The translations under genes were made by a program, and so were the position numbers. From Candidatus Pacearchaeota archaeon (GTDB lineage: Archaea > Nanobdellota > Nanobdellia > Pacearchaeales > GW2011-AR1): DNA of 64,000 nucleotides. Position 1 is the first letter of the stretch. Every line of letters begins with the position of its first letter. Of this stretch, positions 1 through 64,000 are shown piece by piece. The notes under the pieces are model-generated. The model had not been told where the DNA came from. It did not search any database and was given only the letters and a program-made list of their open reading frames with translations. The stretch is from assembly GCA_038740375.1 (NCBI GenBank), contig JAVYLW010000001.1, positions 11,530 through 75,529 of the forward strand, given 5' to 3'.

Positions 1-355
1 AACATCTACTTTAATAGATAGTATTCTCCTAAGTTCTCTTTCAGTTATTGACATAAATTAAATAAACAAAGTGGATTTATAAATTTTTCTAATTTTATAA
101 CTAAATAATTAATATAAATCGTACATAAAATAAAAATAAATTCATTAAATAAATAAAAAATTATTTATTAAAATAAGTGTACATAAAATTAAAATAATTT
201 TTAAAATAATCAATCACAAAAATTAATAGAATCTTAAAAAGGTATAATTTCAAAAAAATCATTAAAATTAAGTTTGTTTTGATATCTAATCTTAAAACGA
301 TAAAAATTTAAATTAATATATTAAAAATTCTAAAATATCTTAATCTATTAACAAA

Positions 356-1210
356 TTATTTTAATGTTTCTAATAAAGATCTTAAAGTGCTTATATCTTT
401 TGATAGTGAAGATTTTTTTTCTAAATCTTTTAATGCATCAATATATCTTTGAACTTTTGAAACAAGATTATTAAGTTCGTCTTTATCAGCAGCTCTTGAG
501 ATTTTATCTTTTAACAAATTAATATCTTTAATGGATTGTTCAACCAAAACCTTTAATTCCTGAATTTCAGAATTAAATGTGTCTATGTCTTGAAATTTTT
601 TTCTAATCTCGGAATAGAGTGTTTCAACCTTGTCAGTATTTATGCTAATTCTTGATTCTATTTTTTTAATTTCAATTAATTCTTGTTTTACTTCTTCAGA
701 CAATTTAACAATTTCTTCAACACCTCTAAAAAATTCTATTTTTCTCTTAGTTTCTTTTAGTTCTTCCATAACTCTATTCATAATAGATTCATTACCTTCT
801 AAATTTGCTTTAATAGCTTCTATTTTTGCATCTTGCTTTTGAACTTCAGTAGAAATCTTTTCAGGATGAACAGAATCTACTAAATCATAAGCTTTGATAG
901 CTTTTAATTCAATTTCTTGAATACTTTTATCTCTTTCAAGAATCATAGCTCTTAATTCACCTATTTGTTCAGAAATTCTGGCAAATCTGTCGCTAAAAGA
1001 TTTTCTAACTTCTTGAAATCCCTCAACATTAACCTTTAATCTATCAACTTCAGTAGCAAGTCTTACGATATCTGAACTAGCATTTTCAGAAACTTTTATT
1101 TCTTTAGAAATTTTTTTCTCTTCTTCTTTCTCAGCAGCTTCTTCTTCTTGAGCAGCTGCTATAGCTTGATCAATTTCACTTTCTTCTTTCTTTTTAAACA
1201 GATTGAACAT
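356..1210 (-). CDS. E/K-rich coiled-coil protein (N-terminus MFNLFKKK...), function unknown
   Basis: 284 aa ORF, heptad-like E/K/L/I periodicity throughout. No enzymatic motifs. Its N-terminal MF..FKKK..E..D motif is shared with ORF 29781..30413. Confidence 0.5.
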   Translation of the reverse strand: MFNLFKKKEESEIDQAIAAAQEEEAAEKEEEKKISKEIKVSENASSDIVRLATEVDRLKVNVEGFQEVRKSFSDRFARISEQIGELRAMILERDKSIQEIELKAIKAYDLVDSVHPEKISTEVQKQDAKIEAIKANLEGNESIMNRVMEELKETKRKIEFFRGVEEIVKLSEEVKQELIEIKKIESRISINTDKVETLYSEIRKKFQDIDTFNSEIQELKVLVEQSIKDINLLKDKISRAADKDELNNLVSKVQRYIDALKDLEKKSSLSKDISTLRSLLETLK

Positions 1211-1538
1211 TCAAAAGACCTCTTTCTATCTCTTTATATAAAGATAGAATATTTTTAAAATCATCTTTATGATAACTAATTAAGAAATATTTGATTTTAG
1301 AGTTTAAAAGACTCGTTTTAACTTCTTCACAAAAAACATCTTTTTTTTCTTTCTCAAGCCTTCTAATTTTTCTAATTAAGCTATAATGCATCATTTCAAG
1401 CTCGGTTTTTATAGAATATTTAAGCATTTCTACTTTTTCCTTAATGTCTTTTACTTTTTTAATTTTTTTCAAAGTTTTCTTATCAACAATTTTTTTTGCA
1501 AAATTAAAGAGTTTTTTTACATCTTTTTTATATTCCAT
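1194..1538 (-). CDS. small K/E-rich coiled-coil protein, hypothetical
   Basis: 114 aa ORF immediately upstream of and overlapping the 356..1210 ORF by 17 nt, suggesting co-transcription. Confidence 0.35.
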   Translation of the reverse strand: MEYKKDVKKLFNFAKKIVDKKTLKKIKKVKDIKEKVEMLKYSIKTELEMMHYSLIRKIRRLEKEKKDVFCEEVKTSLLNSKIKYFLISYHKDDFKNILSLYKEIERGLLNVQSV

Positions 1539-1942
1539 TTAATTTATTAGTAAATTATATTTATAACTTTTTCTTAGCAAAACAAGTTTATGAAAGAAAA
1601 TCCTTAAAAAAATCCTATATTAAATGTGAAATAATCCATCCACTAAAGTGGATGAACTGCGTCATTAGTATTTCTATATATTTAATGAGAAATACCTATA
1701 ATTCATCTGACCTCTTAAAAAAGCCGGATTTCTTTAAAGCTTCATAATTTATAATAATTATTTTATTTTAAGTATATAATTTTAAAATATTTTTTACGTA
1801 AAAATATAAATTTTGATTATTAAGAAAAAAACATATCCTTTTAATAGAAGAACAAATAATTTTAAACTTTCATCATAAATCTTGAATAAAACAGTAGTAA
1901 CATAAATATTTTAATTTTAATTAAATCTCTAAAAAAATTCTA

Positions 1943-4063
1943 TCACTTATTCTCGTTTTCAACAACTGGTTTTGAAGTCGCGATTTTTAAAGCAGCATTT
2001 TGTTCTGCAATTAATTTTTCCCTAGCTTTTTTTGCTTCTTCAATAGATTCTTTTACTTCTTCTTCAGATATTAATTGTATTTCTCTTTTTTTTGGTTTTT
2101 TTCCAATTTTTTCCCATTCTTTATTAACTCTAGGTGTCAAACCCTCTAGATAAATGTCAACAACAGAAAAACTTCCAGTCATAATTTTATCTTTAATAAG
2201 TTTTAATTCCATTTTTAAATCAAAAACATCAACATTTTCTTTTTCTAGTTGTTCAATTTGAAATTCTAAATCATCTACAATCTCATTGTATTTATTATAT
2301 TTTTCTAGTTCTTCATCAGGTAATCTTCTTGTGTTATGTAAAATAGGTCTAAAATTAATAAAATAAGGTTGTGCATGATTATAAGCAGGATTAACAAACA
2401 TTCCAACTCCGACTGAAGCTTTGACTAAAGACTTTAAAAAATCCTCTCCATATTTAGTCTTTATCCTATTTAAGTCACTTTCATCTCTAGTTCTCATCTG
2501 AATTTCAGTTGAAATATTCGCCTTAATCTCTCCAACAAAATCTGATAAAACTTGTGAAATTAATAAAACTCCAATTCCCCATTTTCTAAACTCTCTGCAC
2601 GCTCTTTCTACTTGTAAAAATCCTTCTCCACTTCCTCCAAATTTTGATAATAACCTATGAACTTCATCAAAAACTAATAACATTTTAAGTGTAGGAGATT
2701 CTTTTGGATCTGATCTAAATATCTGCCTTATAAAATTAGCAACAAAAAAATCAATATCTTTAGGTTCTAATTTATTTAAAGAAAAAATATTTATCTGTCC
2801 CGGTGTAGTATATTTGCTAATATCTATAATTTCTCTTGCATTAGTTATTTGTTTAACATTTCCTTTAAATGCTCTAGCATCACTTTCTTTTAATCCGAAA
2901 ATAGTATAATAAGACATCATTTTTTTATCAGTGCATTTTCTAAGCATTCCAGACCACTGCGCTGTAGGATCCATAACTATAACTGCAACATTATGTAAAA
3001 GACACTCTTCAACAATAACTTGAGCAGCAATTGACTTTCCTCCTCCAGTAGCACCTGCAACTATGCAATGTGTTGTTAACCTATTAGGATCAAAATAAGC
3101 AGGAATTTTTTTTTCAGCAATCTTTCCTAAAAATAGGAAATTAGGATCTTTTTTTGGAATAGCTTTTATGTCTAGTCTCATCTGATATTTTTGTTTTCTC
3201 TGAATACTTCTTCTTACAAAATAATAGATAAAAAATGCTAAAAATAACAATACAAACATTAATATCAGAAACCATACAGGAATAAATCCTAAAATAAGTT
3301 TGTTCATAAAAGACCTTCCTAATAAAAAAAATACTTTTGAAGATATAATTCTATTTTCAAATTCAAGATTAACTTGCATGATATAATAACCTTCCAAAAG
3401 ACCTTCAGGTAATTCGAATTCTTTTAACAATTGAAAAGAATTATAAATATCTCTTTTTTCAATACCTAATAAGTAAGTTTTATTATTATCATCTACTAAA
3501 TAATAACTAAAACTTGCATTTCTAATAACATCTCCTCCTAGTTTATTTACATTTATTTTAAAACTTATTGGCTTATCAAAAATAAATTTTGTTTTTAAAG
3601 ATTCAACAGATAAGACTATAGGAGGATTTTTACCAATTTCTTCAATAGTAATATTAACGGGAATTTCTTCTTTTAAAAATCCTCCTTTTAGATCAATAAA
3701 TCCGTAGTAATTTCCGACTTCTTTTCCAATAATTAAAAGATTAACTCTTGTTAAATTTCCAGGTTTTACTATAACTCCTGTAGATTCAAATTCAATTATA
3801 TTATTCAGACTTTCACTAATAGATAAGCTAACCTCTATTTCTCCACTCCCTTTATTTAGAATATCTATATTATCAAATACTATATCTTTAAGATATATTA
3901 CTCTTTCAATTTTACTTCTAGAAATATAATAATCATCTTTTTCAATTTTAGGTCCATAAGCAGAACCTTGAGACATTGTAGTCTTTAAATAAAATAAAGA
4001 TACAAATAGAAAAAAAATAAAAAGAAAAATTAATTTAATTAACTTATTTTCTTTTTGAAACAT
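1943..4063 (-). CDS. membrane-anchored HerA/FtsK-family (DUF87-like) P-loop ATPase with N-terminal extracellular domain
   Basis: N-terminal hydrophobic segment, about 250 aa predicted external domain and a second TM (ILGFIPVWFLILMFVLLFLAFFIYYF). Then Walker A (GATGGGKS) and a DEAH-like Walker B (LLVFDEVHRL) typical of the HerA/VirB4/FtsK clade. C-terminal coiled coil. Confidence 0.7.
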   Translation of the reverse strand: MFQKENKLIKLIFLFIFFLFVSLFYLKTTMSQGSAYGPKIEKDDYYISRSKIERVIYLKDIVFDNIDILNKGSGEIEVSLSISESLNNIIEFESTGVIVKPGNLTRVNLLIIGKEVGNYYGFIDLKGGFLKEEIPVNITIEEIGKNPPIVLSVESLKTKFIFDKPISFKINVNKLGGDVIRNASFSYYLVDDNNKTYLLGIEKRDIYNSFQLLKEFELPEGLLEGYYIMQVNLEFENRIISSKVFFLLGRSFMNKLILGFIPVWFLILMFVLLFLAFFIYYFVRRSIQRKQKYQMRLDIKAIPKKDPNFLFLGKIAEKKIPAYFDPNRLTTHCIVAGATGGGKSIAAQVIVEECLLHNVAVIVMDPTAQWSGMLRKCTDKKMMSYYTIFGLKESDARAFKGNVKQITNAREIIDISKYTTPGQINIFSLNKLEPKDIDFFVANFIRQIFRSDPKESPTLKMLLVFDEVHRLLSKFGGSGEGFLQVERACREFRKWGIGVLLISQVLSDFVGEIKANISTEIQMRTRDESDLNRIKTKYGEDFLKSLVKASVGVGMFVNPAYNHAQPYFINFRPILHNTRRLPDEELEKYNKYNEIVDDLEFQIEQLEKENVDVFDLKMELKLIKDKIMTGSFSVVDIYLEGLTPRVNKEWEKIGKKPKKREIQLISEEEVKESIEEAKKAREKLIAEQNAALKIATSKPVVENENK

Positions 4064-4064
4064 T

Positions 4065-6164
4065 CTATTTTACCTCTTTTTTTATTTCTTCTTTTTTATT
4101 ATTTTCATTACTATTAATTTCTTTTGCATTATTCTTTTCCTTAGAAATAAACTCTAAGTTCATTTTATCTTTATTATCTGAGGATTTTTCTTCATTAATC
4201 TCTTTTTTATTTTCTAAACTTTCTTTTTTTTCTTCTTTTATATTTTCATTTATAGTGTCTTTTTTTTCAACATCTTCTTTTGCAGACTCTTTTTTGTCCT
4301 TTTTTTCTTCTTTTATATTTTCATTTATAGTGTCTTTTTTTTCAACATCTTCTTTTGCAGACTCTTTTTTGTCCTCTTTTTCTTCTTTATTTTTAATTAG
4401 TCCACTTTCTTCCATCTCCTCTTTTAATTTGTCTGAAAATTTTTTCATTTCTTCCTTTAATTTTTCTTTATCTTTAATAGTATTTCTAGAAATAGGTTCT
4501 CCATACATTGTTTTTATTTTAATATAAAGTTCTACTGCTTTATCAAATTTACCTTCTTTAATTAAATTTTTAAGTTCATTTAAAATAAGATATAAATTTA
4601 AAAGTCTCTCTTTTCTTTTTTCATCTTTATATTTCAAAATCAATATTAATGCAAGTATTGAAAGAAAAATAATTAATATAAAAATAGAATATGTCTTTAA
4701 CAAAGAAGCAAATCTAAACCTCACTCCAACAAAGAAATCATCAGAGTCTATAGCAATTGAATTTTCCCTTGATAGTCTTGCATAAAATATATACTCTCCT
4801 TCGCTTGCCTCGTTAGGAATAACTAATTCTCTTTCTAAAGATAAAAAAGAATTTAGATTAACAGACTCTTCATTAGAATTATATAACACTCCGTTTAAAT
4901 TTTTAATTGCATAGTATAAAGTAACATTATTTTGAGGGTTATCCTTTAAATTCCTCATACTAATATTTGCTTTAACAATATTCCCAGGTCTAACAACCTT
5001 ATACTTATCAGAAATATTAACATCTATAAAAAAGTCTAAATTCAAAAGATTTATATCTAATATTATTGGAATTTCAAGAGACTCTACAGAGTCTATTCTG
5101 ATACTTCCAAAATATTCTTCAGGAGTAGCATTAATTCCAGCACTAAAATCAACTGTAATTTTTTTAGTTTCTCCTCCAGCAAGGCTAAATGAAGTATCAC
5201 TTAATTTAACATAATCTGATAATCCAAATACAGAAAGATTAAAAGTAAGATTAGTATTTCCTGTATTAGTTATTTTTAGTAATCTTGTTTCAGTAGAACC
5301 TTGTTTAATCGAGACTTTGAAATAATAAGGATCTGCACTAAAACTCTTAACTTTCTTTGATGGAACACTTTCAGAAACAAATGCTCCAGCAATTCCGCTA
5401 ATCGCTCCTAAAATAGGAGGTGGAATCTTGCTAGGAGGCGGAGAAGGAATACTTTTATTTGAAACATTAAATGTCTGCCAATCAGTGCAATTCATATTAT
5501 CATTAGTATCCCATGCACAAAAATACCAATAAATAACAGTAAATTCTGGATCTATGATTTGAACGCTATATGTAGAAAAATTCTCAACACCGCTAAAAAA
5601 ATCAGAATAATTTGTCCAAACTCCTGCTTGTCTAATAGAAAAAATATAATGGGAAAGTTGATAATTATCTGTCCAATGTGTAGTAAAATTAACATAGTCG
5701 CTCTGATAAATAACATTTTTGTTTTTTTTAGGATCATACCATTTAGGAGGTTCTCTATCTGATCCAACAACTAAATAAACTAAATTACTACTAGTATTAT
5801 ATAAAAGATTACTTGCAATAAATGTAACTGTTCTATTTCCAAAGAAATCAAAATCTGGAACAAATGAAACATTATAGTCTGAATCTATTATTATAGTTAT
5901 ATTTTCTAAATAAGAATGACTAAAATTAAGATTCCTTTCACCATCCCCATTAATAAAATAATCATATAGATTAAATGCATTAGAAAGAGTTGTATTTGGT
6001 TTCCAAGAAAAATTAGGTATTGGTTTAATTAATATAGGCGGACCTATAGTCACGTTCAAAAGAGAAGTTACATTTTGAGCACTTATATCAAATAAAAATA
6101 TTAAAATAAGAATTAAAATAATAGACATTACAAATATAACTTTTACCTCTTTTGAAACTTCCAT
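4065..6164 (-). CDS. surface glycoprotein-like protein (signal peptide, many N-x-S/T sequons, C-terminal TM anchor, repetitive K/E-rich cytoplasmic tail)
   Basis: 699 aa. N-terminal hydrophobic leader and TM (IFILIIFLSILALILIL) about 170 aa from the C-terminus. The tail contains a duplicated 23-aa unit. The stop abuts the start of the ATPase gene (4063/4065). Confidence 0.6.
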   Translation of the reverse strand: MEVSKEVKVIFVMSIILILILIFLFDISAQNVTSLLNVTIGPPILIKPIPNFSWKPNTTLSNAFNLYDYFINGDGERNLNFSHSYLENITIIIDSDYNVSFVPDFDFFGNRTVTFIASNLLYNTSSNLVYLVVGSDREPPKWYDPKKNKNVIYQSDYVNFTTHWTDNYQLSHYIFSIRQAGVWTNYSDFFSGVENFSTYSVQIIDPEFTVIYWYFCAWDTNDNMNCTDWQTFNVSNKSIPSPPPSKIPPPILGAISGIAGAFVSESVPSKKVKSFSADPYYFKVSIKQGSTETRLLKITNTGNTNLTFNLSVFGLSDYVKLSDTSFSLAGGETKKITVDFSAGINATPEEYFGSIRIDSVESLEIPIILDINLLNLDFFIDVNISDKYKVVRPGNIVKANISMRNLKDNPQNNVTLYYAIKNLNGVLYNSNEESVNLNSFLSLERELVIPNEASEGEYIFYARLSRENSIAIDSDDFFVGVRFRFASLLKTYSIFILIIFLSILALILILKYKDEKRKERLLNLYLILNELKNLIKEGKFDKAVELYIKIKTMYGEPISRNTIKDKEKLKEEMKKFSDKLKEEMEESGLIKNKEEKEDKKESAKEDVEKKDTINENIKEEKKDKKESAKEDVEKKDTINENIKEEKKESLENKKEINEEKSSDNKDKMNLEFISKEKNNAKEINSNENNKKEEIKKEVK
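4244..4381. repeat. intragenic tandem duplication (about 69 bp x2) encoding EEKKDKKESAKEDVEKKDTINENIK twice
   Basis: Near-identical DNA blocks at about 4244-4312 and 4313-4381. They correspond to the repeated peptide in the tail of ORF 4065..6164. Confidence 0.8.
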
Positions 6165-6410
6165 GATATAATATCATAAGTTATAATTTATATATCTTGT
6201 TGAACAAGAATTTAAGGAATTTAAAGTTATATAAATCAAAATTTATTTTTCATCAACTCTTTATTTAATTCTTTATTTAATAAATCTGCATGCATAACCA
6301 ATTTTTGTAAATATTTTAAAAATATACAAATTTATTCAAAATTATTCTAAACATTCTTATTAAAAGTTTTAACTAGAAACATTTATAAATACCTAAATAG
6401 TACTTAATTT

Positions 6411-6635
6411 ATGCTAAAAGAGGAACTAAAAAATACTGAAAAAGGTTCTAAAAAAATAAAGGCTAGAACAGTAACTGTAAAAGGAACTATAACAAAAAAT
6501 CAAAGAAAAGTTATTCAAAAATTAATAGGTCTGCTTGGAAGTAATGAACAAGATGTTGTAGGAAAAATATTAACCTTATGGCTTTATAATGAAGGATTTT
6601 TAAAAGCTAAAGAAGGAGGAAAAAGAATGATATGA
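6411..6635 (+). CDS. small basic protein, hypothetical
   Basis: 74 aa ORF whose stop overlaps the start of the giant surface protein gene (ATGA overlap at 6632). No recognisable domain. Confidence 0.3.
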   Translation: MLKEELKNTEKGSKKIKARTVTVKGTITKNQRKVIQKLIGLLGSNEQDVVGKILTLWLYNEGFLKAKEGGKRMI

Positions 6636-9600
6636 AAAAAATAATGATTTCAATAATAATAGCATTAATACTTTTTTCCCATATAAGTGCATCAGAAGAA
6701 GAGGAAAATATTCCAAAAATAAATAATCTAGAAAGTTTAAATTTAGAAAATAACATTACTGAAAATCCGATTATTGCAAACATTATAGAAGATATCTTAA
6801 TTGAAAACAATATAACAACATTTAATCAAAATAAAGATTTCTCAAATGATGACAAAACAAACATAAAAATAAATGAAACTATAATAACTCAAAATGAAAA
6901 AAATGAAACAGAAATGTCAGAAAATTCAGATACACCCAACAATTATAGTGAAGAAAATGAAAATTTAAGAATTATACACAAAAATATAACGGAAAGTGAA
7001 GAGTCAGAAAATTTAAAGGAAAGTCTAGAAGAAGAAAAAGATTTAGGTAATGAAAAAGAAAATCAAGAGAATAATGCTCTCATCCGAAACAACCAACGAG
7101 ATTCTGAAGAAGGAGGATATAACTACAATTATTTGTTCTTAACAAATATAAGTAATAACTCTATTTCTAATCCTCCTTCTCAGGATCATAATGAAAATGA
7201 AAAAGAAATAAAAAATCTTCAAGAAAAAATTTTTACAAAATGTATATTAAAAGAAAATCCGAATAATGGTTATGAAGGAATTTTATCAGGATGTAATAAT
7301 ATAATATTAGAAATTAATGAGATAAATGAAAATGAAAAAGAAATAAAAATAAGCTCTGAAGATGAAATAAACGAACCTTTTACAATATTCTTAGAAGTAC
7401 CAAAAATAAAAGATATTAATTCGTTAAAGATATTTTGGATAAATAATAATAAAGAAATAAGTGAAAAAAATTTTGAAGATATAGATTCAGATGGATATTA
7501 TGAAAAAGTTCTTTGGACAATTCCTCATTTGTCTAATCAGTATTACAAAATTATTTTTAATTTTACAAGAATAGAAAACAATGAAAAAAACAAAATGGAA
7601 TTAAATATAATATCTCCTTTAAATGAATCAGTATTGCAAAATCCAATACAGTTTATTTTTAATATTAGTTATTATAATTTAACAAATTTAGAGTGTAGTT
7701 TTTCAATTGACAACATTTTAAGTCTAGAAACAATAGGTATAGGATTAGAAAATTTAAGTATAACTTGGCCTGAAAATTTAGAAAATGGAAATCATGAATG
7801 GACATTTTTATGTAAAGATAAATCAAATGATAATATTAAGGATTCTATCTCAGGCAATTTCATAGTAAATGAAAATTTTTCAATAAATCCTTACAAAAAA
7901 GTATATTTTCTTGGAGAAAATGTATCTGTAAAAATATATTCTAAAAATAACACTTATATAGAATTAATCAACCCTAATAATATAAGAATTTACAACCAAA
8001 CATTATCAGGAATATATCCAAAAGAAATAAATCTAACAAGCACAAATTTTACCTTACCAGGAAAATATAAAATAAATATAACTACTGATTATTTTGCAAA
8101 ACCTTACTCATTGACAGAAGAAGTTAATTTAATAGAAATAAATTTTACCTCTAACAAAAAAAATTTAACAAGAGGAGAATTTATTGATTTTCAAATAATG
8201 ATAAACTCTCCTATTCCTAATTTTTGTTATTTTTTGTATTTTGGAGATAATAATCAAACAAACGAGTGTGTATTATCAAATTCATTACAAAAATCAATAA
8301 CATATGCTTATAAAAATCAAGGATTATATAATCCGAAATTAGAAATTAGAATAGACTCTATAAATCTAACCTTCAATATATCTGCAATTAATGTAACAAA
8401 CGTTATTGATACAGAAAATCCTATTATAACTCTATTAAACCCAAATGAAGATGCATATCTTAAAAATAATTCTGTAATTTTTTCTTATAAAGCAAAAGAT
8501 AATGTAAAAATCAGTAACTGCACATTCAGTTTGTATGAAGCTGTAGGAAATTACTGGAGTTATACTTATAATGAAAATAGTTTAATAAAAAGAATTATTA
8601 ATTCAACAATAACAAATGACGAAATAATACAGATTCAGATAAATTCTCTTCCAGAGAAAAACTATATATGGGAAGTAAATTGTTCTGATAATTCAACAAA
8701 TATTAATAAAAACTGGAGATTTTTCACAATTAATCTTTCAGAAAATTCTATAGGCACATCCTCAACAACAACTCAAATTTCAAATCAAAATAATTCTTAT
8801 AACATTAGTTATGAACAAAAACAAGAAGTTGAAAATGTTATTAATCTTTTAAATGATTTTTTAGAAAAACAAGAGAATTACACATTAGACCAAAAACAAG
8901 TATTAGAAGATCTTGAAATATCAAAAAATTTAAATTATTTCAAAAAAAGATTAATTCAAATAAGCCAAGATTTTTCTTATAATTTAGAGAATATCAAAGA
9001 TTCTAATTTAAAAGAACAAAGAAAACAAGAATTAATACAAGAATTTCAAAATATAAGCTTGCAAATACCTTTAGATTTAGAGATTATAAATCAAAAAGAG
9101 TTTATTAAAAATAGTTTATCTTTAGAATTAAAAACATTTATAAAAAATTATCTAAGTTTATATAACTTATTTTTTAAAGATTCTGAATTAAAAAAATTAG
9201 CTGAAGAAAATTTCAAAATACAAAATGATTTAGAAGTTTTAACAAATGTAAAACAAATTAGAATAAAGTATATAAATAAAACAATTGAAGAAACACTAGT
9301 TACAAAAAATATTAAAATAAAAAATGAGAGTTATGAAAAAATTTTAGAGGTTTTTCCAAAAGAAATTTATGAAAAATATAAAATAGAATTCTTAACTCCA
9401 AATGAAGAAGTAAATAATTCAGGAATATATGAGATAAATACAAATGATATAGAAAACAATAAAATTGTATACCTAATAAAAGAGCTTGTTGATTTAAAAG
9501 AATTAGAAAAAATAGATACTCTTTTATATAAAGAATTTATTATTAAAAAAAATAATAAAATAACAGGTTATTCTGTTTTAGAAATAAATTTTAGTAAATG

Positions 9601-10039
9601 GTCTTATTATATCACATTCTTATTTTTATTTGTAGTTGTTTTATATCTTTTAATATCATTATCTAAAAGTAGAAAAATTAAAAAATGGAAAAAACAAGAA
9701 GCTGCAAAAAAACTATTTTCTTTAATAAATCAAAGTAAAAAAATGATGAAAGAAAAAGAAATAGAAAATTTAAGAGATAACTACCATAAAATAAAAGAAT
9801 TATATCAGCAAGTTCCAAATGCATGTAAAAAATATGTTTATAAAGAAATTAAAAAAATTCAAGAATTTATAGATAAAAAAGAAATAGAAGAATTAATTAA
9901 AGAATTAGAAATCGCAAAAAAAGAGAGAAGAATTGAAGATGCAAAAAGAATATATGAAAGAATAAAAAGTGATTATTCAAGATTGCCAAAAAAAGAAAAG
10001 AAAAAAATAAATAACAAATTTTTTAAAAAAAAGATATAA
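6632..10039 (+). CDS. giant surface protein (signal peptide, N-glycosylation-sequon-rich ectodomain, C-terminal TM anchor, lysine-rich tail)
   Basis: 1135 aa. Hydrophobic leader MKKIMISIIIALILF. Very N/S/T-rich with dozens of NxS/T sequons. TM WSYYITFLFLFVVVLYLLISL near the C-terminus, followed by a K/E-rich coiled-coil tail. Confidence 0.6.
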   Translation: MKKIMISIIIALILFSHISASEEEENIPKINNLESLNLENNITENPIIANIIEDILIENNITTFNQNKDFSNDDKTNIKINETIITQNEKNETEMSENSDTPNNYSEENENLRIIHKNITESEESENLKESLEEEKDLGNEKENQENNALIRNNQRDSEEGGYNYNYLFLTNISNNSISNPPSQDHNENEKEIKNLQEKIFTKCILKENPNNGYEGILSGCNNIILEINEINENEKEIKISSEDEINEPFTIFLEVPKIKDINSLKIFWINNNKEISEKNFEDIDSDGYYEKVLWTIPHLSNQYYKIIFNFTRIENNEKNKMELNIISPLNESVLQNPIQFIFNISYYNLTNLECSFSIDNILSLETIGIGLENLSITWPENLENGNHEWTFLCKDKSNDNIKDSISGNFIVNENFSINPYKKVYFLGENVSVKIYSKNNTYIELINPNNIRIYNQTLSGIYPKEINLTSTNFTLPGKYKINITTDYFAKPYSLTEEVNLIEINFTSNKKNLTRGEFIDFQIMINSPIPNFCYFLYFGDNNQTNECVLSNSLQKSITYAYKNQGLYNPKLEIRIDSINLTFNISAINVTNVIDTENPIITLLNPNEDAYLKNNSVIFSYKAKDNVKISNCTFSLYEAVGNYWSYTYNENSLIKRIINSTITNDEIIQIQINSLPEKNYIWEVNCSDNSTNINKNWRFFTINLSENSIGTSSTTTQISNQNNSYNISYEQKQEVENVINLLNDFLEKQENYTLDQKQVLEDLEISKNLNYFKKRLIQISQDFSYNLENIKDSNLKEQRKQELIQEFQNISLQIPLDLEIINQKEFIKNSLSLELKTFIKNYLSLYNLFFKDSELKKLAEENFKIQNDLEVLTNVKQIRIKYINKTIEETLVTKNIKIKNESYEKILEVFPKEIYEKYKIEFLTPNEEVNNSGIYEINTNDIENNKIVYLIKELVDLKELEKIDTLLYKEFIIKKNNKITGYSVLEINFSKWSYYITFLFLFVVVLYLLISLSKSRKIKKWKKQEAAKKLFSLINQSKKMMKEKEIENLRDNYHKIKELYQQVPNACKKYVYKEIKKIQEFIDKKEIEELIKELEIAKKERRIEDAKRIYERIKSDYSRLPKKEKKKINNKFFKKKI

Positions 10040-10305
10040 ATATTTTATAAAATGAAATCTTCTCCACACTAAAATGCAGAGTTTCCTAGATTATTATATG
10101 CTGACAACATCTATTTGAACAAAAAGTAAGGATTAAATTAATAAACATTAAGAAAATACTGTTTTTAACCAGACTGTCTCCATACTCTATATAACACACC
10201 TATTCAAATCTATCTTTAAATACTTCAATTAGTCTTCTTGCCAATTCAAAGAAAAATAATAAACATCATCTCTAGAGATATTACAACAAATAATTTATAC
10301 CAGGA

Positions 10306-11532
10306 ATGCAACTTAATTCAATGATTATTGAACTAATAATAGCGCTTATCGTCGGTATCGCCATCGGCACCCTAACCGGCCTTTTTCCAGGAATACATAT
10401 TAATTTAGTTTCAACTTTTGTTTTAACTTTTTCCTCAACATTATTAATTTTTATATCTCCAATATATTTAGTAGTATTTGTTATATCGTTAGCAATAACT
10501 CACACATTTATAGATTTCATTCCAACTATTTTCTTAGGAGCTCCAAATGAAGATACTGCATTATCAATTCTTCCAGGCCACAAACTTTTATTAAAAGGTT
10601 TAGGATATACTGCAATATTATTAACTATCTACGGAGGATTAATATCAATACCAATTCTATTAATATTAATTCCTCTTTTTTTAAATTTTTTACCAATAAT
10701 TTATCCAAATGCAGTTAGAATAATGCCAATAATATTAATTTTAATTTCAGGTTTTTTAATTTATAGTGAAGGTAAAAACAAAAGATTTTTAGCATTAATA
10801 ATTTTTTTACTTTCAGGATTTTTAGGCTTAGCAACTTTAAATTTACCAATAAAAGAGCCCTTACTTCCATTATTTTCAGGATTATTTGGAGCAAGTGGTT
10901 TAATACTTTCAATTAGAAATAAAACAATTATTCCAGATCAAAAAATACTAAATCTAAAACAAATAAAATTACCTAAAATATCATATTTAAAATCGTTTTT
11001 TACAATAACAATAGCAAGTCCAATAATAGCTTTCATTCCAGGAACAGGTTCAAATCAAGCAGCTATAATTAGTAGTAAAGTTATAGGAAAATTAGATGAA
11101 AAAGAATTTTTATTTGTTATTGGAGGTATAAATACCCTTATGATGTGTCTATCTTTTATTACATTATATTCTATAAATAAAACAAGGACTGGAGCAGCAG
11201 TAGCAGTATCAAAATTGATTCCAAAATTAAGTTCAGAAAATTTATCAATTATAATTATAATTTTAATTATTTCTTCAATAATTGCTGCAACTTTAACATT
11301 AAAATTAGCGAAGTTTTTTTCAAAAAAAATTAATAAAATAAATTATAAAAAAATTTCAATAATTATTTTAATAATATTAGCTATTTTATCAATAAAATTT
11401 TCAGGATTAATAGGGTTATTAGTATTTATAACCTCAACAGCATTAGGAATATTTTGTATTCAAACAAAAATTAAAAGAACTGAATTAATGGGTTGTTTGT
11501 TGATTCCAACTATTTTGATTTATCTCGTATAA
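10306..11532 (+). CDS. TctA/DUF112-family polytopic membrane protein (putative transporter)
   Basis: 408 aa with about 10 hydrophobic helices. Duplicated G-x-x-x-G-x-x-PG motifs (GIAIGTLTGLFPGI; IAFIPGTGSNQ) characteristic of the TctA/DUF112 family. Confidence 0.5.
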   Translation: MQLNSMIIELIIALIVGIAIGTLTGLFPGIHINLVSTFVLTFSSTLLIFISPIYLVVFVISLAITHTFIDFIPTIFLGAPNEDTALSILPGHKLLLKGLGYTAILLTIYGGLISIPILLILIPLFLNFLPIIYPNAVRIMPIILILISGFLIYSEGKNKRFLALIIFLLSGFLGLATLNLPIKEPLLPLFSGLFGASGLILSIRNKTIIPDQKILNLKQIKLPKISYLKSFFTITIASPIIAFIPGTGSNQAAIISSKVIGKLDEKEFLFVIGGINTLMMCLSFITLYSINKTRTGAAVAVSKLIPKLSSENLSIIIIILIISSIIAATLTLKLAKFFSKKINKINYKKISIIILIILAILSIKFSGLIGLLVFITSTALGIFCIQTKIKRTELMGCLLIPTILIYLV

Positions 11533-12923
11533 TCTTTATTCAAAAAAATTTCATTAACAGGAAAATTTCCATTAACACAACCAGCACATATATCTTCTAG
11601 ACTAAGTGCCTTCCTCATATCTTGTTCAGATGGATAGCAAACAAAAGTTGCACCTATTTTTTTAGCAACTTCATTACCTATTTTATCTAAATCTCCATCT
11701 AAACCATGAGCAATAAAACTAGTTCCTTTAATATCTTTAATACAGGAATAAACTAAAGGAGGGCAAGAAATAATAGGATATATTTCAACAGCTCCAGCTT
11801 TTCTAAGTTTATATATCATCCCATCTCTAAAAACAGTTCCTCTAACAATACTATCATCTCCTATTGCAACTTTTTTCCCGTTTATGATATGTGTGTTCAA
11901 AAAAAACTTAAGCATAGCTGCAAGTCGCCTCTCAGATTCATCTTCAACTTGAAAAGTTCTTTTTGCTCCAGGATTTTTAATAGCTACTTCCTCGTAAGGA
12001 ACATATTTTCCAGTTAGATTAAATAATTCTTGTTGAAATCCAAGAGCAACACCTCTTCCAGAATCTGGAGAAGCCATAACTAAATCAACATCTTTAATTT
12101 TTTCAACATATTTTCTAGCTAAAATCCTTCCAAGCTCTTTTCTGACCTCATAAACACTTTTTCCTTCTATAACTGAAGTAGGATCTGCAAAATATATATA
12201 TTCAAAAAAACAATGAGAATGTTCTTCATCAAATAATTTTTTTGTCTCAATACCTTTTTTTGAAACAACAACAGCTTCTCCAGGTTCTATATCTCTAAAA
12301 AAATCAGATTCAACAGCTTCTGCAGCTTTATTTTCAGACATAATCATATACTTATACTTTTTTTTAGCTAAACCCAAAGGTTTTATTCCTCTTGGATCTC
12401 TAAAACCTACGAGAGCTACATTATCATGTCTGTCTCTAACTAATGCTGCAACACAATAAGAACCTCTTCCCCTAAAATCCATCATAATCCTTTCTACTGC
12501 AGAAAAAATATTTTTAGTATTATCTAAATGCGTCGAAAACTTTAATCTCATAACAGAGTCATTCTTTCCCATATATCCAAGCAAAACCCCGTCCATAGCA
12601 AGAGATATCACATGATTTTCTCCTCCAATCTCAATAGGTTGTAAACCTCCACTATCTTCATAAAGTGTATGACTTATAGCTGCAATAGGTTTCATCTCTC
12701 TTAAAACATCTAATCCCGTAAATCTTTTATTTCCAATATCTTCTTTAAAAAAATAATAAGCAAGTTTATTAGCTCTCCTTGTAAAGAATTCAGATTTATC
12801 TTTAAGTTTTAAACTAATACCGCAACCTTCCTCACCTCTATGTTGTAGAGCAACAGTTCCAATTAAAATTTCATCAGCAACGCTTAGTTCTTCAATAGAA
12901 TAAACCCCAAATACTCCACTCAC
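11520..12923 (-). CDS. PurF-like amidophosphoribosyltransferase homolog lacking the Cys1 nucleophile
   Basis: 467 aa. Ntn-GATase-like N-domain (QHRGEEGCGI) and a PRTase motif (VAIGDDSIVRGTV). GTG start preceded by AGGTG. Residue 2 is Ser (MSGVFGVYS) instead of the canonical Cys (MCGI/VFG). Confidence 0.7.
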   Translation of the reverse strand: MSGVFGVYSIEELSVADEILIGTVALQHRGEEGCGISLKLKDKSEFFTRRANKLAYYFFKEDIGNKRFTGLDVLREMKPIAAISHTLYEDSGGLQPIEIGGENHVISLAMDGVLLGYMGKNDSVMRLKFSTHLDNTKNIFSAVERIMMDFRGRGSYCVAALVRDRHDNVALVGFRDPRGIKPLGLAKKKYKYMIMSENKAAEAVESDFFRDIEPGEAVVVSKKGIETKKLFDEEHSHCFFEYIYFADPTSVIEGKSVYEVRKELGRILARKYVEKIKDVDLVMASPDSGRGVALGFQQELFNLTGKYVPYEEVAIKNPGAKRTFQVEDESERRLAAMLKFFLNTHIINGKKVAIGDDSIVRGTVFRDGMIYKLRKAGAVEIYPIISCPPLVYSCIKDIKGTSFIAHGLDGDLDKIGNEVAKKIGATFVCYPSEQDMRKALSLEDICAGCVNGNFPVNEIFLNKDYTR

Positions 12924-13102
12924 TTTTTTTCACCTAATGAAAATAAAATTTTTTTATCTTTTAATTCTTTTTCTATATTAAAAATATATTTTCATAGATA
13001 AAATAATTTATAAAGAATATAATTTTTTAAATTAATTAATTTAAGATTTCTAAATACACAAAAAATTTATAAAATAAAAAATCTTAAATTAAATATAAAA
13101 AT

Positions 13103-13369
13103 ATGAATAACAAAATATTAGAAGTTTTATCTGCAATAGTTTCTTTAATAGGTTTACTTGGAGGTTTAATGATTTGGTTTTTTGCTCCAAGACTAACTGG
13201 AAATGTAACAGGAAACACCAAAGCAATATCTTCAGGAGCATTGTTAATTATAATAGGATTAATAGGTTCTTTTTTCTGGACTTTCTATAAGGGAAAGAAA
13301 ATTAAAAAATCTAAAAACATAACAAATACAACAAAAAATAAGAATAAAAAAAGAAAAAGGAAGAAATAA
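13103..13369 (+). CDS. small membrane protein with poly-lysine tail, hypothetical
   Basis: 88 aa, two hydrophobic helices, C-terminal KNKNKKRKRKK. Confidence 0.4.
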   Translation: MNNKILEVLSAIVSLIGLLGGLMIWFFAPRLTGNVTGNTKAISSGALLIIIGLIGSFFWTFYKGKKIKKSKNITNTTKNKNKKRKRKK

Positions 13370-13729
13370 AGATATTTTAAATTTTATATCTTAAATTAAG
13401 TTCTATATATTTCTACATTTTGTTTGGATATAATAAAAAACTAAAAAAACATTCCTTAGACTAAACGAAAAATCTTGCAGATATAGTTTTATATTTAATA
13501 AATAAAAACTTTTCAATATTTTAATAAAAAATAATAAAATATTTATAGTTTGATAGTTTAACTATAAAAAATAATTTTGATTTATATTCAAAACATAAAA
13601 TATTCATTTATAAAAATTTATGAAATATTTTCAAAAATTTTATAACAAAGCTAAATAAAATAAAAATATTTTTTATAATAAAAAAATGTAAAAATTAAAT
13701 AAATACATTTTTAATTTAATTAAATTCAA

Positions 13730-14158
13730 CTACTCTTTTTTTGCATTATTTAATCTAGGCATTTGAAAATGTGTTGGAAGATTTAACTCATCTTCTAAAG
13801 ATAATGCTTTAACATTACATTTTTGCATAATAAAATTAAATATAGGTATCCTGTAATCTTCTGAAATTTTTTTGTCTTTCCAATCTTTTAAAATAATTTT
13901 TATTTCATCTTTTTCAGGAAGAATAATTAGTATTCCATCAAATTCTATATTAGCAAAATCTTTAGAATAATTTATTTTAAAACTAAAAAAAACTTTTAGA
14001 GCCTTATCTTTTGAAAAAGGAATTTCTTCTTCTTTTATTTCCTTTATATCAATATTTTGAGAAACTTCTAAATTACCTTCTATATTTTCTACTCTTTCTC
14101 CTAAAATTTTTGATAGATTAAAACCTATTATTCTCATATTTAAAATTTTGTTCAACAA
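13730..14158 (-). CDS. hypothetical protein
   Basis: 142 aa ORF. The likely true start is the internal Met (MRIIGF...). No recognisable motif. Confidence 0.4.
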   Translation of the reverse strand: MLNKILNMRIIGFNLSKILGERVENIEGNLEVSQNIDIKEIKEEEIPFSKDKALKVFFSFKINYSKDFANIEFDGILIILPEKDEIKIILKDWKDKKISEDYRIPIFNFIMQKCNVKALSLEDELNLPTHFQMPRLNNAKKE

Positions 14159-14165
14159 TATTTAA

Positions 14166-14426
14166 CTATATCAAATCCTCTTCAGAAACAACAACAAAAT
14201 CACCAATTGCTATTATAGAGTTATATGGAATTAAAATATCTCCTTGTTGTGATCTTTCTAAATGTAATTGACTTGCATAATTTGTTTGATCTTTTATCAT
14301 AAGATGAATTAATTCACCAGTCCTCGTTTCAAATAAAATATCTTTAATTGTTCCAAGTTTCCTTCCTTCTTTTGTAACAACTGGTTTTCCTAAAATTTCT
14401 TTATGTGGTTTTTTCTCAATTGCCAT
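14166..14426 (-). CDS. PRC-barrel domain protein
   Basis: 86 aa. Pattern GKPVVTKEGRKLGTIKDILFETRTGELIHLMI matches the PRC-barrel fold signature (G..V....G..LG.V.D...D..TG.....V). Confidence 0.6.
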   Translation of the reverse strand: MAIEKKPHKEILGKPVVTKEGRKLGTIKDILFETRTGELIHLMIKDQTNYASQLHLERSQQGDILIPYNSIIAIGDFVVVSEEDLI

Positions 14427-14691
14427 ATATAGTTCATATTTAAAATTTATTTATAAAGTTTTCTATAAATTTTATATAATAATACAGTATAAAAATAAAA
14501 AAATAAAAATAAGAGTAGTTTTTATTTTAAAAAAAGAAATACCAATTCAAAAAAATAATCTTTAATTATAATATTAATAATTACTTAAAAAGTCTTATTT
14601 TATATTAGTTAATCAAAATTAAAAAAATTAAGTAAAAAATTAAACAAAATAATAGTTTTAAAATTGTACGAACAATTCAATAGATAAATAA

Positions 14692-14722
14692 CCTCCCCCC
14701 TATTATTTCCTATGGAAAAAAA
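14692..14722 (-). repeat. ORB-like origin recognition box 1 (dyad TTCCTATGGAAA plus G-string)
   Basis: Plus strand reads CCTCCCCCCTATTATTTCCTATGGAAAAAAA. The reverse complement TTTTTTTCCATAGGAAATAATAGGGGGGAGG matches box 2. Confidence 0.55.
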
Positions 14723-15073
14723 TATATAAAAATTATAAGATTCTAATCAATTTTTTAATTTTTATTTATAAATATTTATATATTTTAAAATATATATTAA
14801 ATATATATTAAAATATAATATTTAAATCAAACAAATATCATATATAATTAACCATTACAATATTATAACATTTTTTGTTTATCAGAGTGGACAACATCAT
14901 ATCTATGAATTAAATTTCTCATTAAATCTTATAAAATCTATTTTAATTTTTTATTTTATTAACAAATATTTTATTATTTTTTTAACTTAATTTTTTATAT
15001 TTAATTTTAAAATATTTATTTTTAAAATTAATAAAACTAATTTTTCGCTTGATTATTAGTTTTTTAATTTCAT

Positions 15074-15100
15074 TTTTCCATAAGAAAAAATGGTGTGTGA
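15074..15100 (+). repeat. ORB-like origin recognition box 2 (inverted relative to box 1)
   Basis: TTTTCCATAAGAAAAAATGGTGTGTGA. Same TTTTCCATA[G/A]GAAA...G-rich architecture as box 1, in opposite orientation and about 350 bp away. Confidence 0.55.
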
Positions 15101-15295
15101 TAATAATATATATTTTTATTCTAAAAAATTTAAATCAATACAAAATTCGAATATATTATTATTATTTATATTTTATATTTATATTTTTTACATAAGAAAT
15201 TTAGGTTATAATATTCTTTAAAATAATTATGTTTATAAATATTAATTTTTTAAATAATACATCAATAAAAATTTAAATAAATTGGTGATAATTAA

Positions 15296-16492
15296 ATGGC
15301 TAATTTAGATAAGATTTTTGACTCTGTTGAAGATAGAAGTTTATTTAGAAATAAATATGTATTACAATCAAATTATAATCCCGAAGATATTCTTCATAGA
15401 GATAAAGAAATAGAACACATAGCTTCTATACTTGCACCTAGTTTACTTGGTCAAAAAACGAGTAATCTATTTATTTATGGAAAAACAGGTACTGGAAAAA
15501 CTCTTTCTGTTCAGCATGTTGCAAGTGAGATGATGAAAAGAGGAAAAGGAGGATTACTTAGAATAGAATATATAAATTGTAAATTGAAAAAAGTAGCTGA
15601 TACTGAATATAGAATATTTGCTGAATTAATAAAAAAATTAGGTGGTGATGTTCCTGCTACAGGTTTACCTACTGATCAAGTTTATAAGAAATTTTTAGAA
15701 TTATTAGAAAAAAATAATGAAAAAATATTCATCATAATATTAGATGAGATAGATCAGGCAGTTAAAAAAATATCTGATGATTTTTTATATAACCTTTTAA
15801 GATTAAATTCAGAGCTTGACAAAACACAAATAACTATAGTAGGTATATCTAATGACGCTAAATTTTTAGAAATGATAGATCCAAGGGTAAAAAGTTCTTT
15901 ATCTGAAGAAGAAATGGTTTTTCCTCCTTATAATGCTTTACAATTACAAGATATTTTAAGAAAAAGAGCTGAAGAATCATTTAAGCCAGGAGTTGTTTCA
16001 GAAGGAGTTATAGCTAAATGTGCTGCATATGCTGCTAGAGTTCATGGTGATGCAAGACGTGCACTTGATTTACTTAGAGTTGCTGGAGAAATTGCTGAAA
16101 GATCTTCTAGTAGAAAAATTGAAATGAAACATATTGATGAAGCAAATGAAAAGATAGAAAGAGATAAATTGATAGATATAGTAGAAACTGCACCTAAACA
16201 ATTCCAATTAGTTCTTTTTACTATACTTGACCTCTCTGGTATAACAAAAAAAGGAATATTTACTGGAGATGTATTTAATTATTATGATAATCTTTGTAAA
16301 AGATTAAATTGTGAAACTCTTACTCAAAGAAGAGTTAGTGATATACTAGCAGATCTTGATATGCTTGGTTTAATAAATGCAAGAGTTATTTCTAAAGGTA
16401 GACAAGGAAGAATGAGGGAAATTAAACTTGCAATTCCAGATAATATAATTGAAAAAACAAGAGAAATTTTAATTAAAAGTTTAGATATTTAA
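15296..16492 (+). CDS. cdc6: Orc1/Cdc6 replication initiator
   Basis: 398 aa. Walker A GKTGTGKT, Walker B IIILDEID, sensor motifs and C-terminal winged helix. N-terminal HRDKEIE...L motif typical of archaeal Orc1/Cdc6. Confidence 0.9.
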   Translation: MANLDKIFDSVEDRSLFRNKYVLQSNYNPEDILHRDKEIEHIASILAPSLLGQKTSNLFIYGKTGTGKTLSVQHVASEMMKRGKGGLLRIEYINCKLKKVADTEYRIFAELIKKLGGDVPATGLPTDQVYKKFLELLEKNNEKIFIIILDEIDQAVKKISDDFLYNLLRLNSELDKTQITIVGISNDAKFLEMIDPRVKSSLSEEEMVFPPYNALQLQDILRKRAEESFKPGVVSEGVIAKCAAYAARVHGDARRALDLLRVAGEIAERSSSRKIEMKHIDEANEKIERDKLIDIVETAPKQFQLVLFTILDLSGITKKGIFTGDVFNYYDNLCKRLNCETLTQRRVSDILADLDMLGLINARVISKGRQGRMREIKLAIPDNIIEKTREILIKSLDI

Positions 16493-16515
16493 TTTTAATT
16501 TAAGGAGGTAATAAA

Positions 16516-18099
16516 TTGGAACAAAATATATTAAAATTATTTATTAAAAAAGGTTTTCTTTTAGATAAGGAAATGCTTGATTTTTTATCTGAATTAAAAG
16601 ATGAAGATGTTGCAAATGAAATAATAAATAAAATAGCTGTTGTTTCAAAACAAAAACTAATAACAAAAAATTTAGTGAATCAAAATTTTGATAAAATAAA
16701 ACCTTTTTTGTTTGAACTTGATTTAGAAAAAAAGAAATTAGTAGAAAAATTTTTTGTAAATGTTTCTATATCAGTAGAAGTAAAAAAAGAAGTTAGTTAT
16801 GAAATTAATAATAAAGAAGAAAAAAATATTGAAGATGAAATAAGACCTATCAAAGTAATTAATTCTCCAGTAAACTTAGCTCAAAAAATTGAAGTTAAAG
16901 ATTTTGTAAGATATTTTAGAAGTAGATATAATTTTATGAAAAATTTATTATCACAAAAAAAAGAACTTGAAAATCTTTCTTCAATTGATAAAATAAGTTT
17001 TAATAAAAAAATATTTTCTATAATAGGAATTGTTACAAATAAATTAGTAACTAAATCAAAAAATATTATTTTAGATGTTGAAGATCTAACAGGCAAGGCT
17101 AGATTACTAATAAATCAAACAAAAGAAGATGTTTATAATAAATCTAAAGAGATTGTTTTAGATGATGTTATTGGTTTTAAATGTTCAGGTTCTGGAGACT
17201 TTTTATACGTAAATGATATAATTTATCCAGATAGTTTTTTGAAAGAGAAACATAGAAGTGATAGGGAGGTTTATGCATTATTTATTTCTGATATTCATGT
17301 AGGAAGCGACATGTTTTTAGAAAAAAATTTTTCTAAATTTATTAATTGGTTAAGAGGTATAGATTGTGATGATAATCAAAGAGAATTGTTAAAAAAAATT
17401 AAATATCTTTTTATTATAGGAGACACTATAGATGGTGTAGGTATTTATCCTGGACAAGAAAAGTTTCTTCAAATAAAAGATATAAAAAAACAATATGAAA
17501 AATTAGCAGAATATTTAGATATGATTCCAAAATATATAACTATAATTATGTGTCCAGGACAACATGACGGTGTTAGAGTTGCTGAGCCACAACCACCTAT
17601 AGGTGAAGATTTTGGATATCCTTTACATAAAATTTCTAATTTACACCTTGTTAGTAACCCTTCTTTTATAGAAATTGAAGCAAAAGAAGGAAAAAGTGGA
17701 ATAAAAGTTTTAATGTATCATGGTGCAAGCATGCATCATATTATTGGAGAAATTGAAGAATTAAGATTAATAAATGGCCATCATTATCCTGCTAAAGTAG
17801 TTAAACATTTATTGTATAGACGTCATTTAGCTCCTATGCATGGAGATATGATTTACATTCCTAGTTCTGATGAAGATCATTTAATTATCAAAGAAGTTCC
17901 AGATATTATTGCTACTGGAGATCTTCATAAGACTGATGTGGATAATTATAATGGAACTTTGATAATTTGTAGTTCTTGTTGGCAATCTATCACTCCTTTT
18001 GAAGAAAAAGTAGGTAATTTGCCAGATCCTTGTAAAGTCCCTATTTTAAATTTAAAAACAGGAGCAATAAAAATATTAAATTTTAACGAAGATGAATAA
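16516..18099 (+). CDS. dp1: DNA polymerase D small subunit DP1 (calcineurin-like phosphoesterase/exonuclease)
   Basis: 527 aa. TTG start 6 nt after SD AAGGAGGT. Phosphoesterase motifs FISDIHVGSD, GDTIDG, ATGDLH. Lies directly downstream of cdc6. Confidence 0.85.
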   Translation: MEQNILKLFIKKGFLLDKEMLDFLSELKDEDVANEIINKIAVVSKQKLITKNLVNQNFDKIKPFLFELDLEKKKLVEKFFVNVSISVEVKKEVSYEINNKEEKNIEDEIRPIKVINSPVNLAQKIEVKDFVRYFRSRYNFMKNLLSQKKELENLSSIDKISFNKKIFSIIGIVTNKLVTKSKNIILDVEDLTGKARLLINQTKEDVYNKSKEIVLDDVIGFKCSGSGDFLYVNDIIYPDSFLKEKHRSDREVYALFISDIHVGSDMFLEKNFSKFINWLRGIDCDDNQRELLKKIKYLFIIGDTIDGVGIYPGQEKFLQIKDIKKQYEKLAEYLDMIPKYITIIMCPGQHDGVRVAEPQPPIGEDFGYPLHKISNLHLVSNPSFIEIEAKEGKSGIKVLMYHGASMHHIIGEIEELRLINGHHYPAKVVKHLLYRRHLAPMHGDMIYIPSSDEDHLIIKEVPDIIATGDLHKTDVDNYNGTLIICSSCWQSITPFEEKVGNLPDPCKVPILNLKTGAIKILNFNEDE

Positions 18100-18153
18100 A
18101 ATAGCAAATTCTTTTTAATTTAAAAATATTAAGTTTTTTAATTTATAAATAGA

Positions 18154-18639
18154 ATGAAAATAGTAAATTTGTGTATAAGTAATAAAAACAAAGATAAGTT
18201 TTTGTTCATAAAAAGAAATAAACATCCGTTTCAAGGATATTTTGGTATGCTTGGAGGTAAAATAGAAGATGGTGAAGATATTTATAATGCTGCAAGTAGA
18301 GAATTATTTGAAGAATCAGGTATCATTTCCGAGGGAGAATATCTTGGAAAATGTATAGAAAAGATAATTGAAAATAAGAATATTTTATTTGAGTCTGAAA
18401 TATATTTTTTCCATTTTATTATTAATGAGGATATAAATTTTTATTCAAGTTTTGAAGGGGATCTAAGATGGATTTCTATTAAAGAATTTTCAAATTATAG
18501 AATAATTCCAAGTGATCCTTTAATGATTGATAGTTTTTTAAATAAAAAAGCTACAGCTACTTTTAGCATAATTGAAAAAATTAATGAAAATTATTTTCAA
18601 AAAAAATTTAAAAAATTAGAAAAAATAACTAAAATTTAA
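18154..18639 (+). CDS. Nudix hydrolase
   Basis: 161 aa. Perfect Nudix box GGKIEDGEDIYNAASRELFEESGI (Gx5Ex7REUxEExGU). Confidence 0.7.
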   Translation: MKIVNLCISNKNKDKFLFIKRNKHPFQGYFGMLGGKIEDGEDIYNAASRELFEESGIISEGEYLGKCIEKIIENKNILFESEIYFFHFIINEDINFYSSFEGDLRWISIKEFSNYRIIPSDPLMIDSFLNKKATATFSIIEKINENYFQKKFKKLEKITKI

Positions 18640-18771
18640 TAATGACAACCTACAAAATATAATAATTTTATAAATATTTATTAAAACTATAAAGTGATTA
18701 TAAAAATTTATTAATCAAAAATATAATTTCTTATTACTTTAAACTAAAATTTTGTAATAAAATTAGCTAAA

Positions 18772-21700
18772 ATGAATTTTCATTATACTACGGAAAATTA
18801 TTTTTTTAATCTTTCAAAAGAGATAGATAAAAATTACGAAATTGCTAAGCTTGCTCGTGCAAAAGGTCTTGATCCAAAATATGAAGTAGAAGTTCCACTT
18901 GCTTTAACTATGGCTGCAAAAGTAGTTAAATTAATTGCTACGATTTATCCACAATTAGATAATGAGGAGATTATTAATAGAATTCTTGAACTTGAAAAAA
19001 AATACGGACCTCTCGATAGTTCTGTTAGTTTTAAAATTGCAGAGGAAATTGCTCAAGGAAGATTTTGTAGTTTTGAAAACCAACTAGAGGCAATGGATGC
19101 TGGAATAAGAGTTGGTTTTGCTTATATTACTTTAGGTGTTGTAAGTTCTCCTATAGAAGGTTTTACAGGTCTGAAATTAGGTCGTACTCATGATGGTAAA
19201 AATTATATTAAAGCATTTTTTTCAGGCCCTATTCGAAGTGCTGGAACAACTGCTGCTTGTGTTGCTTTAATGCTTATAGATTATATAAGGCAGATTTTCG
19301 GTTATGCAAGATACGATCCTACTGAACAAGAAGCAAAAAGAACTGTAACAGAATTATATGATTATCACGAGAGAGTTACTAACTTACAATATCTTCCAAC
19401 AGAAGAGGAAGCTTATTTTGTTGCAAAAAATATGCCTTTTCAAATTGATGGAGATCCTACTGAAAAAAAAGAAGTTTCTAATTTTAAAGATTTACCTAGA
19501 ATTGAAACTAATTTTATTAGAGGAGGTTTTTGTCTAGTTATTGGAGAAGGAATATGTCAAAAAGCTAAAAAAGGATTAAGATTATTGAAAAACATTCAAA
19601 AAAACGGTTTTAAAATTAACGATTGGGATTGGTTAGAATCTTATGTTGAACTTCATGAGAAAAGAGATATGGGAAAAACCGATTCTAGTCCTACATATAT
19701 AAAAGATTTAGTTGCAGGAAGACCTGTATTTGGTTATCCTGGAAAAGGTTTTAGGTTTAGATATGGAAGAAGCAGGGTTAGCGGATTTTCTGCAGCTAGT
19801 ATTCATCCAGCAACAATGGGAATTACAAACGATTTTATCGCAACAGGAACTCAATTAAAAATAGAAAGACCTTCAAAGGGTTGTTGTATTACTCCTTGTG
19901 ATAAAATAGAAGGCCCTATTGTTAAATTAAAAAACGGAAGTGTTAAAAAACCTAAAACTTACGAAGAAGCTAAGAACTTATATAATGATATAACTGAAAT
20001 TATATATCTTGGAGATTTACTTTTTTCTCTTGGTGATGTTATTAATAGAAATGCTGTTTTAATTAAGCCAGGTTATGTTCCAGAGTGGTGGAATCTAGAA
20101 CTTGAGAAATGCGGTGGAAAAGTTGATGATTTTTATAATGTGAGTTTAGAAGATGCAGTTAATCTCTCTTTAAAATATAATATACCTTTACATCCAAATT
20201 TTATATATTATTGGAATGAAATTAACCTTGAGCAATTTTTAGGATTAGTTGATTTTTTAATGCATTCTCGAGTAATTGATGGAAAATTATTACTTCCTTA
20301 TAATAGTTCTGAAAAAGAAAGATTTAAAGTTGGAAAACGAGCTTTAGAACTAGTAGGAGTCTGTCACGATGTTACTATAGAAAATGTTGTTTTAAATAAA
20401 GATGAAACAAAAAGTTTTTTGATTAATTTAGGATATGATTCTAATTATGAAGGAGAAATCAATTTAAATATTGATTTTAAAGAACCAATATCTGAAGTTT
20501 TAGAAATTATTAACAAGTTATCAAAATTTAAGATTAAGGATAAATCAGGAGAATTTATTGGTGCAAGAATGGGAAGGCCTGAAAAAGCAAAAATTAGGAA
20601 ATTAACTGGAAGTCCTTGTGTTTTATTTCCTGTTGGAGAAGAGGGAGGGAGATTAAGAAGTGTTAACGAAGCAGAAAATATAGGTTTTGTAAACGGAGAA
20701 TTTCCTTTTAATTTTTGTAATAAATGTAAAAGAGAAACTATTTATAATGTTTGTGAAATTTGTGGAGAAAAGACAGAAGCTAAATATTATTGCAAAATTT
20801 GTGATAGAGAAATTAAAAATGGAAAAATTTGCCATTTACATAATATTGGTTCAAATTTCAAAAAGATGAAAATAGATTTAAAACATTATTTTGAAATTGC
20901 AAAAAATAAATTAGGGTTTCTTAAAATTGATGTTCCTACTTTGATTAAAGGTGTTAGAGGAACAAGTTCTGAGAATCATAATGTAGAAAATTTAGTAAAA
21001 GGAATATTAAGAGCAAAATATGGTCTTACAGTAAATAAGGATGGAACTATAAGATACGATACAACAGAACTTCCTTTAACACATTTTAAACCTATAGAAA
21101 TTAATGTATCAATTGAGAAATTGAGAGAACTAGGTTATACTAAGGATATTTACGGAAAAGATTTGACATCTGATTTTCAAATATTAGAATTAAAACCACA
21201 CGATGTTATTTTACCTTGTAATAATGAATGTGGCGATGAAAAGGCAGACGATGTATTTTTTAACGCAACAAAATTTATTGATGAATTATTAGAAAAATTT
21301 TATGGTCTACCTAAGTTTTATAATTTAAAGAAAAAAGAAGATTTAATAGGTCATTTAGGAGTTTGTATGGCTCCCCATAATTGTGCAGGAGTAATTTGTA
21401 GATTTTTAGGTTTTTCTAAAGTACAAGGCCTTTTAGCAAGTCCTTATATGCATGCTGCAATGAGAAGAGATTGTGATGGAGACGAGGCTGCTTTGATGCT
21501 TTTACTCGATGTTCTTATTAATTTTTCAAGAGCTTTTTTACCATCTCATAGAGGAGGAACTCAAGATGCTCCTTTGGTGTTAAATGGAAGAATTAATGCA
21601 AAAGAAGTCGATGATCAAATTCTTGATTTTGAATTAGTTTATAATTATCCTTTAGAGTTATACGAGAAAGCAGAAAAAAAAGTTCATTCAGGAGAAATAA

Positions 21701-22224
21701 AAATTGAAACAGTAAGACAAAGACTTGCAAACGATAAAGACCCTTATTATAATACAGGTTTCACACATGATTGTTACAATTTTAATTTAGGAGTAAACTG
21801 CAGTTCATATAAAATAATTCCTACTATGCAAGAGAAAGTTGAAAAACAAATGGAATTGTGTGTTAAGCTTAGAAGCGTTAATCAAGGAGATGTTGCAAGA
21901 TTAATAATAGACAGACATTTTATGAGAGATTTAAAAGGTAATCTCAGGAAATTTTCTCAACAAAATTTTAGATGTGGTAAATGTAACGAAATTTATAGAA
22001 GACCTCCTTTAAATGGAAAATGTTCAAAGTGTGGAAATCCAAAACTTATTTTTACTATCTCTTATGGAAGTATTATAAAATATCTTGAACCTGCATTAAG
22101 TTTGACAAAAAATTACGATGTTCCTTCTTATATACAACAGGATTTAGAATTAACTAAAAAATATATTGAAAGCATATTTGGTAAAGAGACTGAAAAACAA
22201 GTTTCTATAAATGAGTGGTTTTAA
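18772..22224 (+). CDS. dp2: DNA polymerase D large (catalytic) subunit DP2
   Basis: 1150 aa. N-terminal region (YEIAKLARAKGLDPKYEVEVPLALTMAAKV) and multiple CxxC zinc-binding clusters typical of PolD DP2. No intein apparent. Confidence 0.9.
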   Translation: MNFHYTTENYFFNLSKEIDKNYEIAKLARAKGLDPKYEVEVPLALTMAAKVVKLIATIYPQLDNEEIINRILELEKKYGPLDSSVSFKIAEEIAQGRFCSFENQLEAMDAGIRVGFAYITLGVVSSPIEGFTGLKLGRTHDGKNYIKAFFSGPIRSAGTTAACVALMLIDYIRQIFGYARYDPTEQEAKRTVTELYDYHERVTNLQYLPTEEEAYFVAKNMPFQIDGDPTEKKEVSNFKDLPRIETNFIRGGFCLVIGEGICQKAKKGLRLLKNIQKNGFKINDWDWLESYVELHEKRDMGKTDSSPTYIKDLVAGRPVFGYPGKGFRFRYGRSRVSGFSAASIHPATMGITNDFIATGTQLKIERPSKGCCITPCDKIEGPIVKLKNGSVKKPKTYEEAKNLYNDITEIIYLGDLLFSLGDVINRNAVLIKPGYVPEWWNLELEKCGGKVDDFYNVSLEDAVNLSLKYNIPLHPNFIYYWNEINLEQFLGLVDFLMHSRVIDGKLLLPYNSSEKERFKVGKRALELVGVCHDVTIENVVLNKDETKSFLINLGYDSNYEGEINLNIDFKEPISEVLEIINKLSKFKIKDKSGEFIGARMGRPEKAKIRKLTGSPCVLFPVGEEGGRLRSVNEAENIGFVNGEFPFNFCNKCKRETIYNVCEICGEKTEAKYYCKICDREIKNGKICHLHNIGSNFKKMKIDLKHYFEIAKNKLGFLKIDVPTLIKGVRGTSSENHNVENLVKGILRAKYGLTVNKDGTIRYDTTELPLTHFKPIEINVSIEKLRELGYTKDIYGKDLTSDFQILELKPHDVILPCNNECGDEKADDVFFNATKFIDELLEKFYGLPKFYNLKKKEDLIGHLGVCMAPHNCAGVICRFLGFSKVQGLLASPYMHAAMRRDCDGDEAALMLLLDVLINFSRAFLPSHRGGTQDAPLVLNGRINAKEVDDQILDFELVYNYPLELYEKAEKKVHSGEIKIETVRQRLANDKDPYYNTGFTHDCYNFNLGVNCSSYKIIPTMQEKVEKQMELCVKLRSVNQGDVARLIIDRHFMRDLKGNLRKFSQQNFRCGKCNEIYRRPPLNGKCSKCGNPKLIFTISYGSIIKYLEPALSLTKNYDVPSYIQQDLELTKKYIESIFGKETEKQVSINEWF

Positions 22225-22264
22225 ATAAATATAATTTTAAAAAACTATTAGCTTAGAATAATTT

Positions 22265-23026
22265 TTAATTTCTATTTAATAGATTAAACAATTTTCCAAA
22301 TTTGTATAGTCTATTTTCTTTATTATTATAAATTATAACTTGGAATTTTTTAATAGTGTTACCATTAATAATAAATTTATTAATAAATTTTGAGTCATAT
22401 AAGATATTGTTGAGATTATATCCTATCGAAATGGGACTGAAACTAGGAATAATATAAATTTCAAAATTTTTCCAAAATCCATACAAAAAACAACTATATT
22501 TTTCTTTTTTATATTTATCAGAAAGAGTTATTGAAGGATGCAAATGTCCTAAAATAAGAGTTTTACAATTTAATACCCATTCTTTTTTGAATAAATTTCC
22601 ATGTAAAAAACAAATATTCTTATATTTATAATAATAATTTAATTGAATTTTCTTTTTTTTTATTATATTTATTATATAATTATCATGATTTCCTCTAATA
22701 ATAATAATTTTTTTGCATTTTAGATATAAAAAATCTAATAATTTTAAAATTTCTTTCCATTCAGAATAAATATTTTTAGAAAATTCATGTTTAAGATCAC
22801 CAAGAATTATTATTTTTTCTAAAATTACTTTATTCTTCTTTAAAATATAAAAAATTCTATTTAATTTTTCAATTATTTCTTTGTATTGATATTTTGGAAT
22901 AAGAACTATGTTCTCTAAACTTTCCTCATATCCTAAGTGCAAGTCAGAAATAACTAAAATTTTATCATCAATTAATAAAGAATCTTCTAAAATTTCTATT
23001 TTAACATTAATTTTATTTTTAACCAT
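22265..23026 (-). CDS. metallophosphoesterase (Lhr-associated MPE-type nuclease candidate)
   Basis: 253 aa. Calcineurin-like motifs DLHLGYE, GDLKHE, GNHDN, GHLHP. Immediately downstream of the Lhr gene on the same strand. Confidence 0.7.
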   Translation of the reverse strand: MVKNKINVKIEILEDSLLIDDKILVISDLHLGYEESLENIVLIPKYQYKEIIEKLNRIFYILKKNKVILEKIIILGDLKHEFSKNIYSEWKEILKLLDFLYLKCKKIIIIRGNHDNYIINIIKKKKIQLNYYYKYKNICFLHGNLFKKEWVLNCKTLILGHLHPSITLSDKYKKEKYSCFLYGFWKNFEIYIIPSFSPISIGYNLNNILYDSKFINKFIINGNTIKKFQVIIYNNKENRLYKFGKLFNLLNRN

Positions 23027-23135
23027 TTTTAAAAATTTATATGAAATTTATAAATAATACTTACGTTATATATTTTAATTGTTTATGTTTTAAACATTGT
23101 TTTAAACAGGTGTTTAAACAGTTAATTTTACCTTT

Positions 23136-25751
23136 TTATTCTTTATTACTAATTTCGCGAATTATTTCAGCATGAATTCTCTTTAAAAATTCTATTCTAT
23201 CCTCTATTTTAAGTAAATCACTATATCCTTGTAAAACTAAATTTGTTGCAAATGGAGATGGTAATTTAGTTGTTATCTTTTCAATTATCACATCTTTATT
23301 TTTTATCCAGTTTAATACTTTCTCAGAATTTTTTATGTCCATTAAATCTTCTAAAACTTCACGTCTAGCTTCTTTTAATATAGGAAAATCTTTAGATATT
23401 TTGTATATAGCATTTAAAAGAAAAAAGGATTTCATTTGTTGTTTTCCAACAGTTTTTCTTTTTCCTTTATAATTTTTAAGTATCATCAAAGATCTTGCAG
23501 CACAATGTCTAAACCTTCTTTTTAATATTTCTGTTTTAGAAATAGCTTCTTCACAAACTTTCCTTAAATTTTCACTATTCAAAAATTTTAAAGCCTCATC
23601 TACCTTGATATTTTCACCAGCAAAATAAAATCCATTATCTGATATTCCTATTTCAATATCTCTACCGATTTTTTGAGCCATTAAATATGCAATTGCTCTA
23701 GAAAGACAATCATTTACTCTTCTACCATAGAGAGAATGAAATATTACATATTTTTTTTCACCATTATAAATTTCAATTAAAAGTCTTTTTTCATGAGGAA
23801 TTTTTGCATATCTATATTGTTCATTAAAATAATTGTATATTCCAAGTGAAACAGATTCATTTACATAACAATAATCACTTATAAATCTAATAATCTCTTC
23901 TTGAGAATATCTTCTTTCAAATTTTTCATTTAATAGTCTTCTAAACCGGTTTATTTCCTGTGCAGATTCAAACGATAATGGAAGCATTTCAGAAAACCAA
24001 GAGGGAATAGTTGGATTTTTTCTTGTTTCAGCTTTGACATAAGCAACCATTCCACGAGTATATAAAAATTGATATTTTTTTCCTCCAAGAACAAAAACAT
24101 CTCCTGGCTTCATTTTTTCTAAAAATTCTTCATCAATAAAACCTATTCTTTTTCCAACATATTCTCCACTTCCAATTATAACAGAAACAAAACTTTCTTC
24201 AGGAATTGTTCCTATATTAGTCATATAAATTACTCTTGCAAGTTTTCCTTTTTTTCCAACTTGTTTTGTTTTTTCATCATACCATATCTTTGCATAAACA
24301 TTTTTATGTTCAAGAGCATATTCTCCAGAAAGATAAGATATTACTGACATAAAATCTTCTTTGGAAAGTTCAGAATAACAATAGCTTTTTCTTATTACGT
24401 TTAACATTTCATCCAAATTCCATGTTTTTTGTATACACATTCCATATATTTGTTGAGATAAAACATCAAGACAATTTTTTGGTATATATATATTATCTAT
24501 CTTCTTTTCTTTTACTTCTTTATTTAATATGCTACATTCAACTAAGTCATCTCTATCTAATACTATGAATCTACCTTTTGAAATATCATCTAGTTTATGT
24601 CCACTTCTTCCAATTCTTTGTATAGCTCTTGCTGAACTTTTTGGACTTCCAAGTAATATCACTAAGTCTATTGAACCTATATCAATTCCAAGCTCTAAAG
24701 ATGTTGAAGTTACAACAACCTTAAGTTCACCTTTTCTTAATTTTTCTTCAATTTCAAATCTATGCTCTTTTGAGAGTGAAGAGTGATGTGCACCTATATT
24801 TGAATTCAGATTTTCAGAATAATTTTTTGGAAACATTTCTTTTAAATGATGAACAACTCTTTCAGTTGCAGAGCGAGTATTTGTAAATATAAGTGTAGTT
24901 TTGTGTTCTTGTATTAACTTATCGATAAGTTCGTATAATGAATTATGAATATCTTCTCTTGTTGTTTCAATTAAATCATTAGTTCCTGTTAATACATTAA
25001 CATCTATTTTTTTTATTGATAAAACTTCAGCAATTAAACATTCTCTATCACTTCCAACCAGGAAATTAGCTACTTCTATAAGAGGAGAAATAGTTGCAGA
25101 AAGCCCTATTCTGACAGGAGTTATTTTTGAAATATTTTCCAATCTTTCAAGAGAAATTGATTGATAAACTCCTCTTTTATTTCCAAGAGAATGTATTTCA
25201 TCAATAATTATGAATTCAACACCGTAAAATATTTCAATAAACTTTTTTGTGGTTAGAGAAATAGCTAAACTTTCAGGAGTTGTTATTAATATGTGAGGAG
25301 GATTTTTAAGCATTTTAGTTTTTTCATTAGAGGAAGTATCTCCTGTTTTTATAGCAATTCTTATTTTTTGCAAAAAAATTCCATTTTTTTCAGCAATTTT
25401 ATATATTTCTCCAAGAGGTCTAATAAGATTTACAAAAATGTCATTATTAAGAGCTTTTAAAGGACTAGAATAAATACAATAAATTTTTTTTTCTAATTCA
25501 TTTCTTTTAGCAAGAATAACTAAGTAATTTAAAATTGACAAAAAACTAGTTAAAGTTTTACCATTTCCAGTAGGTGCAGATATCAATATATTTTTTCTTT
25601 CATGAATGGGTATTACTCCATATAATTGGCTTTCTGAAAAATCTTTAAACCTTGAGAAAAACCATTCTTTAACTAAAGGGTCTAGAACTCTAAGTATCTC
25701 TTCATGATTTCTTTTTTCTGCTTTAGTATATAAATTATTTTCTTTTTTCAT
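23136..25751 (-). CDS. lhr: Lhr-type SF2 DNA helicase (Lhr-core)
   Basis: 871 aa. Walker A APTGNGKT, DEIH box (IIIDEIHSL), motif VI QRIGRSGH and the Lhr-specific C-terminal extension. N-terminal F..F..P..Q motif. Confidence 0.8.
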   Translation of the reverse strand: MKKENNLYTKAEKRNHEEILRVLDPLVKEWFFSRFKDFSESQLYGVIPIHERKNILISAPTGNGKTLTSFLSILNYLVILAKRNELEKKIYCIYSSPLKALNNDIFVNLIRPLGEIYKIAEKNGIFLQKIRIAIKTGDTSSNEKTKMLKNPPHILITTPESLAISLTTKKFIEIFYGVEFIIIDEIHSLGNKRGVYQSISLERLENISKITPVRIGLSATISPLIEVANFLVGSDRECLIAEVLSIKKIDVNVLTGTNDLIETTREDIHNSLYELIDKLIQEHKTTLIFTNTRSATERVVHHLKEMFPKNYSENLNSNIGAHHSSLSKEHRFEIEEKLRKGELKVVVTSTSLELGIDIGSIDLVILLGSPKSSARAIQRIGRSGHKLDDISKGRFIVLDRDDLVECSILNKEVKEKKIDNIYIPKNCLDVLSQQIYGMCIQKTWNLDEMLNVIRKSYCYSELSKEDFMSVISYLSGEYALEHKNVYAKIWYDEKTKQVGKKGKLARVIYMTNIGTIPEESFVSVIIGSGEYVGKRIGFIDEEFLEKMKPGDVFVLGGKKYQFLYTRGMVAYVKAETRKNPTIPSWFSEMLPLSFESAQEINRFRRLLNEKFERRYSQEEIIRFISDYCYVNESVSLGIYNYFNEQYRYAKIPHEKRLLIEIYNGEKKYVIFHSLYGRRVNDCLSRAIAYLMAQKIGRDIEIGISDNGFYFAGENIKVDEALKFLNSENLRKVCEEAISKTEILKRRFRHCAARSLMILKNYKGKRKTVGKQQMKSFFLLNAIYKISKDFPILKEARREVLEDLMDIKNSEKVLNWIKNKDVIIEKITTKLPSPFATNLVLQGYSDLLKIEDRIEFLKRIHAEIIREISNKE

Positions 25752-26002
25752 TTTTTAATTTAAAAACTATAGAAATATAATTTATAAAATTATAGAACTA
25801 TTCTATTTAAAAATTTATAAAATATTTTCGTAATTTGAGTCTTATACGTTCAAGAATAGATTATAACTATAAAGATCTTTTGATTTTACTCATGATTCTG
25901 TAATACTTTTATTTATTGTTCTTTCAATTTTTTGTTCATTAACAAAAATAACATAAATCTGTACTTTTTTAATGAAATAAAAATTATTTATATTATTGTT
26001 AT

Positions 26003-27880
26003 TTATCTAGAAGGTATATTAAAATCGTTTATTGTAGAGTTTTTAATAGATACTTTAGATTTATCTAGAGAAGATAAATCTAATCCAGCACTATTTTTAT
26101 GTTTTCTATTATATTCTTGAACAAAAATCCATATAATCATTATAATAATCATAATTATTACAACAAAAATAAGGTATAATATTACTTTTCCGCTTTTAAA
26201 AACAAATTTATTAGGTTTTTCTATTTCAGTAATATTTATTTTCCATATTTTTGAATCAGCATAAATTCCTTTTCTTATTTGAACCTCTAATATATGGTTT
26301 CCAACAGATAAATCTGATATTAAAATTGCAGTTGAATTTTCATTTATCAATTTATTATCCAAATACCATTTTATACTATCTATAGTAGATAAACTATTTC
26401 CAATCATAAAAGTCATGTTTTTTCCATATGATTCGTTAATCTCAGTTAAATTAGGTACAGGATCTTTTATTTTTAAAGTATAATTTATTGTAGAAGAATT
26501 ATTAGAAATATTATTAATAGACGGAGGCTTATTAGAAATTATTTCTTTTTTAATTAAAAAATTTATTGTTGCTCTAGTTTCATATAAACTATCATTTGCG
26601 TATATATAAAAATTTCCAGAACCAAACCAATTATTTAGAGGAGTAATAGTTAGAATGCTGCCAGATAAGTTAATTTTGATATTTGTATTATTGTTTGAAA
26701 ATTTATAAATTAAAGAATCTCCGTCAGGATCCTTAAAACAATTTGAGATATCATAGGTTAGAGAAACATTATTGAAAAAAGTGAATTTTTCAATATCACA
26801 ATTTTCATATATAAAAATAGGAGTTCTATTTTGACTAGTATTAATTATACAAACGCTCTGATTACAATAATAATTTGTAGAAATCATACTGCAAGGAAAA
26901 ATTCCATCATCAACAGCATTATTAGAACAAAAATATTCGCGAACGTGTGTTATATTATAGCATTCATCTTCTTTTCTAATACTAGAATTTTCAGTAGTTC
27001 CTTTAACAGTTAAATTTAAACCATTATCGCTATCACTGCAAATATCAGATATAACTTCTATATTAAAATTATTACTAATAACACTATCAACTCCAGGATA
27101 GCTTAAAGTTATATTAGCACTACATGTTCCAACATCACTTCCAGCATAAAAATCAAGTGTTCTTGAATTAAGAAAATCTTCAGATTTTCGAATCTCAACT
27201 TTAGGAGTAGATATAAGATAACTAAAAGATAGTCCTTCATCTCCAGGAACAAGATTTTTAAAGTATTCTTTAAGATCTATAATTCTATATTTATTTTTGT
27301 TTACATATATTCTATAATCAGGAATGTTTTTAATCTGTGTTAAATTAACAGAAGAGTCTTGGTTTATAATTGCAATAGCTATAATGTTAAATACGTAAGT
27401 AAAGTTAGATCCGCAGTTTGTTTGTTCAATATTAATAGTATAAGTTTTAGGATTTAAATCTGGAAAATCTGTTTCTATTGAATAATAACAATCTCCTCCT
27501 TTTTCTATAGTTCTATTAAATATAATTAAAATATACTTTATTGTACCTATTGTTGAAGTTCTAGATAATGTTAATATTGCAGTTTTATTTTCATTAGTAA
27601 AACTATGAATTTCATTTAATTTTTCATACATCTCAGAATAACTATTTATTTTATTAAATAAGCTTAAAGTTCCTAAATTTTCTTCATCAGGAATAAAAAT
27701 TTTTGTATTAGAAATTTTTGTATTGATATTTATAATTATAAAAAGAACAACTAATATTATTAAAATAATCATAAAAATAATTAGCAATCTAAAAGGAAGA
27801 CTTTTCTTAACATTTTCATTTAAAAATTTATATTTAATATTTCCCCTATTTTTAGTATTTTTTTTAACACCCTTTTTCAT
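26003..27880 (-). CDS. Cys-rich surface protein anchored at both ends (N-terminal and C-terminal TM), hypothetical
   Basis: 625 aa. TM LLIIFMIILIILVVLFIIINI near the N-terminus and VILYLIFVVIIMIIIMIIWIF near the C-terminus. Many NxS/T sequons and paired cysteines. Confidence 0.5.
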   Translation of the reverse strand: MKKGVKKNTKNRGNIKYKFLNENVKKSLPFRLLIIFMIILIILVVLFIIININTKISNTKIFIPDEENLGTLSLFNKINSYSEMYEKLNEIHSFTNENKTAILTLSRTSTIGTIKYILIIFNRTIEKGGDCYYSIETDFPDLNPKTYTINIEQTNCGSNFTYVFNIIAIAIINQDSSVNLTQIKNIPDYRIYVNKNKYRIIDLKEYFKNLVPGDEGLSFSYLISTPKVEIRKSEDFLNSRTLDFYAGSDVGTCSANITLSYPGVDSVISNNFNIEVISDICSDSDNGLNLTVKGTTENSSIRKEDECYNITHVREYFCSNNAVDDGIFPCSMISTNYYCNQSVCIINTSQNRTPIFIYENCDIEKFTFFNNVSLTYDISNCFKDPDGDSLIYKFSNNNTNIKINLSGSILTITPLNNWFGSGNFYIYANDSLYETRATINFLIKKEIISNKPPSINNISNNSSTINYTLKIKDPVPNLTEINESYGKNMTFMIGNSLSTIDSIKWYLDNKLINENSTAILISDLSVGNHILEVQIRKGIYADSKIWKINITEIEKPNKFVFKSGKVILYLIFVVIIMIIIMIIWIFVQEYNRKHKNSAGLDLSSLDKSKVSIKNSTINDFNIPSR

Positions 27881-27933
27881 GATTTATCAAATATAAACAA
27901 ATTTAAAAACTTAATGATTTTTAATTTAGGATA

Positions 27934-28203
27934 ATGAAGTTGAGTGAGGATAAAAAAAACCGAATTATTGAACAAATTTTATTTTTTTTATATCATTCTT
28001 TTCCTAAAGAGCCATACACTGCAGAAATAGCAAGAGAAATAGCAAGAGATGAGGAATTTGTTAAAAGACTGCTTTTTGAATTAAAAGAAAAGAATTTAGT
28101 TATTCCAATAAGAAAAAATAACAAAGGAATTGCTTATTGTAAAAGATTAAGATGGAGATTATCTAACAGAGTTTATGATTTCTATAAATCAAAAGATAAA
28201 TAG
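27934..28203 (+). CDS. small winged-helix DNA-binding protein
   Basis: 89 aa. Helix-turn-helix like segment AEIAREIARDEEFVKRLLFELKEKNLV and a basic wing. Confidence 0.4.
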   Translation: MKLSEDKKNRIIEQILFFLYHSFPKEPYTAEIAREIARDEEFVKRLLFELKEKNLVIPIRKNNKGIAYCKRLRWRLSNRVYDFYKSKDK

Positions 28204-28369
28204 CTTTTATTTTGTTTTAAATTCAGATTGAAAAATTAACTGTTCACCTTTTATTCTGAACTAAATCTATTTTTTAATTATTTTTATAATTAATAATAAG
28301 TTTAATATATAAGCATAACTATTTTAATATATAACAACATTTAAATAACGTTTTTTTGATATTCTACTT

Positions 28370-29239
28370 ATGGAAAATGATCCTATAAAATTAGCTTTTC
28401 AAAAAGTTAAACAAGATATTATTAATTTAGAGAATCGTGTAAATACTTTAAACAATGATATAAAAAACGTATATTTTGAATTTTATAAAGTCTCTGAAAA
28501 TATTGATATTATTGTTTCAAGATTAAACGATTTAAATAAAGAATTTAATGATTTTAAGATAATTATAAAAAATTTGCATGAAGATTTAAAGAACCAAGGA
28601 CTATCTTTTTTGTCTCAGAGAAATATATCTGTAGATACTTCTTTAGATGAAAATTATATTCCAACAAATAATTCGATAAACCAACATATAAATTCAACAT
28701 TTTTAGATAATACAACAAATAATCCAACAATTCCACAGGAAATAAAGGGGTTAAAAAGCAAAAATATTGATTTTTCCACAGGAAATAAAGGGGTTACAAC
28801 AGACAAACAAACAATTAAACAGACAGATATACCGACAAATATTTTGAATGAATCTAACTCTAAAAATGTTGATTTCGATTTTAATAATATCTCTATAGAA
28901 AACAATATTAAGGAAGCTAAAGTAATGCTTGATTCTTTAGATCGTCTAAAAAAAGAAATAAGACAAAAATTTAAGCGTTTAACTTCTCAAGAAATGTTAG
29001 TTTTTTCAACAATATATCAACAAGAAGAGGAGGATTCTGAAGAGAATACTTATAGAAAAATAGCAAAAAAATTAAAATTATCAGAATCTTCTATAAGAGA
29101 CTATACTCTAAGACTTATTTCTAAAGGAATACCTATTAAAAAAAGAAAAATTAATAATAAAAAAGTTATTCTATATATTTCTCCAGAACTTAAAAAAATA
29201 GCAACTCTATCAACAATAATAAAATTAAGAGAACTGTAA
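28370..29239 (+). CDS. coiled-coil protein with low-complexity N/T-rich linker and C-terminal HTH domain
   Basis: 289 aa. N-terminal coiled coil, N/T/Q-rich middle, C-terminal EENTYRKIAKKLKLSESSIRDYTLRLISKG HTH-like segment. Confidence 0.5.
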   Translation: MENDPIKLAFQKVKQDIINLENRVNTLNNDIKNVYFEFYKVSENIDIIVSRLNDLNKEFNDFKIIIKNLHEDLKNQGLSFLSQRNISVDTSLDENYIPTNNSINQHINSTFLDNTTNNPTIPQEIKGLKSKNIDFSTGNKGVTTDKQTIKQTDIPTNILNESNSKNVDFDFNNISIENNIKEAKVMLDSLDRLKKEIRQKFKRLTSQEMLVFSTIYQQEEEDSEENTYRKIAKKLKLSESSIRDYTLRLISKGIPIKKRKINNKKVILYISPELKKIATLSTIIKLREL

Positions 29240-29304
29240 ACCTATTAAATCTATTTTTTAAATTTTTAAGCCTTATAAGTTAAAAAACACATCAGAGCAT
29301 TTAT

Positions 29305-29326
29305 TTCAAAATGCTCCTCCTATATT
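29305..29326 (+). terminator. hairpin GAGCATTT-atttca-AAATGCTC downstream of ORF 28370..29239
   Basis: Perfect 8-bp inverted repeat about 65 nt past the stop codon, followed by T-rich sequence. Confidence 0.35.
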
Positions 29327-29664
29327 TAAATTTATTACCCATCTGTTTAGAGTATAATTTTTAAATTTTTATTCGTTGTAACGAATTTAAAAAAAATTAT
29401 ACTCATTTTTTGAGATTAATAATTTTTTAAAAATATAAATTTAGCTTTTTTAAGCTTTATTAAATAATTTTTTTTATTTATCTTCATTTTACATTTAACT
29501 CTCTAAATTTTATTTTAATTCTTTTGCAGGCGCTATATAACTCTCTTTTTTTATTATAACAAATACTTTTTTATATCTTTTTTTAAATTATTTCCATAAT
29601 TATCTCCATAACACTCATTCTTATAACAAAATTTGAAAAAATTATGCAATATACTATTAGTTCT

Positions 29665-29777
29665 AACTCTCACTTTTCCAATTTTTTCCAATTTTTTCCC
29701 CTTTTTAATAACTACATTACTAACTACATATAAATCTATTCTCATATTTAACTCTCACTTTTCCAATTTTTTTAGGA
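29665..29777. repeat. direct repeat TAACTCTCACTTTTCCAATTTTTT x2 (spaced about 83 bp) in convergent intergenic region
   Basis: Copies at 29665-29690 and 29748-29775. The first copy is followed by an extra CCAATTTTTTCC iteration. Confidence 0.7.
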
Positions 29778-29780
29778 ATT

Positions 29781-30413
29781 TTATATTTGATTTTCATTTA
29801 AATAATAATCATCAAATTTTTTATCTTTTTTATTTTTCATTTTTTTTGATTTTAATAACTCTTGCTTGATTTCATCAGGTATATAAACTCTTTTTTTATT
29901 ATTCTCACATATTATTTCTTCTATCAATCCTTCACTTTTTTGCCTTATAGCATTTATTTGACCTCTAATTGTCGCAGTTTTTTTACCGAGCATAGACGCT
30001 AAGTCTTCATAAGAAAGTTTCATATCAGAATTTAATAAAACAAATACAATAGCACGTTCAGTTATAGATAAATTATTCAAAAAAGCTGTTTGAACATCTG
30101 TTTGAACATTGTTTAAAACATCATTTTTAACTGTTTGTTTAGAAAACAATGTTTGTCGCTGTTTAATAAACGGTCTATTAAAAAGAAATTGAAGTTTATT
30201 TCTAATTTCCTCTATTTCTTCATTTATTCTCGACAAATTTTCTTGAACTTCATAAATTTGATATTTTAGATTTGAATTTTCGGTGTTTAAATGTTTAATC
30301 CAACTATTAAGTTTGTTTATATCTGATTTAGCGCTGTTGAAACCTGTTTGAACAGCTTGTTTTAATAAATCTAATTCCTTTTTTTCAGCTTTTTTTCTAA
30401 AAAATCCAAACAT
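29781..30413 (-). CDS. coiled-coil protein with C-terminal HTH domain (paralogous architecture to 28370..29239)
   Basis: 210 aa. N-terminus MFGFFRKKAEKKELDLLKQAVQ, coiled coil, C-terminal LSITERAIVFVLLNSDMKLSYEDLASMLGKKTATIRGQINAIRQK HTH. Confidence 0.5.
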   Translation of the reverse strand: MFGFFRKKAEKKELDLLKQAVQTGFNSAKSDINKLNSWIKHLNTENSNLKYQIYEVQENLSRINEEIEEIRNKLQFLFNRPFIKQRQTLFSKQTVKNDVLNNVQTDVQTAFLNNLSITERAIVFVLLNSDMKLSYEDLASMLGKKTATIRGQINAIRQKSEGLIEEIICENNKKRVYIPDEIKQELLKSKKMKNKKDKKFDDYYLNENQI

Positions 30414-30738
30414 ATTATAATTTTATTATTTTCTATTTATAAATTTTACTGTTTTTATTCTTGTTTAAATATATTAATAAATGATTATCGTCGATAAAAA
30501 ACACAAAAAAATTCAGATTCTTAAAATACATTTTTTATTTAAAACAAAAATCTATCTAAATTTTAGCTGTTTAAAACTGTTTAAACAGTTAAAATTATAA
30601 AAATTATTCTTTTATTTTTTTAATTTATTTATAAAAATAATAAAAAAATAAACATATTTTTTGACATTTTTTATATTTTAGAGATATTCAAAAATATATT
30701 CTATAAATTATAAAAAAATAATTTAAAAGTTTAATAGT

Positions 30739-30790
30739 AAATTAGCTAAAAATTAGCTAAAAATTAATCAAAAATTAGCTAAAAATTAAA
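30739..30790. repeat. 12-bp tandem repeat (AAAATTAGCTAA) x about 4 containing the palindrome TAGCTA
   Basis: AAATTAGCTAAAAATTAGCTAAAAATTAATCAAAAATTAGCTAAAAATTAAA. Three perfect units and one degenerate unit, about 120 bp upstream of ORF 30908. Confidence 0.75.
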
Positions 30791-30907
30791 TAAAATTATT
30801 ATTTTAAAAATCTTAATATAATAAAAATTGTAAAATAGTAATATTTATAAATAAAAATGTTTTTTTGGAATTACTACAAATATCTAAAATAGGTTAAAAA
30901 TAATAAA

Positions 30908-31204
30908 ATGAAACAACAAAATGTAAAAAATAATATATCAAAATCCTTAAAATTAGGATTATTAGCAGGTTTAGTTATAACTATATTTTCTTTTTTAATA
31001 AAATTAGTTCCATGTATTAAAAAATCAGGTTTTAATTTTTGCACTTTGCCAAGTCCTTTTAAAAATTTAGAATCTTTAAATGAAAAATACTACGGTATCT
31101 CTAATAATCCTTTATCAGGTTTATTATTACAGTTTATTATACCCTCCATATTAGTTTTTTTTATAATATTTAGTATAGGAAAAAAACTGAGAAGTAATAA
31201 TTAA
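30908..31204 (+). CDS. small membrane protein, hypothetical
   Basis: 98 aa with two hydrophobic helices. Confidence 0.4.
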   Translation: MKQQNVKNNISKSLKLGLLAGLVITIFSFLIKLVPCIKKSGFNFCTLPSPFKNLESLNEKYYGISNNPLSGLLLQFIIPSILVFFIIFSIGKKLRSNN

Positions 31205-31519
31205 TGTCTTAAACATATTCATTAATATAAAATTTATAATATTAATTTAGAGGGTGAAAAAGAGGGTGTATATTCTTTCTGGGGAAAAGAGGTATTTTTA
31301 ATTATAAAATATATTATTAAAAAAAATAAGGTGTTATTTTCAGACCCATCATCAAGGAAATATCTTTTTTGTTTAACCTCGACTCATAAAAATACTTGTT
31401 AGTATAAAAATTAAACTAAAATTTTATTTAAGTAGAGTTTTATAAATGTTGATATAATACAATAATAAGATTTAAAAATTACATAGATTTGATAATTATT
31501 AAAAAAGGTAAAAGAGATT

Positions 31520-31861
31520 ATGAGAAAGAAATTATCTGAAATAGTCTCTGTTGATGAAAATAAAATTGGAAATAAAATTAATTATTTTAATTATAACTAT
31601 AACTTAAAAGAACCAAAAATTACTAAAAATCCTGATACCATACCTGAAGTTCCTATATGGACAAAAAGAATAAGAAATACTTTTGATTATGGATGTCTTA
31701 CAATTCTTATATTATCATTAACAACCTATTGTGGCTATCAGGGTTTAAATACAATTATTAAAATAGCAAAACCTACTGTTAAACCTGCTATAGACGAAAC
31801 TTATAATTTTTTTGTTGATACTTATGATAAAATAAAAGAATCAATTGAAAATTTAATATAA
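31520..31861 (+). CDS. hypothetical protein with one TM segment
   Basis: 113 aa ORF. Hydrophobic stretch CLTILILSLTTYCGY. Confidence 0.4.
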   Translation: MRKKLSEIVSVDENKIGNKINYFNYNYNLKEPKITKNPDTIPEVPIWTKRIRNTFDYGCLTILILSLTTYCGYQGLNTIIKIAKPTVKPAIDETYNFFVDTYDKIKESIENLI

Positions 31862-32940
31862 ATTAATATTTCTTTATTTTCTTTATATGCATGTAAAAAA
31901 TAAAAAAATAAGTTAAAAGTTTTAATAAAAAATTAAAACTTTTAGAATAATTAAAAAAATATTTTGTAGTGTTTAATATTATAATCTTAAAAATATTGTA
32001 GTTAGTAAAAATAAAATAAAACAAAAAAACTTAATGTTTATATGTAATAAAATTAAAATTCATTGATAACAAGAATCACAAAAATCATAAAAAATTTATA
32101 TTTTAAATAGGAGTTAATATATTAATAATCTAAAAATAATAATTATTAAATTAAAATATTCTATTAACATTATTCTTTTAAAATAATAAATATGATCTTT
32201 AATTAATAAAAAATTATCAAAATTTAACTTTAATTTCAAAATGAATCTTTTTTTGCAAAACAAATTATTTCTCAATTCTTCTTCTTTATCATATAAAATT
32301 AATTATTTTTAATGGATATAGCTTGAATTAATAAATATATACTCAATTAATAAATTAAAAGTTACTAATGTTTCTAAATTTATCATTATTTTTTTAATCT
32401 AAATAGTCTACTCTAAAAATATAAAATTTTTAGATAAAAAAGTTCTTACAATATATCTTATGCGAACCGATATAATTCAAGAAATCATATCTAAAACTTT
32501 TAATTATTTATTAAAAGTTTTTACATAAATATGTAGTGTTAAAATTATTAAATTTTAGGCTTTTGTAGTATCTAAAAAAATAAATTTTTCTATTTTTTAA
32601 ATACTGCCTATCTCTAGGTTTTTATATAAATAATAGGCAAATAAGAAGATTAAATATCCAAAAATTCCTCCAGGCCTTATATTTCCTAAGGGATTTGTAA
32701 GTTTTTCAAATAAACTTTTTAATCTTTCATTATCTTTGGTATTTTCTTTATAATTTTTCATTATATATAATAAAAGAATATAATGTTTTTATTTAATCAT
32801 TAAAAAAATAAATTAAGTTATTTTTTTGATCATACTTATTTTAATAAAGAATTCTGAGATTTTTAAAGCTTTTCTTAATGTTAAAATATTTAAGCAAAAA
32901 CAAAAACTTTTACATTTTTAAAAAATTTTATAATTAATAT

Positions 32941-33213
32941 TCATAATCCAAAATTTTTAATAAAATCTTCGATTATCCTATATTCTTGTAAAAATTCATA
33001 ACCTTTTTTAGTTAGAATAAATGTTTTTTTTCCATTATCATCACTTTCTAATTTAATAAAGTCTTTTTTCATTAATTCATCTATATATTCCTTAAACATT
33101 TGAGGACTTAAATTAGAGGCATAAAGCAGTCTAGTAGGTTTTATTCTTCTTCCTTCTCTTATAGAATCTAATATATCTTTTATAACTTCCAGTCTTTCTC
33201 TTTTTCTTACCAT
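32941..33213 (-). CDS. winged-helix transcriptional regulator (small archaeal wHTH family)
   Basis: 90 aa. R..L.VI.DIL..I......PTRLLYASNLS...F..YI..L....FI........TF.LTKKGYEFL pattern. Co-oriented and adjacent to a membrane protein gene. Confidence 0.6.
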   Translation of the reverse strand: MVRKRERLEVIKDILDSIREGRRIKPTRLLYASNLSPQMFKEYIDELMKKDFIKLESDDNGKKTFILTKKGYEFLQEYRIIEDFIKNFGL

Positions 33214-33219
33214 TTTATT

Positions 33220-33915
33220 TTATATTGTAGATTTTTTAGTTATTCTAATAACTCCATATAAAAATAATAGAAAAACAATTATATTCAATGCGTAGATCTC
33301 AATCAACAAAATCTTACTCCAATTAAAATATAAAGGAGCCATTGAATTTAATATCCAAGTAATAAAAGCTATTATCATAGCTATAAAATAAAATTTTGGG
33401 AACATACTTTTCCCTTTATCTTTTTTAAAATTGTGATAAGTTATAAGAATAAGACATGCAAATAATAATATTTGTGAAAAGAATAAGAAATAATAAACTT
33501 TCCAAATATAATCTAATATTGCAATAGAAAATGCCATAATATAAAATACTAAAGACTTAAAGCTTAATAAAGAACTGAGATTATCCTGAGATGTTTTTAA
33601 TCTTTTCCACAAAAGACTATAAAATAAGAAGAATCCGCCCATTATTAAAAAAAACTCAAATAATATTTTTATTATTGAATTATAATTTGCATCAATGGTT
33701 GAAAAAAATTCAATTCCGCCAAATATATACCTTATTACAAACGCAATTCCATAAAACATAAACGCATTCCTGAAATATCTTATTCCTTCATGTTTGCTAA
33801 AGTGGTAAAGTTTATGTGTTTTCAAAACAATTATTAGGCATATAGTTCCTATTAAGACTCCGTATATTATTTTAAGAATTTCTTTATTATTTATTATCCA
33901 TTCATACCCGTACAT
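33220..33915 (-). CDS. polytopic membrane protein (about 7 TM), hypothetical
   Basis: 231 aa, highly hydrophobic, no soluble domain. 7-nt gap to the upstream wHTH gene. Confidence 0.5.
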   Translation of the reverse strand: MYGYEWIINNKEILKIIYGVLIGTICLIIVLKTHKLYHFSKHEGIRYFRNAFMFYGIAFVIRYIFGGIEFFSTIDANYNSIIKILFEFFLIMGGFFLFYSLLWKRLKTSQDNLSSLLSFKSLVFYIMAFSIAILDYIWKVYYFLFFSQILLFACLILITYHNFKKDKGKSMFPKFYFIAMIIAFITWILNSMAPLYFNWSKILLIEIYALNIIVFLLFLYGVIRITKKSTI

Positions 33916-34550
33916 GCCTCTATAATTTTTTTTTCTTATTTAAATATTTATATTTAAGGATATAGATGATTTGTATATATTTTATTTATGGATTTTTATT
34001 TCTTACGCTTTATAAATATGTATATATTTAGGAATATAACATGAAAAGAGTTAAAATATTTTCATTAAAATATTCTTTTTTGATGCAGGAAGCTATTTTC
34101 TTTTGCCCTAGCGGGCAATCTCATACTCTTTCTAAAAATTTTAAAAAGATACCCTCTTTTTTCTTACACCATCTAAAATAAGTTATGTCTAAAACTTTTT
34201 TATGTTTAACCAAAAATCCTGAAAAAATCAGGATTTTTGGGAATATTTTTCCTATTTAAAACGTTTTATAAAAGAATATATTAATTAAGTCTGCGTAATA
34301 AATAAATTAAGAAAAGTTTAAACAACCAACGTTTAAACATTAAACAAACATTGTTTAAACAATAAAATTAATTTAAAATTTTTGTATCAATTTTATAAAT
34401 TTATATTAATATTTCTTAATTCTTTTTTATTTTTTTAAAATCTCTAGCAAGAAATCTTGGCCATTATTTTTAAAGGAAATATGAATTGATTATAATTAAA
34501 AATTCTTGCTAAAATATTTATTTCTCACTCTTTATAAGAACATTCTATTT

Positions 34551-35201
34551 TTAATATGCTATTAAGTCTACTCTCATCTTTTCAAATCTTATAAACTTAG
34601 GATTAACAGAATTGTTAACATGAGCAGAAAGTTCTCTTTTTTCACTTAAATCATAAACTTTGAATATGATTTTATCACCTATATTAGCACCATCTTTTTC
34701 AAAAGTTGTAGGGTCATTTTCATAAACACGTAAGAATCCATATTTTCCAGTTTCTTTTACTATAAATATTCCAAGAAAAGTTTCATTAACATCAAAAGCA
34801 GCTATTTTATCTCCTATTTCAGCAGGTTTACCGTTAATTTTTATTTCTCCATAAAAATTCATCCAAGAATGAGTAGGATCTTTAGATTTATAACTTATCC
34901 ATTTAGGTAATTCTTTTATTTCATTCTTGGATTGTCGTATTTCTTCATTCATATCATAAATATCGTAATCGTAATCTAAAATTTCTTTTTCTTTAATATT
35001 CTGAGCACCTACTATTAATTTATTAACGTTTTCGTTATTATTCAAATTTTCATTTCTTTCAAAATCCTTATTTTCTAGTTCATTTTTACTTAATAATAAC
35101 TCTTTTTTTAATGAATATTTAATAAATAATATAGCTGCAATTAAATTAAAAATTAGAATAAAAGTTATTAGTAATATAATTATATTTTTTTTTGATATCA
35201 T
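34551..35201 (-). CDS. N-terminally anchored extracellular protein, hypothetical
   Basis: 216 aa. TM IIILLITFILIFNLIAAILFI near the N-terminus. Its start abuts the stop of the giant secreted protein (35201/35203). Confidence 0.45.
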   Translation of the reverse strand: MISKKNIIILLITFILIFNLIAAILFIKYSLKKELLLSKNELENKDFERNENLNNNENVNKLIVGAQNIKEKEILDYDYDIYDMNEEIRQSKNEIKELPKWISYKSKDPTHSWMNFYGEIKINGKPAEIGDKIAAFDVNETFLGIFIVKETGKYGFLRVYENDPTTFEKDGANIGDKIIFKVYDLSEKRELSAHVNNSVNPKFIRFEKMRVDLIAY

Positions 35202-35202
35202 T

Positions 35203-38200
35203 TTAACAATTAAATTTAATTTTACTTTGTTTTTTCATTTTTATTATATATCCAAAATTAGGCTTTAAGACTTTTAAATCAGAATATTCAATAAGACTTG
35301 GATCATAAGTTTTAACACCATCATCAATCGTTTCAATACTTTCAATATTTTCTTTTATATTACCAAAAACTTCTTCTATATTTTTTTCATTTTTACAAGG
35401 ATAACTAATAAAATTAATACCTTCTTCAAGAAATATTTCTCTATTTTCTAGTAAAAATCCAGAAATTTCAAATTCGCTTTTTTGATCTGTTTTAATAAGA
35501 TATGCTTTTGGAGGTTCAATCAAAAGAATTTCTTTAAAATCATTTATTTTTGGAAAAAAACTCCAATAGTTTTTTTCCATATAACCTACAAAAACTTTAT
35601 TTATGAAAAAGTCTAAAAAATTTTGAATACTATTATTCTTGAGCAAAATAGGTATTGATATTAAATTCCACCCCTTATTTAGAGAAATTTTTATAGTATC
35701 GTTAATTTCAGTATAAATACAATCTTGCGGACAATTAATTTCATTTTCATCATTTTCACAAACATTGTTAGAATTACATGTTTCATAAACGGGAATTTCT
35801 ATATTTTCAATGATTGCAAATTCTTCTTCTAAAATATTGTTTTCAGAAAAATTAAACAATAACTTATAGTTTCCAGTTTCATTACTCGAAAATTCATAAG
35901 GTAACTCAATTTTTTTATAACTTAAATCAGGTTTTATTATATAGATTTCAGGATTTATTTTTTCATTAGAAATATAATTTAAATAAATTTTTTCTGAAGG
36001 AGAAAAAATTCTAGATTCATTTTCACAATTTAAATCCTCACAAATTTTTATTTCAATGTCTAAATCTTTTAAAGTTTTCTCTACATTAAACTCAATCTTT
36101 TTTTCATCAACAATTTTATCTTCATAAATAATTCTAAAAACTCCAAAATATTTTTCAGAAGGAATATTCTTACCAACTTCCATAACAATGTTTATCTCTT
36201 TTTCTTCTAAAGGTTCAAGGTTAATAATTTCAGAATTTATCTCAGAAATATAACCAGATTCAGAGAATATTTCATATTCTATGCCTATATTATTTTTTTT
36301 ATCTTCATTGTTTTTTAAAATAACTTTTATGACTACGTCTTCATTTGGATAATAGACTTCTTTCTTACTTTGAATCAAATTTATCGAAATATTACTTTTT
36401 TTATTTTCTTCATAACCTTCATAATACTCTTCTTTGTATAAAGGATAATCATTAAAATCAATTCCATTCCAATCAACTTTTTTTAAATTAAGCTTTAAAG
36501 TAGGATCTCCAATCATTAAATAATCTCTTTTATAATTACTAAACTCTTTAATCAATTCTTTATTCATTTCTCCAAGAGTTATATTTGAACTAGTTAATTT
36601 TTTTAAAGAAATAGCTTCAGAATTATCAGAGTAAGATATTCCTACAGCTCCTATATAAGCTATTGCACCTTTTCTAATCATATTTACCCCCATTGTTTTT
36701 TCAAAACCTTCCCAAAAATTATTAGTAGAACAAGCATGAGAAAAAACATAGCTTAAATGAAGTTCAGGAACTTCTTTGTATTTTATTGTTTCATACCATC
36801 CGCTTGGATAACCATGATCTCCAAATATAATAAACTGTTTTTTAGAATAGTCGCTTAATGGAACTTTTGCAGAATTTACGCATCCTTCTTTCAAAATTCC
36901 AGTGTAACATTTAATATCATATAAAGAACTTTTTGTAGCATCATATATTTTTTTTACATTTTCAGAATATCTCTTAAACGAATGACCTATAGCAAGTCCA
37001 GAAGAATAATCTTTATACAAATTATCTGAAATTTTATCATAAAAAAGATCTCTTGAAATATAAGAACTAACATCGCTTATAGATATTCCATAAATTCTTC
37101 CAAAATTAATTGTTCTATTATTTATAGTGGCATACTTGAAATCTAAAGAATCTCTAAACTGACCTCCTGTTTCATGACATTTTCTAAATAAAGAATCAGG
37201 TATTGAATTAGGACTAGCAAATATCGTAATATATTCGGCATTTATTCCTAATTCATTTATTTGTTTTTCTATTAAATTATCCGCCTTATAGAAATTATCT
37301 ATACTATCCTGATTTAAAGAACATTTTGAATCTTCAATTGATTCGTTTATTTTGGTAAATATAATTATTTCTTTTTTCGCACTAGCTAAAAAAATACTTG
37401 CAATTGAATTTTTACTATAAACATATTTTATTTTTGAACTTTTTTTTGTAGAAAAATCTTTATTTAATTTAAATTCAATATCATTAGGATTAACAACAAT
37501 TATTTTATCAGTGTTTGTTTGTTTAATATACTCTTTTTGAAGATCAAAAGTAGTATAAATATTTACTTTTTTTGCAATTTTTTTAATATTTTCAATTTTT
37601 TCTTTTGAAATATTTCCAACAATAAAGACGTCTTTGTCCTTTAATATTCCATAATCTAATTCGTTTTCAAATATTAGAGGAGAATTTTTGTAAGATGCAA
37701 ATAATGAGCTTATTAAACCAGTTTCGTAATTTTCTTCTGATAATACAACAGAATTAAAATTTTCCCAATAAGAAAAATAATCATTAATACTAATTTTTTT
37801 TATTTGTTCATCAGATAGTTCAGCCCCTAGGTTTTTTTTAGAAATTAGAAGTTTATCTAATTTTTTTGGAGTTTCTCCAAAAATAGTTACACGTGTAGGA
37901 GAATAATCTTGAATAAACTGTATTATAGAATCTGCATCAAATTTGTTACTTTCCTTATGATAAATTAAAGTTGGAAATTTTTTTATTTCATATTCCTCGG
38001 TATTTCTATTATATTGGTTCCAAATTGAAATGGGAACTATTTTTAAAACAGTTTTCCAATCCTCATCTGAAACTAAAAAAATTTCTCTTTCAGAATATCT
38101 ATCTTTGTTTTTTTCAAATATTTGAAAATAAGTTTGACATTTTTTTTCTTTATTACAAAAGTTAGATTCACAATCAGAATCAAATAAACAATTTTTATTA

Positions 38201-38643
38201 TTTGGACATTTTGGACATTTTTCTCCACCACAATCAATATCGCTTTCTCCATCATCTAACAAACCATTCTCACATTTATTAGGTATAGTTGAAAAATATC
38301 CTTTGACAAAATCTTTTAAATTTTCATCATAAACTGAAATATAATAATTTCCAAATAAATATTTATCAACATAAAAAATAGCCGTTCTAGGTTCTGAACA
38401 TTTAAAATTAGAGCAATTTTCAAATATTATCAAATTTCCTATTCTTTCTCCTGTTTTAGCATTAAATATTGCTCCTACAGAGTCCATTGGTTTTCCATTA
38501 GGTATTATTGTAACTTTAGCAAAACTTCCTCTTTCAACAGGATTAGGGCTAATAATAACTTGACCAATTGCATAAGTAATAGGAATTGATATAATTGTTA
38601 GAATTAATCCAAATATCAAATATAAAAAGATTCTAAATGTCAT
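35203..38643 (-). CDS. giant secreted Cys-rich protein with possible clan-CD (gingipain/clostripain-like) cysteine peptidase domain
   Basis: 1146 aa. Signal peptide and Cys-knot-like segments (CENGLLDDGESDIDCGGEKCPKCP...). Candidate His/Cys dyad in GDHGYPSGW ... FSHACSTNNFW with about 27-aa spacing. Confidence 0.5.
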   Translation of the reverse strand: MTFRIFLYLIFGLILTIISIPITYAIGQVIISPNPVERGSFAKVTIIPNGKPMDSVGAIFNAKTGERIGNLIIFENCSNFKCSEPRTAIFYVDKYLFGNYYISVYDENLKDFVKGYFSTIPNKCENGLLDDGESDIDCGGEKCPKCPNNKNCLFDSDCESNFCNKEKKCQTYFQIFEKNKDRYSEREIFLVSDEDWKTVLKIVPISIWNQYNRNTEEYEIKKFPTLIYHKESNKFDADSIIQFIQDYSPTRVTIFGETPKKLDKLLISKKNLGAELSDEQIKKISINDYFSYWENFNSVVLSEENYETGLISSLFASYKNSPLIFENELDYGILKDKDVFIVGNISKEKIENIKKIAKKVNIYTTFDLQKEYIKQTNTDKIIVVNPNDIEFKLNKDFSTKKSSKIKYVYSKNSIASIFLASAKKEIIIFTKINESIEDSKCSLNQDSIDNFYKADNLIEKQINELGINAEYITIFASPNSIPDSLFRKCHETGGQFRDSLDFKYATINNRTINFGRIYGISISDVSSYISRDLFYDKISDNLYKDYSSGLAIGHSFKRYSENVKKIYDATKSSLYDIKCYTGILKEGCVNSAKVPLSDYSKKQFIIFGDHGYPSGWYETIKYKEVPELHLSYVFSHACSTNNFWEGFEKTMGVNMIRKGAIAYIGAVGISYSDNSEAISLKKLTSSNITLGEMNKELIKEFSNYKRDYLMIGDPTLKLNLKKVDWNGIDFNDYPLYKEEYYEGYEENKKSNISINLIQSKKEVYYPNEDVVIKVILKNNEDKKNNIGIEYEIFSESGYISEINSEIINLEPLEEKEINIVMEVGKNIPSEKYFGVFRIIYEDKIVDEKKIEFNVEKTLKDLDIEIKICEDLNCENESRIFSPSEKIYLNYISNEKINPEIYIIKPDLSYKKIELPYEFSSNETGNYKLLFNFSENNILEEEFAIIENIEIPVYETCNSNNVCENDENEINCPQDCIYTEINDTIKISLNKGWNLISIPILLKNNSIQNFLDFFINKVFVGYMEKNYWSFFPKINDFKEILLIEPPKAYLIKTDQKSEFEISGFLLENREIFLEEGINFISYPCKNEKNIEEVFGNIKENIESIETIDDGVKTYDPSLIEYSDLKVLKPNFGYIIKMKKQSKIKFNC

Positions 38644-38880
38644 TTTGATAAATCTATCTTTTTAAAATCGTTTAAAACATTTTCTTATAAAATGTTTAAC
38701 TATATAGTAGTAAAAATATAACATAAAAATAATATTAAATTTGCAAAAATATAACTTATAAAAATAACTTAATTTTTTAGTTAAGAATTTACTATATTAT
38801 TTATACCTTTTTACCCATTTTAATGTTATCGCTTATAAAGACAATAGCTTTTTTCACTCATATATAAAAATTGAATGCAA

Positions 38881-40005
38881 TTATAAATTTATGTTTTTAT
38901 AAGTTCTATCAAGTCTTTTAAGCAGGTAAACTTTATCTTTTTTACCTAACTTTGCATCTTTTATTGTAGATTTTAAAAAATCAATACTTTCATTGTATCT
39001 TTTTTGATCAACAGGCTCAGGCCATCCATCTTTTCCTCCATGAGTAAATGCGAATTTTACAGGATCTTTCCAGGAAATAGTAGTTCCATAAACTAAATGC
39101 GATATCATTGCAAGTGCCCGAAGATTTTTTGCTCCCATACCTTTTATTAACACAAGTTCTTCATAACTTTGAGGTTGTTTTTCATAAGCTTCAATCATTG
39201 TTTTAAGATTAAAATCTATTTTCGGAAAATGCTCGTTAGACATTTTAAAACTTTTTAATTTTTCAAAATTTGTTAGTGTTGTTTGATATTTAAGATTCTT
39301 AACTTTAAAGTATTTTTTCAAATAATTAGGATTTTCTTTAACTATATTCAAAGAGGTTTCTCTGGTATTTTCTACTTCTTTTGCAGTTAAATTAAATGTT
39401 TTAACAATTTTATTACACACAATTGCTTTATGAGGCTCATTAACAAAACTAGACAAATTTTCAGATATCCAATGATATCTACGTGCTAATTTTAAATCTT
39501 CTGACATTCCTTGTTGAATTATTGCCCAATTTCTTTTTGTAAAAAAGAAGCTGTGATGATAGAGCTGAAAACCGTCTTGTACAAGATTATTATCTACTTT
39601 TGCAGAAAGTCTTGAACAATAAATAAGATTTTGTTTTATTATTTCATTTAATGACATTTTATCTCCTATGTCTATTATCTCCTGAGGAGTTTTTTTGGAA
39701 GTTTTACCTTTGCCTCCTGCAAAACCTATTTCAAGTGATAGTCCTAAATCATTTTCCTTTAACGCTTCTTTAAGTGCTGCACATGTTGTTGTAGTAAGTC
39801 CTGAAGAGTGCCAATCAAATCCTAATGCAGAACCAAATGCTTGAAACCAGTAAGGATCACTAATTCTTCTTAAAAATTCATTTTGTCCATATTCATCTAC
39901 AATGAGCTCAACTATTCTTCCAGATAATTTTTTCATTAAGGAGAAAAGCCACGATGGACAATTTCCTCCGTGTAATGGCAAATCAACAATACCTATATTT
40001 TTCAT
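38881..40005 (-). CDS. DUF763-family protein
   Basis: 374 aa. N-terminal DLPLHGGNCPSWLF ... DPYWFQAFGSALGFDWHSSGLTTT signature that I recognise as DUF763. Confidence 0.55.
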   Translation of the reverse strand: MKNIGIVDLPLHGGNCPSWLFSLMKKLSGRIVELIVDEYGQNEFLRRISDPYWFQAFGSALGFDWHSSGLTTTTCAALKEALKENDLGLSLEIGFAGGKGKTSKKTPQEIIDIGDKMSLNEIIKQNLIYCSRLSAKVDNNLVQDGFQLYHHSFFFTKRNWAIIQQGMSEDLKLARRYHWISENLSSFVNEPHKAIVCNKIVKTFNLTAKEVENTRETSLNIVKENPNYLKKYFKVKNLKYQTTLTNFEKLKSFKMSNEHFPKIDFNLKTMIEAYEKQPQSYEELVLIKGMGAKNLRALAMISHLVYGTTISWKDPVKFAFTHGGKDGWPEPVDQKRYNESIDFLKSTIKDAKLGKKDKVYLLKRLDRTYKNINL

Positions 40006-40212
40006 AAATGTTAATTAGATATCAATTAGTATTTAGATCTTTTTATTGAAAATAAAAAAATTAAAATAACAATTCATTAAATAATATAATTAATAGAAAT
40101 TCTAAATTTTGACGAATGATAACCTTAGGATAGTCAATTTAAGAATTATAAATAAACTATTATAAATCATTAAAACATAGTAAGAATAAGAACTTTTATT
40201 TTTAAAGAAAAA

Positions 40213-40341
40213 TTATTTACTTTTGTTATTTTCTTCTTTTTTACTTTCACATATAGGACACTTCATTATATAATCTCCATTTTCTTTTTCAATTTTCATA
40301 AAGCTATGACAATTATCACAAAGATGACTTGGAATACTCAT
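40213..40341 (-). CDS. small zinc-ribbon protein (42 aa), unannotated in ORF track
   Basis: Translation: MSIPSHLCDNCHSFMKIEKENGDYIMKCPICESKKEENNKSK. Two CxxC pairs. Confidence 0.3.
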   Translation of the reverse strand: MSIPSHLCDNCHSFMKIEKENGDYIMKCPICESKKEENNKSK

Positions 40342-40531
40342 TTTTATCACTCATTTATTATATGAAGGTAAAATTATTTTATACTTTTTACTAGAGCAAT
40401 TCATTAAAACAAATAAAATATATAAATTTTAGCAAAAAGATAAATAGAAACGTTTTTATACAAACTTTTTTTATTTAAAAAAGAAAATCCCCTTATTTTG
40501 GGATATTTTTTTAGAATGGAGGACAGAAATA

Positions 40532-40855
40532 ATGGAAGAAGATAAAGAAAAAATTTCTAAATCTTCTTTAGAAAAACTGATGTTTAAAGCAGTTTGTTCT
40601 GAATGTGGAGCTGAATGCGAAGTTCCTTTTCAGCCAACTAAAGGAAAATCTGTGAAATGTAATGACTGCTTTAAAAAAGTAAAATCTAAAAGATTTAACA
40701 ACAGGTTTTTGAAAAGAAGAAATTTTAGAAATAGTAGACATAGAATTATGCATAAAGCAGTTTGTTCTGAATGTGGAGCTGAATGCGAAGTTCCATTTAT
40801 ACCAAAAGAAGGCAAACCTGTTAAATGCAACAATTGTTTTAAGAAAGCTAAATAA
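40532..40855 (+). CDS. tandem-duplicated CxxC-x17-CxxC zinc-ribbon protein
   Basis: 107 aa. Two copies of KAVCSECGAECEVPF.P..GK.VKCN.CFKK. The first about 45 nt of each copy are identical at DNA level, the rest diverged. Confidence 0.5.
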   Translation: MEEDKEKISKSSLEKLMFKAVCSECGAECEVPFQPTKGKSVKCNDCFKKVKSKRFNNRFLKRRNFRNSRHRIMHKAVCSECGAECEVPFIPKEGKPVKCNNCFKKAK

Positions 40856-41016
40856 ATTTTAGTTTTTTAAAGGAATTATTCTATTTATTTTTAATTAATA
40901 TAATAAATTTAGTTATATCTTTATTTATTATCCTTTACCTTTAAGGTAATAATTATTTTTCAAAATTTTAATATTTTTTTATAAAGATTTATAAATAAGT
41001 TCGCACATTTAAGGTA

Positions 41017-41844
41017 ATGGAAAAAGAAGATTTTCTAAAAAGAATATCCACTGAAATGAAGATAGCAAAACTATCTCCATATACTATTAGAAATTATTTA
41101 ATTAATAATAAAAACCTTTTAGAATACTCTAAAAAATCTCCAGAAGAAATAACTGAAATTGACATCAAGAATTATATAGCTGATAAAATGTCAGATAAAT
41201 CAAGTGTCTCAAATATTTTATTCTTATCTTCGATTAAATTCGCATATATGACAATATTCGGAAAAGATCCTACAGATAAAATAAAAAGACCAAAAAATGA
41301 AAAAAAGATTCCAAATGTTTTAACAAAAGAGGAAATTATTAAACTGTTTAATTCAGCAAAATCAAAAAAAAGTAAATTAATGCTTAAAATACTTTATTCC
41401 TCAGGACTAAGAGTTTCCGAGCTAGTTAATCTTAAACCTCAAGACTTAAATTTAGAAGAGAATATGGGATGGGTTAGGTGTGGAAAAGGAAAAAAAGATA
41501 GAATATTTTTTATTTCCAAAAAATTATCTAATCAATTAAAAAAATATTTGAAAAAAAGAGAATCATGGAAATATTTATTTTCAAAAAATAAGCCTCTTAC
41601 AACAAGAAATGTTCAAAAAATTGTAAGCAAGTTAGCAAAAAGGTCAGGAATTAATAAAAAGGTTACGCCACATACATTAAGACATAGTTTTGCAACACAT
41701 CTTTTAGATTCAGGAGTAGATATCAGAAAAATACAAACTTTGCTCGGTCATTCAAGCATATCAACTACTCAAATTTATACTCATATTAGTTCAGAGCAAT
41801 TAAAATCAATAAAAAATCCTCTTGATAATCTTTACAACAAATAA
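41017..41844 (+). CDS. xerA: XerA/XerC-like tyrosine recombinase
   Basis: 275 aa. C-terminal catalytic region HTLRHSFATHLLDSGVDIRKIQTLLGHSSISTTQIYTHI (R-H-R-Y tetrad, Tyr in IYTH). Size typical of archaeal XerA. Confidence 0.8.
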   Translation: MEKEDFLKRISTEMKIAKLSPYTIRNYLINNKNLLEYSKKSPEEITEIDIKNYIADKMSDKSSVSNILFLSSIKFAYMTIFGKDPTDKIKRPKNEKKIPNVLTKEEIIKLFNSAKSKKSKLMLKILYSSGLRVSELVNLKPQDLNLEENMGWVRCGKGKKDRIFFISKKLSNQLKKYLKKRESWKYLFSKNKPLTTRNVQKIVSKLAKRSGINKKVTPHTLRHSFATHLLDSGVDIRKIQTLLGHSSISTTQIYTHISSEQLKSIKNPLDNLYNK

Positions 41845-42026
41845 TTTATGGATTTTATATTAGAATAGGGTATTATTAATATATTTAAAATTTTAATTTG
41901 TTATTAATAATTAAAATTTTTATAAAAATAATGTCAATTTGTTAAATATATTACATTCATTTATATTATTTATCTAATAAAATTTTAAAAAACAAAATAT
42001 ATATAAACTGTTTCATTTTAATAATT

Positions 42027-42410
42027 TTGATGACAAAACTAAATGAGGTCTATAGATGTAGTATATGTGGAAATATTGTAGAAATAGTAAACGAATCCTC
42101 TGGAAATTTGTATTGTTGTGGTAAGGAAATGTCGCTTTTAATAGAAAATACTACTGAAGCTTCAACAGAAAAACATATTCCAGTTAAAGAAAAAATAAAA
42201 GATAGAGTTATTGTTAAAGTTGGTAGCATACCTCATCCTATGGAAGATAGTCATTATATTCAATGGGTAGAAATTGTAACTAAAGATAATAAATCTATTA
42301 AGAAATTTTTAAGTCCAGGAGATAAACCTGAAGCAGAATTTTTTGAAAAAGTTGAAAATATTTTATATTTAAGAGAATATTGCAATATTCACGGACTTTG
42401 GAAATCATAA
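42027..42410 (+). CDS. dfx: desulfoferrodoxin-type superoxide reductase (2Fe-SOR)
   Basis: 127 aa. N-terminal desulforedoxin-like CxxC...CC centre (YRCSICGNIV...LYCCGKEM). Centre II ligands H in EKHIPV, His-rich region, C in YCNIHGLW. Confidence 0.85.
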   Translation: MMTKLNEVYRCSICGNIVEIVNESSGNLYCCGKEMSLLIENTTEASTEKHIPVKEKIKDRVIVKVGSIPHPMEDSHYIQWVEIVTKDNKSIKKFLSPGDKPEAEFFEKVENILYLREYCNIHGLWKS

Positions 42411-42411
42411 G

Positions 42412-43002
42412 ATGAAAGAAACATTAAAATGTCTGGTAAAAGCATTTATTGGCGAAAGTCAAGCAAGAAATAGATATACTTATTATGCAAAAATTGCTCA
42501 AAAAGAAGGTTATGAACAAATTGCTGAGATATTTTTAATTACAGCAGATCAAGAAAAAATTCATGCGAAAAGATTATTTGAACATATTCAAGAATTAAAA
42601 AAAGAACTTTCAGAGTCTGAGCAAAAAGAAATTATTGTAGAAAATGTATCTTGCTCTATAATTATAGGAGATACTTTAGAAAATTTAAAAGCAGCTGCAG
42701 CAGGAGAACATTACGAATATTCTGAGATGTATCCAAGTTTTGCAAAAATAGCAGAAGAAGAAGGTTATAAGAAAATAGCTTTAAGATTTAAAGCTATTGC
42801 AGTCGCAGAGATACATCATGAAGAAAGATATAAAAAACTTATGGAGCAACTAAAAAACGGAACCTTTTTCAAAAAATCAGAAAATGTTTGGTGGGTCTGT
42901 AGGGAATGCGGTTATGCATTCTTTGGAAAATCTCCTCCAGAGATATGTCCTTCATGCGATCATCCAAAGGCATTTTATCAATTGAAATGTGAAGAATACT
43001 AA
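42412..43002 (+). CDS. rbr: rubrerythrin
   Basis: 196 aa. Ferritin-like diiron ExxH motifs (QEKIHAKRLFEH; VAEIHHEERYKK) plus C-terminal rubredoxin-like CRECG...CPSCDHP. Start overlaps the dfx stop. Confidence 0.85.
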   Translation: MKETLKCLVKAFIGESQARNRYTYYAKIAQKEGYEQIAEIFLITADQEKIHAKRLFEHIQELKKELSESEQKEIIVENVSCSIIIGDTLENLKAAAAGEHYEYSEMYPSFAKIAEEEGYKKIALRFKAIAVAEIHHEERYKKLMEQLKNGTFFKKSENVWWVCRECGYAFFGKSPPEICPSCDHPKAFYQLKCEEY

Positions 43003-43106
43003 TTTATAAATATAGTGGAACTTAATGTCCACTATTTTGGAAAAGCTTAAATACCTATATTTCTTTATGTATGCAATTAAATATTTAACTATTTAAGATA
43101 AAAAAT

Positions 43107-44309
43107 ATGACTAACAATGTTAAGATACCCATAAGAAAACTTAACTTAAATAAACAAATTGAGAACATCAAAAAATGGAAGATTAGCGAAGAAGATAAAA
43201 AGTATGTTCCTCAATTTTTTAAAGAGTTTCAAATAGGCAAAATTACTGGCAATCAACCAACTGAGGGAACATTAATATCTTACTTAGCGGATTTAAGAGT
43301 GGCTTTGGAGTATATGAACAAACCAACTTCTAAGTTAACATTAAAGGATACTGAAAATTTATGTGAAGCGTTTTTAAGGAATACTTTGAATTGGGGATTT
43401 AGGAAAAGAACTAAGAAAGGTGAGACCATTATAACAAATCAACCTTATTCGGAAACTGGAAAGGTTAAAATAAAAAATACAACAATACTTTATTTGAATT
43501 GGAGATTAGGAGAAGAAAAAGCTAGTAAGTTAGTGAAGATACTTAAAGTTAGACCAAAATTAAAACAAAAGAGTCCTGACTATTTAACTGAAGACCAAGT
43601 TGAAAAATTGTATAAATCTTGTAAAAACGCTAAAGAGAGATATTTAATAAGTCTACTTTATGATGGTGGAATGAGAGCAGAAGAGTTCTTTAATATAAGA
43701 TTTTCAGATATACAACTTCCAAATGGAAATGACAATTTTGTTAAACTAACTTTGAAAGAGGAGTATAGTAAAACAAAAGGCAGAACAATTGGTTTGTATT
43801 GGAAATATTCTTATGAAGCTGTTAGAGATTATCTTAATGAAAGAATTAGTGAAGGAATAAAAGAAGATGAACCTATTTTTGTTGGTGATTACACAAACAC
43901 TCTAAAATTCCTAAAAAGATTGGGAAAAAGAATTTTAGGTAGGAAAATTTATTTTCATTTGTTTAGACATTCGAGTGCAACTTATTATGCTAATAAACTT
44001 AATCGCCAAGAATTGTGTATAAGATATGGGTGGAACTTCTGCTCTCCTTGTCCAGATATTTACATTTCGAGAGATTTAAGCAAAAGTGAAATTGATACGA
44101 AGTTTGAGAAAACTCAAATTAATGAACTAAGAGTTGAGTTGGAAAAACAAAAACAATTTAATACAATCAAACAAGATGAACTTGAAAGAAAGAACAAAGA
44201 ACTCCAAATTGAAATACAAAGTTTAGCTATGAACACTAACAACATAGTTGGAGAATTGAAAAATTATATTTTTAGGTTGTTGAATTTGAACACGAGTGAG
44301 AATTATTAA
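43107..44309 (+). CDS. tyrosine integrase (phage/plasmid type) with C-terminal coiled-coil extension
   Basis: 400 aa. Catalytic region R...HLFRHSSATYYANK...Y, intact. C-terminal 60 aa coiled coil. Confidence 0.7.
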   Translation: MTNNVKIPIRKLNLNKQIENIKKWKISEEDKKYVPQFFKEFQIGKITGNQPTEGTLISYLADLRVALEYMNKPTSKLTLKDTENLCEAFLRNTLNWGFRKRTKKGETIITNQPYSETGKVKIKNTTILYLNWRLGEEKASKLVKILKVRPKLKQKSPDYLTEDQVEKLYKSCKNAKERYLISLLYDGGMRAEEFFNIRFSDIQLPNGNDNFVKLTLKEEYSKTKGRTIGLYWKYSYEAVRDYLNERISEGIKEDEPIFVGDYTNTLKFLKRLGKRILGRKIYFHLFRHSSATYYANKLNRQELCIRYGWNFCSPCPDIYISRDLSKSEIDTKFEKTQINELRVELEKQKQFNTIKQDELERKNKELQIEIQSLAMNTNNIVGELKNYIFRLLNLNTSENY

Positions 44310-44316
44310 TATTATT

Positions 44317-44580
44317 TTATGAGCTTGTTTTATTTAATTCTTTTAAAATTTCTTTTCCTCTTTTTGTAAGTTCATAAAACCTATAAAATTTATCATTAGG
44401 ATTCTTACAAACAATTAAACCTCTATCAACCAATTCCTTTAGTGATTTTGAAACATTGTGAATGCTTACATTACAACGCTCTCCTATTTCTTTTGGTATC
44501 ATTGGTTTGTCCAAACAAAGAAGTATGGCTTTTCTTCTTTCGCCTCTTAAAATAAAACTTAATAATGAATAGTTTGTCAT
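44317..44580 (-). CDS. winged-helix transcriptional regulator
   Basis: 87 aa. Same small wHTH family pattern as ORF 32941..33213 (RRKAILLCLDKPMIPKEI...SLKELVDRGLI...KFYRFYELTKRGKEIL). Confidence 0.5.
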   Translation of the reverse strand: MTNYSLLSFILRGERRKAILLCLDKPMIPKEIGERCNVSIHNVSKSLKELVDRGLIVCKNPNDKFYRFYELTKRGKEILKELNKTSS

Positions 44581-44660
44581 AAAGACAAAGGTTATTCGTT
44601 ATTTAATGGATTAGTCATCTTTAAGGTATCGATAAGGTATAATCAATTTGGCGGATACTG

Positions 44661-45299
44661 TCAAATTAGAGTGATGCAGTTATCTCTGACAAATTTTATC
44701 AAACCCAATAACTTATTTCTTCCCAAATTCAAATTTATCTCTGCCATTTCTGCGGGTGTCTTTCCATTCAATTCTTGATTTGGATTAACAAAATTGTGGA
44801 TTGTTCTTCTCAAATCCATAAAGCATTTTGCATCATCAAAATTTTTGAAGCCACTTCTAATATTTTTTATTCTATCTTTTATTTTTCCATTATATCTCTC
44901 AATTGCATTATTGTTATGTTTTAATCCATATTTTTTACATGCAATTGGAACTCCAAAGTTTAGCTTGCAAATTCTATAAAATAATTTCATAAATGCACTT
45001 TTATAATTTTCAAATCCATCACACGTAAATTCAATTAATTCTCTATCTTTAACTTTCTTGTATTTTTCTTGATTATATCTTTCAATTATTTGTTCAAAAC
45101 AAGAATCTTTAATTTGTTTTAGGAATTTTATACATTCTTCTTTCGTTCTTTTACCGACGAAAGAATGTGCTAAAACAAATTTAGTTTTGTTGTCGATGGC
45201 ATTTAAATCATAATAATCTTTTCCAGAAACTTTTATATATTTTTCATCATAATGAATTCCACCAATTATTTTTGGTTTAACAATTTCATTTATCGGATT
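44661..45299 (-). pseudogene. IS1 InsB-like DDE transposase domain (no own start codon; separated from InsA by frameshift)
   Basis: Open frame translating ...GIHYDEKYIKVSGKDYYDLNAID...FTCDGF...NNAIERYNGKIKDRIKNIRSGFKNF (D, D, E residues; IERxN..l..RI motif as in IS1 InsB). The first ATG is only at 44990. Confidence 0.55.
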
Positions 45300-45588
45300 T
45301 TAAAAAAACAGAATATTTATTGCACCAATATCCTATTGCTTGTCTTGTAACTTTAACTCCTTCATGCTGCCATAAATAATCTTGAACTTGAAATAAAGAT
45401 AAACCCTCATTGTGCAAATGAATGGCTTTAACAATATCTTCTTTTTTATATCTCATCTTTTCAAATCCATCACTTTTCATAAAAGTAAATTCACATTGAT
45501 TACAAAAATAAAGTTGTTTTGTCCCAGAATTATTATATCTCTTACCTCTTTTTATAATATTTTTATTTTTACATTTAGGGCATTTCAT
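45286..45588 (-). CDS. IS1 InsA-like protein (zinc finger plus HTH)
   Basis: CPKCKNKNIIKRGKRYNNSGTKQLYFCNQCEFTF parallels IS1 InsA CPSC..V.RNGK....QRY.C..C..T., followed by an HTH. Confidence 0.6.
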   Translation of the reverse strand: MKCPKCKNKNIIKRGKRYNNSGTKQLYFCNQCEFTFMKSDGFEKMRYKKEDIVKAIHLHNEGLSLFQVQDYLWQHEGVKVTRQAIGYWCNKYSVFLKSDK

Positions 45589-45703
45589 ATGTTTTCACCT
45601 CCTTAAAATTAGGAGGAAAACATACTATTTAAGCTTAACTCACGATAACTTTACAATATCAATTTGGCGAAAGGTTTTTAAAGTATATTTTATAATAGTT
45701 ATT

Positions 45704-46816
45704 ATGAAAAAGTTAATACTACCTATTGTTTTCATTTTGGGGATAACTATGATTCTTAGTTTTGTTTCGGCAGATAATTTTAATGTTCATTACAAAGTTT
45801 ACGCAGATGAAGGTTGGAATTTGCTTCATGGTTTTGGAGCCTATACTTTAGTCTCTAATTTTGTTACTGGTGGAGATGTAACTAACAGTGATGTTGTTGC
45901 TATTTTTGCCTATTTACCAATTGACCATAAATATGCGAGAATTTACCCTAATCCGGAAGTAAAAGTTGATGATCAACAATTACTAAATAGTGCTTTTTGG
46001 GTTTATTTGAAAAAAGGTGGTTGGATTGAATATAATGTTGAACAAGAATGGGCTTCTGTAAATGACAAAAAGTTATATGCTGGTTGGAATTTTGTAGGGA
46101 TAACTTCTGATATGTTCCGATTAAATGTTAAGGAGTGGAAAGGAAATTGTAATATTGAAAAAATTGGAGGTTACCAACATAATAGGTGGGATGTAATTGA
46201 TTCAACTTCGAATATTGATGAGTTAATGTTGGCAGATACAGAACAAGATTTAGGTAGGGGAATGATAGTAAAAGTAACAAGTAATTGTATGCTCTCTTTA
46301 AGTGGCAGTAATGAAATAAGTCCTCCTGCAATCCCAGACACAATTAGTAATCCTCCAACAACAACTAATCCACCTATGGATAGTAATCTTGACTTTCCTA
46401 AAACTATTGGAGAATTTACCTTAAAATCAGAAAATTCAAATGATAAAACAGAGTGTGGGCAGTTAGACGGAAATAATGTTTGTGTTCAGATGAGTAGAAT
46501 TGAGTATGTAACTTCTGACAATAGAGCAGTTCATGTTTTACCAACAAAAATCACATCAGGGAAAGATAGCTATATTAATTACATCAAAACTCATGCTTCT
46601 GAGATAAATGTCGGTGGTGTAACAGGTGTTTATAGGGGAGCAGAACCTTGGGAATTGTATTGGTTTACTAATAAGGACTATGATATGATTGGAACACAAG
46701 ATTATACTTATACAGTTCAATCAGACGGCAGTCAAAATGCTCAAACATTAAATGGAACAACTACAAGCTCAGTAGCTCAGTGGTTGTTAAATAAATATCC
46801 ACCAATCACAGTATAA
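45704..46816 (+). CDS. secreted protein (signal peptide), hypothetical, within mobile island
   Basis: 370 aa. Leader MKKLILPIVFILGITMILSFVSA. Noticeably higher GC than the surrounding chromosome. Confidence 0.5.
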   Translation: MKKLILPIVFILGITMILSFVSADNFNVHYKVYADEGWNLLHGFGAYTLVSNFVTGGDVTNSDVVAIFAYLPIDHKYARIYPNPEVKVDDQQLLNSAFWVYLKKGGWIEYNVEQEWASVNDKKLYAGWNFVGITSDMFRLNVKEWKGNCNIEKIGGYQHNRWDVIDSTSNIDELMLADTEQDLGRGMIVKVTSNCMLSLSGSNEISPPAIPDTISNPPTTTNPPMDSNLDFPKTIGEFTLKSENSNDKTECGQLDGNNVCVQMSRIEYVTSDNRAVHVLPTKITSGKDSYINYIKTHASEINVGGVTGVYRGAEPWELYWFTNKDYDMIGTQDYTYTVQSDGSQNAQTLNGTTTSSVAQWLLNKYPPITV

Positions 46817-46846
46817 TGATAAAACAAAAAAGAGGAATGAGTGCAT

Positions 46847-46990
46847 GGATTTGGATTTTAATAATCTTAATCATCTTGGCAGTTGGTGGAATCGTAGCTT
46901 ATCTACTGCTCTCAGGTAATGGAAGTTCTATCTTGGGTGGTGGAAGTTCAATACCTCAGCCACCTGCGTTACCTAATTAAGAAATAAGAA
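46847..46990 (+). CDS. small membrane peptide (47 aa), unannotated in ORF track
   Basis: MSAWIWILIILIILAVGGIVAYLLLSGNGSSILGGGSSIPQPPALPN. One TM plus G/S-rich tail. Confidence 0.3.
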
Positions 46991-47359
46991 TTATTTTATC
47001 TTTTGTAAGTTTCTATCAAAAATTTCCAAAATCTTCTCACCATCATTTGTAATCTTTAAAGGTCTCTTACCATGTTCTTGTGGTTCATTTATAGTGATAA
47101 GTTTGATTTTAACTAGGTGTCTAACGTGTTGTTTTAAACTCATGTGAGATAATCTTAATATTTTCTTTAAATCACCAACACCTATGTCTTTGTTTGGATT
47201 ATTTTTTATTGTTCTGAGGACTACAAGGTTAAGTTCATTTAGGATGTTTCCGCTTCTGTCACCTCTTTTTCTTTTAACCATATAGTATATTGGAATGGAT
47301 GATTTATAAACATATCGTTTAAAATTGTATACTATTTGAAATTTAGGTGAGAGCAACAT
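46991..47359 (-). CDS. winged-helix regulator (probable true start at internal Met, about 47281)
   Basis: MVKRKRGDRSGNILNELNLVVLRTIKNNPNKDIGVGDLKKILRLSHMSLKQHVRHLVKIKLI. HTH plus wing pattern. Confidence 0.5.
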   Translation of the reverse strand: MLLSPKFQIVYNFKRYVYKSSIPIYYMVKRKRGDRSGNILNELNLVVLRTIKNNPNKDIGVGDLKKILRLSHMSLKQHVRHLVKIKLITINEPQEHGKRPLKITNDGEKILEIFDRNLQKIK

Positions 47360-47414
47360 TTATAAACGTATAATGATATATAAAATTGTATTAAATTATT
47401 AATATAGGTATAAT

Positions 47415-47561
47415 ATGAACAAACAAACAATCATAATAAAAGTGAATGAGAAAGAAAAGAAAAAGATAGTTGAGGCTACTCAAAAAAGTATGCGAACCAT
47501 TACATCAATTGCTAAACAGGGAATAATGAAACAAGTAGAGGAGATTTTAAATGGAAAATAA
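47415..47561 (+). CDS. ribbon-helix-helix (CopG/Arc-like) protein, 48 aa, unannotated in ORF track
   Basis: MNKQTIIIKVNEKEKKKIVEATQKSMRTITSIAKQGIMKQVEEILNGK. N-terminal beta-strand followed by two helices as in RHH plasmid regulators. Confidence 0.45.
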   Translation: MNKQTIIIKVNEKEKKKIVEATQKSMRTITSIAKQGIMKQVEEILNGK

Positions 47562-47709
47562 AATCAAAACAGTTTTTGAGGAACAACAGGAAATATTTAG
47601 GGAAATTGAAACTCGTTTAAATTCTTTGATTGATAAAAATAAAGAAATTTTAAAAAAGGTTGATATAAATTTTGGAGTTAAAAAAGATGGCACAACTAAT
47701 TCTAACTAA
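47551..47709 (+). CDS. small hypothetical protein (52 aa), overlaps RHH gene stop
   Basis: MENKIKTVFEEQQEIFREIETRLNSLIDKNKEILKKVDINFGVKKDGTTNSN. No recognisable domain. Confidence 0.3.
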   Translation: MENKIKTVFEEQQEIFREIETRLNSLIDKNKEILKKVDINFGVKKDGTTNSN

Positions 47710-47917
47710 ATTAAATCAAAACAAGGAGGTTAACCCCATGGTGCCCCAAGTCAAGTCTAGGAAAGCTCCACCAAGATACGATGATAAAGTTAAGAAAGAG
47801 ATAGTGGACGCTGCTAAAAGTGGAATGAGTTTAAAACAAATATTGGAAAAATTCAAACCACGAAAACGAGCAGTTCTTAGATACTTGAAGAAGTATGATG
47901 TAAAGCTTCAACATTAA
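47687..47917 (+). CDS. small HTH DNA-binding protein
   Basis: ORF-track entry 47672..47917. The likely start is ATG at 47687 (MAQLIL...). Segment EIVDAAKSGMSLKQILEKFKPRKRAVLRYLKKY resembles an HTH. Confidence 0.4.
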   Translation: MAQLILTKLNQNKEVNPMVPQVKSRKAPPRYDDKVKKEIVDAAKSGMSLKQILEKFKPRKRAVLRYLKKYDVKLQH

Positions 47918-47968
47918 ATTTTTTTCGTACTTAAAATATAGGCACAACTATGGAAGTTCAAAAACGAT

Positions 47969-49681
47969 ATGGCTATTGAAATACCAATACAATTTAGAAA
48001 AAGGGAATTTAGGTTTGTTTTACTGGATAAGGAAGCAAAAAGACCCATTGAGAAAGATTGGCAAACAATAAGTAATTATGAGTTTGACGATTCTAAATTA
48101 TTGAGACATTTGGAGAATGGTGGAAATTATGGAATTCTAATGGGAAGAGGAAGATTAATTTGCTTTGATTTGGATAACCCAAACTTAGTATCTTATTATG
48201 ATGAGAAATTTAAGGATACTCTAATTGTTGAGACTGGCTCAAAGAAAAGACACTATTTCTTTTTTAGCGATTTTAAAACAAATAAAAGAATAAATAATGT
48301 TGGAGAAATTAGGTGTGAACGTATGCAACTTGTTGGAGCTAATTCTATCCATCCAAATAAACAACCTTACAAAATTATTAATAATAATGAAATAAAAGAA
48401 ATTTCTGATGTTGAGTTAAATGAACTCTTTAAAACAATTTTTAGTGATGGAACTACCTTTGTTGTTAAAGGTATGGATGATAGTATGAGCGGGATAGAGT
48501 ATCATGAGATTGGAAAATTATTGAAAGAAGGAAAAACTAAAGAAGAAATTTTTAAACATATGGAGAATCCAATTTTTGAAAAGTGGAATACACACGGACT
48601 TAAGTATCCACAATATAGAGAGTTAACTTTTGAGAGAGCTAAAGAATTTTTGATAAACACAAATCAACTACCATTAACACAACAAACACAAAATAATATT
48701 AATAATAATTATCCATTTTGGACAATTGTAGATTATGAAAATTACAAACCATCTAAGAACTATATAATTGAGGAACTTGTATACCCTGAAGAGATTGAAA
48801 TGGTTTATAGCCAATCTGGACATTTTAAAAGTTTAGATGGATTGTATAGGGCTGTTTGTATTGTGAGTGGGAAAAAATATTTAGGAAAGTTTAGAGTTAA
48901 GAAATGTGCTGTTGGAATTATATCCGCTGAAAATCACAAAAAGATTGATAAGATAAGGCTTAAAGCTATTATGAGAGGATTGAAGATTAGGAAGAAGAAT
49001 TTACCATTATATATTCTACCTCGTGAAAATTGTAGAGACATTTTGGATATGGATTTTAAACTTTTGATAGAAGACTTTATTTGTAAGAAAGGAATTAAAG
49101 TTTTATTTATTGATACTATCAATCCAGTTACACCACAAGTCGACGACAACAAAGCAAAAGATGTTACAAGAATTTATAATGAATTTTTTAAACCATTAGT
49201 TGATAAGTATAAGATTACAATTTGTTTTTTCCATCATACTGACAAGAAAGCTACATCATTTTTAGGTTCTATGAAATTTAGAGCAAATAGTGATGTTGTT
49301 TATTTTATTGATAGGAAAGGACTTGAACTAAAATATACAATTTACAATGAAAAAAATAGAGAAGGAGAAATAGGAAGTTTAGAGGTTGGCGTTCAGTTTA
49401 CCAACAATAAAAAAGAGACAAAAGAAATAAAATTCTTTTTGTTAAAACAAAGTGAACAAAAAGGTATAGGAACTGTTAAAAGAAAAACTAAAAGTCAATT
49501 ATTTGAGGAGAAAATAAATTCTTTTGTTTCAAACAAACCAATTAGCCGAGGAGATTTAATAAAATTGTGTGATAGCGTTGGAAGTGTATCTGTATTTGAT
49601 AAGGCTTTAAGAGGATTGGTGAAACAAGGACAATTAATCAAAAGCAAAGAAGGTTATACTAAAAATGAAAATCCAATTTAA
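47969..49681 (+). CDS. plasmid/virus-type replication protein: N-terminal Prim-Pol (bifunctional primase-polymerase) domain plus C-terminal RecA-like domain
   Basis: 570 aa. Prim-Pol signature FVLLDKEAKRPIEKDW...NYGILMGRGRLICFDLD...HYFFFSD. C-terminal RecA-like region with hhhhD Walker B (KVLFIDTI) and a degenerate P-loop (SQSGHFKS). Confidence 0.65.
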   Translation: MAIEIPIQFRKREFRFVLLDKEAKRPIEKDWQTISNYEFDDSKLLRHLENGGNYGILMGRGRLICFDLDNPNLVSYYDEKFKDTLIVETGSKKRHYFFFSDFKTNKRINNVGEIRCERMQLVGANSIHPNKQPYKIINNNEIKEISDVELNELFKTIFSDGTTFVVKGMDDSMSGIEYHEIGKLLKEGKTKEEIFKHMENPIFEKWNTHGLKYPQYRELTFERAKEFLINTNQLPLTQQTQNNINNNYPFWTIVDYENYKPSKNYIIEELVYPEEIEMVYSQSGHFKSLDGLYRAVCIVSGKKYLGKFRVKKCAVGIISAENHKKIDKIRLKAIMRGLKIRKKNLPLYILPRENCRDILDMDFKLLIEDFICKKGIKVLFIDTINPVTPQVDDNKAKDVTRIYNEFFKPLVDKYKITICFFHHTDKKATSFLGSMKFRANSDVVYFIDRKGLELKYTIYNEKNREGEIGSLEVGVQFTNNKKETKEIKFFLLKQSEQKGIGTVKRKTKSQLFEEKINSFVSNKPISRGDLIKLCDSVGSVSVFDKALRGLVKQGQLIKSKEGYTKNENPI

Positions 49682-49776
49682 TCATACTCTGGGTAAAATG
49701 TCAAGTGGTTTTGATAGGGAGAGCCATCTTCCTTTAGCTCCAATTCTATTTGACATTCCCGGAGGTTTAAATTAAA

Positions 49777-50052
49777 ATGGAAAAAGAACAAGTCGAAATA
49801 ATAGGTATTGTTGATAAGGGGATATGGAGAAAGAGGAATGCAGAATCCCATTATCAAGAATGTAACTTCCAATTAGAATCTGGAGAAGATATTTGGTGTA
49901 TCTGGTTTATTCCAAATATAAGAAGAGGTTGGAAAGTAAGAGTTGTTGGTAGTTGGAGTGAACATAAAAAATATATCAACGCTACATATGTAGAAAGAAT
50001 TTTTGAAAAACAAAAAGATAAACAAATACAATTAAAGGAGTTTATGAAATGA
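49777..50052 (+). CDS. hypothetical protein (overlaps resolvase start)
   Basis: 91 aa. ATGA overlap with the following serine recombinase gene. Confidence 0.35.
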   Translation: MEKEQVEIIGIVDKGIWRKRNAESHYQECNFQLESGEDIWCIWFIPNIRRGWKVRVVGSWSEHKKYINATYVERIFEKQKDKQIQLKEFMK

Positions 50053-50564
50053 AAATAGCTTTGTATTGTAGGGCTTCAACTAGTGAAGATAAACAAAACT
50101 TAGACAATCAAATTAATCCATTAATTGAGAAATGTAAGAAAGAAGGTTGGGAATACGAGGTATTTAAAGAGTATGCATCTGGAGTTAGGGAAAGTAGACC
50201 TCAATTAGATGTTATGATGGGTAAGATTAGGAATAAAGAGTTTAATGGAATTATGGTTTGGAGAATTGATAGATTAGGTAGAAGTTTAAAACATCTTTTA
50301 CAATTAATTGAGGAATTTAGGAATAGGAAGGTTAAGTTTATTTCATTAACTGAGGGTTTTGATACATCAACTCCACAAGGAGAGTTGTTTATGTCTATTG
50401 CGGGAGCGTTTGCTCAATTTGAAAGAAAACTTATACAGGAGAGAGTGTATGCAGGACTTGAAAGAGCTAAACTTCAAGGTAAACAAATTGGGAGACCTAA
50501 AGGAAGTAAAGATAAGAAGGTTAGAAGGAAGAGTGGTTATCTTTTGAGATATGCTAACAAATAA
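50049..50564 (+). CDS. serine recombinase (resolvase/invertase family)
   Basis: 171 aa. Catalytic Ser in ALYCRASTSEDKQ, conserved R..D.G.S, RIDRLGR and FAQFER(K)LI motifs. Short C-terminus with weak HTH. Confidence 0.75.
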   Translation: MKIALYCRASTSEDKQNLDNQINPLIEKCKKEGWEYEVFKEYASGVRESRPQLDVMMGKIRNKEFNGIMVWRIDRLGRSLKHLLQLIEEFRNRKVKFISLTEGFDTSTPQGELFMSIAGAFAQFERKLIQERVYAGLERAKLQGKQIGRPKGSKDKKVRRKSGYLLRYANK

Positions 50565-50627
50565 CCTACCCTATCAATTCTTTATTTAATTTGTATTGTA
50601 AACTTTAAAACTAAAAAACCAAATGGT

Positions 50628-50652
50628 TGTTTGGTATTTCTTAGACGTAATT
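50628..50652 (+). terminator. hairpin ACCAAA-tggttg-TTTGGT followed by T-rich tract after resolvase gene
   Basis: Seen about 60 nt downstream of the 50564 stop. Confidence 0.35.
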
Positions 50653-50721
50653 GAGTTTTGAGTTAAATTGCTTAAAAGTTTTATTTAATTCAAATAAAGA
50701 GAGCAAAAACGAGAATTTTTT

Positions 50722-50762
50722 ATGTGATGCACATAATTACAACTTTGTATGATGCACATAAA
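50722..50762. repeat. direct repeat (G/A)TGATGCACATAA x2 with internal dyad TATGTG-ATG-CACATA
   Basis: tatgtgatgcacataattacaactttgtatgatgcacataaaa. Confidence 0.7.
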
Positions 50763-51233
50763 AAATATTAGGTGATACGTATAAGAAAAGTGCTATTTTT
50801 ACTGCTAATATAAATGAAATGAAAAAATTAACTGGCTTAACTCAAAATAGACTCACACCTAACAATTATCGACGATATTTTTATGGATACAAATAAAAAG
50901 AAGGACTGTTTATTTTTATTATGAAGATTATTTTAACAATCAAATCGAACAAAGGAATACATACAACTCCAAAAGAAAATGATTTTATTGTTGAGAAGAT
51001 TTTGGAAGTTGGTTCTTATTTAGAGAAAAAGTTTGGTAATGTCAAAATTGGAAAGTGTAAGTGTTTATATGATGGTGTTACACTTATACTCAAAAGTTAA
51101 GGTATAGGTAGTATAAAAACACCTCAAATTTGTTCTTAAAAGGACTTATAGGGAAGAAAATGAACTCCCATAATGGTTTTTATTATGTTTTTGAAAATTA
51201 ATCATTTTTGATTGTATATTAACTAAACCACTA

Positions 51234-51283
51234 CTTATCGTTTATCATACACTATAAGTGTGTATGATAAGATAAACGATAAA
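51234..51283. repeat. long inverted repeat (about 19-bp arms, TATAA loop): CTTATCGTTTATCATACAC / GTGTGTATGATAAGATAAACGATAAAG
   Basis: Near-perfect palindrome in the 1.6 kb gene-poor stretch following the plasmid-like module. Confidence 0.7.
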
Positions 51284-52180
51284 GTGTAACGTGGTTGTCA
51301 ATTATTGAAATGTTAAATTTGTTGATATGATAATTGATAAGATGATTTTTAATTGTATATGTTCAATTTTTTTAATTTTTATTACTTTTTATGTATTTGT
51401 GATTATTGGGGAAATGGAGTTTGGTGTTAGGGGGTGATAAAATCCAATAAAACAATACTAAAAGTTCATTAAAAATTACATTAAAGTGTATATGGGAATA
51501 CGAATGGCTTGTATTCCTCAAAATGTTAAAAGTGTGGTGGCAAAAGATTATTAAAGTTTAATATAGTGGACACTTTGTGCTACTATATTATAAAATAAAT
51601 TTTCTAATTAATTAATAAGTACGATTATATTTTAAACAAAAGTTGAACTATATTTATTAATAATGTTCATTTTAAATTTTATTATACTATTAAATTATAT
51701 ACAAAAACTATTCTTTCAAATCTATAATATATTTGACTACTCCTTTTTTCCAATTAACTATTTTTCTCCAAGTTGCTTGAGGATAATTTTTTATTATATG
51801 CTCAATTATTCCCCATTTCTTCTCTAAAGCAAGATTTGCTCCTCCAATTAATACAAAAGATAATTTAATTATCATTTTAATCTATTATAAATAGTATTTT
51901 TTCTTTAAATAAAAAACTATTTATTGAAATATATATTTTAATTATATACATATTTATAAACAAAAAACTTGAAGAGTGATAACATTTAATTTTATAGTGG
52001 TAATAGGAAGATTAAATAAATTTAAATAATTACTAAATTGACTATTCTCTCAAAATTTTTTAAAAATATCTTTCTTTAAAAAAGAATAAAAATATTATTA
52101 AGATTCATAATTGAGTTATATCAAAATGTTTTTAATCTTTTTAAAGCTATTATTTAAAAATTAAAATTTAAATTTAAAAA

Positions 52181-53002
52181 ATGGCAATAATATACTCTCA
52201 TTCAAAACTGTCTAGTTTTGAACAATGTCCTTTAAAATACAAATTCAGATATATAGATAATATTGAGCCAGAAATAAAACAAACTATTGAAGGTTTTTTA
52301 GGAAATAGAGTTCACGATACTTTAGAATATCTTTATAACGAAATTAAAAAGGATAGTCGCGTTCCAGAATTAGACGAAATAATAAAATTTTATAATAATT
52401 TATGGTATCAAGAATATTCTGAAGATATTAAAATCGTTAATGAAAATATGAATGTAGAATATTATTACAATTTAGGAATTAAATTTTTAATAGATTATTA
52501 TTTTAGTAATAGACCCTTTAAAGATAACACTATAGCAACTGAAATGAAAATAACAGTTTCTCTTGATTCTGAAGAAAAATTTCAGATTCAAGGGTATATA
52601 GATAGATTAGTGCATCATAAGGATACAAACATTTTTGAGATACACGACTATAAGACAGGTAATTTTTTAAAATCTCAAGAAGAATTAGATAAAGACAGGC
52701 AATTAGCTTTATACTCTTTAGGAATAAGAGATATGTTTCCAGAAGCAAAAGATGTTCTTTTAATATGGCATTTTCTTGCTTTCAACAAAAAAATAATTTC
52801 AAAAAGAACAATTGAGGAATTAGAAAAATTAAAACAAGACACTATACTCTTAATTAACAAAATTGAGAATGCTAAAAATTTTCCAGCAAAACCGAGTTGT
52901 CTTTGCAAATGGTGTGAGTTTCAAAAAATTTGTCCTGAAGTAAAATTTGAGTTAATAAAAGAGAATGTTGATATTTGTAAAATAGAAGATAATGGAGTGT
53001 AA
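52181..53002 (+). CDS. Cas4-like PD-(D/E)xK nuclease with C-terminal Fe-S cysteine cluster (no CRISPR locus nearby)
   Basis: 273 aa. N-terminal YSHSKLSSFEQCPLKYKFRYI, motif II GYIDRL, motif III IHDYKTG, C-terminal CLCKWCEFQKICP (with N-terminal Cys = 4 Cys). Confidence 0.7.
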   Translation: MAIIYSHSKLSSFEQCPLKYKFRYIDNIEPEIKQTIEGFLGNRVHDTLEYLYNEIKKDSRVPELDEIIKFYNNLWYQEYSEDIKIVNENMNVEYYYNLGIKFLIDYYFSNRPFKDNTIATEMKITVSLDSEEKFQIQGYIDRLVHHKDTNIFEIHDYKTGNFLKSQEELDKDRQLALYSLGIRDMFPEAKDVLLIWHFLAFNKKIISKRTIEELEKLKQDTILLINKIENAKNFPAKPSCLCKWCEFQKICPEVKFELIKENVDICKIEDNGV

Positions 53003-53098
53003 TTAATAAAATAACTTACCACAAATATACTAATTCTAAAAAGCAAGATTTTCTAAAGTATAGTTTTATAAACTTTATTTATTTTTAAATATTAAAAT

Positions 53099-53515
53099 AT
53101 GAAAAAAAAAGAGAAAATAGAAAAGAGTGTAAAAGAAATAAAAAAAACAGAAAAAAAAGAGATTAAAATAAGTTTCATTTTAAATATTATTGGAGGTATA
53201 TTCAATTTTATTTTTTGCATATTTTTGATATATAATCTTATTCTTTATATGCAAAAAGATTCTTATTTAGGAGAAATAAACACCGCAATTTCAATTTTAT
53301 TATTCGTATTAATCTTTTGTTTTTTTATTGCAGGAATTTTTATATTATACTCAGGATTTTTAATGAGAAAAGGAGGAGGAGAAGCTAAAAGAGGAGCTAC
53401 GATATCCTTAATTTTTGGAATTTTAACTTTTAATTTATTAGCAATAATATCAAGTTTTGTATGTTATTTAAACTCATATACAAATTTAACAATACCTAAT
53501 AAAGCTAGTAATTAA
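53099..53515 (+). CDS. small membrane protein, hypothetical
   Basis: 138 aa. K/E-rich N-terminus then 3-4 TM helices. Confidence 0.45.
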   Translation: MKKKEKIEKSVKEIKKTEKKEIKISFILNIIGGIFNFIFCIFLIYNLILYMQKDSYLGEINTAISILLFVLIFCFFIAGIFILYSGFLMRKGGGEAKRGATISLIFGILTFNLLAIISSFVCYLNSYTNLTIPNKASN

Positions 53516-53544
53516 AAACTTAATCTACTTTATCTCTTTTCATT

Positions 53545-55584
53545 TTATACAAAATTAAATTCTAAGACTCTTACATCCGGAGAAAAAAGTTCTATTTTAT
53601 CATCTTTTGAACGAAGTCCTCTATAAACTCTTTGTAAAAGTTCGCGATTTGCTTTATCTATATAAAAGGGCATAAAAATAAGCGGTCTTGTTTTTTTTAA
53701 TATTTTCCAAAATATTCCATTCACATTAGGATACGGAAACTTAGTAATTACTATACTATTACACATGTCTCCTGGAAAATCAATCCCTCTATTACATTTA
53801 GTAGTAAAAAGTATATCTAATTTTTTATTTTTAAAATCAAATATCCTCTCTCCTAAAGAGTCATTTTTTTGTATTTCAATAAGTTCATCTTGTGTTGGCA
53901 AATTATTTAGATTATACATTTTTTTTTCTTTATCTGTTGGAAGATCGTTAAACGCAGTAACATTAACTAAAACAGGTTTTTTTGAGATATCAACTATTTT
54001 AGATAGCGCTGTCAAATATTTTTCTCTTGTTATTAAATTTTTTTGAAAACTTTCATAACTACAATCCATTTCCAGATTTGTTTTATTTTTAATAATTTTT
54101 CCCTGAGTCTTTGTCTCTGCATAAATAATTTTAAAATCCGTTATACCAAAGATGTTTCTTATAACAAATTCAGAATGAATAGTTCCAGACATTAAAATTA
54201 AAATTTTATTTTTATTTAAAAGTTCTTTAAATTTTTTTTCAAGATTTGTTGTGACTAAACTTATTATAAAGTCGTTTTCCTTTTTTTCTATTGAAAAAAA
54301 AGTTTCATCAAAAAATTTAGAAAAAGATCTTGCAACTTCATCTAAATGACATAAGTAACTTGACTCATCAGTTTCTATTATATCCATTAAATCAGAATTT
54401 TCTAGGACAGTTTTTAAAAGATATTCAATGTCAGTATTTTTGATTGGAAAAATGTCTGAATTTTCACCATATCTTTTTGATATTTTTATATTATTCGTTA
54501 TGTCATTTAATAATTTAATAAATTTCTTTATTTTGATGTCTTCTTCATGAACAGAATTTAAAGCAAAGAATAATTTATTTAAACTGATATTTTCTTCAAC
54601 TGTAAAGCTGTCTAAAAATTCGTCACATTCATCAATTATCTCTATTTCTGTTAAAGGTTTTCTATTCATTAAAGATTCTATTTTGTATTTTAAAGAGTTA
54701 AAAATAATAACGTCCGATTCTGCATAAGAAATATATTGATCGTAATATCCGCAACCAGGCTTTCTTCTATTTATAACAAATTTTTTATTAGAAAGTCCAT
54801 TATAACTTATTTTTTTAGAATCCTTGAGGTTATTATTAGAATATTCTGCAGGTAAAATAGGCGACCAGTAAGGACATAAAGGAGCTATTAAAATTCTTTT
54901 TATATCTTTAATATCCTCAAATTCATAAATTTCTTTATCAAGATTTTCTTTAATATAATTTTTTATAATTTCTATGTTCTTTTCTTTTATTTCTATTTTA
55001 CAAGGTATATAATCATTGTCGCAAGAAAAATCTGTATTATTCTTTAAATTATTTTCTTCTTCTTCAGAATTTTTAAATAAAGAAATGTTTCTTTCTTTTT
55101 TTAAACTTATAACTCTTCTTAATTCTTTATTTTCTTCTAAAAATCTACATTTAAAATTTTTACGACCAATTATAGAAGAAATTTTTAATTTTTCATTTTT
55201 TTCAAGTTCTTTCTTTAAATTAGGATAATTAACAAATTCCGGAAAGTCATCAACTCTAAATTTATTTTTTTTAAATACATATTTTTTATGAGTATAATCT
55301 TTAATATATTGTTCTTGGAGAGACTTTATTGGAACAACAATAGATGTTTTTCCAAATTCACGAGCAAGATTAAGAGCTATAGCAGATTTTCCAGTTCCAC
55401 ATATTCCCTTTATAAAAATTATTCTACATCCTTTTTTAATTTCTTCAATTACTTCTTCTATTACATTTAATTGAGTTTTTCCATTAGAGTAAACTAATGG
55501 AGCTAACTCTTTTTCTTCTTCAAAAAGAGACCAAGTCATAAAATAATAATTAAAATAAAGATATATAAATATAAAGGATAACAA
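53545..55584 (-). CDS. divergent XPD/Rad3/DinG-like SF2 helicase with putative Fe-S domain
   Basis: 679 aa. Walker A GICGTGKS. Four Cys including a CPY motif (FKC..., FSCDNDYIPC, LCPYW). DECD box (IIDECDEF). C-terminal TKCNRGIDFPGD...FPYPN and QRVYRGLR resemble XPD/DinG motifs V and VI. Confidence 0.55.
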   Translation of the reverse strand: MLSFIFIYLYFNYYFMTWSLFEEEKELAPLVYSNGKTQLNVIEEVIEEIKKGCRIIFIKGICGTGKSAIALNLAREFGKTSIVVPIKSLQEQYIKDYTHKKYVFKKNKFRVDDFPEFVNYPNLKKELEKNEKLKISSIIGRKNFKCRFLEENKELRRVISLKKERNISLFKNSEEEENNLKNNTDFSCDNDYIPCKIEIKEKNIEIIKNYIKENLDKEIYEFEDIKDIKRILIAPLCPYWSPILPAEYSNNNLKDSKKISYNGLSNKKFVINRRKPGCGYYDQYISYAESDVIIFNSLKYKIESLMNRKPLTEIEIIDECDEFLDSFTVEENISLNKLFFALNSVHEEDIKIKKFIKLLNDITNNIKISKRYGENSDIFPIKNTDIEYLLKTVLENSDLMDIIETDESSYLCHLDEVARSFSKFFDETFFSIEKKENDFIISLVTTNLEKKFKELLNKNKILILMSGTIHSEFVIRNIFGITDFKIIYAETKTQGKIIKNKTNLEMDCSYESFQKNLITREKYLTALSKIVDISKKPVLVNVTAFNDLPTDKEKKMYNLNNLPTQDELIEIQKNDSLGERIFDFKNKKLDILFTTKCNRGIDFPGDMCNSIVITKFPYPNVNGIFWKILKKTRPLIFMPFYIDKANRELLQRVYRGLRSKDDKIELFSPDVRVLEFNFV

Positions 55585-55602
55585 ATTATGTTATTTTTAT
55601 AG

Positions 55603-56238
55603 CTATTCATTTTCTTCAGAACGTATATATTCTATTACAGTATAGAAGCATCTTAATAAAAATTCTACAAAGAATATTAGTATTAAAAATATTAATAACA
55701 TATCAATAAAATTAGGTAAGTTAATTATTCTTTCATATATTCTGCTAAAATTTAAAAATCTTGGATTAATTACAAATATAACAAGTAATGTAAATGGAAA
55801 AGCTTTTGCAATTTCTCTTGCTAAATCCTGTTTTATATATGCAGCAATTCTAGCAGATACTATTATTGCTGTCGATAATAATAATACTTCAGATAACTCA
55901 AGAGACTCTGACAATAGAAAAATAAAAAATGAGAATGCAGCATACCAAAATATAACTAAAAATGGAAGTATTATTAAGTATTCTAATATAAACCAAATAA
56001 CAGCAAAAAATTTTGCAGAATCCTTATTTAATAATTTATTATATTTTTTTAAGTTTAATTTAATTATTTCTCTTGAACCCATTAATTTATAAAATTTCCA
56101 CGTGAATATGCCATATAACAATATTAATAAAACATAAAATCCTAAAATCATTAAAGTTTTATAAGGTTCTTCAACAGTGTCTATAAATTTTTTTATATAT
56201 TCAAAACTAAAATATAACACCTCTTCTAATATTTTCAT
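55603..56238 (-). CDS. polytopic membrane protein, hypothetical
   Basis: 211 aa with about 5 TM helices. Confidence 0.45.
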   Translation of the reverse strand: MKILEEVLYFSFEYIKKFIDTVEEPYKTLMILGFYVLLILLYGIFTWKFYKLMGSREIIKLNLKKYNKLLNKDSAKFFAVIWFILEYLIILPFLVIFWYAAFSFFIFLLSESLELSEVLLLSTAIIVSARIAAYIKQDLAREIAKAFPFTLLVIFVINPRFLNFSRIYERIINLPNFIDMLLIFLILIFFVEFLLRCFYTVIEYIRSEENE

Positions 56239-56368
56239 AAAAAATTTAATTTAAAATACTTAATAAAATTTTTGCTTAAAATTATCTTATTAGAAAATAT
56301 ATTTTTTATTATTTCTATACTTATTAATTTATCAATAATTAATCTCTTAAATTTTTTCTATATCTTCT

Positions 56369-56746
56369 TTATTGATATTCATTCCCTATAATATTTTTTT
56401 CTAAATTATTATAGCAATCATTTATAAAATTCTTATTTTCAAGATTAATATTCTTTTTAGAACTATAATTTTTTATCGCTTTTTCAATTTCCTCTCTTTT
56501 AGAAGGTTCAATTACTAAATTACAATACATTATAAATCCTCCTTTTTGAGCTTTTATTCTTAAAGTTTTTGTAGTATCATTATAATATTGTATTTTTGTT
56601 TCAAATCTATTCGCATAATTTCTGCAAATAAATCTTCCACCACCATTTATTTTAACTCCTGGTAAAAGTTCTAAAAAACAATAAAAATCATAAAGCGAAG
56701 AAGGTATTCTATGTCTTTTTCCATCAAGCCTTATTGTACCTTTCAT
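56369..56746 (-). CDS. hypothetical protein occupying the position downstream of S9
   Basis: 125 aa. No match to RpoN (which usually follows S9 in archaea). No recognisable motif. Confidence 0.4.
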   Translation of the reverse strand: MKGTIRLDGKRHRIPSSLYDFYCFLELLPGVKINGGGRFICRNYANRFETKIQYYNDTTKTLRIKAQKGGFIMYCNLVIEPSKREEIEKAIKNYSSKKNINLENKNFINDCYNNLEKNIIGNEYQ

Positions 56747-56770
56747 AATATAAAATTAATCTTATTAAGT

Positions 56771-57178
56771 TTATCTGAATGATTTCTGTCTTTTTCTTCT
56801 AGCTTTTGAATCTCCTGGTTTATAAGCTTCTTTTCTTCTTGTGTCTGATATAAGTAAATTTTTATCGTATCTTAGATACGCTTTTTTTAATTCTTGAGAT
56901 TTTGATAAACTAACAATTGCTCTTGCAATTGCAAGTCTTGCAGCATGATTCTGACTAGAGCTTCCTCCAGATTTAACATTAACAAATATATCATATTTAA
57001 AATCACCTAGTACTTTTTTTGCAATTTCAATAGGTTCTTCTATTTCAAGTCTTTTAAAAAAATCAAGATTTTGATAAGGAATGTTATTTATGAAAACTTT
57101 TCCATTTCCTTCTACTATTGTTGCTTTTGCAATTGCAGTTTTTCTTTTTCCACCAACTACTATTTTTTTATCAATCAT
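56771..57178 (-). CDS. rps9: ribosomal protein uS9
   Basis: 135 aa. Conserved C-terminus ...KPGDSKARRKRQKSFR and GGG/TAIAKA core. Confidence 0.85.
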   Translation of the reverse strand: MIDKKIVVGGKRKTAIAKATIVEGNGKVFINNIPYQNLDFFKRLEIEEPIEIAKKVLGDFKYDIFVNVKSGGSSSQNHAARLAIARAIVSLSKSQELKKAYLRYDKNLLISDTRRKEAYKPGDSKARRKRQKSFR

Positions 57179-57179
57179 T

Positions 57180-57587
57180 TTATAATTTTTCTGAAAGTTC
57201 TTTTATTTCTATGAATTTATTAGTTTTATTTGTTTTAATTTTTACCATTTCTTGATTTTCATACTCTTTTGGAATTCCCTCATAGCATTTTATTCTTTTT
57301 AAAGCCTCTCTTCCTTCACCCCATCTAAAATCCGGAAGCATTCCTCTTATAGCTCTTTTTACGATTCTATAACTTAATTTTGAATATTTAGGTCCTTTTT
57401 GCGAATAGCCTCCTTTTTTTCTTAATTTTCGATATTTTTCTATAATATTTTTTTTGTTTCCAGAAATTATAGCTTTTTCAGAATTTAAAATTATTATATC
57501 ATTTCCTTCTAATGCTTGCTTTGCAGCAAAACTAGCTAGTCTTCCTAAAATTGTTTCTTGTGCATCGATAATTATCTTTTTTGCCAT
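57180..57587 (-). CDS. rpl13: ribosomal protein uL13
   Basis: 135 aa. N-terminal IIDAQETILGRLASFAAKQALEGNDIIILNSEKAIISG typical of archaeal L13. Confidence 0.85.
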   Translation of the reverse strand: MAKKIIIDAQETILGRLASFAAKQALEGNDIIILNSEKAIISGNKKNIIEKYRKLRKKGGYSQKGPKYSKLSYRIVKRAIRGMLPDFRWGEGREALKRIKCYEGIPKEYENQEMVKIKTNKTNKFIEIKELSEKL

Positions 57588-57595
57588 TTTATTTC

Positions 57596-57964
57596 TTATT
57601 TTTGTATTATTTTATAATCAGATAAATTAGAATTTTTCTCAAGTTCTTCTTTTATAGTTCTAAATTCACATCCTGCTTTTTTTAATTTTTCTTTTGCTTG
57701 TTTCGAATAAGATAGAGCTAGTATATTTAATTTTTTATTTTTATTTATTTCTCCACTTCCTAAAATTTTTCCAGGAACTATTATTTTCTCTTCTTTTATA
57801 TCGTTTAATTGAGATAAATTGATAGTAATTCTTTGTTTTGTTGAAACAGACAATTTTTTTGCAAGTTCTAAATTTCCACTTTTTTTAGATAAAAAAATAG
57901 TATCTACTAAGTATGGATTAGTTTTTCTTCTCATTTTTTTATTTATTTCTGTTTTTGATATCAT
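57596..57964 (-). CDS. rpl18e: ribosomal protein eL18 (L18e)
   Basis: 122 aa. KTNPYLVDTI...INLSQL...IIVPGKILGSGEI...ILALSYSKQAKEKLKKAGCEF pattern. Confidence 0.75.
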   Translation of the reverse strand: MISKTEINKKMRRKTNPYLVDTIFLSKKSGNLELAKKLSVSTKQRITINLSQLNDIKEEKIIVPGKILGSGEINKNKKLNILALSYSKQAKEKLKKAGCEFRTIKEELEKNSNLSDYKIIQK

Positions 57965-58218
57965 TTTTTGTCTTTTCAGTTCTTATTTAGGCTTTAGTAG
58001 AAGTCTATTTTAAATAACTTCTGCTATCGCTATTAACTCGCAGGTTTAAATCTTTTAGCAATAATGAGTTTATAAAGGTTTTTATATAAAACAAAAAAAC
58101 TGATAAGCTGATTTTTTTTGAAAATAGTGTTCAATAATTTAAAATATAGTTAAAATAAATGATATGCTAATAAGAATAAATTGTTAACATTGCTTAATAT
58201 ATGTTTAGTGTTCGGTAA

Positions 58219-58302
58219 TGCGGGGGAGAGGATTCGAACCCCTGCAGGCACTAAGCCAACACGTCCTTAGCGTGTCCTATTTGACCACTCTAGCACCCCC
58301 GC
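58219..58302 (-). tRNA. tRNA-Leu (class II, long variable arm), apparent anticodon AAG (anticodon loop CUAAGGA), no encoded CCA
   Basis: Minus-strand sequence GCGGGGGTGCTAGAGTGGTCAAATAGGACACGCTAAGGACGTGTTGGCTTAGTGCCTGCAGGGGTTCGAATCCTCTCCCCCGCA. 7-bp acceptor stem, 5-bp anticodon stem ACACG/CGTGT, T-loop TTCGAAT, discriminator A. Confidence 0.85.
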
Positions 58303-58439
58303 TTATAAATTAATAACAACATAGACTTTAATATTTTATTATTAAAAAATAATTGTAAATTTAAAATTTTTAAAAAAGCATAAAAATTAGTTTATAATAT
58401 AAAGAAAATTAATTAATTCTAATAATAAACTTCTTATCT

Positions 58440-59105
58440 CTATTTTATTTCTTTACTAAGTTCTTTTAAATTTTCATCAAGAGCTTCTGCTGCTTTTGGA
58501 ATAATATCTTTTACTGGAATTTGACCCCAAGATTCAACAAAAAATATTATTTCATTAACACTCTCGAGTTTTTTTATTTTCTGTTTTTGAATATCACTCA
58601 ATTTCTTTAGCTCTATTTCTTCTTCATCATAACTTACTTTTCCATTTTCGTCAATAATTACAAAATCAATTATTTCAGGATCAATATTATGTTTATAGTA
58701 TAAAAGTCCTGGAGAATATTTTATATGATCTATACCTTTTCCCAATCTTGCTTCGCATATCATTTCTAATTCTTGTTCATTATCAAGTATAACAATCGGA
58801 AGTTTATAATTAGTTCCTACATCAGGTTTTATGTCACTAGAATAAACAGTTTTCGGTCCAGTCTCTTTTATTTTAAATTTTATTTCTTTTATATTTTTAT
58901 CTGTTTTTATTGGAATTAATCCAATTCTATGCGCAATTATTTCGTCATAAAGTGCAGAATCGTTTTTAATAATCTCTATTTCGTCTATAGCCATTATAGG
59001 AATTTCAAGAACACTTCTTCTTATTGCATTAGCTAAGCTAATATTAATATCTGTGATAAAACTCATTTTTTGCTTATCTTTGTTAAATTCTTGTAACTTT
59101 ATCAT
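58440..59105 (-). CDS. rpoD: DNA-directed RNA polymerase subunit D (Rpo3)
   Basis: 221 aa. ISLANAIRRSVLEIPIMAIDEIEI signature of the Rpo3/RpoD dimerisation domain. Confidence 0.8.
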   Translation of the reverse strand: MIKLQEFNKDKQKMSFITDINISLANAIRRSVLEIPIMAIDEIEIIKNDSALYDEIIAHRIGLIPIKTDKNIKEIKFKIKETGPKTVYSSDIKPDVGTNYKLPIVILDNEQELEMICEARLGKGIDHIKYSPGLLYYKHNIDPEIIDFVIIDENGKVSYDEEEIELKKLSDIQKQKIKKLESVNEIIFFVESWGQIPVKDIIPKAAEALDENLKELSKEIK

Positions 59106-59148
59106 GCATATATTTAATTTTAATAGTTTTTAAATTTTTATTACGATT

Positions 59149-59604
59149 TTATACTCTTCTTCCTCTTCTACCGTAAGGTTTTTTTGGACCTCCTTTTGCC
59201 ATTCTTGTGACATCTAATATGCTTACAATTTTAAATCCAGCTCTTGTTAAAGATTTAATTGCACTATGCGCTCCGGGTCCTGGGTTACGTTCATCAGTTT
59301 TAGCTCTTATTTTTACATAAAATCCAGTAATGCCGTTATCTTTTGCTTCTTCTGCTATTTTTTGAGCAACAAACATAGCAATTGTTGGATTTGCTTTTAA
59401 TCTTGATTGTTTTGTAGATTCACCACCCGAATATCTACAAATTGTATTTCCAGACATATCCGTTAAAGTCATTATAGTGTTGTTAAAAGTTGTATAAATA
59501 TGAAGTATTGCATATCTGTCTTCTTTTTCTTTCTTTTTTTTAATCTTTTCTTCACTAACCTGTTCTTCTACTTTTTCAATTATTTGTTGTTCATTTTCTA
59601 CCAT
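59149..59604 (-). CDS. rps11: ribosomal protein uS11
   Basis: 151 aa. AILHIYTTFNNTIMTLTD ... GPGAHSAIKSLTRAGFKIVSILDVT ... RRGRRV. Confidence 0.85.
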   Translation of the reverse strand: MVENEQQIIEKVEEQVSEEKIKKKKEKEDRYAILHIYTTFNNTIMTLTDMSGNTICRYSGGESTKQSRLKANPTIAMFVAQKIAEEAKDNGITGFYVKIRAKTDERNPGPGAHSAIKSLTRAGFKIVSILDVTRMAKGGPKKPYGRRGRRV

Positions 59605-59605
59605 C

Positions 59606-60163
59606 TTATTCTTTTAACATCTCTTCAATTTCTTCTTGCAAGTCTTTATTCTCTATATCTTCAATTTCATCTTTAATATTTTCTATTTTTGATTTTCTAT
59701 TAATTTCTTTTATTTTTAATACAATATTTAATTTTATTTTAGGTTCTTCTTCTAAATTTACTAGATAGGAAGGAACTGAAACTATTTGATTTCCGATTGA
59801 TACATGTTTATGTACTATAAGTTGTCTTGCTTGTTTAGGAGAATTAGCTAATTTTTTTTCAAAAACTATTGTTTGTAATCTTCTTTTTAAATAATCTTCT
59901 TTATCAAGTCCTAGTGCATCAGAAATAGTATTTATTTTAAAACCTTGTTTTTGTAGTTTTTCCACAAATTTTTGTTTTTCTTCTTCGGATTTAGTAATTA
60001 ATTTTTTTGCACGATTTCTTATTCTAGCAATTGCAGCATCAGCTTTCCATATTTCTTTCTTATTTTTTAAACCATACTTTTCAATAAGCAAATGTTCTTC
60101 TTGTATCCTTATTTTGTCATAAGGCTTTTTTGGTCTCGAATATTTTTTATGTTTTCTTATCAT
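59606..60163 (-). CDS. rps4: ribosomal protein uS4
   Basis: 185 aa. N-terminal KKYSRPKKPY... and S4 RNA-binding domain (LIVHKHVSIGNQIVSVPSYLV). Confidence 0.8.
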   Translation of the reverse strand: MIRKHKKYSRPKKPYDKIRIQEEHLLIEKYGLKNKKEIWKADAAIARIRNRAKKLITKSEEEKQKFVEKLQKQGFKINTISDALGLDKEDYLKRRLQTIVFEKKLANSPKQARQLIVHKHVSIGNQIVSVPSYLVNLEEEPKIKLNIVLKIKEINRKSKIENIKDEIEDIENKDLQEEIEEMLKE

Positions 60164-60238
60164 GGGAAATTTGCTAAAAAAATTTTAATACGAATAATTC
60201 CATAAATTTTCCAATTTTTATTTAATTTGTTGTTCATT

Positions 60239-60799
60239 TTATTTTTTACTACCTCCACTACTAGATTTTGATTTTGCAGGTTCAGTTTTTTTCTTTTGAA
60301 CTCCAATTGCTCTTTTCTTTCCTCTTGTTCTAAAGTGACTCTTTGTTCTCTGTCCTCTAGTTGGTTGTCCAGTAGCATGTCTTAATCCTCTATAGGATCT
60401 TATTTTCTTTAATCTTCTTATATCAAATTCTCTTTTCATATCAAGTGAAGTTCCAATTAGATGGAGATTTTCACCTGTTTCAAAATCCTTTCTTCTGTTA
60501 AGTAAAAAAACAGGAAGTTTTGAACTTGGAGATTGTAAAAATTTATTTATTCTATCAATTTCACTACTATCTAGATCCGAAATCTTTTTATTAGGATCTA
60601 AATTTTCTATTTTACATATAGCATTTGATATTGAAAATGAAACTCCTTTGATATAAGTAAGTCCTGTCAAAACATTTTTGTTTCCAGGAATATCTGTTTG
60701 CATAATTCTAACTATAGAGGTATATTGAGGAGTTATTTCTCTATGCTTTTTCTCATCTTTTTTTATAATCTTTTCTTGTTTTGTTTGCTCTTCTAACAT
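60239..60799 (-). CDS. rps13: ribosomal protein uS13
   Basis: 186 aa. IVRIMQTDIPGNKNVLTGLTYIKGV ... YRGLRHATGQPTRGQRTKS. Confidence 0.85.
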   Translation of the reverse strand: MLEEQTKQEKIIKKDEKKHREITPQYTSIVRIMQTDIPGNKNVLTGLTYIKGVSFSISNAICKIENLDPNKKISDLDSSEIDRINKFLQSPSSKLPVFLLNRRKDFETGENLHLIGTSLDMKREFDIRRLKKIRSYRGLRHATGQPTRGQRTKSHFRTRGKKRAIGVQKKKTEPAKSKSSSGGSKK

Positions 60800-60856
60800 T
60801 TTATAAATTTATATTTTAAATTTGAAAGAAAAACCCTTTTTAAAGATTTCCTATTC

Positions 60857-61399
60857 TTATCTTCCAATAAAAATATAATATTTCTCTTTTCCAATTATTT
60901 CCTCAATAAGTCTTTTTTCAACAGCCTTTTTTGGATCTGGAAGATTCGAAACTCTTTGTTTTAATTCATCTAAGGATTCAAAAGGTTTTTTTTGTCTTTC
61001 TTTTAATATAGCTTCAGTATGTTTTTTTCCAAATCCGGGTAAAAGTTCAAATTGATGCATTCTTGTATTTATAGGAGATGCTTTGTTAAAAAATTCTACA
61101 TATTTTTTTTCATTTTTTGCGACTTCTTTAATAACAAATTCATTTAACTGTTCTTTTGCAACTTGTGTTAACTTACTTTCAGGTAATCTTCCAAAGATAT
61201 AATAGATTTTGTCTCTCTTTCCTTCTCCTATATAAACCTGTTCACCAATTTCAAGTTTTACACCTCTCCTTGGAATTAATTGAAGTAAGGTAAATCTTTT
61301 TGTTCCTATAGCTTGAGCTATAGGCATCATTTTCTTTTCTAATGGATAACCATAAGGTAAGTAATCTAAGATTATTGCATTTTCTTCTTTTTCTTTCAT
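60857..61399 (-). CDS. DUF655-like predicted nucleic-acid-binding protein (OB-fold plus HhH), conserved neighbour of rpoF/L21e in archaea
   Basis: 180 aa. ILDYLPYGYP...PIAQAIGTKRFTLLQLIPRRGV N-terminus and C-terminal GFGKKHTEAILKER helix-hairpin-helix. Assignment from motif memory and conserved gene context. Confidence 0.45.
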   Translation of the reverse strand: MKEKEENAIILDYLPYGYPLEKKMMPIAQAIGTKRFTLLQLIPRRGVKLEIGEQVYIGEGKRDKIYYIFGRLPESKLTQVAKEQLNEFVIKEVAKNEKKYVEFFNKASPINTRMHQFELLPGFGKKHTEAILKERQKKPFESLDELKQRVSNLPDPKKAVEKRLIEEIIGKEKYYIFIGR

Positions 61400-61404
61400 T
61401 TTGA

Positions 61405-61719
61405 TTATTTAAGAGAGCTTTTAACAATTTCGAGTATTTTATTTGTTTCATCCTCGTTTAAACTAACATCAATAAATATTTTATTTAAATCAAAGGCATC
61501 ACTAGGCAAAAGATCAATTATTTTAACAATATGCTCTTGTTTTATTTTTATTAAATCAAGTTTTTCCAGTTGTTCTTTTATTTTTTTTGCTTGTTCATTT
61601 TTTGTTTTCAAAAATTTTTTTAAAAAAATTTCCATTTCTTCTTTTTTATTTCCATCTGGAATTTTCTTTAAAATTTCTTCAACTTCATTAAGGCTTATCG
61701 GAGTTCTGTCAATTATCAT
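61405..61719 (-). CDS. rpoF: RNA polymerase subunit F (Rpo4)
   Basis: 104 aa. ISLNEVEEILKKI ... IDLLPSDAFDLNKIF ... EDETNKILEIV pattern similar to archaeal RpoF. Canonical position between L21e and DUF655. Confidence 0.55.
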   Translation of the reverse strand: MIIDRTPISLNEVEEILKKIPDGNKKEEMEIFLKKFLKTKNEQAKKIKEQLEKLDLIKIKQEHIVKIIDLLPSDAFDLNKIFIDVSLNEDETNKILEIVKSSLK

Positions 61720-61726
61720 ATTATAT

Positions 61727-61975
61727 TTATAATTTTTTTAAATGTACAGGATGAATAATATAAGTTTTTTCTTTATTTAAATCCTTCATTTTTATTATGT
61801 AATAATTTCCTCTTTTTCCAGAAACAACACCTGATCTTCCTTGCAATTGTTTCGGAAATTTTGGATTTAATGAAATTTCTCTTATAACTGTTACTCTATC
61901 TCCTTCTTTAAATTCTTGAAAGTACCTACTAAGTTTAATTTTTCCACGTTCTCTTACAGATTTTCTTTTTATCAT
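61727..61975 (-). CDS. rpl21e: ribosomal protein eL21 (L21e)
   Basis: 82 aa. KEGDRVTVIREISLNPKFPKQLQGRSGVVSGKRGNYYIIKMKD...IHPVHLKKL. Confidence 0.75.
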   Translation of the reverse strand: MIKRKSVRERGKIKLSRYFQEFKEGDRVTVIREISLNPKFPKQLQGRSGVVSGKRGNYYIIKMKDLNKEKTYIIHPVHLKKL

Positions 61976-62094
61976 ATTATTTTTTATATATTATATACCT
62001 TTGTACTAGATATCTTTCTTCAAGAAAACATAGAAATAACACCTTTAAAAAACTTTGCAAAACGTGTAAAAAAAGAGAATTAAATCTAAAAAGG

Positions 62095-62262
62095 TTATGT
62101 TCTATCTTGAAATAAATCTCCTCTTTTTTCAGCATCTTTCATATTTTTTAAAATTGCATTATACATATTTTCTCCCCAAACACTTTTTCCACATCTTTCA
62201 CAAAAATCAATAACACTTTCATCAGGAATATTTTTTTGTTTGCAATAAATACATTTTTTCAT
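62095..62262 (-). CDS. small zinc-ribbon protein (55 aa), unannotated in ORF track, upstream of L21e
   Basis: MKKCIYCKQKNIPDESVIDFCERCGKSVWGENMYNAILKNMKDAEKRGDLFQDRT. CxxC-x12-CxxC. Confidence 0.3.
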   Translation of the reverse strand: MKKCIYCKQKNIPDESVIDFCERCGKSVWGENMYNAILKNMKDAEKRGDLFQDRT

Positions 62263-62339
62263 AATATCACCTTCAAGTTAACAAACTAATCTAAATTTAT
62301 TAATTTATAAACTTTCCTAAAATTAAAAATATTACCTTT

Positions 62340-63239
62340 TTATCTTCTTTTAAAATTCTTCATATAAATTAAAAATATTATAATAATTAATACTATAATT
62401 ATAGCAGTTATATAGTAATAAATATTATTTCCTTTTATTTTTCCAAGTTCAGAAGCACTCATTATTCTTAATTTAACATTTATATTTTTTTCATAATCTT
62501 TGTTAAAGCTATCTTTGTAATTAACTTTTAATGGAAGCATAATTTCATCATATTCCTCTTTAATTTTCAGTCTAAAAATAACACTTTGAAAATCATTTGA
62601 ATCAAGGTTTCCAACATAATAATTTGAATCTGAAATAATATCATATTCTTGAGAATTTTTAAGATTTACATTAAGAAATTTAATATCAGCTGTTCCATTA
62701 TTAACAAACTTTAAAATAACTCCTCCAATTTTATTTTTTTTATATATTTCACTATCTTCTAAAATTACATAAAAATTTGGTTCGCTTTTTATAATTAAAC
62801 CAATATCTAATATATCCTTTTGTTTTTGTCCAACGTTAATCGCATTGACTCCAAAATGACTAGTATATTCTAATGTAATATTTGCTTTATAAATTCCTTC
62901 TTTAGAATTTGAATTTGCTATAATTCTATAACTAATTTTTTTTTCTTCTCCGGATTTGATTTTAGGTATTTTTATATTATTAACATCTTGATAAAATTGA
63001 AATTCACTTGGTAAATTTAATTCAATATTTACATCAGAAACATGATCTTTTCCAATATTTTTTAAGGTTATATTTAATATATCATCTTTTCCAGGAGAAA
63101 TCTCTGGAATTTGGATTTCTTTAATAGTCACAATTTTTCCAAAAGATGCTTTATTGTCGTCAAAAATATAAAGTGAACTAATAAGACTAATAGAAAATAT
63201 TATAGAAACTGCGAATATTATCACCAACTTTATTTTCAT
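62340..63239 (-). CDS. secreted protein with C-terminal TM anchor, hypothetical
   Basis: 299 aa. Leader MKIKLVIIFAVSIIFSISLISS. C-terminal TM YYYITAIIIVLIIIIFLIY followed by KNFKRR. Confidence 0.5.
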   Translation of the reverse strand: MKIKLVIIFAVSIIFSISLISSLYIFDDNKASFGKIVTIKEIQIPEISPGKDDILNITLKNIGKDHVSDVNIELNLPSEFQFYQDVNNIKIPKIKSGEEKKISYRIIANSNSKEGIYKANITLEYTSHFGVNAINVGQKQKDILDIGLIIKSEPNFYVILEDSEIYKKNKIGGVILKFVNNGTADIKFLNVNLKNSQEYDIISDSNYYVGNLDSNDFQSVIFRLKIKEEYDEIMLPLKVNYKDSFNKDYEKNINVKLRIMSASELGKIKGNNIYYYITAIIIVLIIIIFLIYMKNFKRR

Positions 63240-63329
63240 AGATTAAAAAAGAAAAAAGAGTTTAAAAGAGTTTGTATATATGAATAAAATTAGTTCAATA
63301 CTCTTTTAATTTTTATTTTTTTGAAAATT

Positions 63330-64000
63330 TTATTCATATCTTAAAGTATCTGCAGGTTTTATTTTTGCCGCAGCTCTTGCAGGAAATACACCTGATAAGG
63401 CTCCTACTAAAAATGCAAATAACAAACATCCTATTATTAAATACCAAGGAAAAATAACTTTAAGTAAAGTAGAGCCTAGTCCTCTTATAGCAATTATCTC
63501 AATTATTTTTGCAAATACAATTCCTAATAATACGCCTATAATTCCTCCAATCAATCCTAATAATCCTGATTCTATAACAAATATAAGCATTATATCAGAA
63601 TTTTTTGCTCCAATAGCTTTCATTACTCCAATATCTTTTGTTCTCTCTAAAACTGAAGTAAACATAGTATTTGCAATTCCAACACTTCCAACTAAAAGAG
63701 AGATTCCAGCAATTCCTACTAAAAAAGCAGTTATTATATTTAGTATAATTTCAATATTAGATAATAATTCTTCAGGAGTTAATATGTTAAAATCTTTTGT
63801 TTTTTCAGTTACACCTCTAAAGGATAATAATTTTTTTTTGACTTGTTCAGATACCTTTTTTATATCTTCTCCAGTTTTTATCTGAATTATAATTTGATCT
63901 ACTCTATCTTCTGAATTAAACATTTTTTTGAAATCTTCAAAAGACATATAAATTAATTTGTCATCTGAAGAACTTCCAGTAGTTTTAAGAATTCCAACTA
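63330..64000 (-). CDS. FtsX/MacB-family ABC transporter permease (C-terminal part; 5-prime end beyond window)
   Basis: Conserved FtsX segment LLVGSVGIANTMFTSVLERTKDIGVMKAIGAKNSDIMLIFVIESGLLGLIGGIIG. The reading frame stays open upstream of the listed Met to the window edge. Confidence 0.7.
   Translation of the reverse strand, partial: VGILKTTGSSSDDKLIYMSFEDFKKMFNSEDRVDQIIIQIKTGEDIKKVSEQVKKKLLSFRGVTEKTKDFNILTPEELLSNIEIILNIITAFLVGIAGISLLVGSVGIANTMFTSVLERTKDIGVMKAIGAKNSDIMLIFVIESGLLGLIGGIIGVLLGIVFAKIIEIIAIRGLGSTLLKVIFPWYLIIGCLLFAFLVGALSGVFPARAAAKIKPADTLRYE

Follow-up and report, generated by a model that had tools for sequence, protein, structure and literature searches.

The 64-kb window (the whole stretch of Candidatus Pacearchaeota DNA that was analysed) encodes a group of replication genes downstream of a long, AT-rich intergenic spacer. 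The features of this region are as follows:

14166–14426, minus strand: gene for a PRC-barrel protein (Pfam), divergent neighbour of the putative origin, kept in relatives
14427–15295, unstranded: intergenic spacer that probably contains the origin (869 bp, 11.3% GC, delimited from the ORF list)
14450–14457: TATA-like box of the PRC-barrel gene
14692–14722, minus strand: distal ORB (box 1), reverse complement TTTTTTTCCATAGGAAATAATAGGGGGGAGG; PWM score 24.3 bits at 14694–14718
14718–15067, unstranded: candidate duplex unwinding element (DUE), 9.4% GC
15074–15100, plus strand: proximal ORB (box 2), TTTTCCATAAGAAAAAATGGTGTGTGA; PWM score 29.5 bits
15187–15211, plus strand: degenerate third ORB or mini-ORB, TTTACATAAGAAATTTAGGTTATAA; PWM score 10.1 bits (full) and 11.3 bits (core)
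15232–15239, plus strand: TATA-like box TTTATAAA, putative cdc6 promoter, 57–64 nt upstream of the ATG
15284–15289: SD-like GGTGAT before cdc6
15296–16492, plus strand: orc1/cdc6 initiator gene of Orc1-1 type (398 aa; Pfam AAA, Cdc6_lid, and Cdc6_C)
16516–18099, plus strand: PolD small subunit DP1 (Pfam), with a TTG start and the SD AAGGAGGT at 16502–16509
18154–18639, plus strand: Nudix hydrolase gene (Pfam), inserted between DP1 and DP2
18772–22224, plus strand: PolD large subunit DP2 (Pfam PolC_DP2_N, central and catalytic domains)

The spacer is the third longest gap of the window (median gap 95 bp) and is flanked by divergent genes, PRC-barrel on the minus strand and cdc6 on the plus strand. 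The whole window was compared with Rfam at gathering thresholds, and the spacer and the region of a further gene, ORF X (see below), at E ≤ 5; even at the latter value no RNA family matched the spacer. The best PDB matches of the Cdc6 protein are Orc1-1 of S. solfataricus (2qby_A, E 1.7e-108) and ORC1 of A. pernix (2v1u_A, E 1.3e-92), both solved on ORB DNA, and the protein is 100% identical to that of a Candidatus Pacearchaeota MAG. In the phylum, ORC1/Cdc6 belongs to the single-copy core genes, and complete Nanobdellota genomes are by convention rotated to this gene (bioRxiv 10.64898/2026.05.13.725050). The TTTATAAA block upstream of cdc6 is invariant in the alignment of relatives (A2), and we infer that it serves as a cdc6 promoter element. 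DP1 begins 23 nt after the cdc6 stop, and its TTG start is supported by alignment of the protein from residue 1 with the DP1 of a relative; this gap, the SD, and the TTG start are as given in the initial annotation, and Pfam identifies the Nudix and PolD large subunit genes that it placed next. The operon proposed there is limited in appearance to cdc6–DP1, because Nudix and DP2 have TATA-like boxes of their own. The Nudix gene is absent from the loci of two relatives (L132 and one other), in which cdc6, DP1, and DP2 are contiguous.

Boxes 1 and 2 have the sequences, positions, and opposite orientations ascribed to them previously, at a distance of 351 bp (given as ~350 bp), with their G-rich tails directed outward. 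They are of the ORB type, by which a TTCCA..GAAA dyad is followed after 4–5 nt by a G-rich tail. Box 1 contains a perfect 5-3-5 dyad (TTTCC-TAT-GGAAA, 14706–14718) and a G-string (GGGGGGAGG, 14692–14700) that is directed away from the AT-rich centre, and it fits the distal class of the relatives, TTCCATAnGAAAnnAnAGGGTGAG. Box 2 aligns to the invariant TTCCAT..GAAA....GGTGT..G block of the relatives, and its G-rich tail (GGTGTGTG) is directed towards cdc6. The third box (15187–15211) aligns to the conserved second proximal ORB of the relatives, which lies ~99 bp downstream of the first; the initial annotation had overlooked this degenerate box, as well as an additional pair of ORBs at 28.7 kb. 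The proximal ORBs are located 110–220 bp 5' of the cdc6 start, on the upstream side of the cdc6 TATA box. Only these three boxes were identified by PWM in the spacer, and a swarm of mini-ORBs was not found there.

The PWM was trained on 34 boxes from the regions 5' of cdc6 in relatives, and the window itself did not contribute to it; as a null, 30 Markov-1 shuffles of the window gave a maximum of 18.3 bits. Four matches exceed 20 bits in the 64-kb window, two of which are boxes 1 and 2, and the other two of which lie at 28730–28754 and 28773–28797; the motif is thus not scattered over many random intergenic sites, a pattern that the initial annotation had regarded as adverse to an origin when it proposed a search for further copies. 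Positions that were not constrained by the seed are conserved, with A at +4 in 34/34 boxes and GG at +16/+17 in 88% and 85%. Across 111 related loci, the 1-kb region upstream of cdc6 carries the motif at 2.06 per kb, vs. 0.040 per kb elsewhere (~50-fold enrichment), and 87 of these upstream matches have the minus orientation, from which no boxes were taken to build the PWM. In six loci of relatives (11–21 kb), matches above 15 bits are confined to the cdc6 spacer and ORF X. The PWM, although derived from DPANN sequences, also recognises Pyrococcus ORBs: the P. furiosus ORB1, ORB2, and ORB3 fragments, which are bound by Cdc6 in gel shifts, score 20.6, 14.5, and 14.2 bits, and a non-binding ORB1 mutant and a control score -9.7 and -5.1, respectively (binding data and sequences from PMC1904270).

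The inverted repeat does not stand out when the spacer is considered by itself: in a repeat search, the box pair ranks 15th of 101 AT-rich inverted pairs, as might be seen if the boxes were a chance product of low-complexity AT-rich DNA. We regard such an origin of the boxes as very close to negligible, given that they score 24–29 bits with a PWM that is independent of the window (shuffle maximum 18.3 bits), and that orthologous boxes are present in dozens of relatives. The repeat search was rejected as a test of the boxes, since the pair is lost among the 101, and the consensus of the initial annotation was rejected as a search pattern because it is circular, though it led to the copies at 28.7 kb.

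Relatives with at least 50% identical Cdc6 have ORBs upstream of the gene in 29/31 cases, and in 24/31 these are laid out divergently around an AT-rich gap (median 228–264 bp, 17–20% GC). The box-to-box spacing of 351 bp is larger than the gap in these relatives, where the equivalent of the DUE has 17–20% GC vs. 32–36% for the locus. In the window, a nearest-neighbour stability scan places the least stable 100 bp at 14722–14821 (3% GC), and the DNA between boxes 1 and 2 ranks first for instability at both the 100-bp and 350-bp scales, in agreement with the earlier description of G-strings flanking an AT-rich DUE. The genome has ~23% GC, and the DUE (3–9% GC) is therefore extreme. An AT-rich intergenic stretch at 30589–30938 is nearly as unstable (dG -0.976 per bp vs. 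-0.969 for the DUE).

Raw GC skew tracks gene orientation and has several local minima, including a deeper one near 40 kb; raw and cumulative GC skew of the window, which are uninformative alone for this reason, were replaced by a transcription-corrected GC3 test. The corrected cumulative skew of the 64-kb window has its minimum between the PRC-barrel gene and cdc6, and the best switch point falls just before cdc6 (permutation p = 0.0097), although the signal is partly driven by one long gene (6632–10039), its significance is only moderate, and the test covers 64 kb only, of which 14 kb precede the site. The local switch within the window is thus at the spacer, and not elsewhere, as the initial annotation had considered might be the case.

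Every testable sequence-level feature of an oriC1-type archaeal origin is present at the locus. These comprise ORB elements; inverted ORBs around a DUE; an adjacent initiator of the Orc1-1 clade; boxes that are conserved at the orthologous position and rare elsewhere; and a local skew switch. We conclude that the spacer 14427–15295 is very probably (probability roughly 0.85) the chromosomal replication origin of this Pacearchaeota genome, of the oriC1 (Orc1-1-defined) type. The probable origin of the initial annotation is thereby upheld, on the agreement of the independent PWM, the conserved layout, the Orc1-1-type neighbour, and the corrected skew. By homology, monomers of the single Orc1/Cdc6, which is encoded directly downstream, would bind the three ORBs with defined polarity, with the winged helix contacting the TTCCA..GAAA dyad and the AAA+ ISM contacting the G-rich tail. 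Because the distal (minus) and proximal (plus) boxes face each other with tails outward, they bracket ~350 bp of 9% GC; this segment may be the site of duplex melting and MCM loading by ATP-Orc1/Cdc6, as judged by homology. Binding at these ORBs is likely to autoregulate the cdc6–DP1 operon as well.

The location of the proximal boxes 110–220 bp upstream of the cdc6 ATG, beside a conserved TATA-like box, would also suit boxes that are only operators for the divergent cdc6 and PRC-barrel promoters, bound by Orc1/Cdc6 or another factor, with replication starting elsewhere or without a fixed origin. There is precedent for the latter in Thermococcus, for which PMC5663688 describes origin-independent replication and the viability of T. 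kodakarensis without its ORB-bearing oriC; an ORB-bearing oriC is dispensable in some archaea, and a locus that resembles an origin need not be in use. We nevertheless consider a purely regulatory role unlikely, in that operators have no need for a conserved, oppositely oriented partner box at 230–350 bp, on the far side of the region's least stable DNA, and the corrected skew switch falls at this spacer. Moreover, such a layout beside an Orc1-1-type gene is an active origin in every archaeon tested (PMC12141716, PMC1904270), and autoregulation is compatible with function as an origin, which remains our preferred reading of the spacer.

The position upstream of cdc6 is the expected place for an origin; the second conserved ORB pair, inside a nearby gene, is unexpected. 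The features concerned are:

28370–29239, plus strand: ORF X, encoding a protein with a coiled coil, a disordered linker, and a MarR-like wHTH domain; a large DPANN family
28730–28754, plus strand: intragenic ORB copy 1, ATTCCACAGGAAATAAAGGGGTTAA; PWM score 29.4 bits; translated IPQEIKGL
28773–28797, plus strand: intragenic ORB copy 2, TTTCCACAGGAAATAAAGGGGTTAC; PWM score 32.1 bits, the best of the window; translated FSTGNKGV

For the ORF X protein, Pfam gives weak generic HTH matches only, a PDB sequence search gave nothing specific, and Foldseek matches are to MarR-family proteins; its identity as a winged-helix protein dedicated to replication (like WhiP/Cdt1 or RPA32-C) was considered and found to lack support, as the fold search leads to MarR-family regulators. 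The ORB pair sits in the linker, which has pLDDT <50 (residues 98–172) in the AlphaFold model. The copies are direct repeats separated by 18 bp of coding sequence, with no AT-rich element between them. Copy 2 starts 43 nt downstream of copy 1 and is therefore in a different reading frame, and the 43-nt spacing is kept in loci L001, L131–L134, and L136. In copy 2, Ser TCC and Gly GGG codons are frozen (each 10/10 homologues), vs. genomic usage of 1–6% and 4–34%, respectively; copy 1, too, is conserved in homologues with frozen codons. A peptide repeat as the source of the copies was rejected on account of the different frames and of these frozen rare codons. The pair is 13.5 kb from the origin here and 3–10 kb in relatives, in which ORF X lies on the other side of the origin from cdc6; the G-rich tails are always directed away from the DUE. 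One antisense frame over ORF X is open for 62–123 aa in 7/7 genomes (LSVCLSVC across an (ACAG)n tract); the simplest reading is that it is a by-product rather than the cause of the frozen codons. A literature search for the STGNEGV motif found nothing.

ORF X is followed by long AT-rich non-coding stretches (29240–29780, 30414–30907, and 31862–32940), among which are the 350-bp segments that rank second and third in the window for instability. Rfam gave nothing above threshold in the gap that follows ORF X; a Pistol match of 19 bits (gathering score 34.5) was dismissed. Together with the gene-poor, AT-rich region downstream, the pair at 28730–28797 might itself be the real or a second origin, the cluster upstream of cdc6 then being accessory: it is the strongest pair of ORB matches in the window (32.1 and 29.4 bits, vs. 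29.5 bits for box 2), the synonymous sites of its ORBs do not vary among 10 homologues, and the non-coding stretches that follow are unusually long. This appears improbable, because the copies are direct rather than inverted and enclose no AT-rich element, the corrected skew minimum is at 14.4–15.3 kb and not at 28.7 kb, and one origin is sufficient for a single Orc1/Cdc6 and a genome of ~0.7 Mb. Furthermore, the dp1 gene of Thermococcales contains a further cluster of ORBs and mini-ORBs (Matsunaga et al., 2007, PMC1904270), which binds Cdc6, yet initiation maps to oriC (PMC1904270).

By analogy with this dp1 cluster, the ORF X pair is most likely an accessory Orc1/Cdc6-binding site, in addition to the probable origin beside cdc6. 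At little better than even odds, we favour the more specific view that it is a conserved accessory Orc1/Cdc6-binding module inside the coding sequence of a MarR-like regulator, with peptide conservation as a by-product of selection on the DNA site. One 20-mer read in two frames would then give rise to the family motifs VPQEIxGLK and STGNEGV in an otherwise disordered and variable linker. The module might mark the outer limit of the origin or pair with it in a loop, it might titrate the single initiator, or it might form an Orc1 roadblock by which expression of the regulator is tied to initiator occupancy.

We know of no replication origin that has been characterised in DPANN archaea, and a literature search for ORBs in DPANN found nothing. 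In the ORC1–ORB4 co-crystal of Gaudier et al. 2007 (2V1U), ORB4 of A. pernix oriC1 reportedly reads approximately TCTCCACAGGAAACGGAGGGGT. In this form, the element shares with the ORF X copies (TTCCACAGGAAATAAAGGGGT) both its dyad and a 4-nt spacing to GGGGT, although the two lineages are phylogenetically remote (Thermoproteota vs. DPANN). In Sulfolobus (Saccharolobus) oriC1 (ORB3-DUE-ORB2 plus ORB1), an AT-rich DUE lies between the inverted ORB2 and ORB3, both of which are essential (PMC12141716). The Pacearchaeota locus likewise has three ORBs, two of them inverted around an AT-rich DUE, an adjoining gene for a cognate Orc1-1-type initiator, and ORBs composed of a dyad and a G-rich tail. Unlike Sulfolobus oriC1, the proximal tails of the Pacearchaeota lineage read GGTGTG(n)G and are not an uninterrupted string of G, and a single initiator paralogue is expected in the phylum.

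The likeness to the Thermococcales replication island drawn in the initial annotation holds for the gene order, origin-cdc6-DP1-DP2, and extends to the inverted long ORBs in the origin and to a second, lineage-conserved ORB cluster inside a protein-coding gene near it. The differences are that the Nudix gene separates DP1 from DP2, that the spacing from GAAA to the G-rich tail is 4–5 nt vs. 9 nt in Pyrococcus ORB1, and that the intragenic pair lies in the coiled-coil/wHTH ORF X and not in dp1; DP1 (16516–18099) has no PWM match above 8 bits, and none was found in the DP1 of relatives.

If the proposed role is correct, the ORF X module would be the DPANN counterpart of the Thermococcales dp1 cluster, and the pair a second, independent example of initiator sites in coding sequence near an origin; the lack of synonymous change in its ORBs makes such sites amenable to functional tests. 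The locus and its relatives provide an ORB consensus for Pacearchaeota and neighbouring lineages (TTCCAyArGAAA-N4-GGTGT), and a conserved architecture of one distal box and two proximal boxes ~99 bp apart with an AT-rich centre. The matrix is usable for placing origins in DPANN MAGs, and so for growth-rate (peak-to-trough) estimates from metagenomes. The Orc1-1/ORB system thus appears to have been kept almost unchanged in these reduced genomes.

Pfam bears out the initial annotation of the genes beside the putative origin as those for Orc1/Cdc6, the PolD small subunit DP1, a Nudix protein, and the PolD large subunit DP2, in a window of ~23% GC. The cdc6–DP1 junction is likewise as claimed, with a gap of 23 nt, AAGGAGGT at 16502–16509, and a TTG start at 16516; this start is supported by the DP1 of a relative, which aligns from residue 1 (64% identity). 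A Candidatus Pacearchaeota MAG encodes a protein 100% identical to the window Cdc6. Among solved structures, the window Cdc6 is closest to S. solfataricus Orc1-1 (2qby_A, E 1.7e-108), the other top match being A. pernix ORC1 (2v1u_A, E 1.3e-92), and each of these was crystallised on origin recognition box (ORB) DNA. As a lineage-specific feature, the Nudix gene separates DP1 from DP2, which are adjacent in relatives, and the DP2 of one relative's locus (L132) carries an NT5C domain fused at its N-terminus; together, the insertion and the fusion suggest that enzymes that sanitise nucleotides have been associated with PolD repeatedly. In another relative (L134, 1–1547), the Cdc6 gene contains an intein (Intein_splicing and LAGLIDADG domains; precomputed Pfam hits).

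Features of the origin region and of ORF X (bits are scores against the matrix of relatives' boxes)
14166–14426, PRC-barrel gene, divergent from cdc6
14692–14722, reverse complement, box 1, TTTTTTTCCATAGGAAATAATAGGGGGGAGG, perfect dyad TTTCC-TAT-GGAAA
15074–15100, box 2, TTTTCCATAAGAAAAAATGGTGTGTGA
15187–15211, box 3, degenerate, 10.1 bits
15296–16492, Orc1/Cdc6 gene (Pfam)
16516–18099, PolD small subunit DP1 gene (Pfam)
18154–18639, Nudix gene (Pfam)
18772–22224, PolD large subunit DP2 gene (Pfam)
28730–28754, ORB copy 1 of ORF X, 29.4 bits, read as IPQEIKGL
28773–28797, ORB copy 2 of ORF X, 32.1 bits, read as FSTGNKGV

The spacer between the PRC-barrel gene and cdc6 (14427–15295; 869 bp, 11.3% GC) is the third longest gap of the window, where the median gap is 95 bp, and it matches no Rfam family. 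Boxes 1 and 2 are present in it with the sequence, coordinates, and inverted orientation first described, 351 bp apart. On its own, in DNA so AT-rich, this pair is statistically unremarkable (rank 15 of 101 inverted pairs in the spacer), and a search with the consensus originally proposed was rejected as circular; we therefore built an independent motif test. From 130 fetched loci, each encoding a relative of the window Cdc6, every exact TTCC-N4-GAAA at most 320 nt upstream of cdc6 was taken where Cdc6 was at least 50% identical, and the resulting 34 sites, with the window left out, gave a position weight matrix (consensus TTTCCATAGGAAATAAAGGTGTGGG). Positions unconstrained by the seed are conserved, namely A at +4 (34/34), GG at +16/+17 (88% and 85%), and T at +18 and +20 (74% each). 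On both strands of the 64-kb window, only four matches exceed 20 bits, the maximum in 30 Markov-1 shuffles being 18.3 bits: box 2 (29.5), box 1 (24.3), and two sites at 28.7 kb. The matrix also recognises, in the correct orientation, three P. furiosus fragments that are bound by purified Cdc6 in gel shifts, giving 20.6 bits for ORB1, 14.5 for ORB2, and 14.2 for ORB3; the unbound ORB1 core mutant (PMC1904270) scores −9.7 bits and a control fragment −5.1.

Across 111 non-redundant loci, matrix matches >16 bits occur at 2.06/kb in the 1 kb upstream of cdc6 vs. 0.040/kb elsewhere, and 87 of the upstream matches are in the opposite orientation, which had no part in matrix building. Among 31 relatives with sufficient upstream sequence and a Cdc6 at least 50% identical, one or more ORBs precede cdc6 in 29, and in 24 a minus copy precedes a plus copy, with the G-rich tails outward; the gap between divergent ORBs has a median of 228–264 bp and 17–20% GC (locus mean 32–36%). 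When the six closest spacers are aligned, box 2 and the degenerate box 3 match two conserved proximal ORBs, which lie ~99 bp apart in relatives, and a TATA-like box upstream of cdc6 (TTTATAAA) is invariant. In more distant, GC-richer relatives (L074 and L011; Cdc6 ~50% identical), the genes for a TctA transporter and a family B DNA polymerase enclose a second intergenic cluster of 2–3 ORBs, in which inverted copies flank a short AT-rich core. Counted from the start of cdc6, it lies ~5 kb downstream, at 10990–11180 of L074 and at about +4844 to +4912 in L011, and it is possibly another site of origin type.

In a nearest-neighbour scan, duplex stability in the window is lowest at 14722–14821 (3% GC), adjoining box 1, on the 100-bp scale, and at 14718–15067, exactly the inter-box segment, on the 350-bp scale; because further intergenic stretches are nearly as unstable, this is supportive but not unique. 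Raw GC skew mirrors the orientation of the genes and was rejected as an origin test. Instead, the GC3 excess of each gene was projected on the + strand, with coding-strand bias removed, and cumulated over the 64-kb window. The corrected curve declines steadily over the first 14.4 kb and is lowest between the PRC-barrel gene and cdc6, beyond which it climbs; a single switch is best placed directly before cdc6 (statistic reached in 97/10,000 permutations), with the caveats that the left arm is short and that much of the signal comes from one long gene. Matrix matches, conservation in relatives, unstable inter-box DNA, and the corrected skew switch thus uphold the initial reading of the region upstream of cdc6–DP1 as a replication origin, and support, at the level of sequence, an oriC1-type origin in the spacer. 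The window locus shares with Sulfolobus oriC1 the anatomy of inverted ORBs around an AT-rich duplex unwinding element (DUE); there, inverted ORB2 and ORB3 flank the DUE and are both essential, each ORB is bound by one Orc1-1 monomer with defined polarity, and ATP-Orc1-1 is sufficient for MCM recruitment (PMC12141716). An origin at the single orc1/cdc6 of a Nanobdellota genome is what a specialist expects, and such genomes are already conventionally rotated to orc1/cdc6, without ORB analysis (bioRxiv 10.64898/2026.05.13.725050); a literature search for ORBs in DPANN found no paper describing them.

The two sites at 28.7 kb, which are the best matrix matches of the window, lie inside ORF X (28370–29239, + strand), a coiled-coil/wHTH gene. 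Relatives share the order DP2←DP1←cdc6←|ori|→PRC→~134 aa ... Metallophos←Lhr helicase←unknown← →~90 aa→ORF X, and in L132, L133, L134, and L136, ORF X and the PRC gene share one side of the origin, and DP2 has TctA as its neighbour. In the window, ~13700–22260 (PRC neighbour, origin, cdc6, DP1, DP2) is inverted vs. the Metallophos–ORF X block (22265–30413), so that the window differs from relatives by an inversion that spans the origin. ORF X and a 210-aa gene (29781–30413) converge on a non-coding gap (29240–29780), which is kept in six genomes at 420–540 bp and holds two invariant blocks: TTCGTTGTAACGAAT, a small palindrome at ~29374–29388, and TAACTCTCACTTTTCC at ~29665–29680, with a part repeat at ~29752. 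It has no Rfam match save a sub-threshold Pistol, and may encode a novel ncRNA or be a region to which a protein binds. Further downstream, past the ORF X block, unusually long AT-rich non-coding stretches with small ORFs (30414–30907, 31205–31519, and 31862–32940; GC 11–19%) include the segments that rank second and third in the window for instability over 350 bp; comparable gene-poor stretches occur in relatives, where a gene for a tyrosine recombinase often follows after a few kb. Two + strand genes enclose the longest ORF-free gap of the window (50565–52180; 1616 bp, 22% GC), in which neither an Rfam family nor a tRNA was matched.

The ORF X copies are direct repeats of TTCCACAGGAAATAAAGGGGTTA, 43 nt apart, and are therefore translated in different frames. 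The ORF X family is found in DPANN (>1300 members), and in an alignment of 30 sequences, PTVPQEIxGLK and STGNEGVPTD are near-invariant amid a variable linker. In an AlphaFold model, a disordered linker (98–172; pLDDT <50), within which the boxes lie, separates an N-terminal helix (4–83) from a MarR-like wHTH at the C-terminus. Among 10 homologues (28–70% amino-acid identity), all synonymous sites of the box region are frozen: Ser TCC (10/10), Gly GGA (10/10), Gly GGG (10/10 and 8/8), and Pro CCA, Leu TTA, Asp GAC, and Thr ACA (8/8 each). Equally conserved wHTH residues use 3–5 codons each, and in these genomes TCC accounts for only 1–6% of Ser codons and GGG for 4–34% of Gly codons. The box region is therefore under selection as DNA (or RNA), not as peptide. 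An overlapping antisense ORF, open for 62–123 aa in all seven genomes, may contribute to the frozen codons, but it would leave the ORB-matrix match of the copies unexplained. Constraint on the nucleotide sequence reaches past both ORBs, ~150 nt overall, since codons are also frozen in a 'TDRQTDRQTD' tract, an (ACAG)n-like run (ACA GAC AGA CAG ...) that follows the second ORB by ~20–60 nt in L131–L136; the window copy (28798–28840) is degenerate.

In six relatives' loci (11–21 kb), matrix matches >15 bits are confined to the cdc6 spacer and ORF X. The 43-nt spacing is retained in L131–L134, L136, and L001, and a single ORB is kept in the more distant members L005 and L058. ORF X lies ~3–14 kb from the origin in 10/11 genomes examined, and its boxes are always directed away from the DUE, like the origin boxes of the same side. 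A second origin at this pair is unlikely, given that the copies are direct rather than inverted, that no AT-rich element lies between them, and that the corrected skew minimum is elsewhere. In Thermococcales, a conserved ORB/mini-ORB cluster inside dp1 binds Cdc6 in vivo and in vitro (PMC1904270); the likeness is an ORB cluster within a coding sequence, whereas dp1 of the window lineage has no box by the matrix and ORF X bears the boxes instead. Binding of Orc1/Cdc6 at the ORF X pair is considered likely, and the pair could serve as an accessory or looping site, as a titration site, or as a roadblock tying ORF X expression to initiator occupancy.

Follow-up and report, generated by a model that had tools for sequence, protein, structure and literature searches.

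The minimal replicon of plasmid pRN1 comprises orf904, the gene of a repressor and, downstream of orf904, a stem-loop that replication requires (PMC4234260). The cryptic integrated elements (CIE) of Thaumarchaeota, the majority of them <20 kb, are defined by an integrase and a replication protein, in some cases a primpol-helicase fusion; their direct repeats are shorter than in iMGEs of other archaea, and some of their insertions are intergenic (PMC6563490). In the PrimPol-PV1 supergroup of bacterial and archaeal mobile elements, an AEP is fused to a RepA/DnaB-family helicase, and the C-terminal winged helix is thought to recognise the origin (PMC5862659). Within a window of 64,000 nucleotides (the whole stretch of DNA analysed), we identify positions 43003-51594, with a probability of about 75%, as an integrative plasmid-like element ('cryptic integrated element') in a Candidatus Pacearchaeota (DPANN) chromosome. 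Among its products are an intact tyrosine integrase of Xer-like type, a replication protein of Prim-Pol/RepA-like type and a serine recombinase (Table 1); the element represents an undescribed family of an ordinary, known kind: the integrative cryptic plasmid. Its host is a tiny DPANN archaeon.

Table 1. Features of the element, in window coordinates.
Feature	Position	Strand	Remarks
attL core TTTATAAA	43003..43010		includes 7-bp TTATAAA, left copy of the flanking direct repeat
Left-end arm site ATAGTGGA-ACTTAATG-TCCACTAT	43012..43035		two inverted ATAGTGG heptamers
Tyrosine integrase, 400 aa	43107..44309	+	distantly Xer-like; C-terminal coiled-coil extension
Winged-helix regulator, 87 aa	44317..44580	-	in variable cargo slot; Pfam MarR_2 E 6e-7, HTH_20 E 1e-6
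Degraded insertion sequence	44661..45588	-	DDE transposase C-terminal fragment 44661-44990; zinc-ribbon N-terminal fragment 45286-45588
Cargo protein, 370 aa	45704-46816	+	N-terminal signal-like hydrophobic segment
Cargo single-pass membrane protein, 54 aa	46816-46980	+	directly after 370-aa gene
Winged-helix-like protein, 122 aa	46991..47359	-	divergent from replication operon; conserved core begins here
Three small ORFs	47415..47917	+	upstream of replicase: 48 aa 47415-47561, 52 aa 47551-47709, 81 aa 47672-47917
Replication protein, 570 aa	47969..49681	+	Prim-Pol (AEP), RepA/DnaB-like AAA_25 ATPase, C-terminal probable winged helix
SL1 stem-loop	49687..49764	+	directly 3' of replicase stop codon; conserved; candidate origin
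91-aa protein	49777..50052	+	possibly OB fold; stop overlaps resolvase start (ATGA)
Small serine recombinase, 171 aa	50049..50564	+	without HTH domain; conserved basic C-terminal tail GRPKGSKDKKVRRKSGYLLRY
Hairpin ACCAAA-TGGTTG-TTTGGT	50618..50635	+	after resolvase gene; conserved in L001, L012, L018
Copy-specific segment, 205 bp	50680..50884		holds two GATGCACATAA repeats; in place of relatives' 80-aa and 261-aa genes
Conserved ORF, 59 aa	50921..51100	+	82-93% identical to relatives
IR2 long inverted repeat/hairpin	51226..51296		clustered GATAA/TTATC motifs; conserved
Right-end arm site ATAGTGGA-CACTTTGTG-CTACTAT	51563..51586		degenerate inverted heptamers
attR core TTATAAA	51588..51594		right copy of the direct repeat

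Comparison by blastn with the related contigs L001, L012, L018 and L059 placed the ends at 43003 and 51594, giving a length of ~8.6 kb. A sequence-only reading had flagged 45700-51300 as a captured element; that segment does lie inside a real element but is only part of it, the start being at the integrase 2.7 kb further left. The distinct base composition it described was borne out, since G+C is 28.8% in the element (43003 to about 51594) versus 23.4% in the remaining window, and 8.6-kb windows outside the element had a mean of 0.231 (sd 0.015, maximum 0.259, n=153). Closely related copies, with 80-88% nucleotide identity and the same gene order throughout, occupy many unrelated chromosomal sites in other contigs: the host neighbours are rubrerythrin and a nuclease in this genome, LemA and an aminotransferase in L001, and a 103-aa ORF on one side and deoxyhypusine synthase on the other in L059. 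A related Pacearchaeota contig keeps the XerA-desulfoferrodoxin-rubrerythrin ... nuclease-helicase neighbourhood and has no integrase, Prim-Pol or resolvase there. Together with the Prim-Pol profile matches described below, composition and the placement of relatives between unrelated host genes uphold the main reading of a captured mobile element.

The termini were defined from eight distinct left and nine distinct right junctions, whose host flanks are mutually unrelated. Similarity is lost immediately left of the TTATAAA core at the former, and divergence begins immediately after TTATAAA at the latter; in this genome, the rubrerythrin stop codon (43000-43002) abuts the attL core. Because junctions with unrelated host flanks stop at TTATAAA, the att sites belong at the element ends rather than among the repeats that follow the resolvase gene (50.6-51.3 kb), where one had been suggested; as judged from these junctions, they are 43003-43035 and 51563-51594. 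Just inside the repeat at each end lies an inverted pair of ATAGTGG-type heptamers, the left pair adjoining the integrase gene. The left arm site holds the same position in L001, L012, L018, L023, L024, L030, L034 and L059, the right arm site is invariant at 9/9 distinct right junctions, and we propose that the inverted heptamers are integrase binding sites. At five of the eight left junctions the host gene start is exactly 21 nt from the core, a spacing that suggests TATA-box targeting; promoters, at their TATA boxes, appear to be the insertion targets of the family. We found no report in the literature of a TATA-box-like 7-bp core with insertion 21 nt upstream of the host start codon.

The integrase, whose gene has 84-88% nucleotide identity to relatives, matched Pfam Phage_integrase (E 1.7e-14) and the PDB structure of XerA (5hxy, E 1.6e-5), and scored 70.9 bits against NCBIfam XerA_Arch, under the cut-off of 220. 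With its gene beside the left att site, it is indeed part of the element, as had been supposed of an upstream integrase. The replication protein has a 100% identical counterpart in a Pacearchaeota MAG at NCBI. Its predicted Prim-Pol domain survived both profile searches (residues 11-145, PF09250, E 2e-10, 41.8 bits, cut-off 22.8) and comparison with pRN1 ORF904 structures (1rni, E 4e-5), and the RecA-like C-domain was recovered as AAA_25 (residues 250-427, PF13481, E 1.1e-12, 48.4 bits, cut-off 27). Residues D67, D69, H95, K287, E321, D382, H422, H423 and K426 are invariant across 16 homologues. The P-loop had been called degenerate: its Walker A motif is non-canonical, but the deviation (GxSGxxK[ST]) is shared family-wide and its Lys is invariant; the present copy (SQSGHFKS) is missing the first Gly too. 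Pfam detected no PriCT domain, and among annotated plasmid or phage proteins even the closest align with a single domain, at 24-27% identity.

The resolvase expected after the 570-aa gene proved to be a 171-aa ORF matching Pfam Resolvase (PF00239, E 8.5e-44), the sole domain in >530 homologues. Among solved structures it is closest to the Gin invertase (4m6f, E 6e-28), and genuine similarity extends no further than around the GRP motif; in the tail, G148, R149, P150, G152, D155, K157, R159, G163, Y164 and R167 are invariant. No res site was identified in the element, and a recognisable DNA-binding domain is likewise absent from the protein. The preceding 91-aa protein matched Pfam OB_YrrC at E 4.4e-5 (23.8 bits, under the cut-off of 27), and its AlphaFold2 model (pLDDT 44) was unusable. 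Following the resolvase, relatives carry an 80-aa and a 261-aa gene, both of which the present copy has lost.

Ahead of the replicase, the 122-aa gene is 82-90% conserved with relatives, and its product matched MarR/MarR_2 only weakly (E 0.005-0.01) and a transcriptional regulator in PHROG at E 4e-4. The order of the three small ORFs is identical in L001-L008, L012, L018 and L059. The assignment of the 48-aa ORF as a CopG-like RHH protein was not confirmed: it had no significant match in Pfam or PHROG, a profile built from its homologues reached an RHH antitoxin at no better than E about 1, and its single-sequence AlphaFold2 model is one long helix. An HTH protein had also been named here; the 81-aa ORF does have weak HTH matches, but every one is sub-threshold.

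No other 60 nt of the element are as conserved as SL1: it is 98% identical in three elements whose flanking coding DNA is at 40-80%, its alignment has almost no sequence variation among copies, and it is kept in L059 despite loss of downstream genes. Its DNA fold is at -12.2 kcal/mol (z -2.3), and from its conservation and by analogy with pRN1 we infer SL1 to be a candidate replication origin. The inverted repeat noted earlier at 51234-51283 is real, longer than described and conserved in relatives; this hairpin region, IR2, has a z of -3.8, is kept in L059, and in 8 distinct sequences has an invariant inner 9 bp and an outer helix with two CG<->UA compensatory pairs, making it a candidate second origin or protein-binding site. 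The hairpin seen directly after the resolvase was found with its ACCAAA/TTTGGT arms. The direct repeats reported alongside it exist as exactly two copies of GATGCACATAA (50726-50736 and 50751-50761), but as candidates for a res site or origin they are not conserved: blastn homology to relatives ends at 50679 and picks up again at 50885, so the repeats sit in a segment unique to the present copy.

Between integrase and core, L001, L018 and L012 have nothing that corresponds to 44321-46987, and the contents of this cargo slot, as of the post-resolvase slot, differ in every relative. The insertion sequence reported upstream is present as transposase and zinc-ribbon fragments but is degraded: the DDE fragment matched rve_3 at E 9e-6, just under the cut-off, and a PHROG transposase at E 1.5e-4, the zinc-ribbon fragment gave weak matches, and the ORF list shows no intact transposase ORF. 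The 370-aa and 54-aa proteins have no family in Pfam, PHROG or NCBIfam, and their region (45704-46980) has the highest G+C within the element. By comparison with relatives, the gained cargo of the present copy is a wHTH gene, a decayed IS, and a putatively secreted protein with a small membrane protein.

The junctions bear on two further readings of the ends. Short direct repeats flank copies at many sites and IS-derived fragments lie inside the element, yet a transposon whose 7-bp repeats are target-site duplications is scarcely credible: the TTATAAA sequence is identical at every insertion site, as for a recombination core and unlike an arbitrary-target duplication, which contradicts this origin of the repeats, the transposase-like ORFs are fragments restricted to the present copy's cargo, and every copy has kept an intact tyrosine integrase at its end. 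The end sites can also be read as 11-6-11 imperfect palindromes, and these as host dif-like sites, with the element an IMEX-type passenger at a XerA/dif site; a host XerA (41017-41844, 256.6 bits, cut-off 220) lies 1.2 kb left of the element, and another Pacearchaeota genome has a single, solo copy of the palindrome in perfect form, which has neither an integrase nor a Prim-Pol ORF within 3-7 kb. At the 8 left and 9 right junctions, however, similarity between copies spans both palindromes and stops at TTATAAA outside them, so the palindromes belong to the element. Contradicted by this comparison, and set against many unrelated insertion sites as opposed to one dif per chromosome and an integrase encoded beside the site, the dif reading is highly improbable.

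A fixed remnant of a former integrative plasmid, unable to excise or replicate, is a doubtful reading that nevertheless carries some weight. The degraded IS, the two lost post-resolvase genes, the extra Walker A substitution, the failure to find a circular form and the decay seen in L059 (Prim-Pol split, resolvase deleted) favour it. Against it, none of the ORFs for integrase, replicase, OB-like protein and resolvase is truncated and their catalytic residues are preserved; the end site and core repeat at either terminus are undamaged and the same as in relatives, and SL1 and IR2 are intact. Nor does a provirus of a small unclassified archaeal virus seem likely, in which integrase, replicase and resolvase would form a lysogeny/replication module and the 370-aa and 54-aa proteins here, or the 80-aa and 261-aa proteins of relatives, would be virion components. 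In its favour, several ORFs could be placed in no family, an 86.5-kb contig listed as viral by IMG/VR carries a resolvase of the same subfamily (70% identity), and the circular relative L009 has large unknown ORFs of 809, 262 and 244 aa. In broad outline, the cargo pair of a putatively secreted protein and a small membrane protein also resembles the spike and membrane proteins of membrane-enveloped archaeal viruses. Against this, the element has no capsid, portal, terminase or packaging ATPase match in Pfam or PHROGs, Prim-Pol relatives are absent from IMG/VR and INPHARED, and the putative structural genes vary between copies, while the conserved core holds DNA-handling genes only.

The close relatives recovered are all integrated or fragmentary. 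Searches of IMG/VR, GTDB genomes and JGI metagenomes yielded neither a circular (attP) junction nor a clean empty site of the subfamily, so we infer excision and autonomous replication; exact-protein look-ups of the flanking host genes gave no match. L009, which encodes a Prim-Pol/AAA_25 protein at 41% identity and an integrase, is a circular contig of 10,565 nt whose ends overlap by 30 nt, and it was seen in several samples. For the element itself 'extrachromosomal' is a presumption, as only this relative has a circular contig. As an integrative plasmid, the element would use its integrase for recombination between attP and a TTTATAAA site in the host, in many cases a leaderless gene's TATA box, and this would duplicate the core; the reconstructed attP would read ...ATAGTGGAcactttgtgCTACTAta-TTATAAA-tATAGTGGAacttaatgTCCACTAT..., the inner heptamers acting as inverted core arms around a 7-bp overlap. 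The excised circle would be copied by the Prim-Pol/helicase protein from IR2 or from SL1, which like the pRN1 stem-loop follows directly on the replicase gene, the small DNA-binding proteins encoded upstream may control expression, and the HTH-less serine recombinase would resolve multimers.

Compared with known small serine recombinases, the element's resolvase is homologous in its catalytic domain and E-helix (E 6e-28 to Gin 4m6f; E 1e-15 to 1e-17 to the resolvases of Tn3 and gamma-delta) and has the Ser10 nucleophile as well as conserved Arg residues. Unlike Gin/Hin and gamma-delta/Tn3, it lacks the C-terminal helix-turn-helix DNA-binding domain and has instead a conserved ~20-residue basic tail after GRP, the rule in >530 homologues, and a res-, gix- or hix-like site was not found in the element. 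The replicase follows the domain logic of PrimPol-PV1 (primase-polymerase, RecA-type RepA-family helicase, C-terminal winged helix), but differs in the lack of a Pfam PriCT match and in that its closest annotated proteins are one-domain matches at 24-27% identity. With the pRN1 family (Sulfolobales) the element shares a small DNA-binding protein gene ahead of a large multifunctional Prim-Pol replicase, a Prim-Pol domain homologous to that of ORF904 (1rni, E 4e-5) and a conserved stem-loop directly downstream of the replicase gene. Its motor, however, is a RecA-fold RepA/DnaB-like AAA_25, whereas that of ORF904 is a superfamily 3 helicase (PMC2777425); the element, which is found in integrated form, additionally carries both a tyrosine integrase and a serine recombinase, its host is a mesophilic, AT-rich DPANN archaeon, and an equivalent of the RHH repressor was not confirmed by profile or model. 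Like the thaumarchaeal CIE, it is small and integrated, with an integrase, a replication protein and short direct repeats, and virus and conjugation hallmark genes are absent (PMC6563490). It differs from them in its AAA_25 helicase partner, as opposed to the S3H fusions reported in CIE (PMC6563490), in its added serine recombinase, and in a 7-bp TATA-box-like core that in 5/8 insertions precedes a host start codon by exactly 21 nt.

We defined the limits of the element by blastn of four contigs that carry relatives of it (L001, L012, L018 and L059) against the window, and this comparison revealed three homologous blocks (see table), beyond which the flanks are unrelated between copies: in the window, a rubrerythrin gene to the left and a PD-(D/E)XK nuclease gene to the right; in L001, LemA and aminotransferase/NifU genes; and in L059, a 103-aa ORF with DHHA1 on one side and deoxyhypusine synthase on the other. 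The blocks and their unrelated flanks indicate that the interval 45700-51300, which the sequence-only reading had taken for the whole replicon, does lie inside a real element but is only its middle part; the true span is 43003-51594, starting at the integrase. The distinct base composition claimed for the region holds: G+C of 43003-51593 is 0.288 as compared to 0.234 in the rest of the window (~23% for the window overall), and 153 windows of 8.6 kb elsewhere have a mean of 0.231 (sd 0.015) and a maximum no higher than 0.259.

Coordinates of the ends, homologous blocks and structured non-coding features of the element (window positions)
Feature	Position	Description	Basis or value
Flanking direct repeat TTATAAA	43003-43010 and 51588-51594	constant 7 bp	junction comparison
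Left end site	43012-43035	ATAGTGGAACTTAATGTCCACTAT	
Right end site	51563-51586	ATAGTGGACACTTTGTGCTACTAT	
Homologous block 1	42992-44320	end site and integrase	blastn, relatives vs window
Homologous block 2	46988-50679	replication and resolvase core	blastn, relatives vs window
Homologous block 3	50885-51596	right part	blastn, relatives vs window
SL1	49687-49764	stem-loop	DNA fold -12.2 kcal/mol, z -2.3
IR2	51226-51296	conserved inverted repeat, clustered GATAA/TTATC motifs	region z -3.8

Close homologues of the element's replicase (59–84% identity) sit on small metagenomic contigs with a common gene order: integrase, variable slot, divergent winged-helix gene, three small ORFs, Prim-Pol/AAA_25 replicase, 90–97-aa ORF, 171-aa resolvase and further ORFs. 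Three copies (L059, L060 and L061; JGI 3300035660, ERZ27247924 and SRR11721899) represent a natural deletion variant that has lost the OB-like and resolvase genes together with the first part of the 59-aa ORF but keeps SL1 and IR2, divides the Prim-Pol and ATPase domains between ORFs of 224 and 388 aa, and carries a Pol-beta-type nucleotidyltransferase as cargo. In three others (L001, L002 and L004), ~100 nt where the conserved 59-aa ORF region begins are duplicated in tandem (L001 8225-8336 and 8323-9001), giving an ORF of 82 aa in place of 59 aa.

A related Pacearchaeota contig keeps the host gene order around the element (zinc-finger, XerA, desulfoferrodoxin, rubrerythrin ... nuclease, helicase), with ThyX, PhoH and other genes between rubrerythrin and nuclease; integrase, Prim-Pol and resolvase genes are all absent from that syntenic region. 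The Cas4/RecB-like nuclease to the right of the element (52181-53002) is a conserved host gene outside the element, with >1000 homologues, those labelled by organism being mostly from Pacearchaeota or Nanoarchaeia. On the other side, the 107-aa zinc-finger protein at 40532-40855 consists of two 142-nt tandem repeats, 74% identical, and its syntenic counterpart in the related contig is annotated zf_Tbcl_2.

Each end of the element carries a 24-bp site of inverted ATAGTGG heptamers. We scanned IMG/VR, GTDB species genomes and JGI metagenomes with a degenerate pattern covering both end-site forms; IMG/VR gave zero matches, and the GTDB and JGI scans, added to earlier loci, yielded 8 distinct left and 9 distinct right junctions. 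Similarity is lost immediately left of (T)TTATAAA-y-ATAGTGG in all of the former and immediately right of CTACTA-ww-TTATAAA in all of the latter. These break points indicate that the element is bounded by a constant TTATAAA and that the heptamer pairs are element DNA. For the same reason, we rejected a reading of the end palindromes as host dif sites (11-6-11) used by an IMEX, despite the xerA gene nearby. That one constant repeat is found at so many sites favours site-specific recombination over target duplication by a transposase; since both ends bear identical short repeats and these ends recur in different chromosomal contexts, this is a site-specific integrative element. An attachment site had been suspected in the repeat-rich stretch behind the resolvase gene, whereas the junction comparison puts the att sites at the element's ends.

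Joining the ends gives an attP of the form ...ATAGTGGA cactttgtg CTACTAta TTATAAA t ATAGTGGA acttaatg TCCACTAT... (synthetic junction ...TTAATATAGTGGACACTTTGTGCTACTATATTATAAATATAGTGGAACTTAATGTCCACTATTTTGG...; synthetic empty attB ...TGTGAAGAATACTAATTTATAAAATAAATTTTCTAATT...), in which the inner heptamers form inverted arms flanking a 7-bp overlap. Inverted arms about a short overlap are the classical core-site layout of tyrosine recombinases. The outer heptamers would then be additional arm sites, and the weak arm likeness of the host flanks beside the core (TAGTA-like on the left, yTAkT on the right) fits weak core-type sites in attB. The 400-aa integrase encoded beside the left site is a distant Xer-like tyrosine recombinase (PF00589, E 1.7e-14), whose alignment with XerA takes in the GGMRAEE and HLFRHS motifs (Arg...His-x-x-Arg); by our reading its catalytic Tyr lies in ...PDIYISR. 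It scores 70.9 bits against the archaeal XerA NCBIfam equivalog, below the cut-off of 220, which the host XerA (41017-41844) passes with 256.6 bits. A solo perfect end palindrome, ATATAGTGGAACTTTATGTCCACTATAT, occurs in a 565-kb Pacearchaeota MAG contig (JBAZNI010000001; L039 3188-3210, identical to L014 666-688) between a 109-aa ORF, apparently MazG-like, and an 81-aa gene, with TTTATAAA at one side only. No integrase or Prim-Pol ORF is evident in the ORF listing within 3 kb on one side or 7 kb on the other, and the palindrome may be the remnant end of a lost element.

Whether the element also exists as a circle bears on the earlier proposal of a captured extrachromosomal element, the main part of which is right, as the DNA is integrated and plasmid-like, while a circular form of this subfamily was not found. 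Its attP junction did not turn up when IMG/VR, the GTDB genomes and the JGI metagenomes were scanned with the end-site pattern; the hits were attL- and attR-type only, with neither an excised circle nor an empty attB among them. Exact-protein look-ups of rubrerythrin, nuclease and XerA returned no empty site in the same strain, and the locus of the nearest nuclease orthologue (71% identity) is syntenic without being a clean empty site. Among 53 loci checked, a terminal overlap was present in just one, L009 (Logan SRR25528453), a 10,565-nt contig with a 30-nt overlap that recurs in several samples and is probably circular. It encodes an integrase and a Prim-Pol/AAA_25 replicase with 41% identity to that of the element, and a tRNA-like 3' fragment upstream of its integrase suggests that this branch probably targets a tRNA gene. 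The overlap and the tRNA-like fragment together imply that the wider Prim-Pol/AAA_25 family has free circles and uses other targets. L009 further encodes a NikA-like RHH protein and three large ORFs without known function.

The host DNA beside the core offers a clue to target choice. Of the 8 distinct left junctions, 5 (L001, L023, L024, L030 and L034) adjoin a host ORF that points away from the element and whose ATG stands exactly 21 nt from the core. These ORFs encode LemA (184 aa), a 127-aa PIN_9 protein, a DNA-alkylation-repair protein of at least 109 aa and two unknown products of 124 and 100 aa. The PIN_9 and DNA_alkylation ORFs match their Pfam families from the first profile positions, which, with the LemA annotation, makes these ATGs plausible as true starts. 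The gene served by the core is always on the integrase side; exceptions are L059 and the window's copy, in the latter of which the rubrerythrin stop codon abuts the core. A TATA box is expected 20–22 nt from the ATG in leaderless archaeal mRNAs, and TTTATAAA-like octamers upstream of long ORFs in the window peak at this very distance, the XerA promoter at 40988 (40988-41019) being an example of a TATA-like octamer at such spacing. Among the 29 exact TTTATAAA sites in intergenic DNA beyond the element, however, just one lies exactly 21 nt from an ATG; at that rate the probability of at least 5 of 8 is 2.5e-6, and at a generous 4/29 it is 2e-3, both base rates coming from this genome only.

The likely reading of these data is that the family favours the TATA boxes of promoters and restores them through its core repeat, owing perhaps to extra sequence requirements or to the protein-bound state of promoters. 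A more far-reaching and tentative proposal, to which we give somewhat below even odds, is that the integrase targets functional promoters, recombining in fixed orientation at the TTTATAAA TATA box in front of leaderless host genes. On this model, the core repeat would put back a TATA box at 21 nt from the start codon of the host gene, the inserted element would replace all DNA upstream of it, BRE included, and the site would be recognized through promoter architecture or TBP/TFB-bent DNA and not through the 7-bp core alone. A full-text literature search found no report of integration targeting promoter TATA boxes in archaea; were the preference real, prokaryotes would offer a case in which integration is directed to the site of transcription initiation, raising the question of the element's effect on the neighbouring gene.

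The 570-aa protein (47969-49681) had been read as a Prim-Pol protein with a RecA-like C-terminal domain, and both assignments exceed curated Pfam thresholds: Prim-Pol (PF09250) at residues 11–145 with 41.8 bits (cut-off 22.8) and AAA_25 (PF13481), a RecA-fold, RepA/DnaB-like domain, at residues 250–427 with 48.4 bits (cut-off 27). A PHROG DNA primase family also matches (E 2e-12). Alignment of 16 homologues (23–83% identity) revealed invariant residues in both domains: D67 and D69 (CFDLD) and H95 of the sxH motif (KRHYF) in Prim-Pol, and K287, E321, D382, H422, H423 and K426 (HHxxK) in the ATPase. The P-loop described as degenerate is indeed non-canonical, since the family consensus GxSGxxK[ST] (SQSGHFKS in this copy) departs from GxxxxGK[ST], but it is a family-wide variant with an invariant K287 and not a decayed motif. 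By its domain content, the protein is a predicted Prim-Pol (AEP) primase-polymerase joined to a RepA/DnaB-like ATPase, with a probable C-terminal winged helix. The identical NCBI protein (100%) is labelled 'MAG: AAA family ATPase [Candidatus Pacearchaeota archaeon]', which places the host among the DPANN archaea. Relatives are sparse: no full-length relative was found among annotated plasmids and phages and no Prim-Pol relative in IMG/VR, and 1.84 billion cluster representatives held 161 at E <= 1e-30, just one of them with >50% identity.

The most conserved 60 nt of the element follow directly on the replicase stop codon (98% in three copies, as compared to 40–80% for the coding DNA beside SL1), and L059 retains SL1 though the OB-like and resolvase genes downstream are lost. 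In pRN1, the minimal replicon comprises the repressor/orf904 operon and a stem-loop downstream of orf904 that is needed for replication (PMC4234260); SL1 shares this position behind the replicase gene and, by analogy, is our first candidate origin. In L013, a distant relative, a stem-loop behind the replicase gene falls short of significance (z -1.2). The inverted repeat noted at 51234-51283 is present and belongs to the larger IR2. Across 8 distinct sequences its inner 9 bp are invariant and two compensatory pairs (CG<->UA) occur in its outer helix, lending modest support to a selected hairpin or cruciform; of the roles suggested for it, that of an origin stands as a candidate, IR2 being our second candidate for an origin or protein-binding site, while att sites lie at the ends. 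A match of IR2 to a miRNA-hairpin Rfam family (E 0.02) was dismissed as chance. The terminator-like hairpin reported behind the resolvase gene is there (50618-50635), as are the GATGCACATAA repeats (50726-50736 and 50751-50761). The repeats fall, however, in a 205-bp segment (50680-50884) unique to this copy, where relatives have genes for 80 and 261 aa, and so cannot represent a functional site, such as a res site or origin, that the family conserves. An Rfam scan of the whole window gave no family, and so no tRNA, at gathering thresholds; ARAGORN places a tRNA-Leu (anticodon aag) at 58219-58302 on the minus strand.

The resolvase call at 50049-50564 is secure (PF00239, E 8.5e-44), and the catalytic domain carries the invariant residues Y6, R8, S10 (the Ser nucleophile), D74, R75 and R78. 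The catalytic domain and E-helix align with the Gin, Tn3 and gamma-delta enzymes, but the likeness to Gin breaks off near the GRP motif, and the 171-aa protein stops ~20 residues later without an HTH; no Pfam or NCBIfam HTH family (HTH_7 type) matches its C-terminus. More than 530 homologue clusters at >=66% identity (170–231 aa) likewise have PF00239 only, and the tail GRPxGxKDKKxRRKSGYxLRW is almost invariant among homologues (P0073-P0192), which argues that the tail-only form is the functional state. As a secondary possibility, such enzymes may form a distinct subfamily that takes its specificity from a partner protein or DNA structure. In other integrase-bearing elements (L045 and L050-L052) this recombinase likewise comes after a replication-type gene and small ORFs, and it is also encoded on a large contig classed as viral in IMG/VR. 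In every case its start overlaps the stop of a small ORF upstream; a split recombinase, with that ORF supplying the DNA-binding domain, is unsupported, the ORFs of three element types (91, 64 and 86 aa) not being detectably homologous. Conserved non-coding DNA flanks the resolvase operon (SL1 upstream, 50565-50679 downstream), and no repeated subsite pattern could be assigned in it. From its position and by analogy to plasmid resolvases, the enzyme would serve multimer resolution of the circular form; judging from L059, the integrated state does not require it. The tail-only form is abundant, and the textbook domain model does not account for it.

The small ORFs are less clear. A CopG-like RHH assignment for the 48-aa ORF (47415-47561) was not confirmed: it has no Pfam or PHROG match, a profile of its homologues reaches an RHH antitoxin in the PDB weakly (E about 1), and its AlphaFold2 single-sequence model is one helix, such models being unreliable for dimeric RHH proteins. 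For the 81-aa ORF called HTH, HTH matches do exist, but all are below threshold (Pfam, NCBIfam). The AlphaFold2 model of the 91-aa ORF, a possible OB fold, has a pLDDT of 44.

Searches of window ORFs and of the relatives' extra ORFs against Pfam and PHROGs found no virus hallmark family (capsid, packaging), and gene content outside the core varies between copies, which favours a cryptic integrative plasmid over a virus. This copy combines intact enzymes and ends with a decayed IS and a deletion, making its present mobility uncertain. DPANN account for a large share of archaeal diversity, and almost nothing is known of their plasmids and integrated elements; the element and its relatives make up a family whose ends are exact to the base pair, with attP reconstructed and candidate origins at hand, from which genetic tools might be developed for organisms so far without any. 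The possible promoter targeting and the tail-only recombinase raise its interest above routine.

Among known systems, the replicase resembles an architecture described from mobile elements, in which an AEP primase-polymerase is fused to a RepA-family RecA-type helicase and a C-terminal winged helix (PMC5862659), the winged helix being probable here. The comparison with pRN1 ORF904 proposed earlier bears out the Prim-Pol domain, which matches the solved ORF904 domain at E 4e-5 over residues 9–77 only. The likeness stops there: PMC2777425 assigns ORF904 a superfamily 3 helicase, whereas the element's protein has AAA_25 and no SF3 or D5 family match (Pfam, PHROG), and so, on that account of ORF904, it is not an ORF904-type replicase. 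As a whole, the element is most probably a cryptic integrative plasmid, comparable to the cryptic integrated elements (CIE) recorded in other archaea (PMC6563490); in kind, it represents a new family of a known class.
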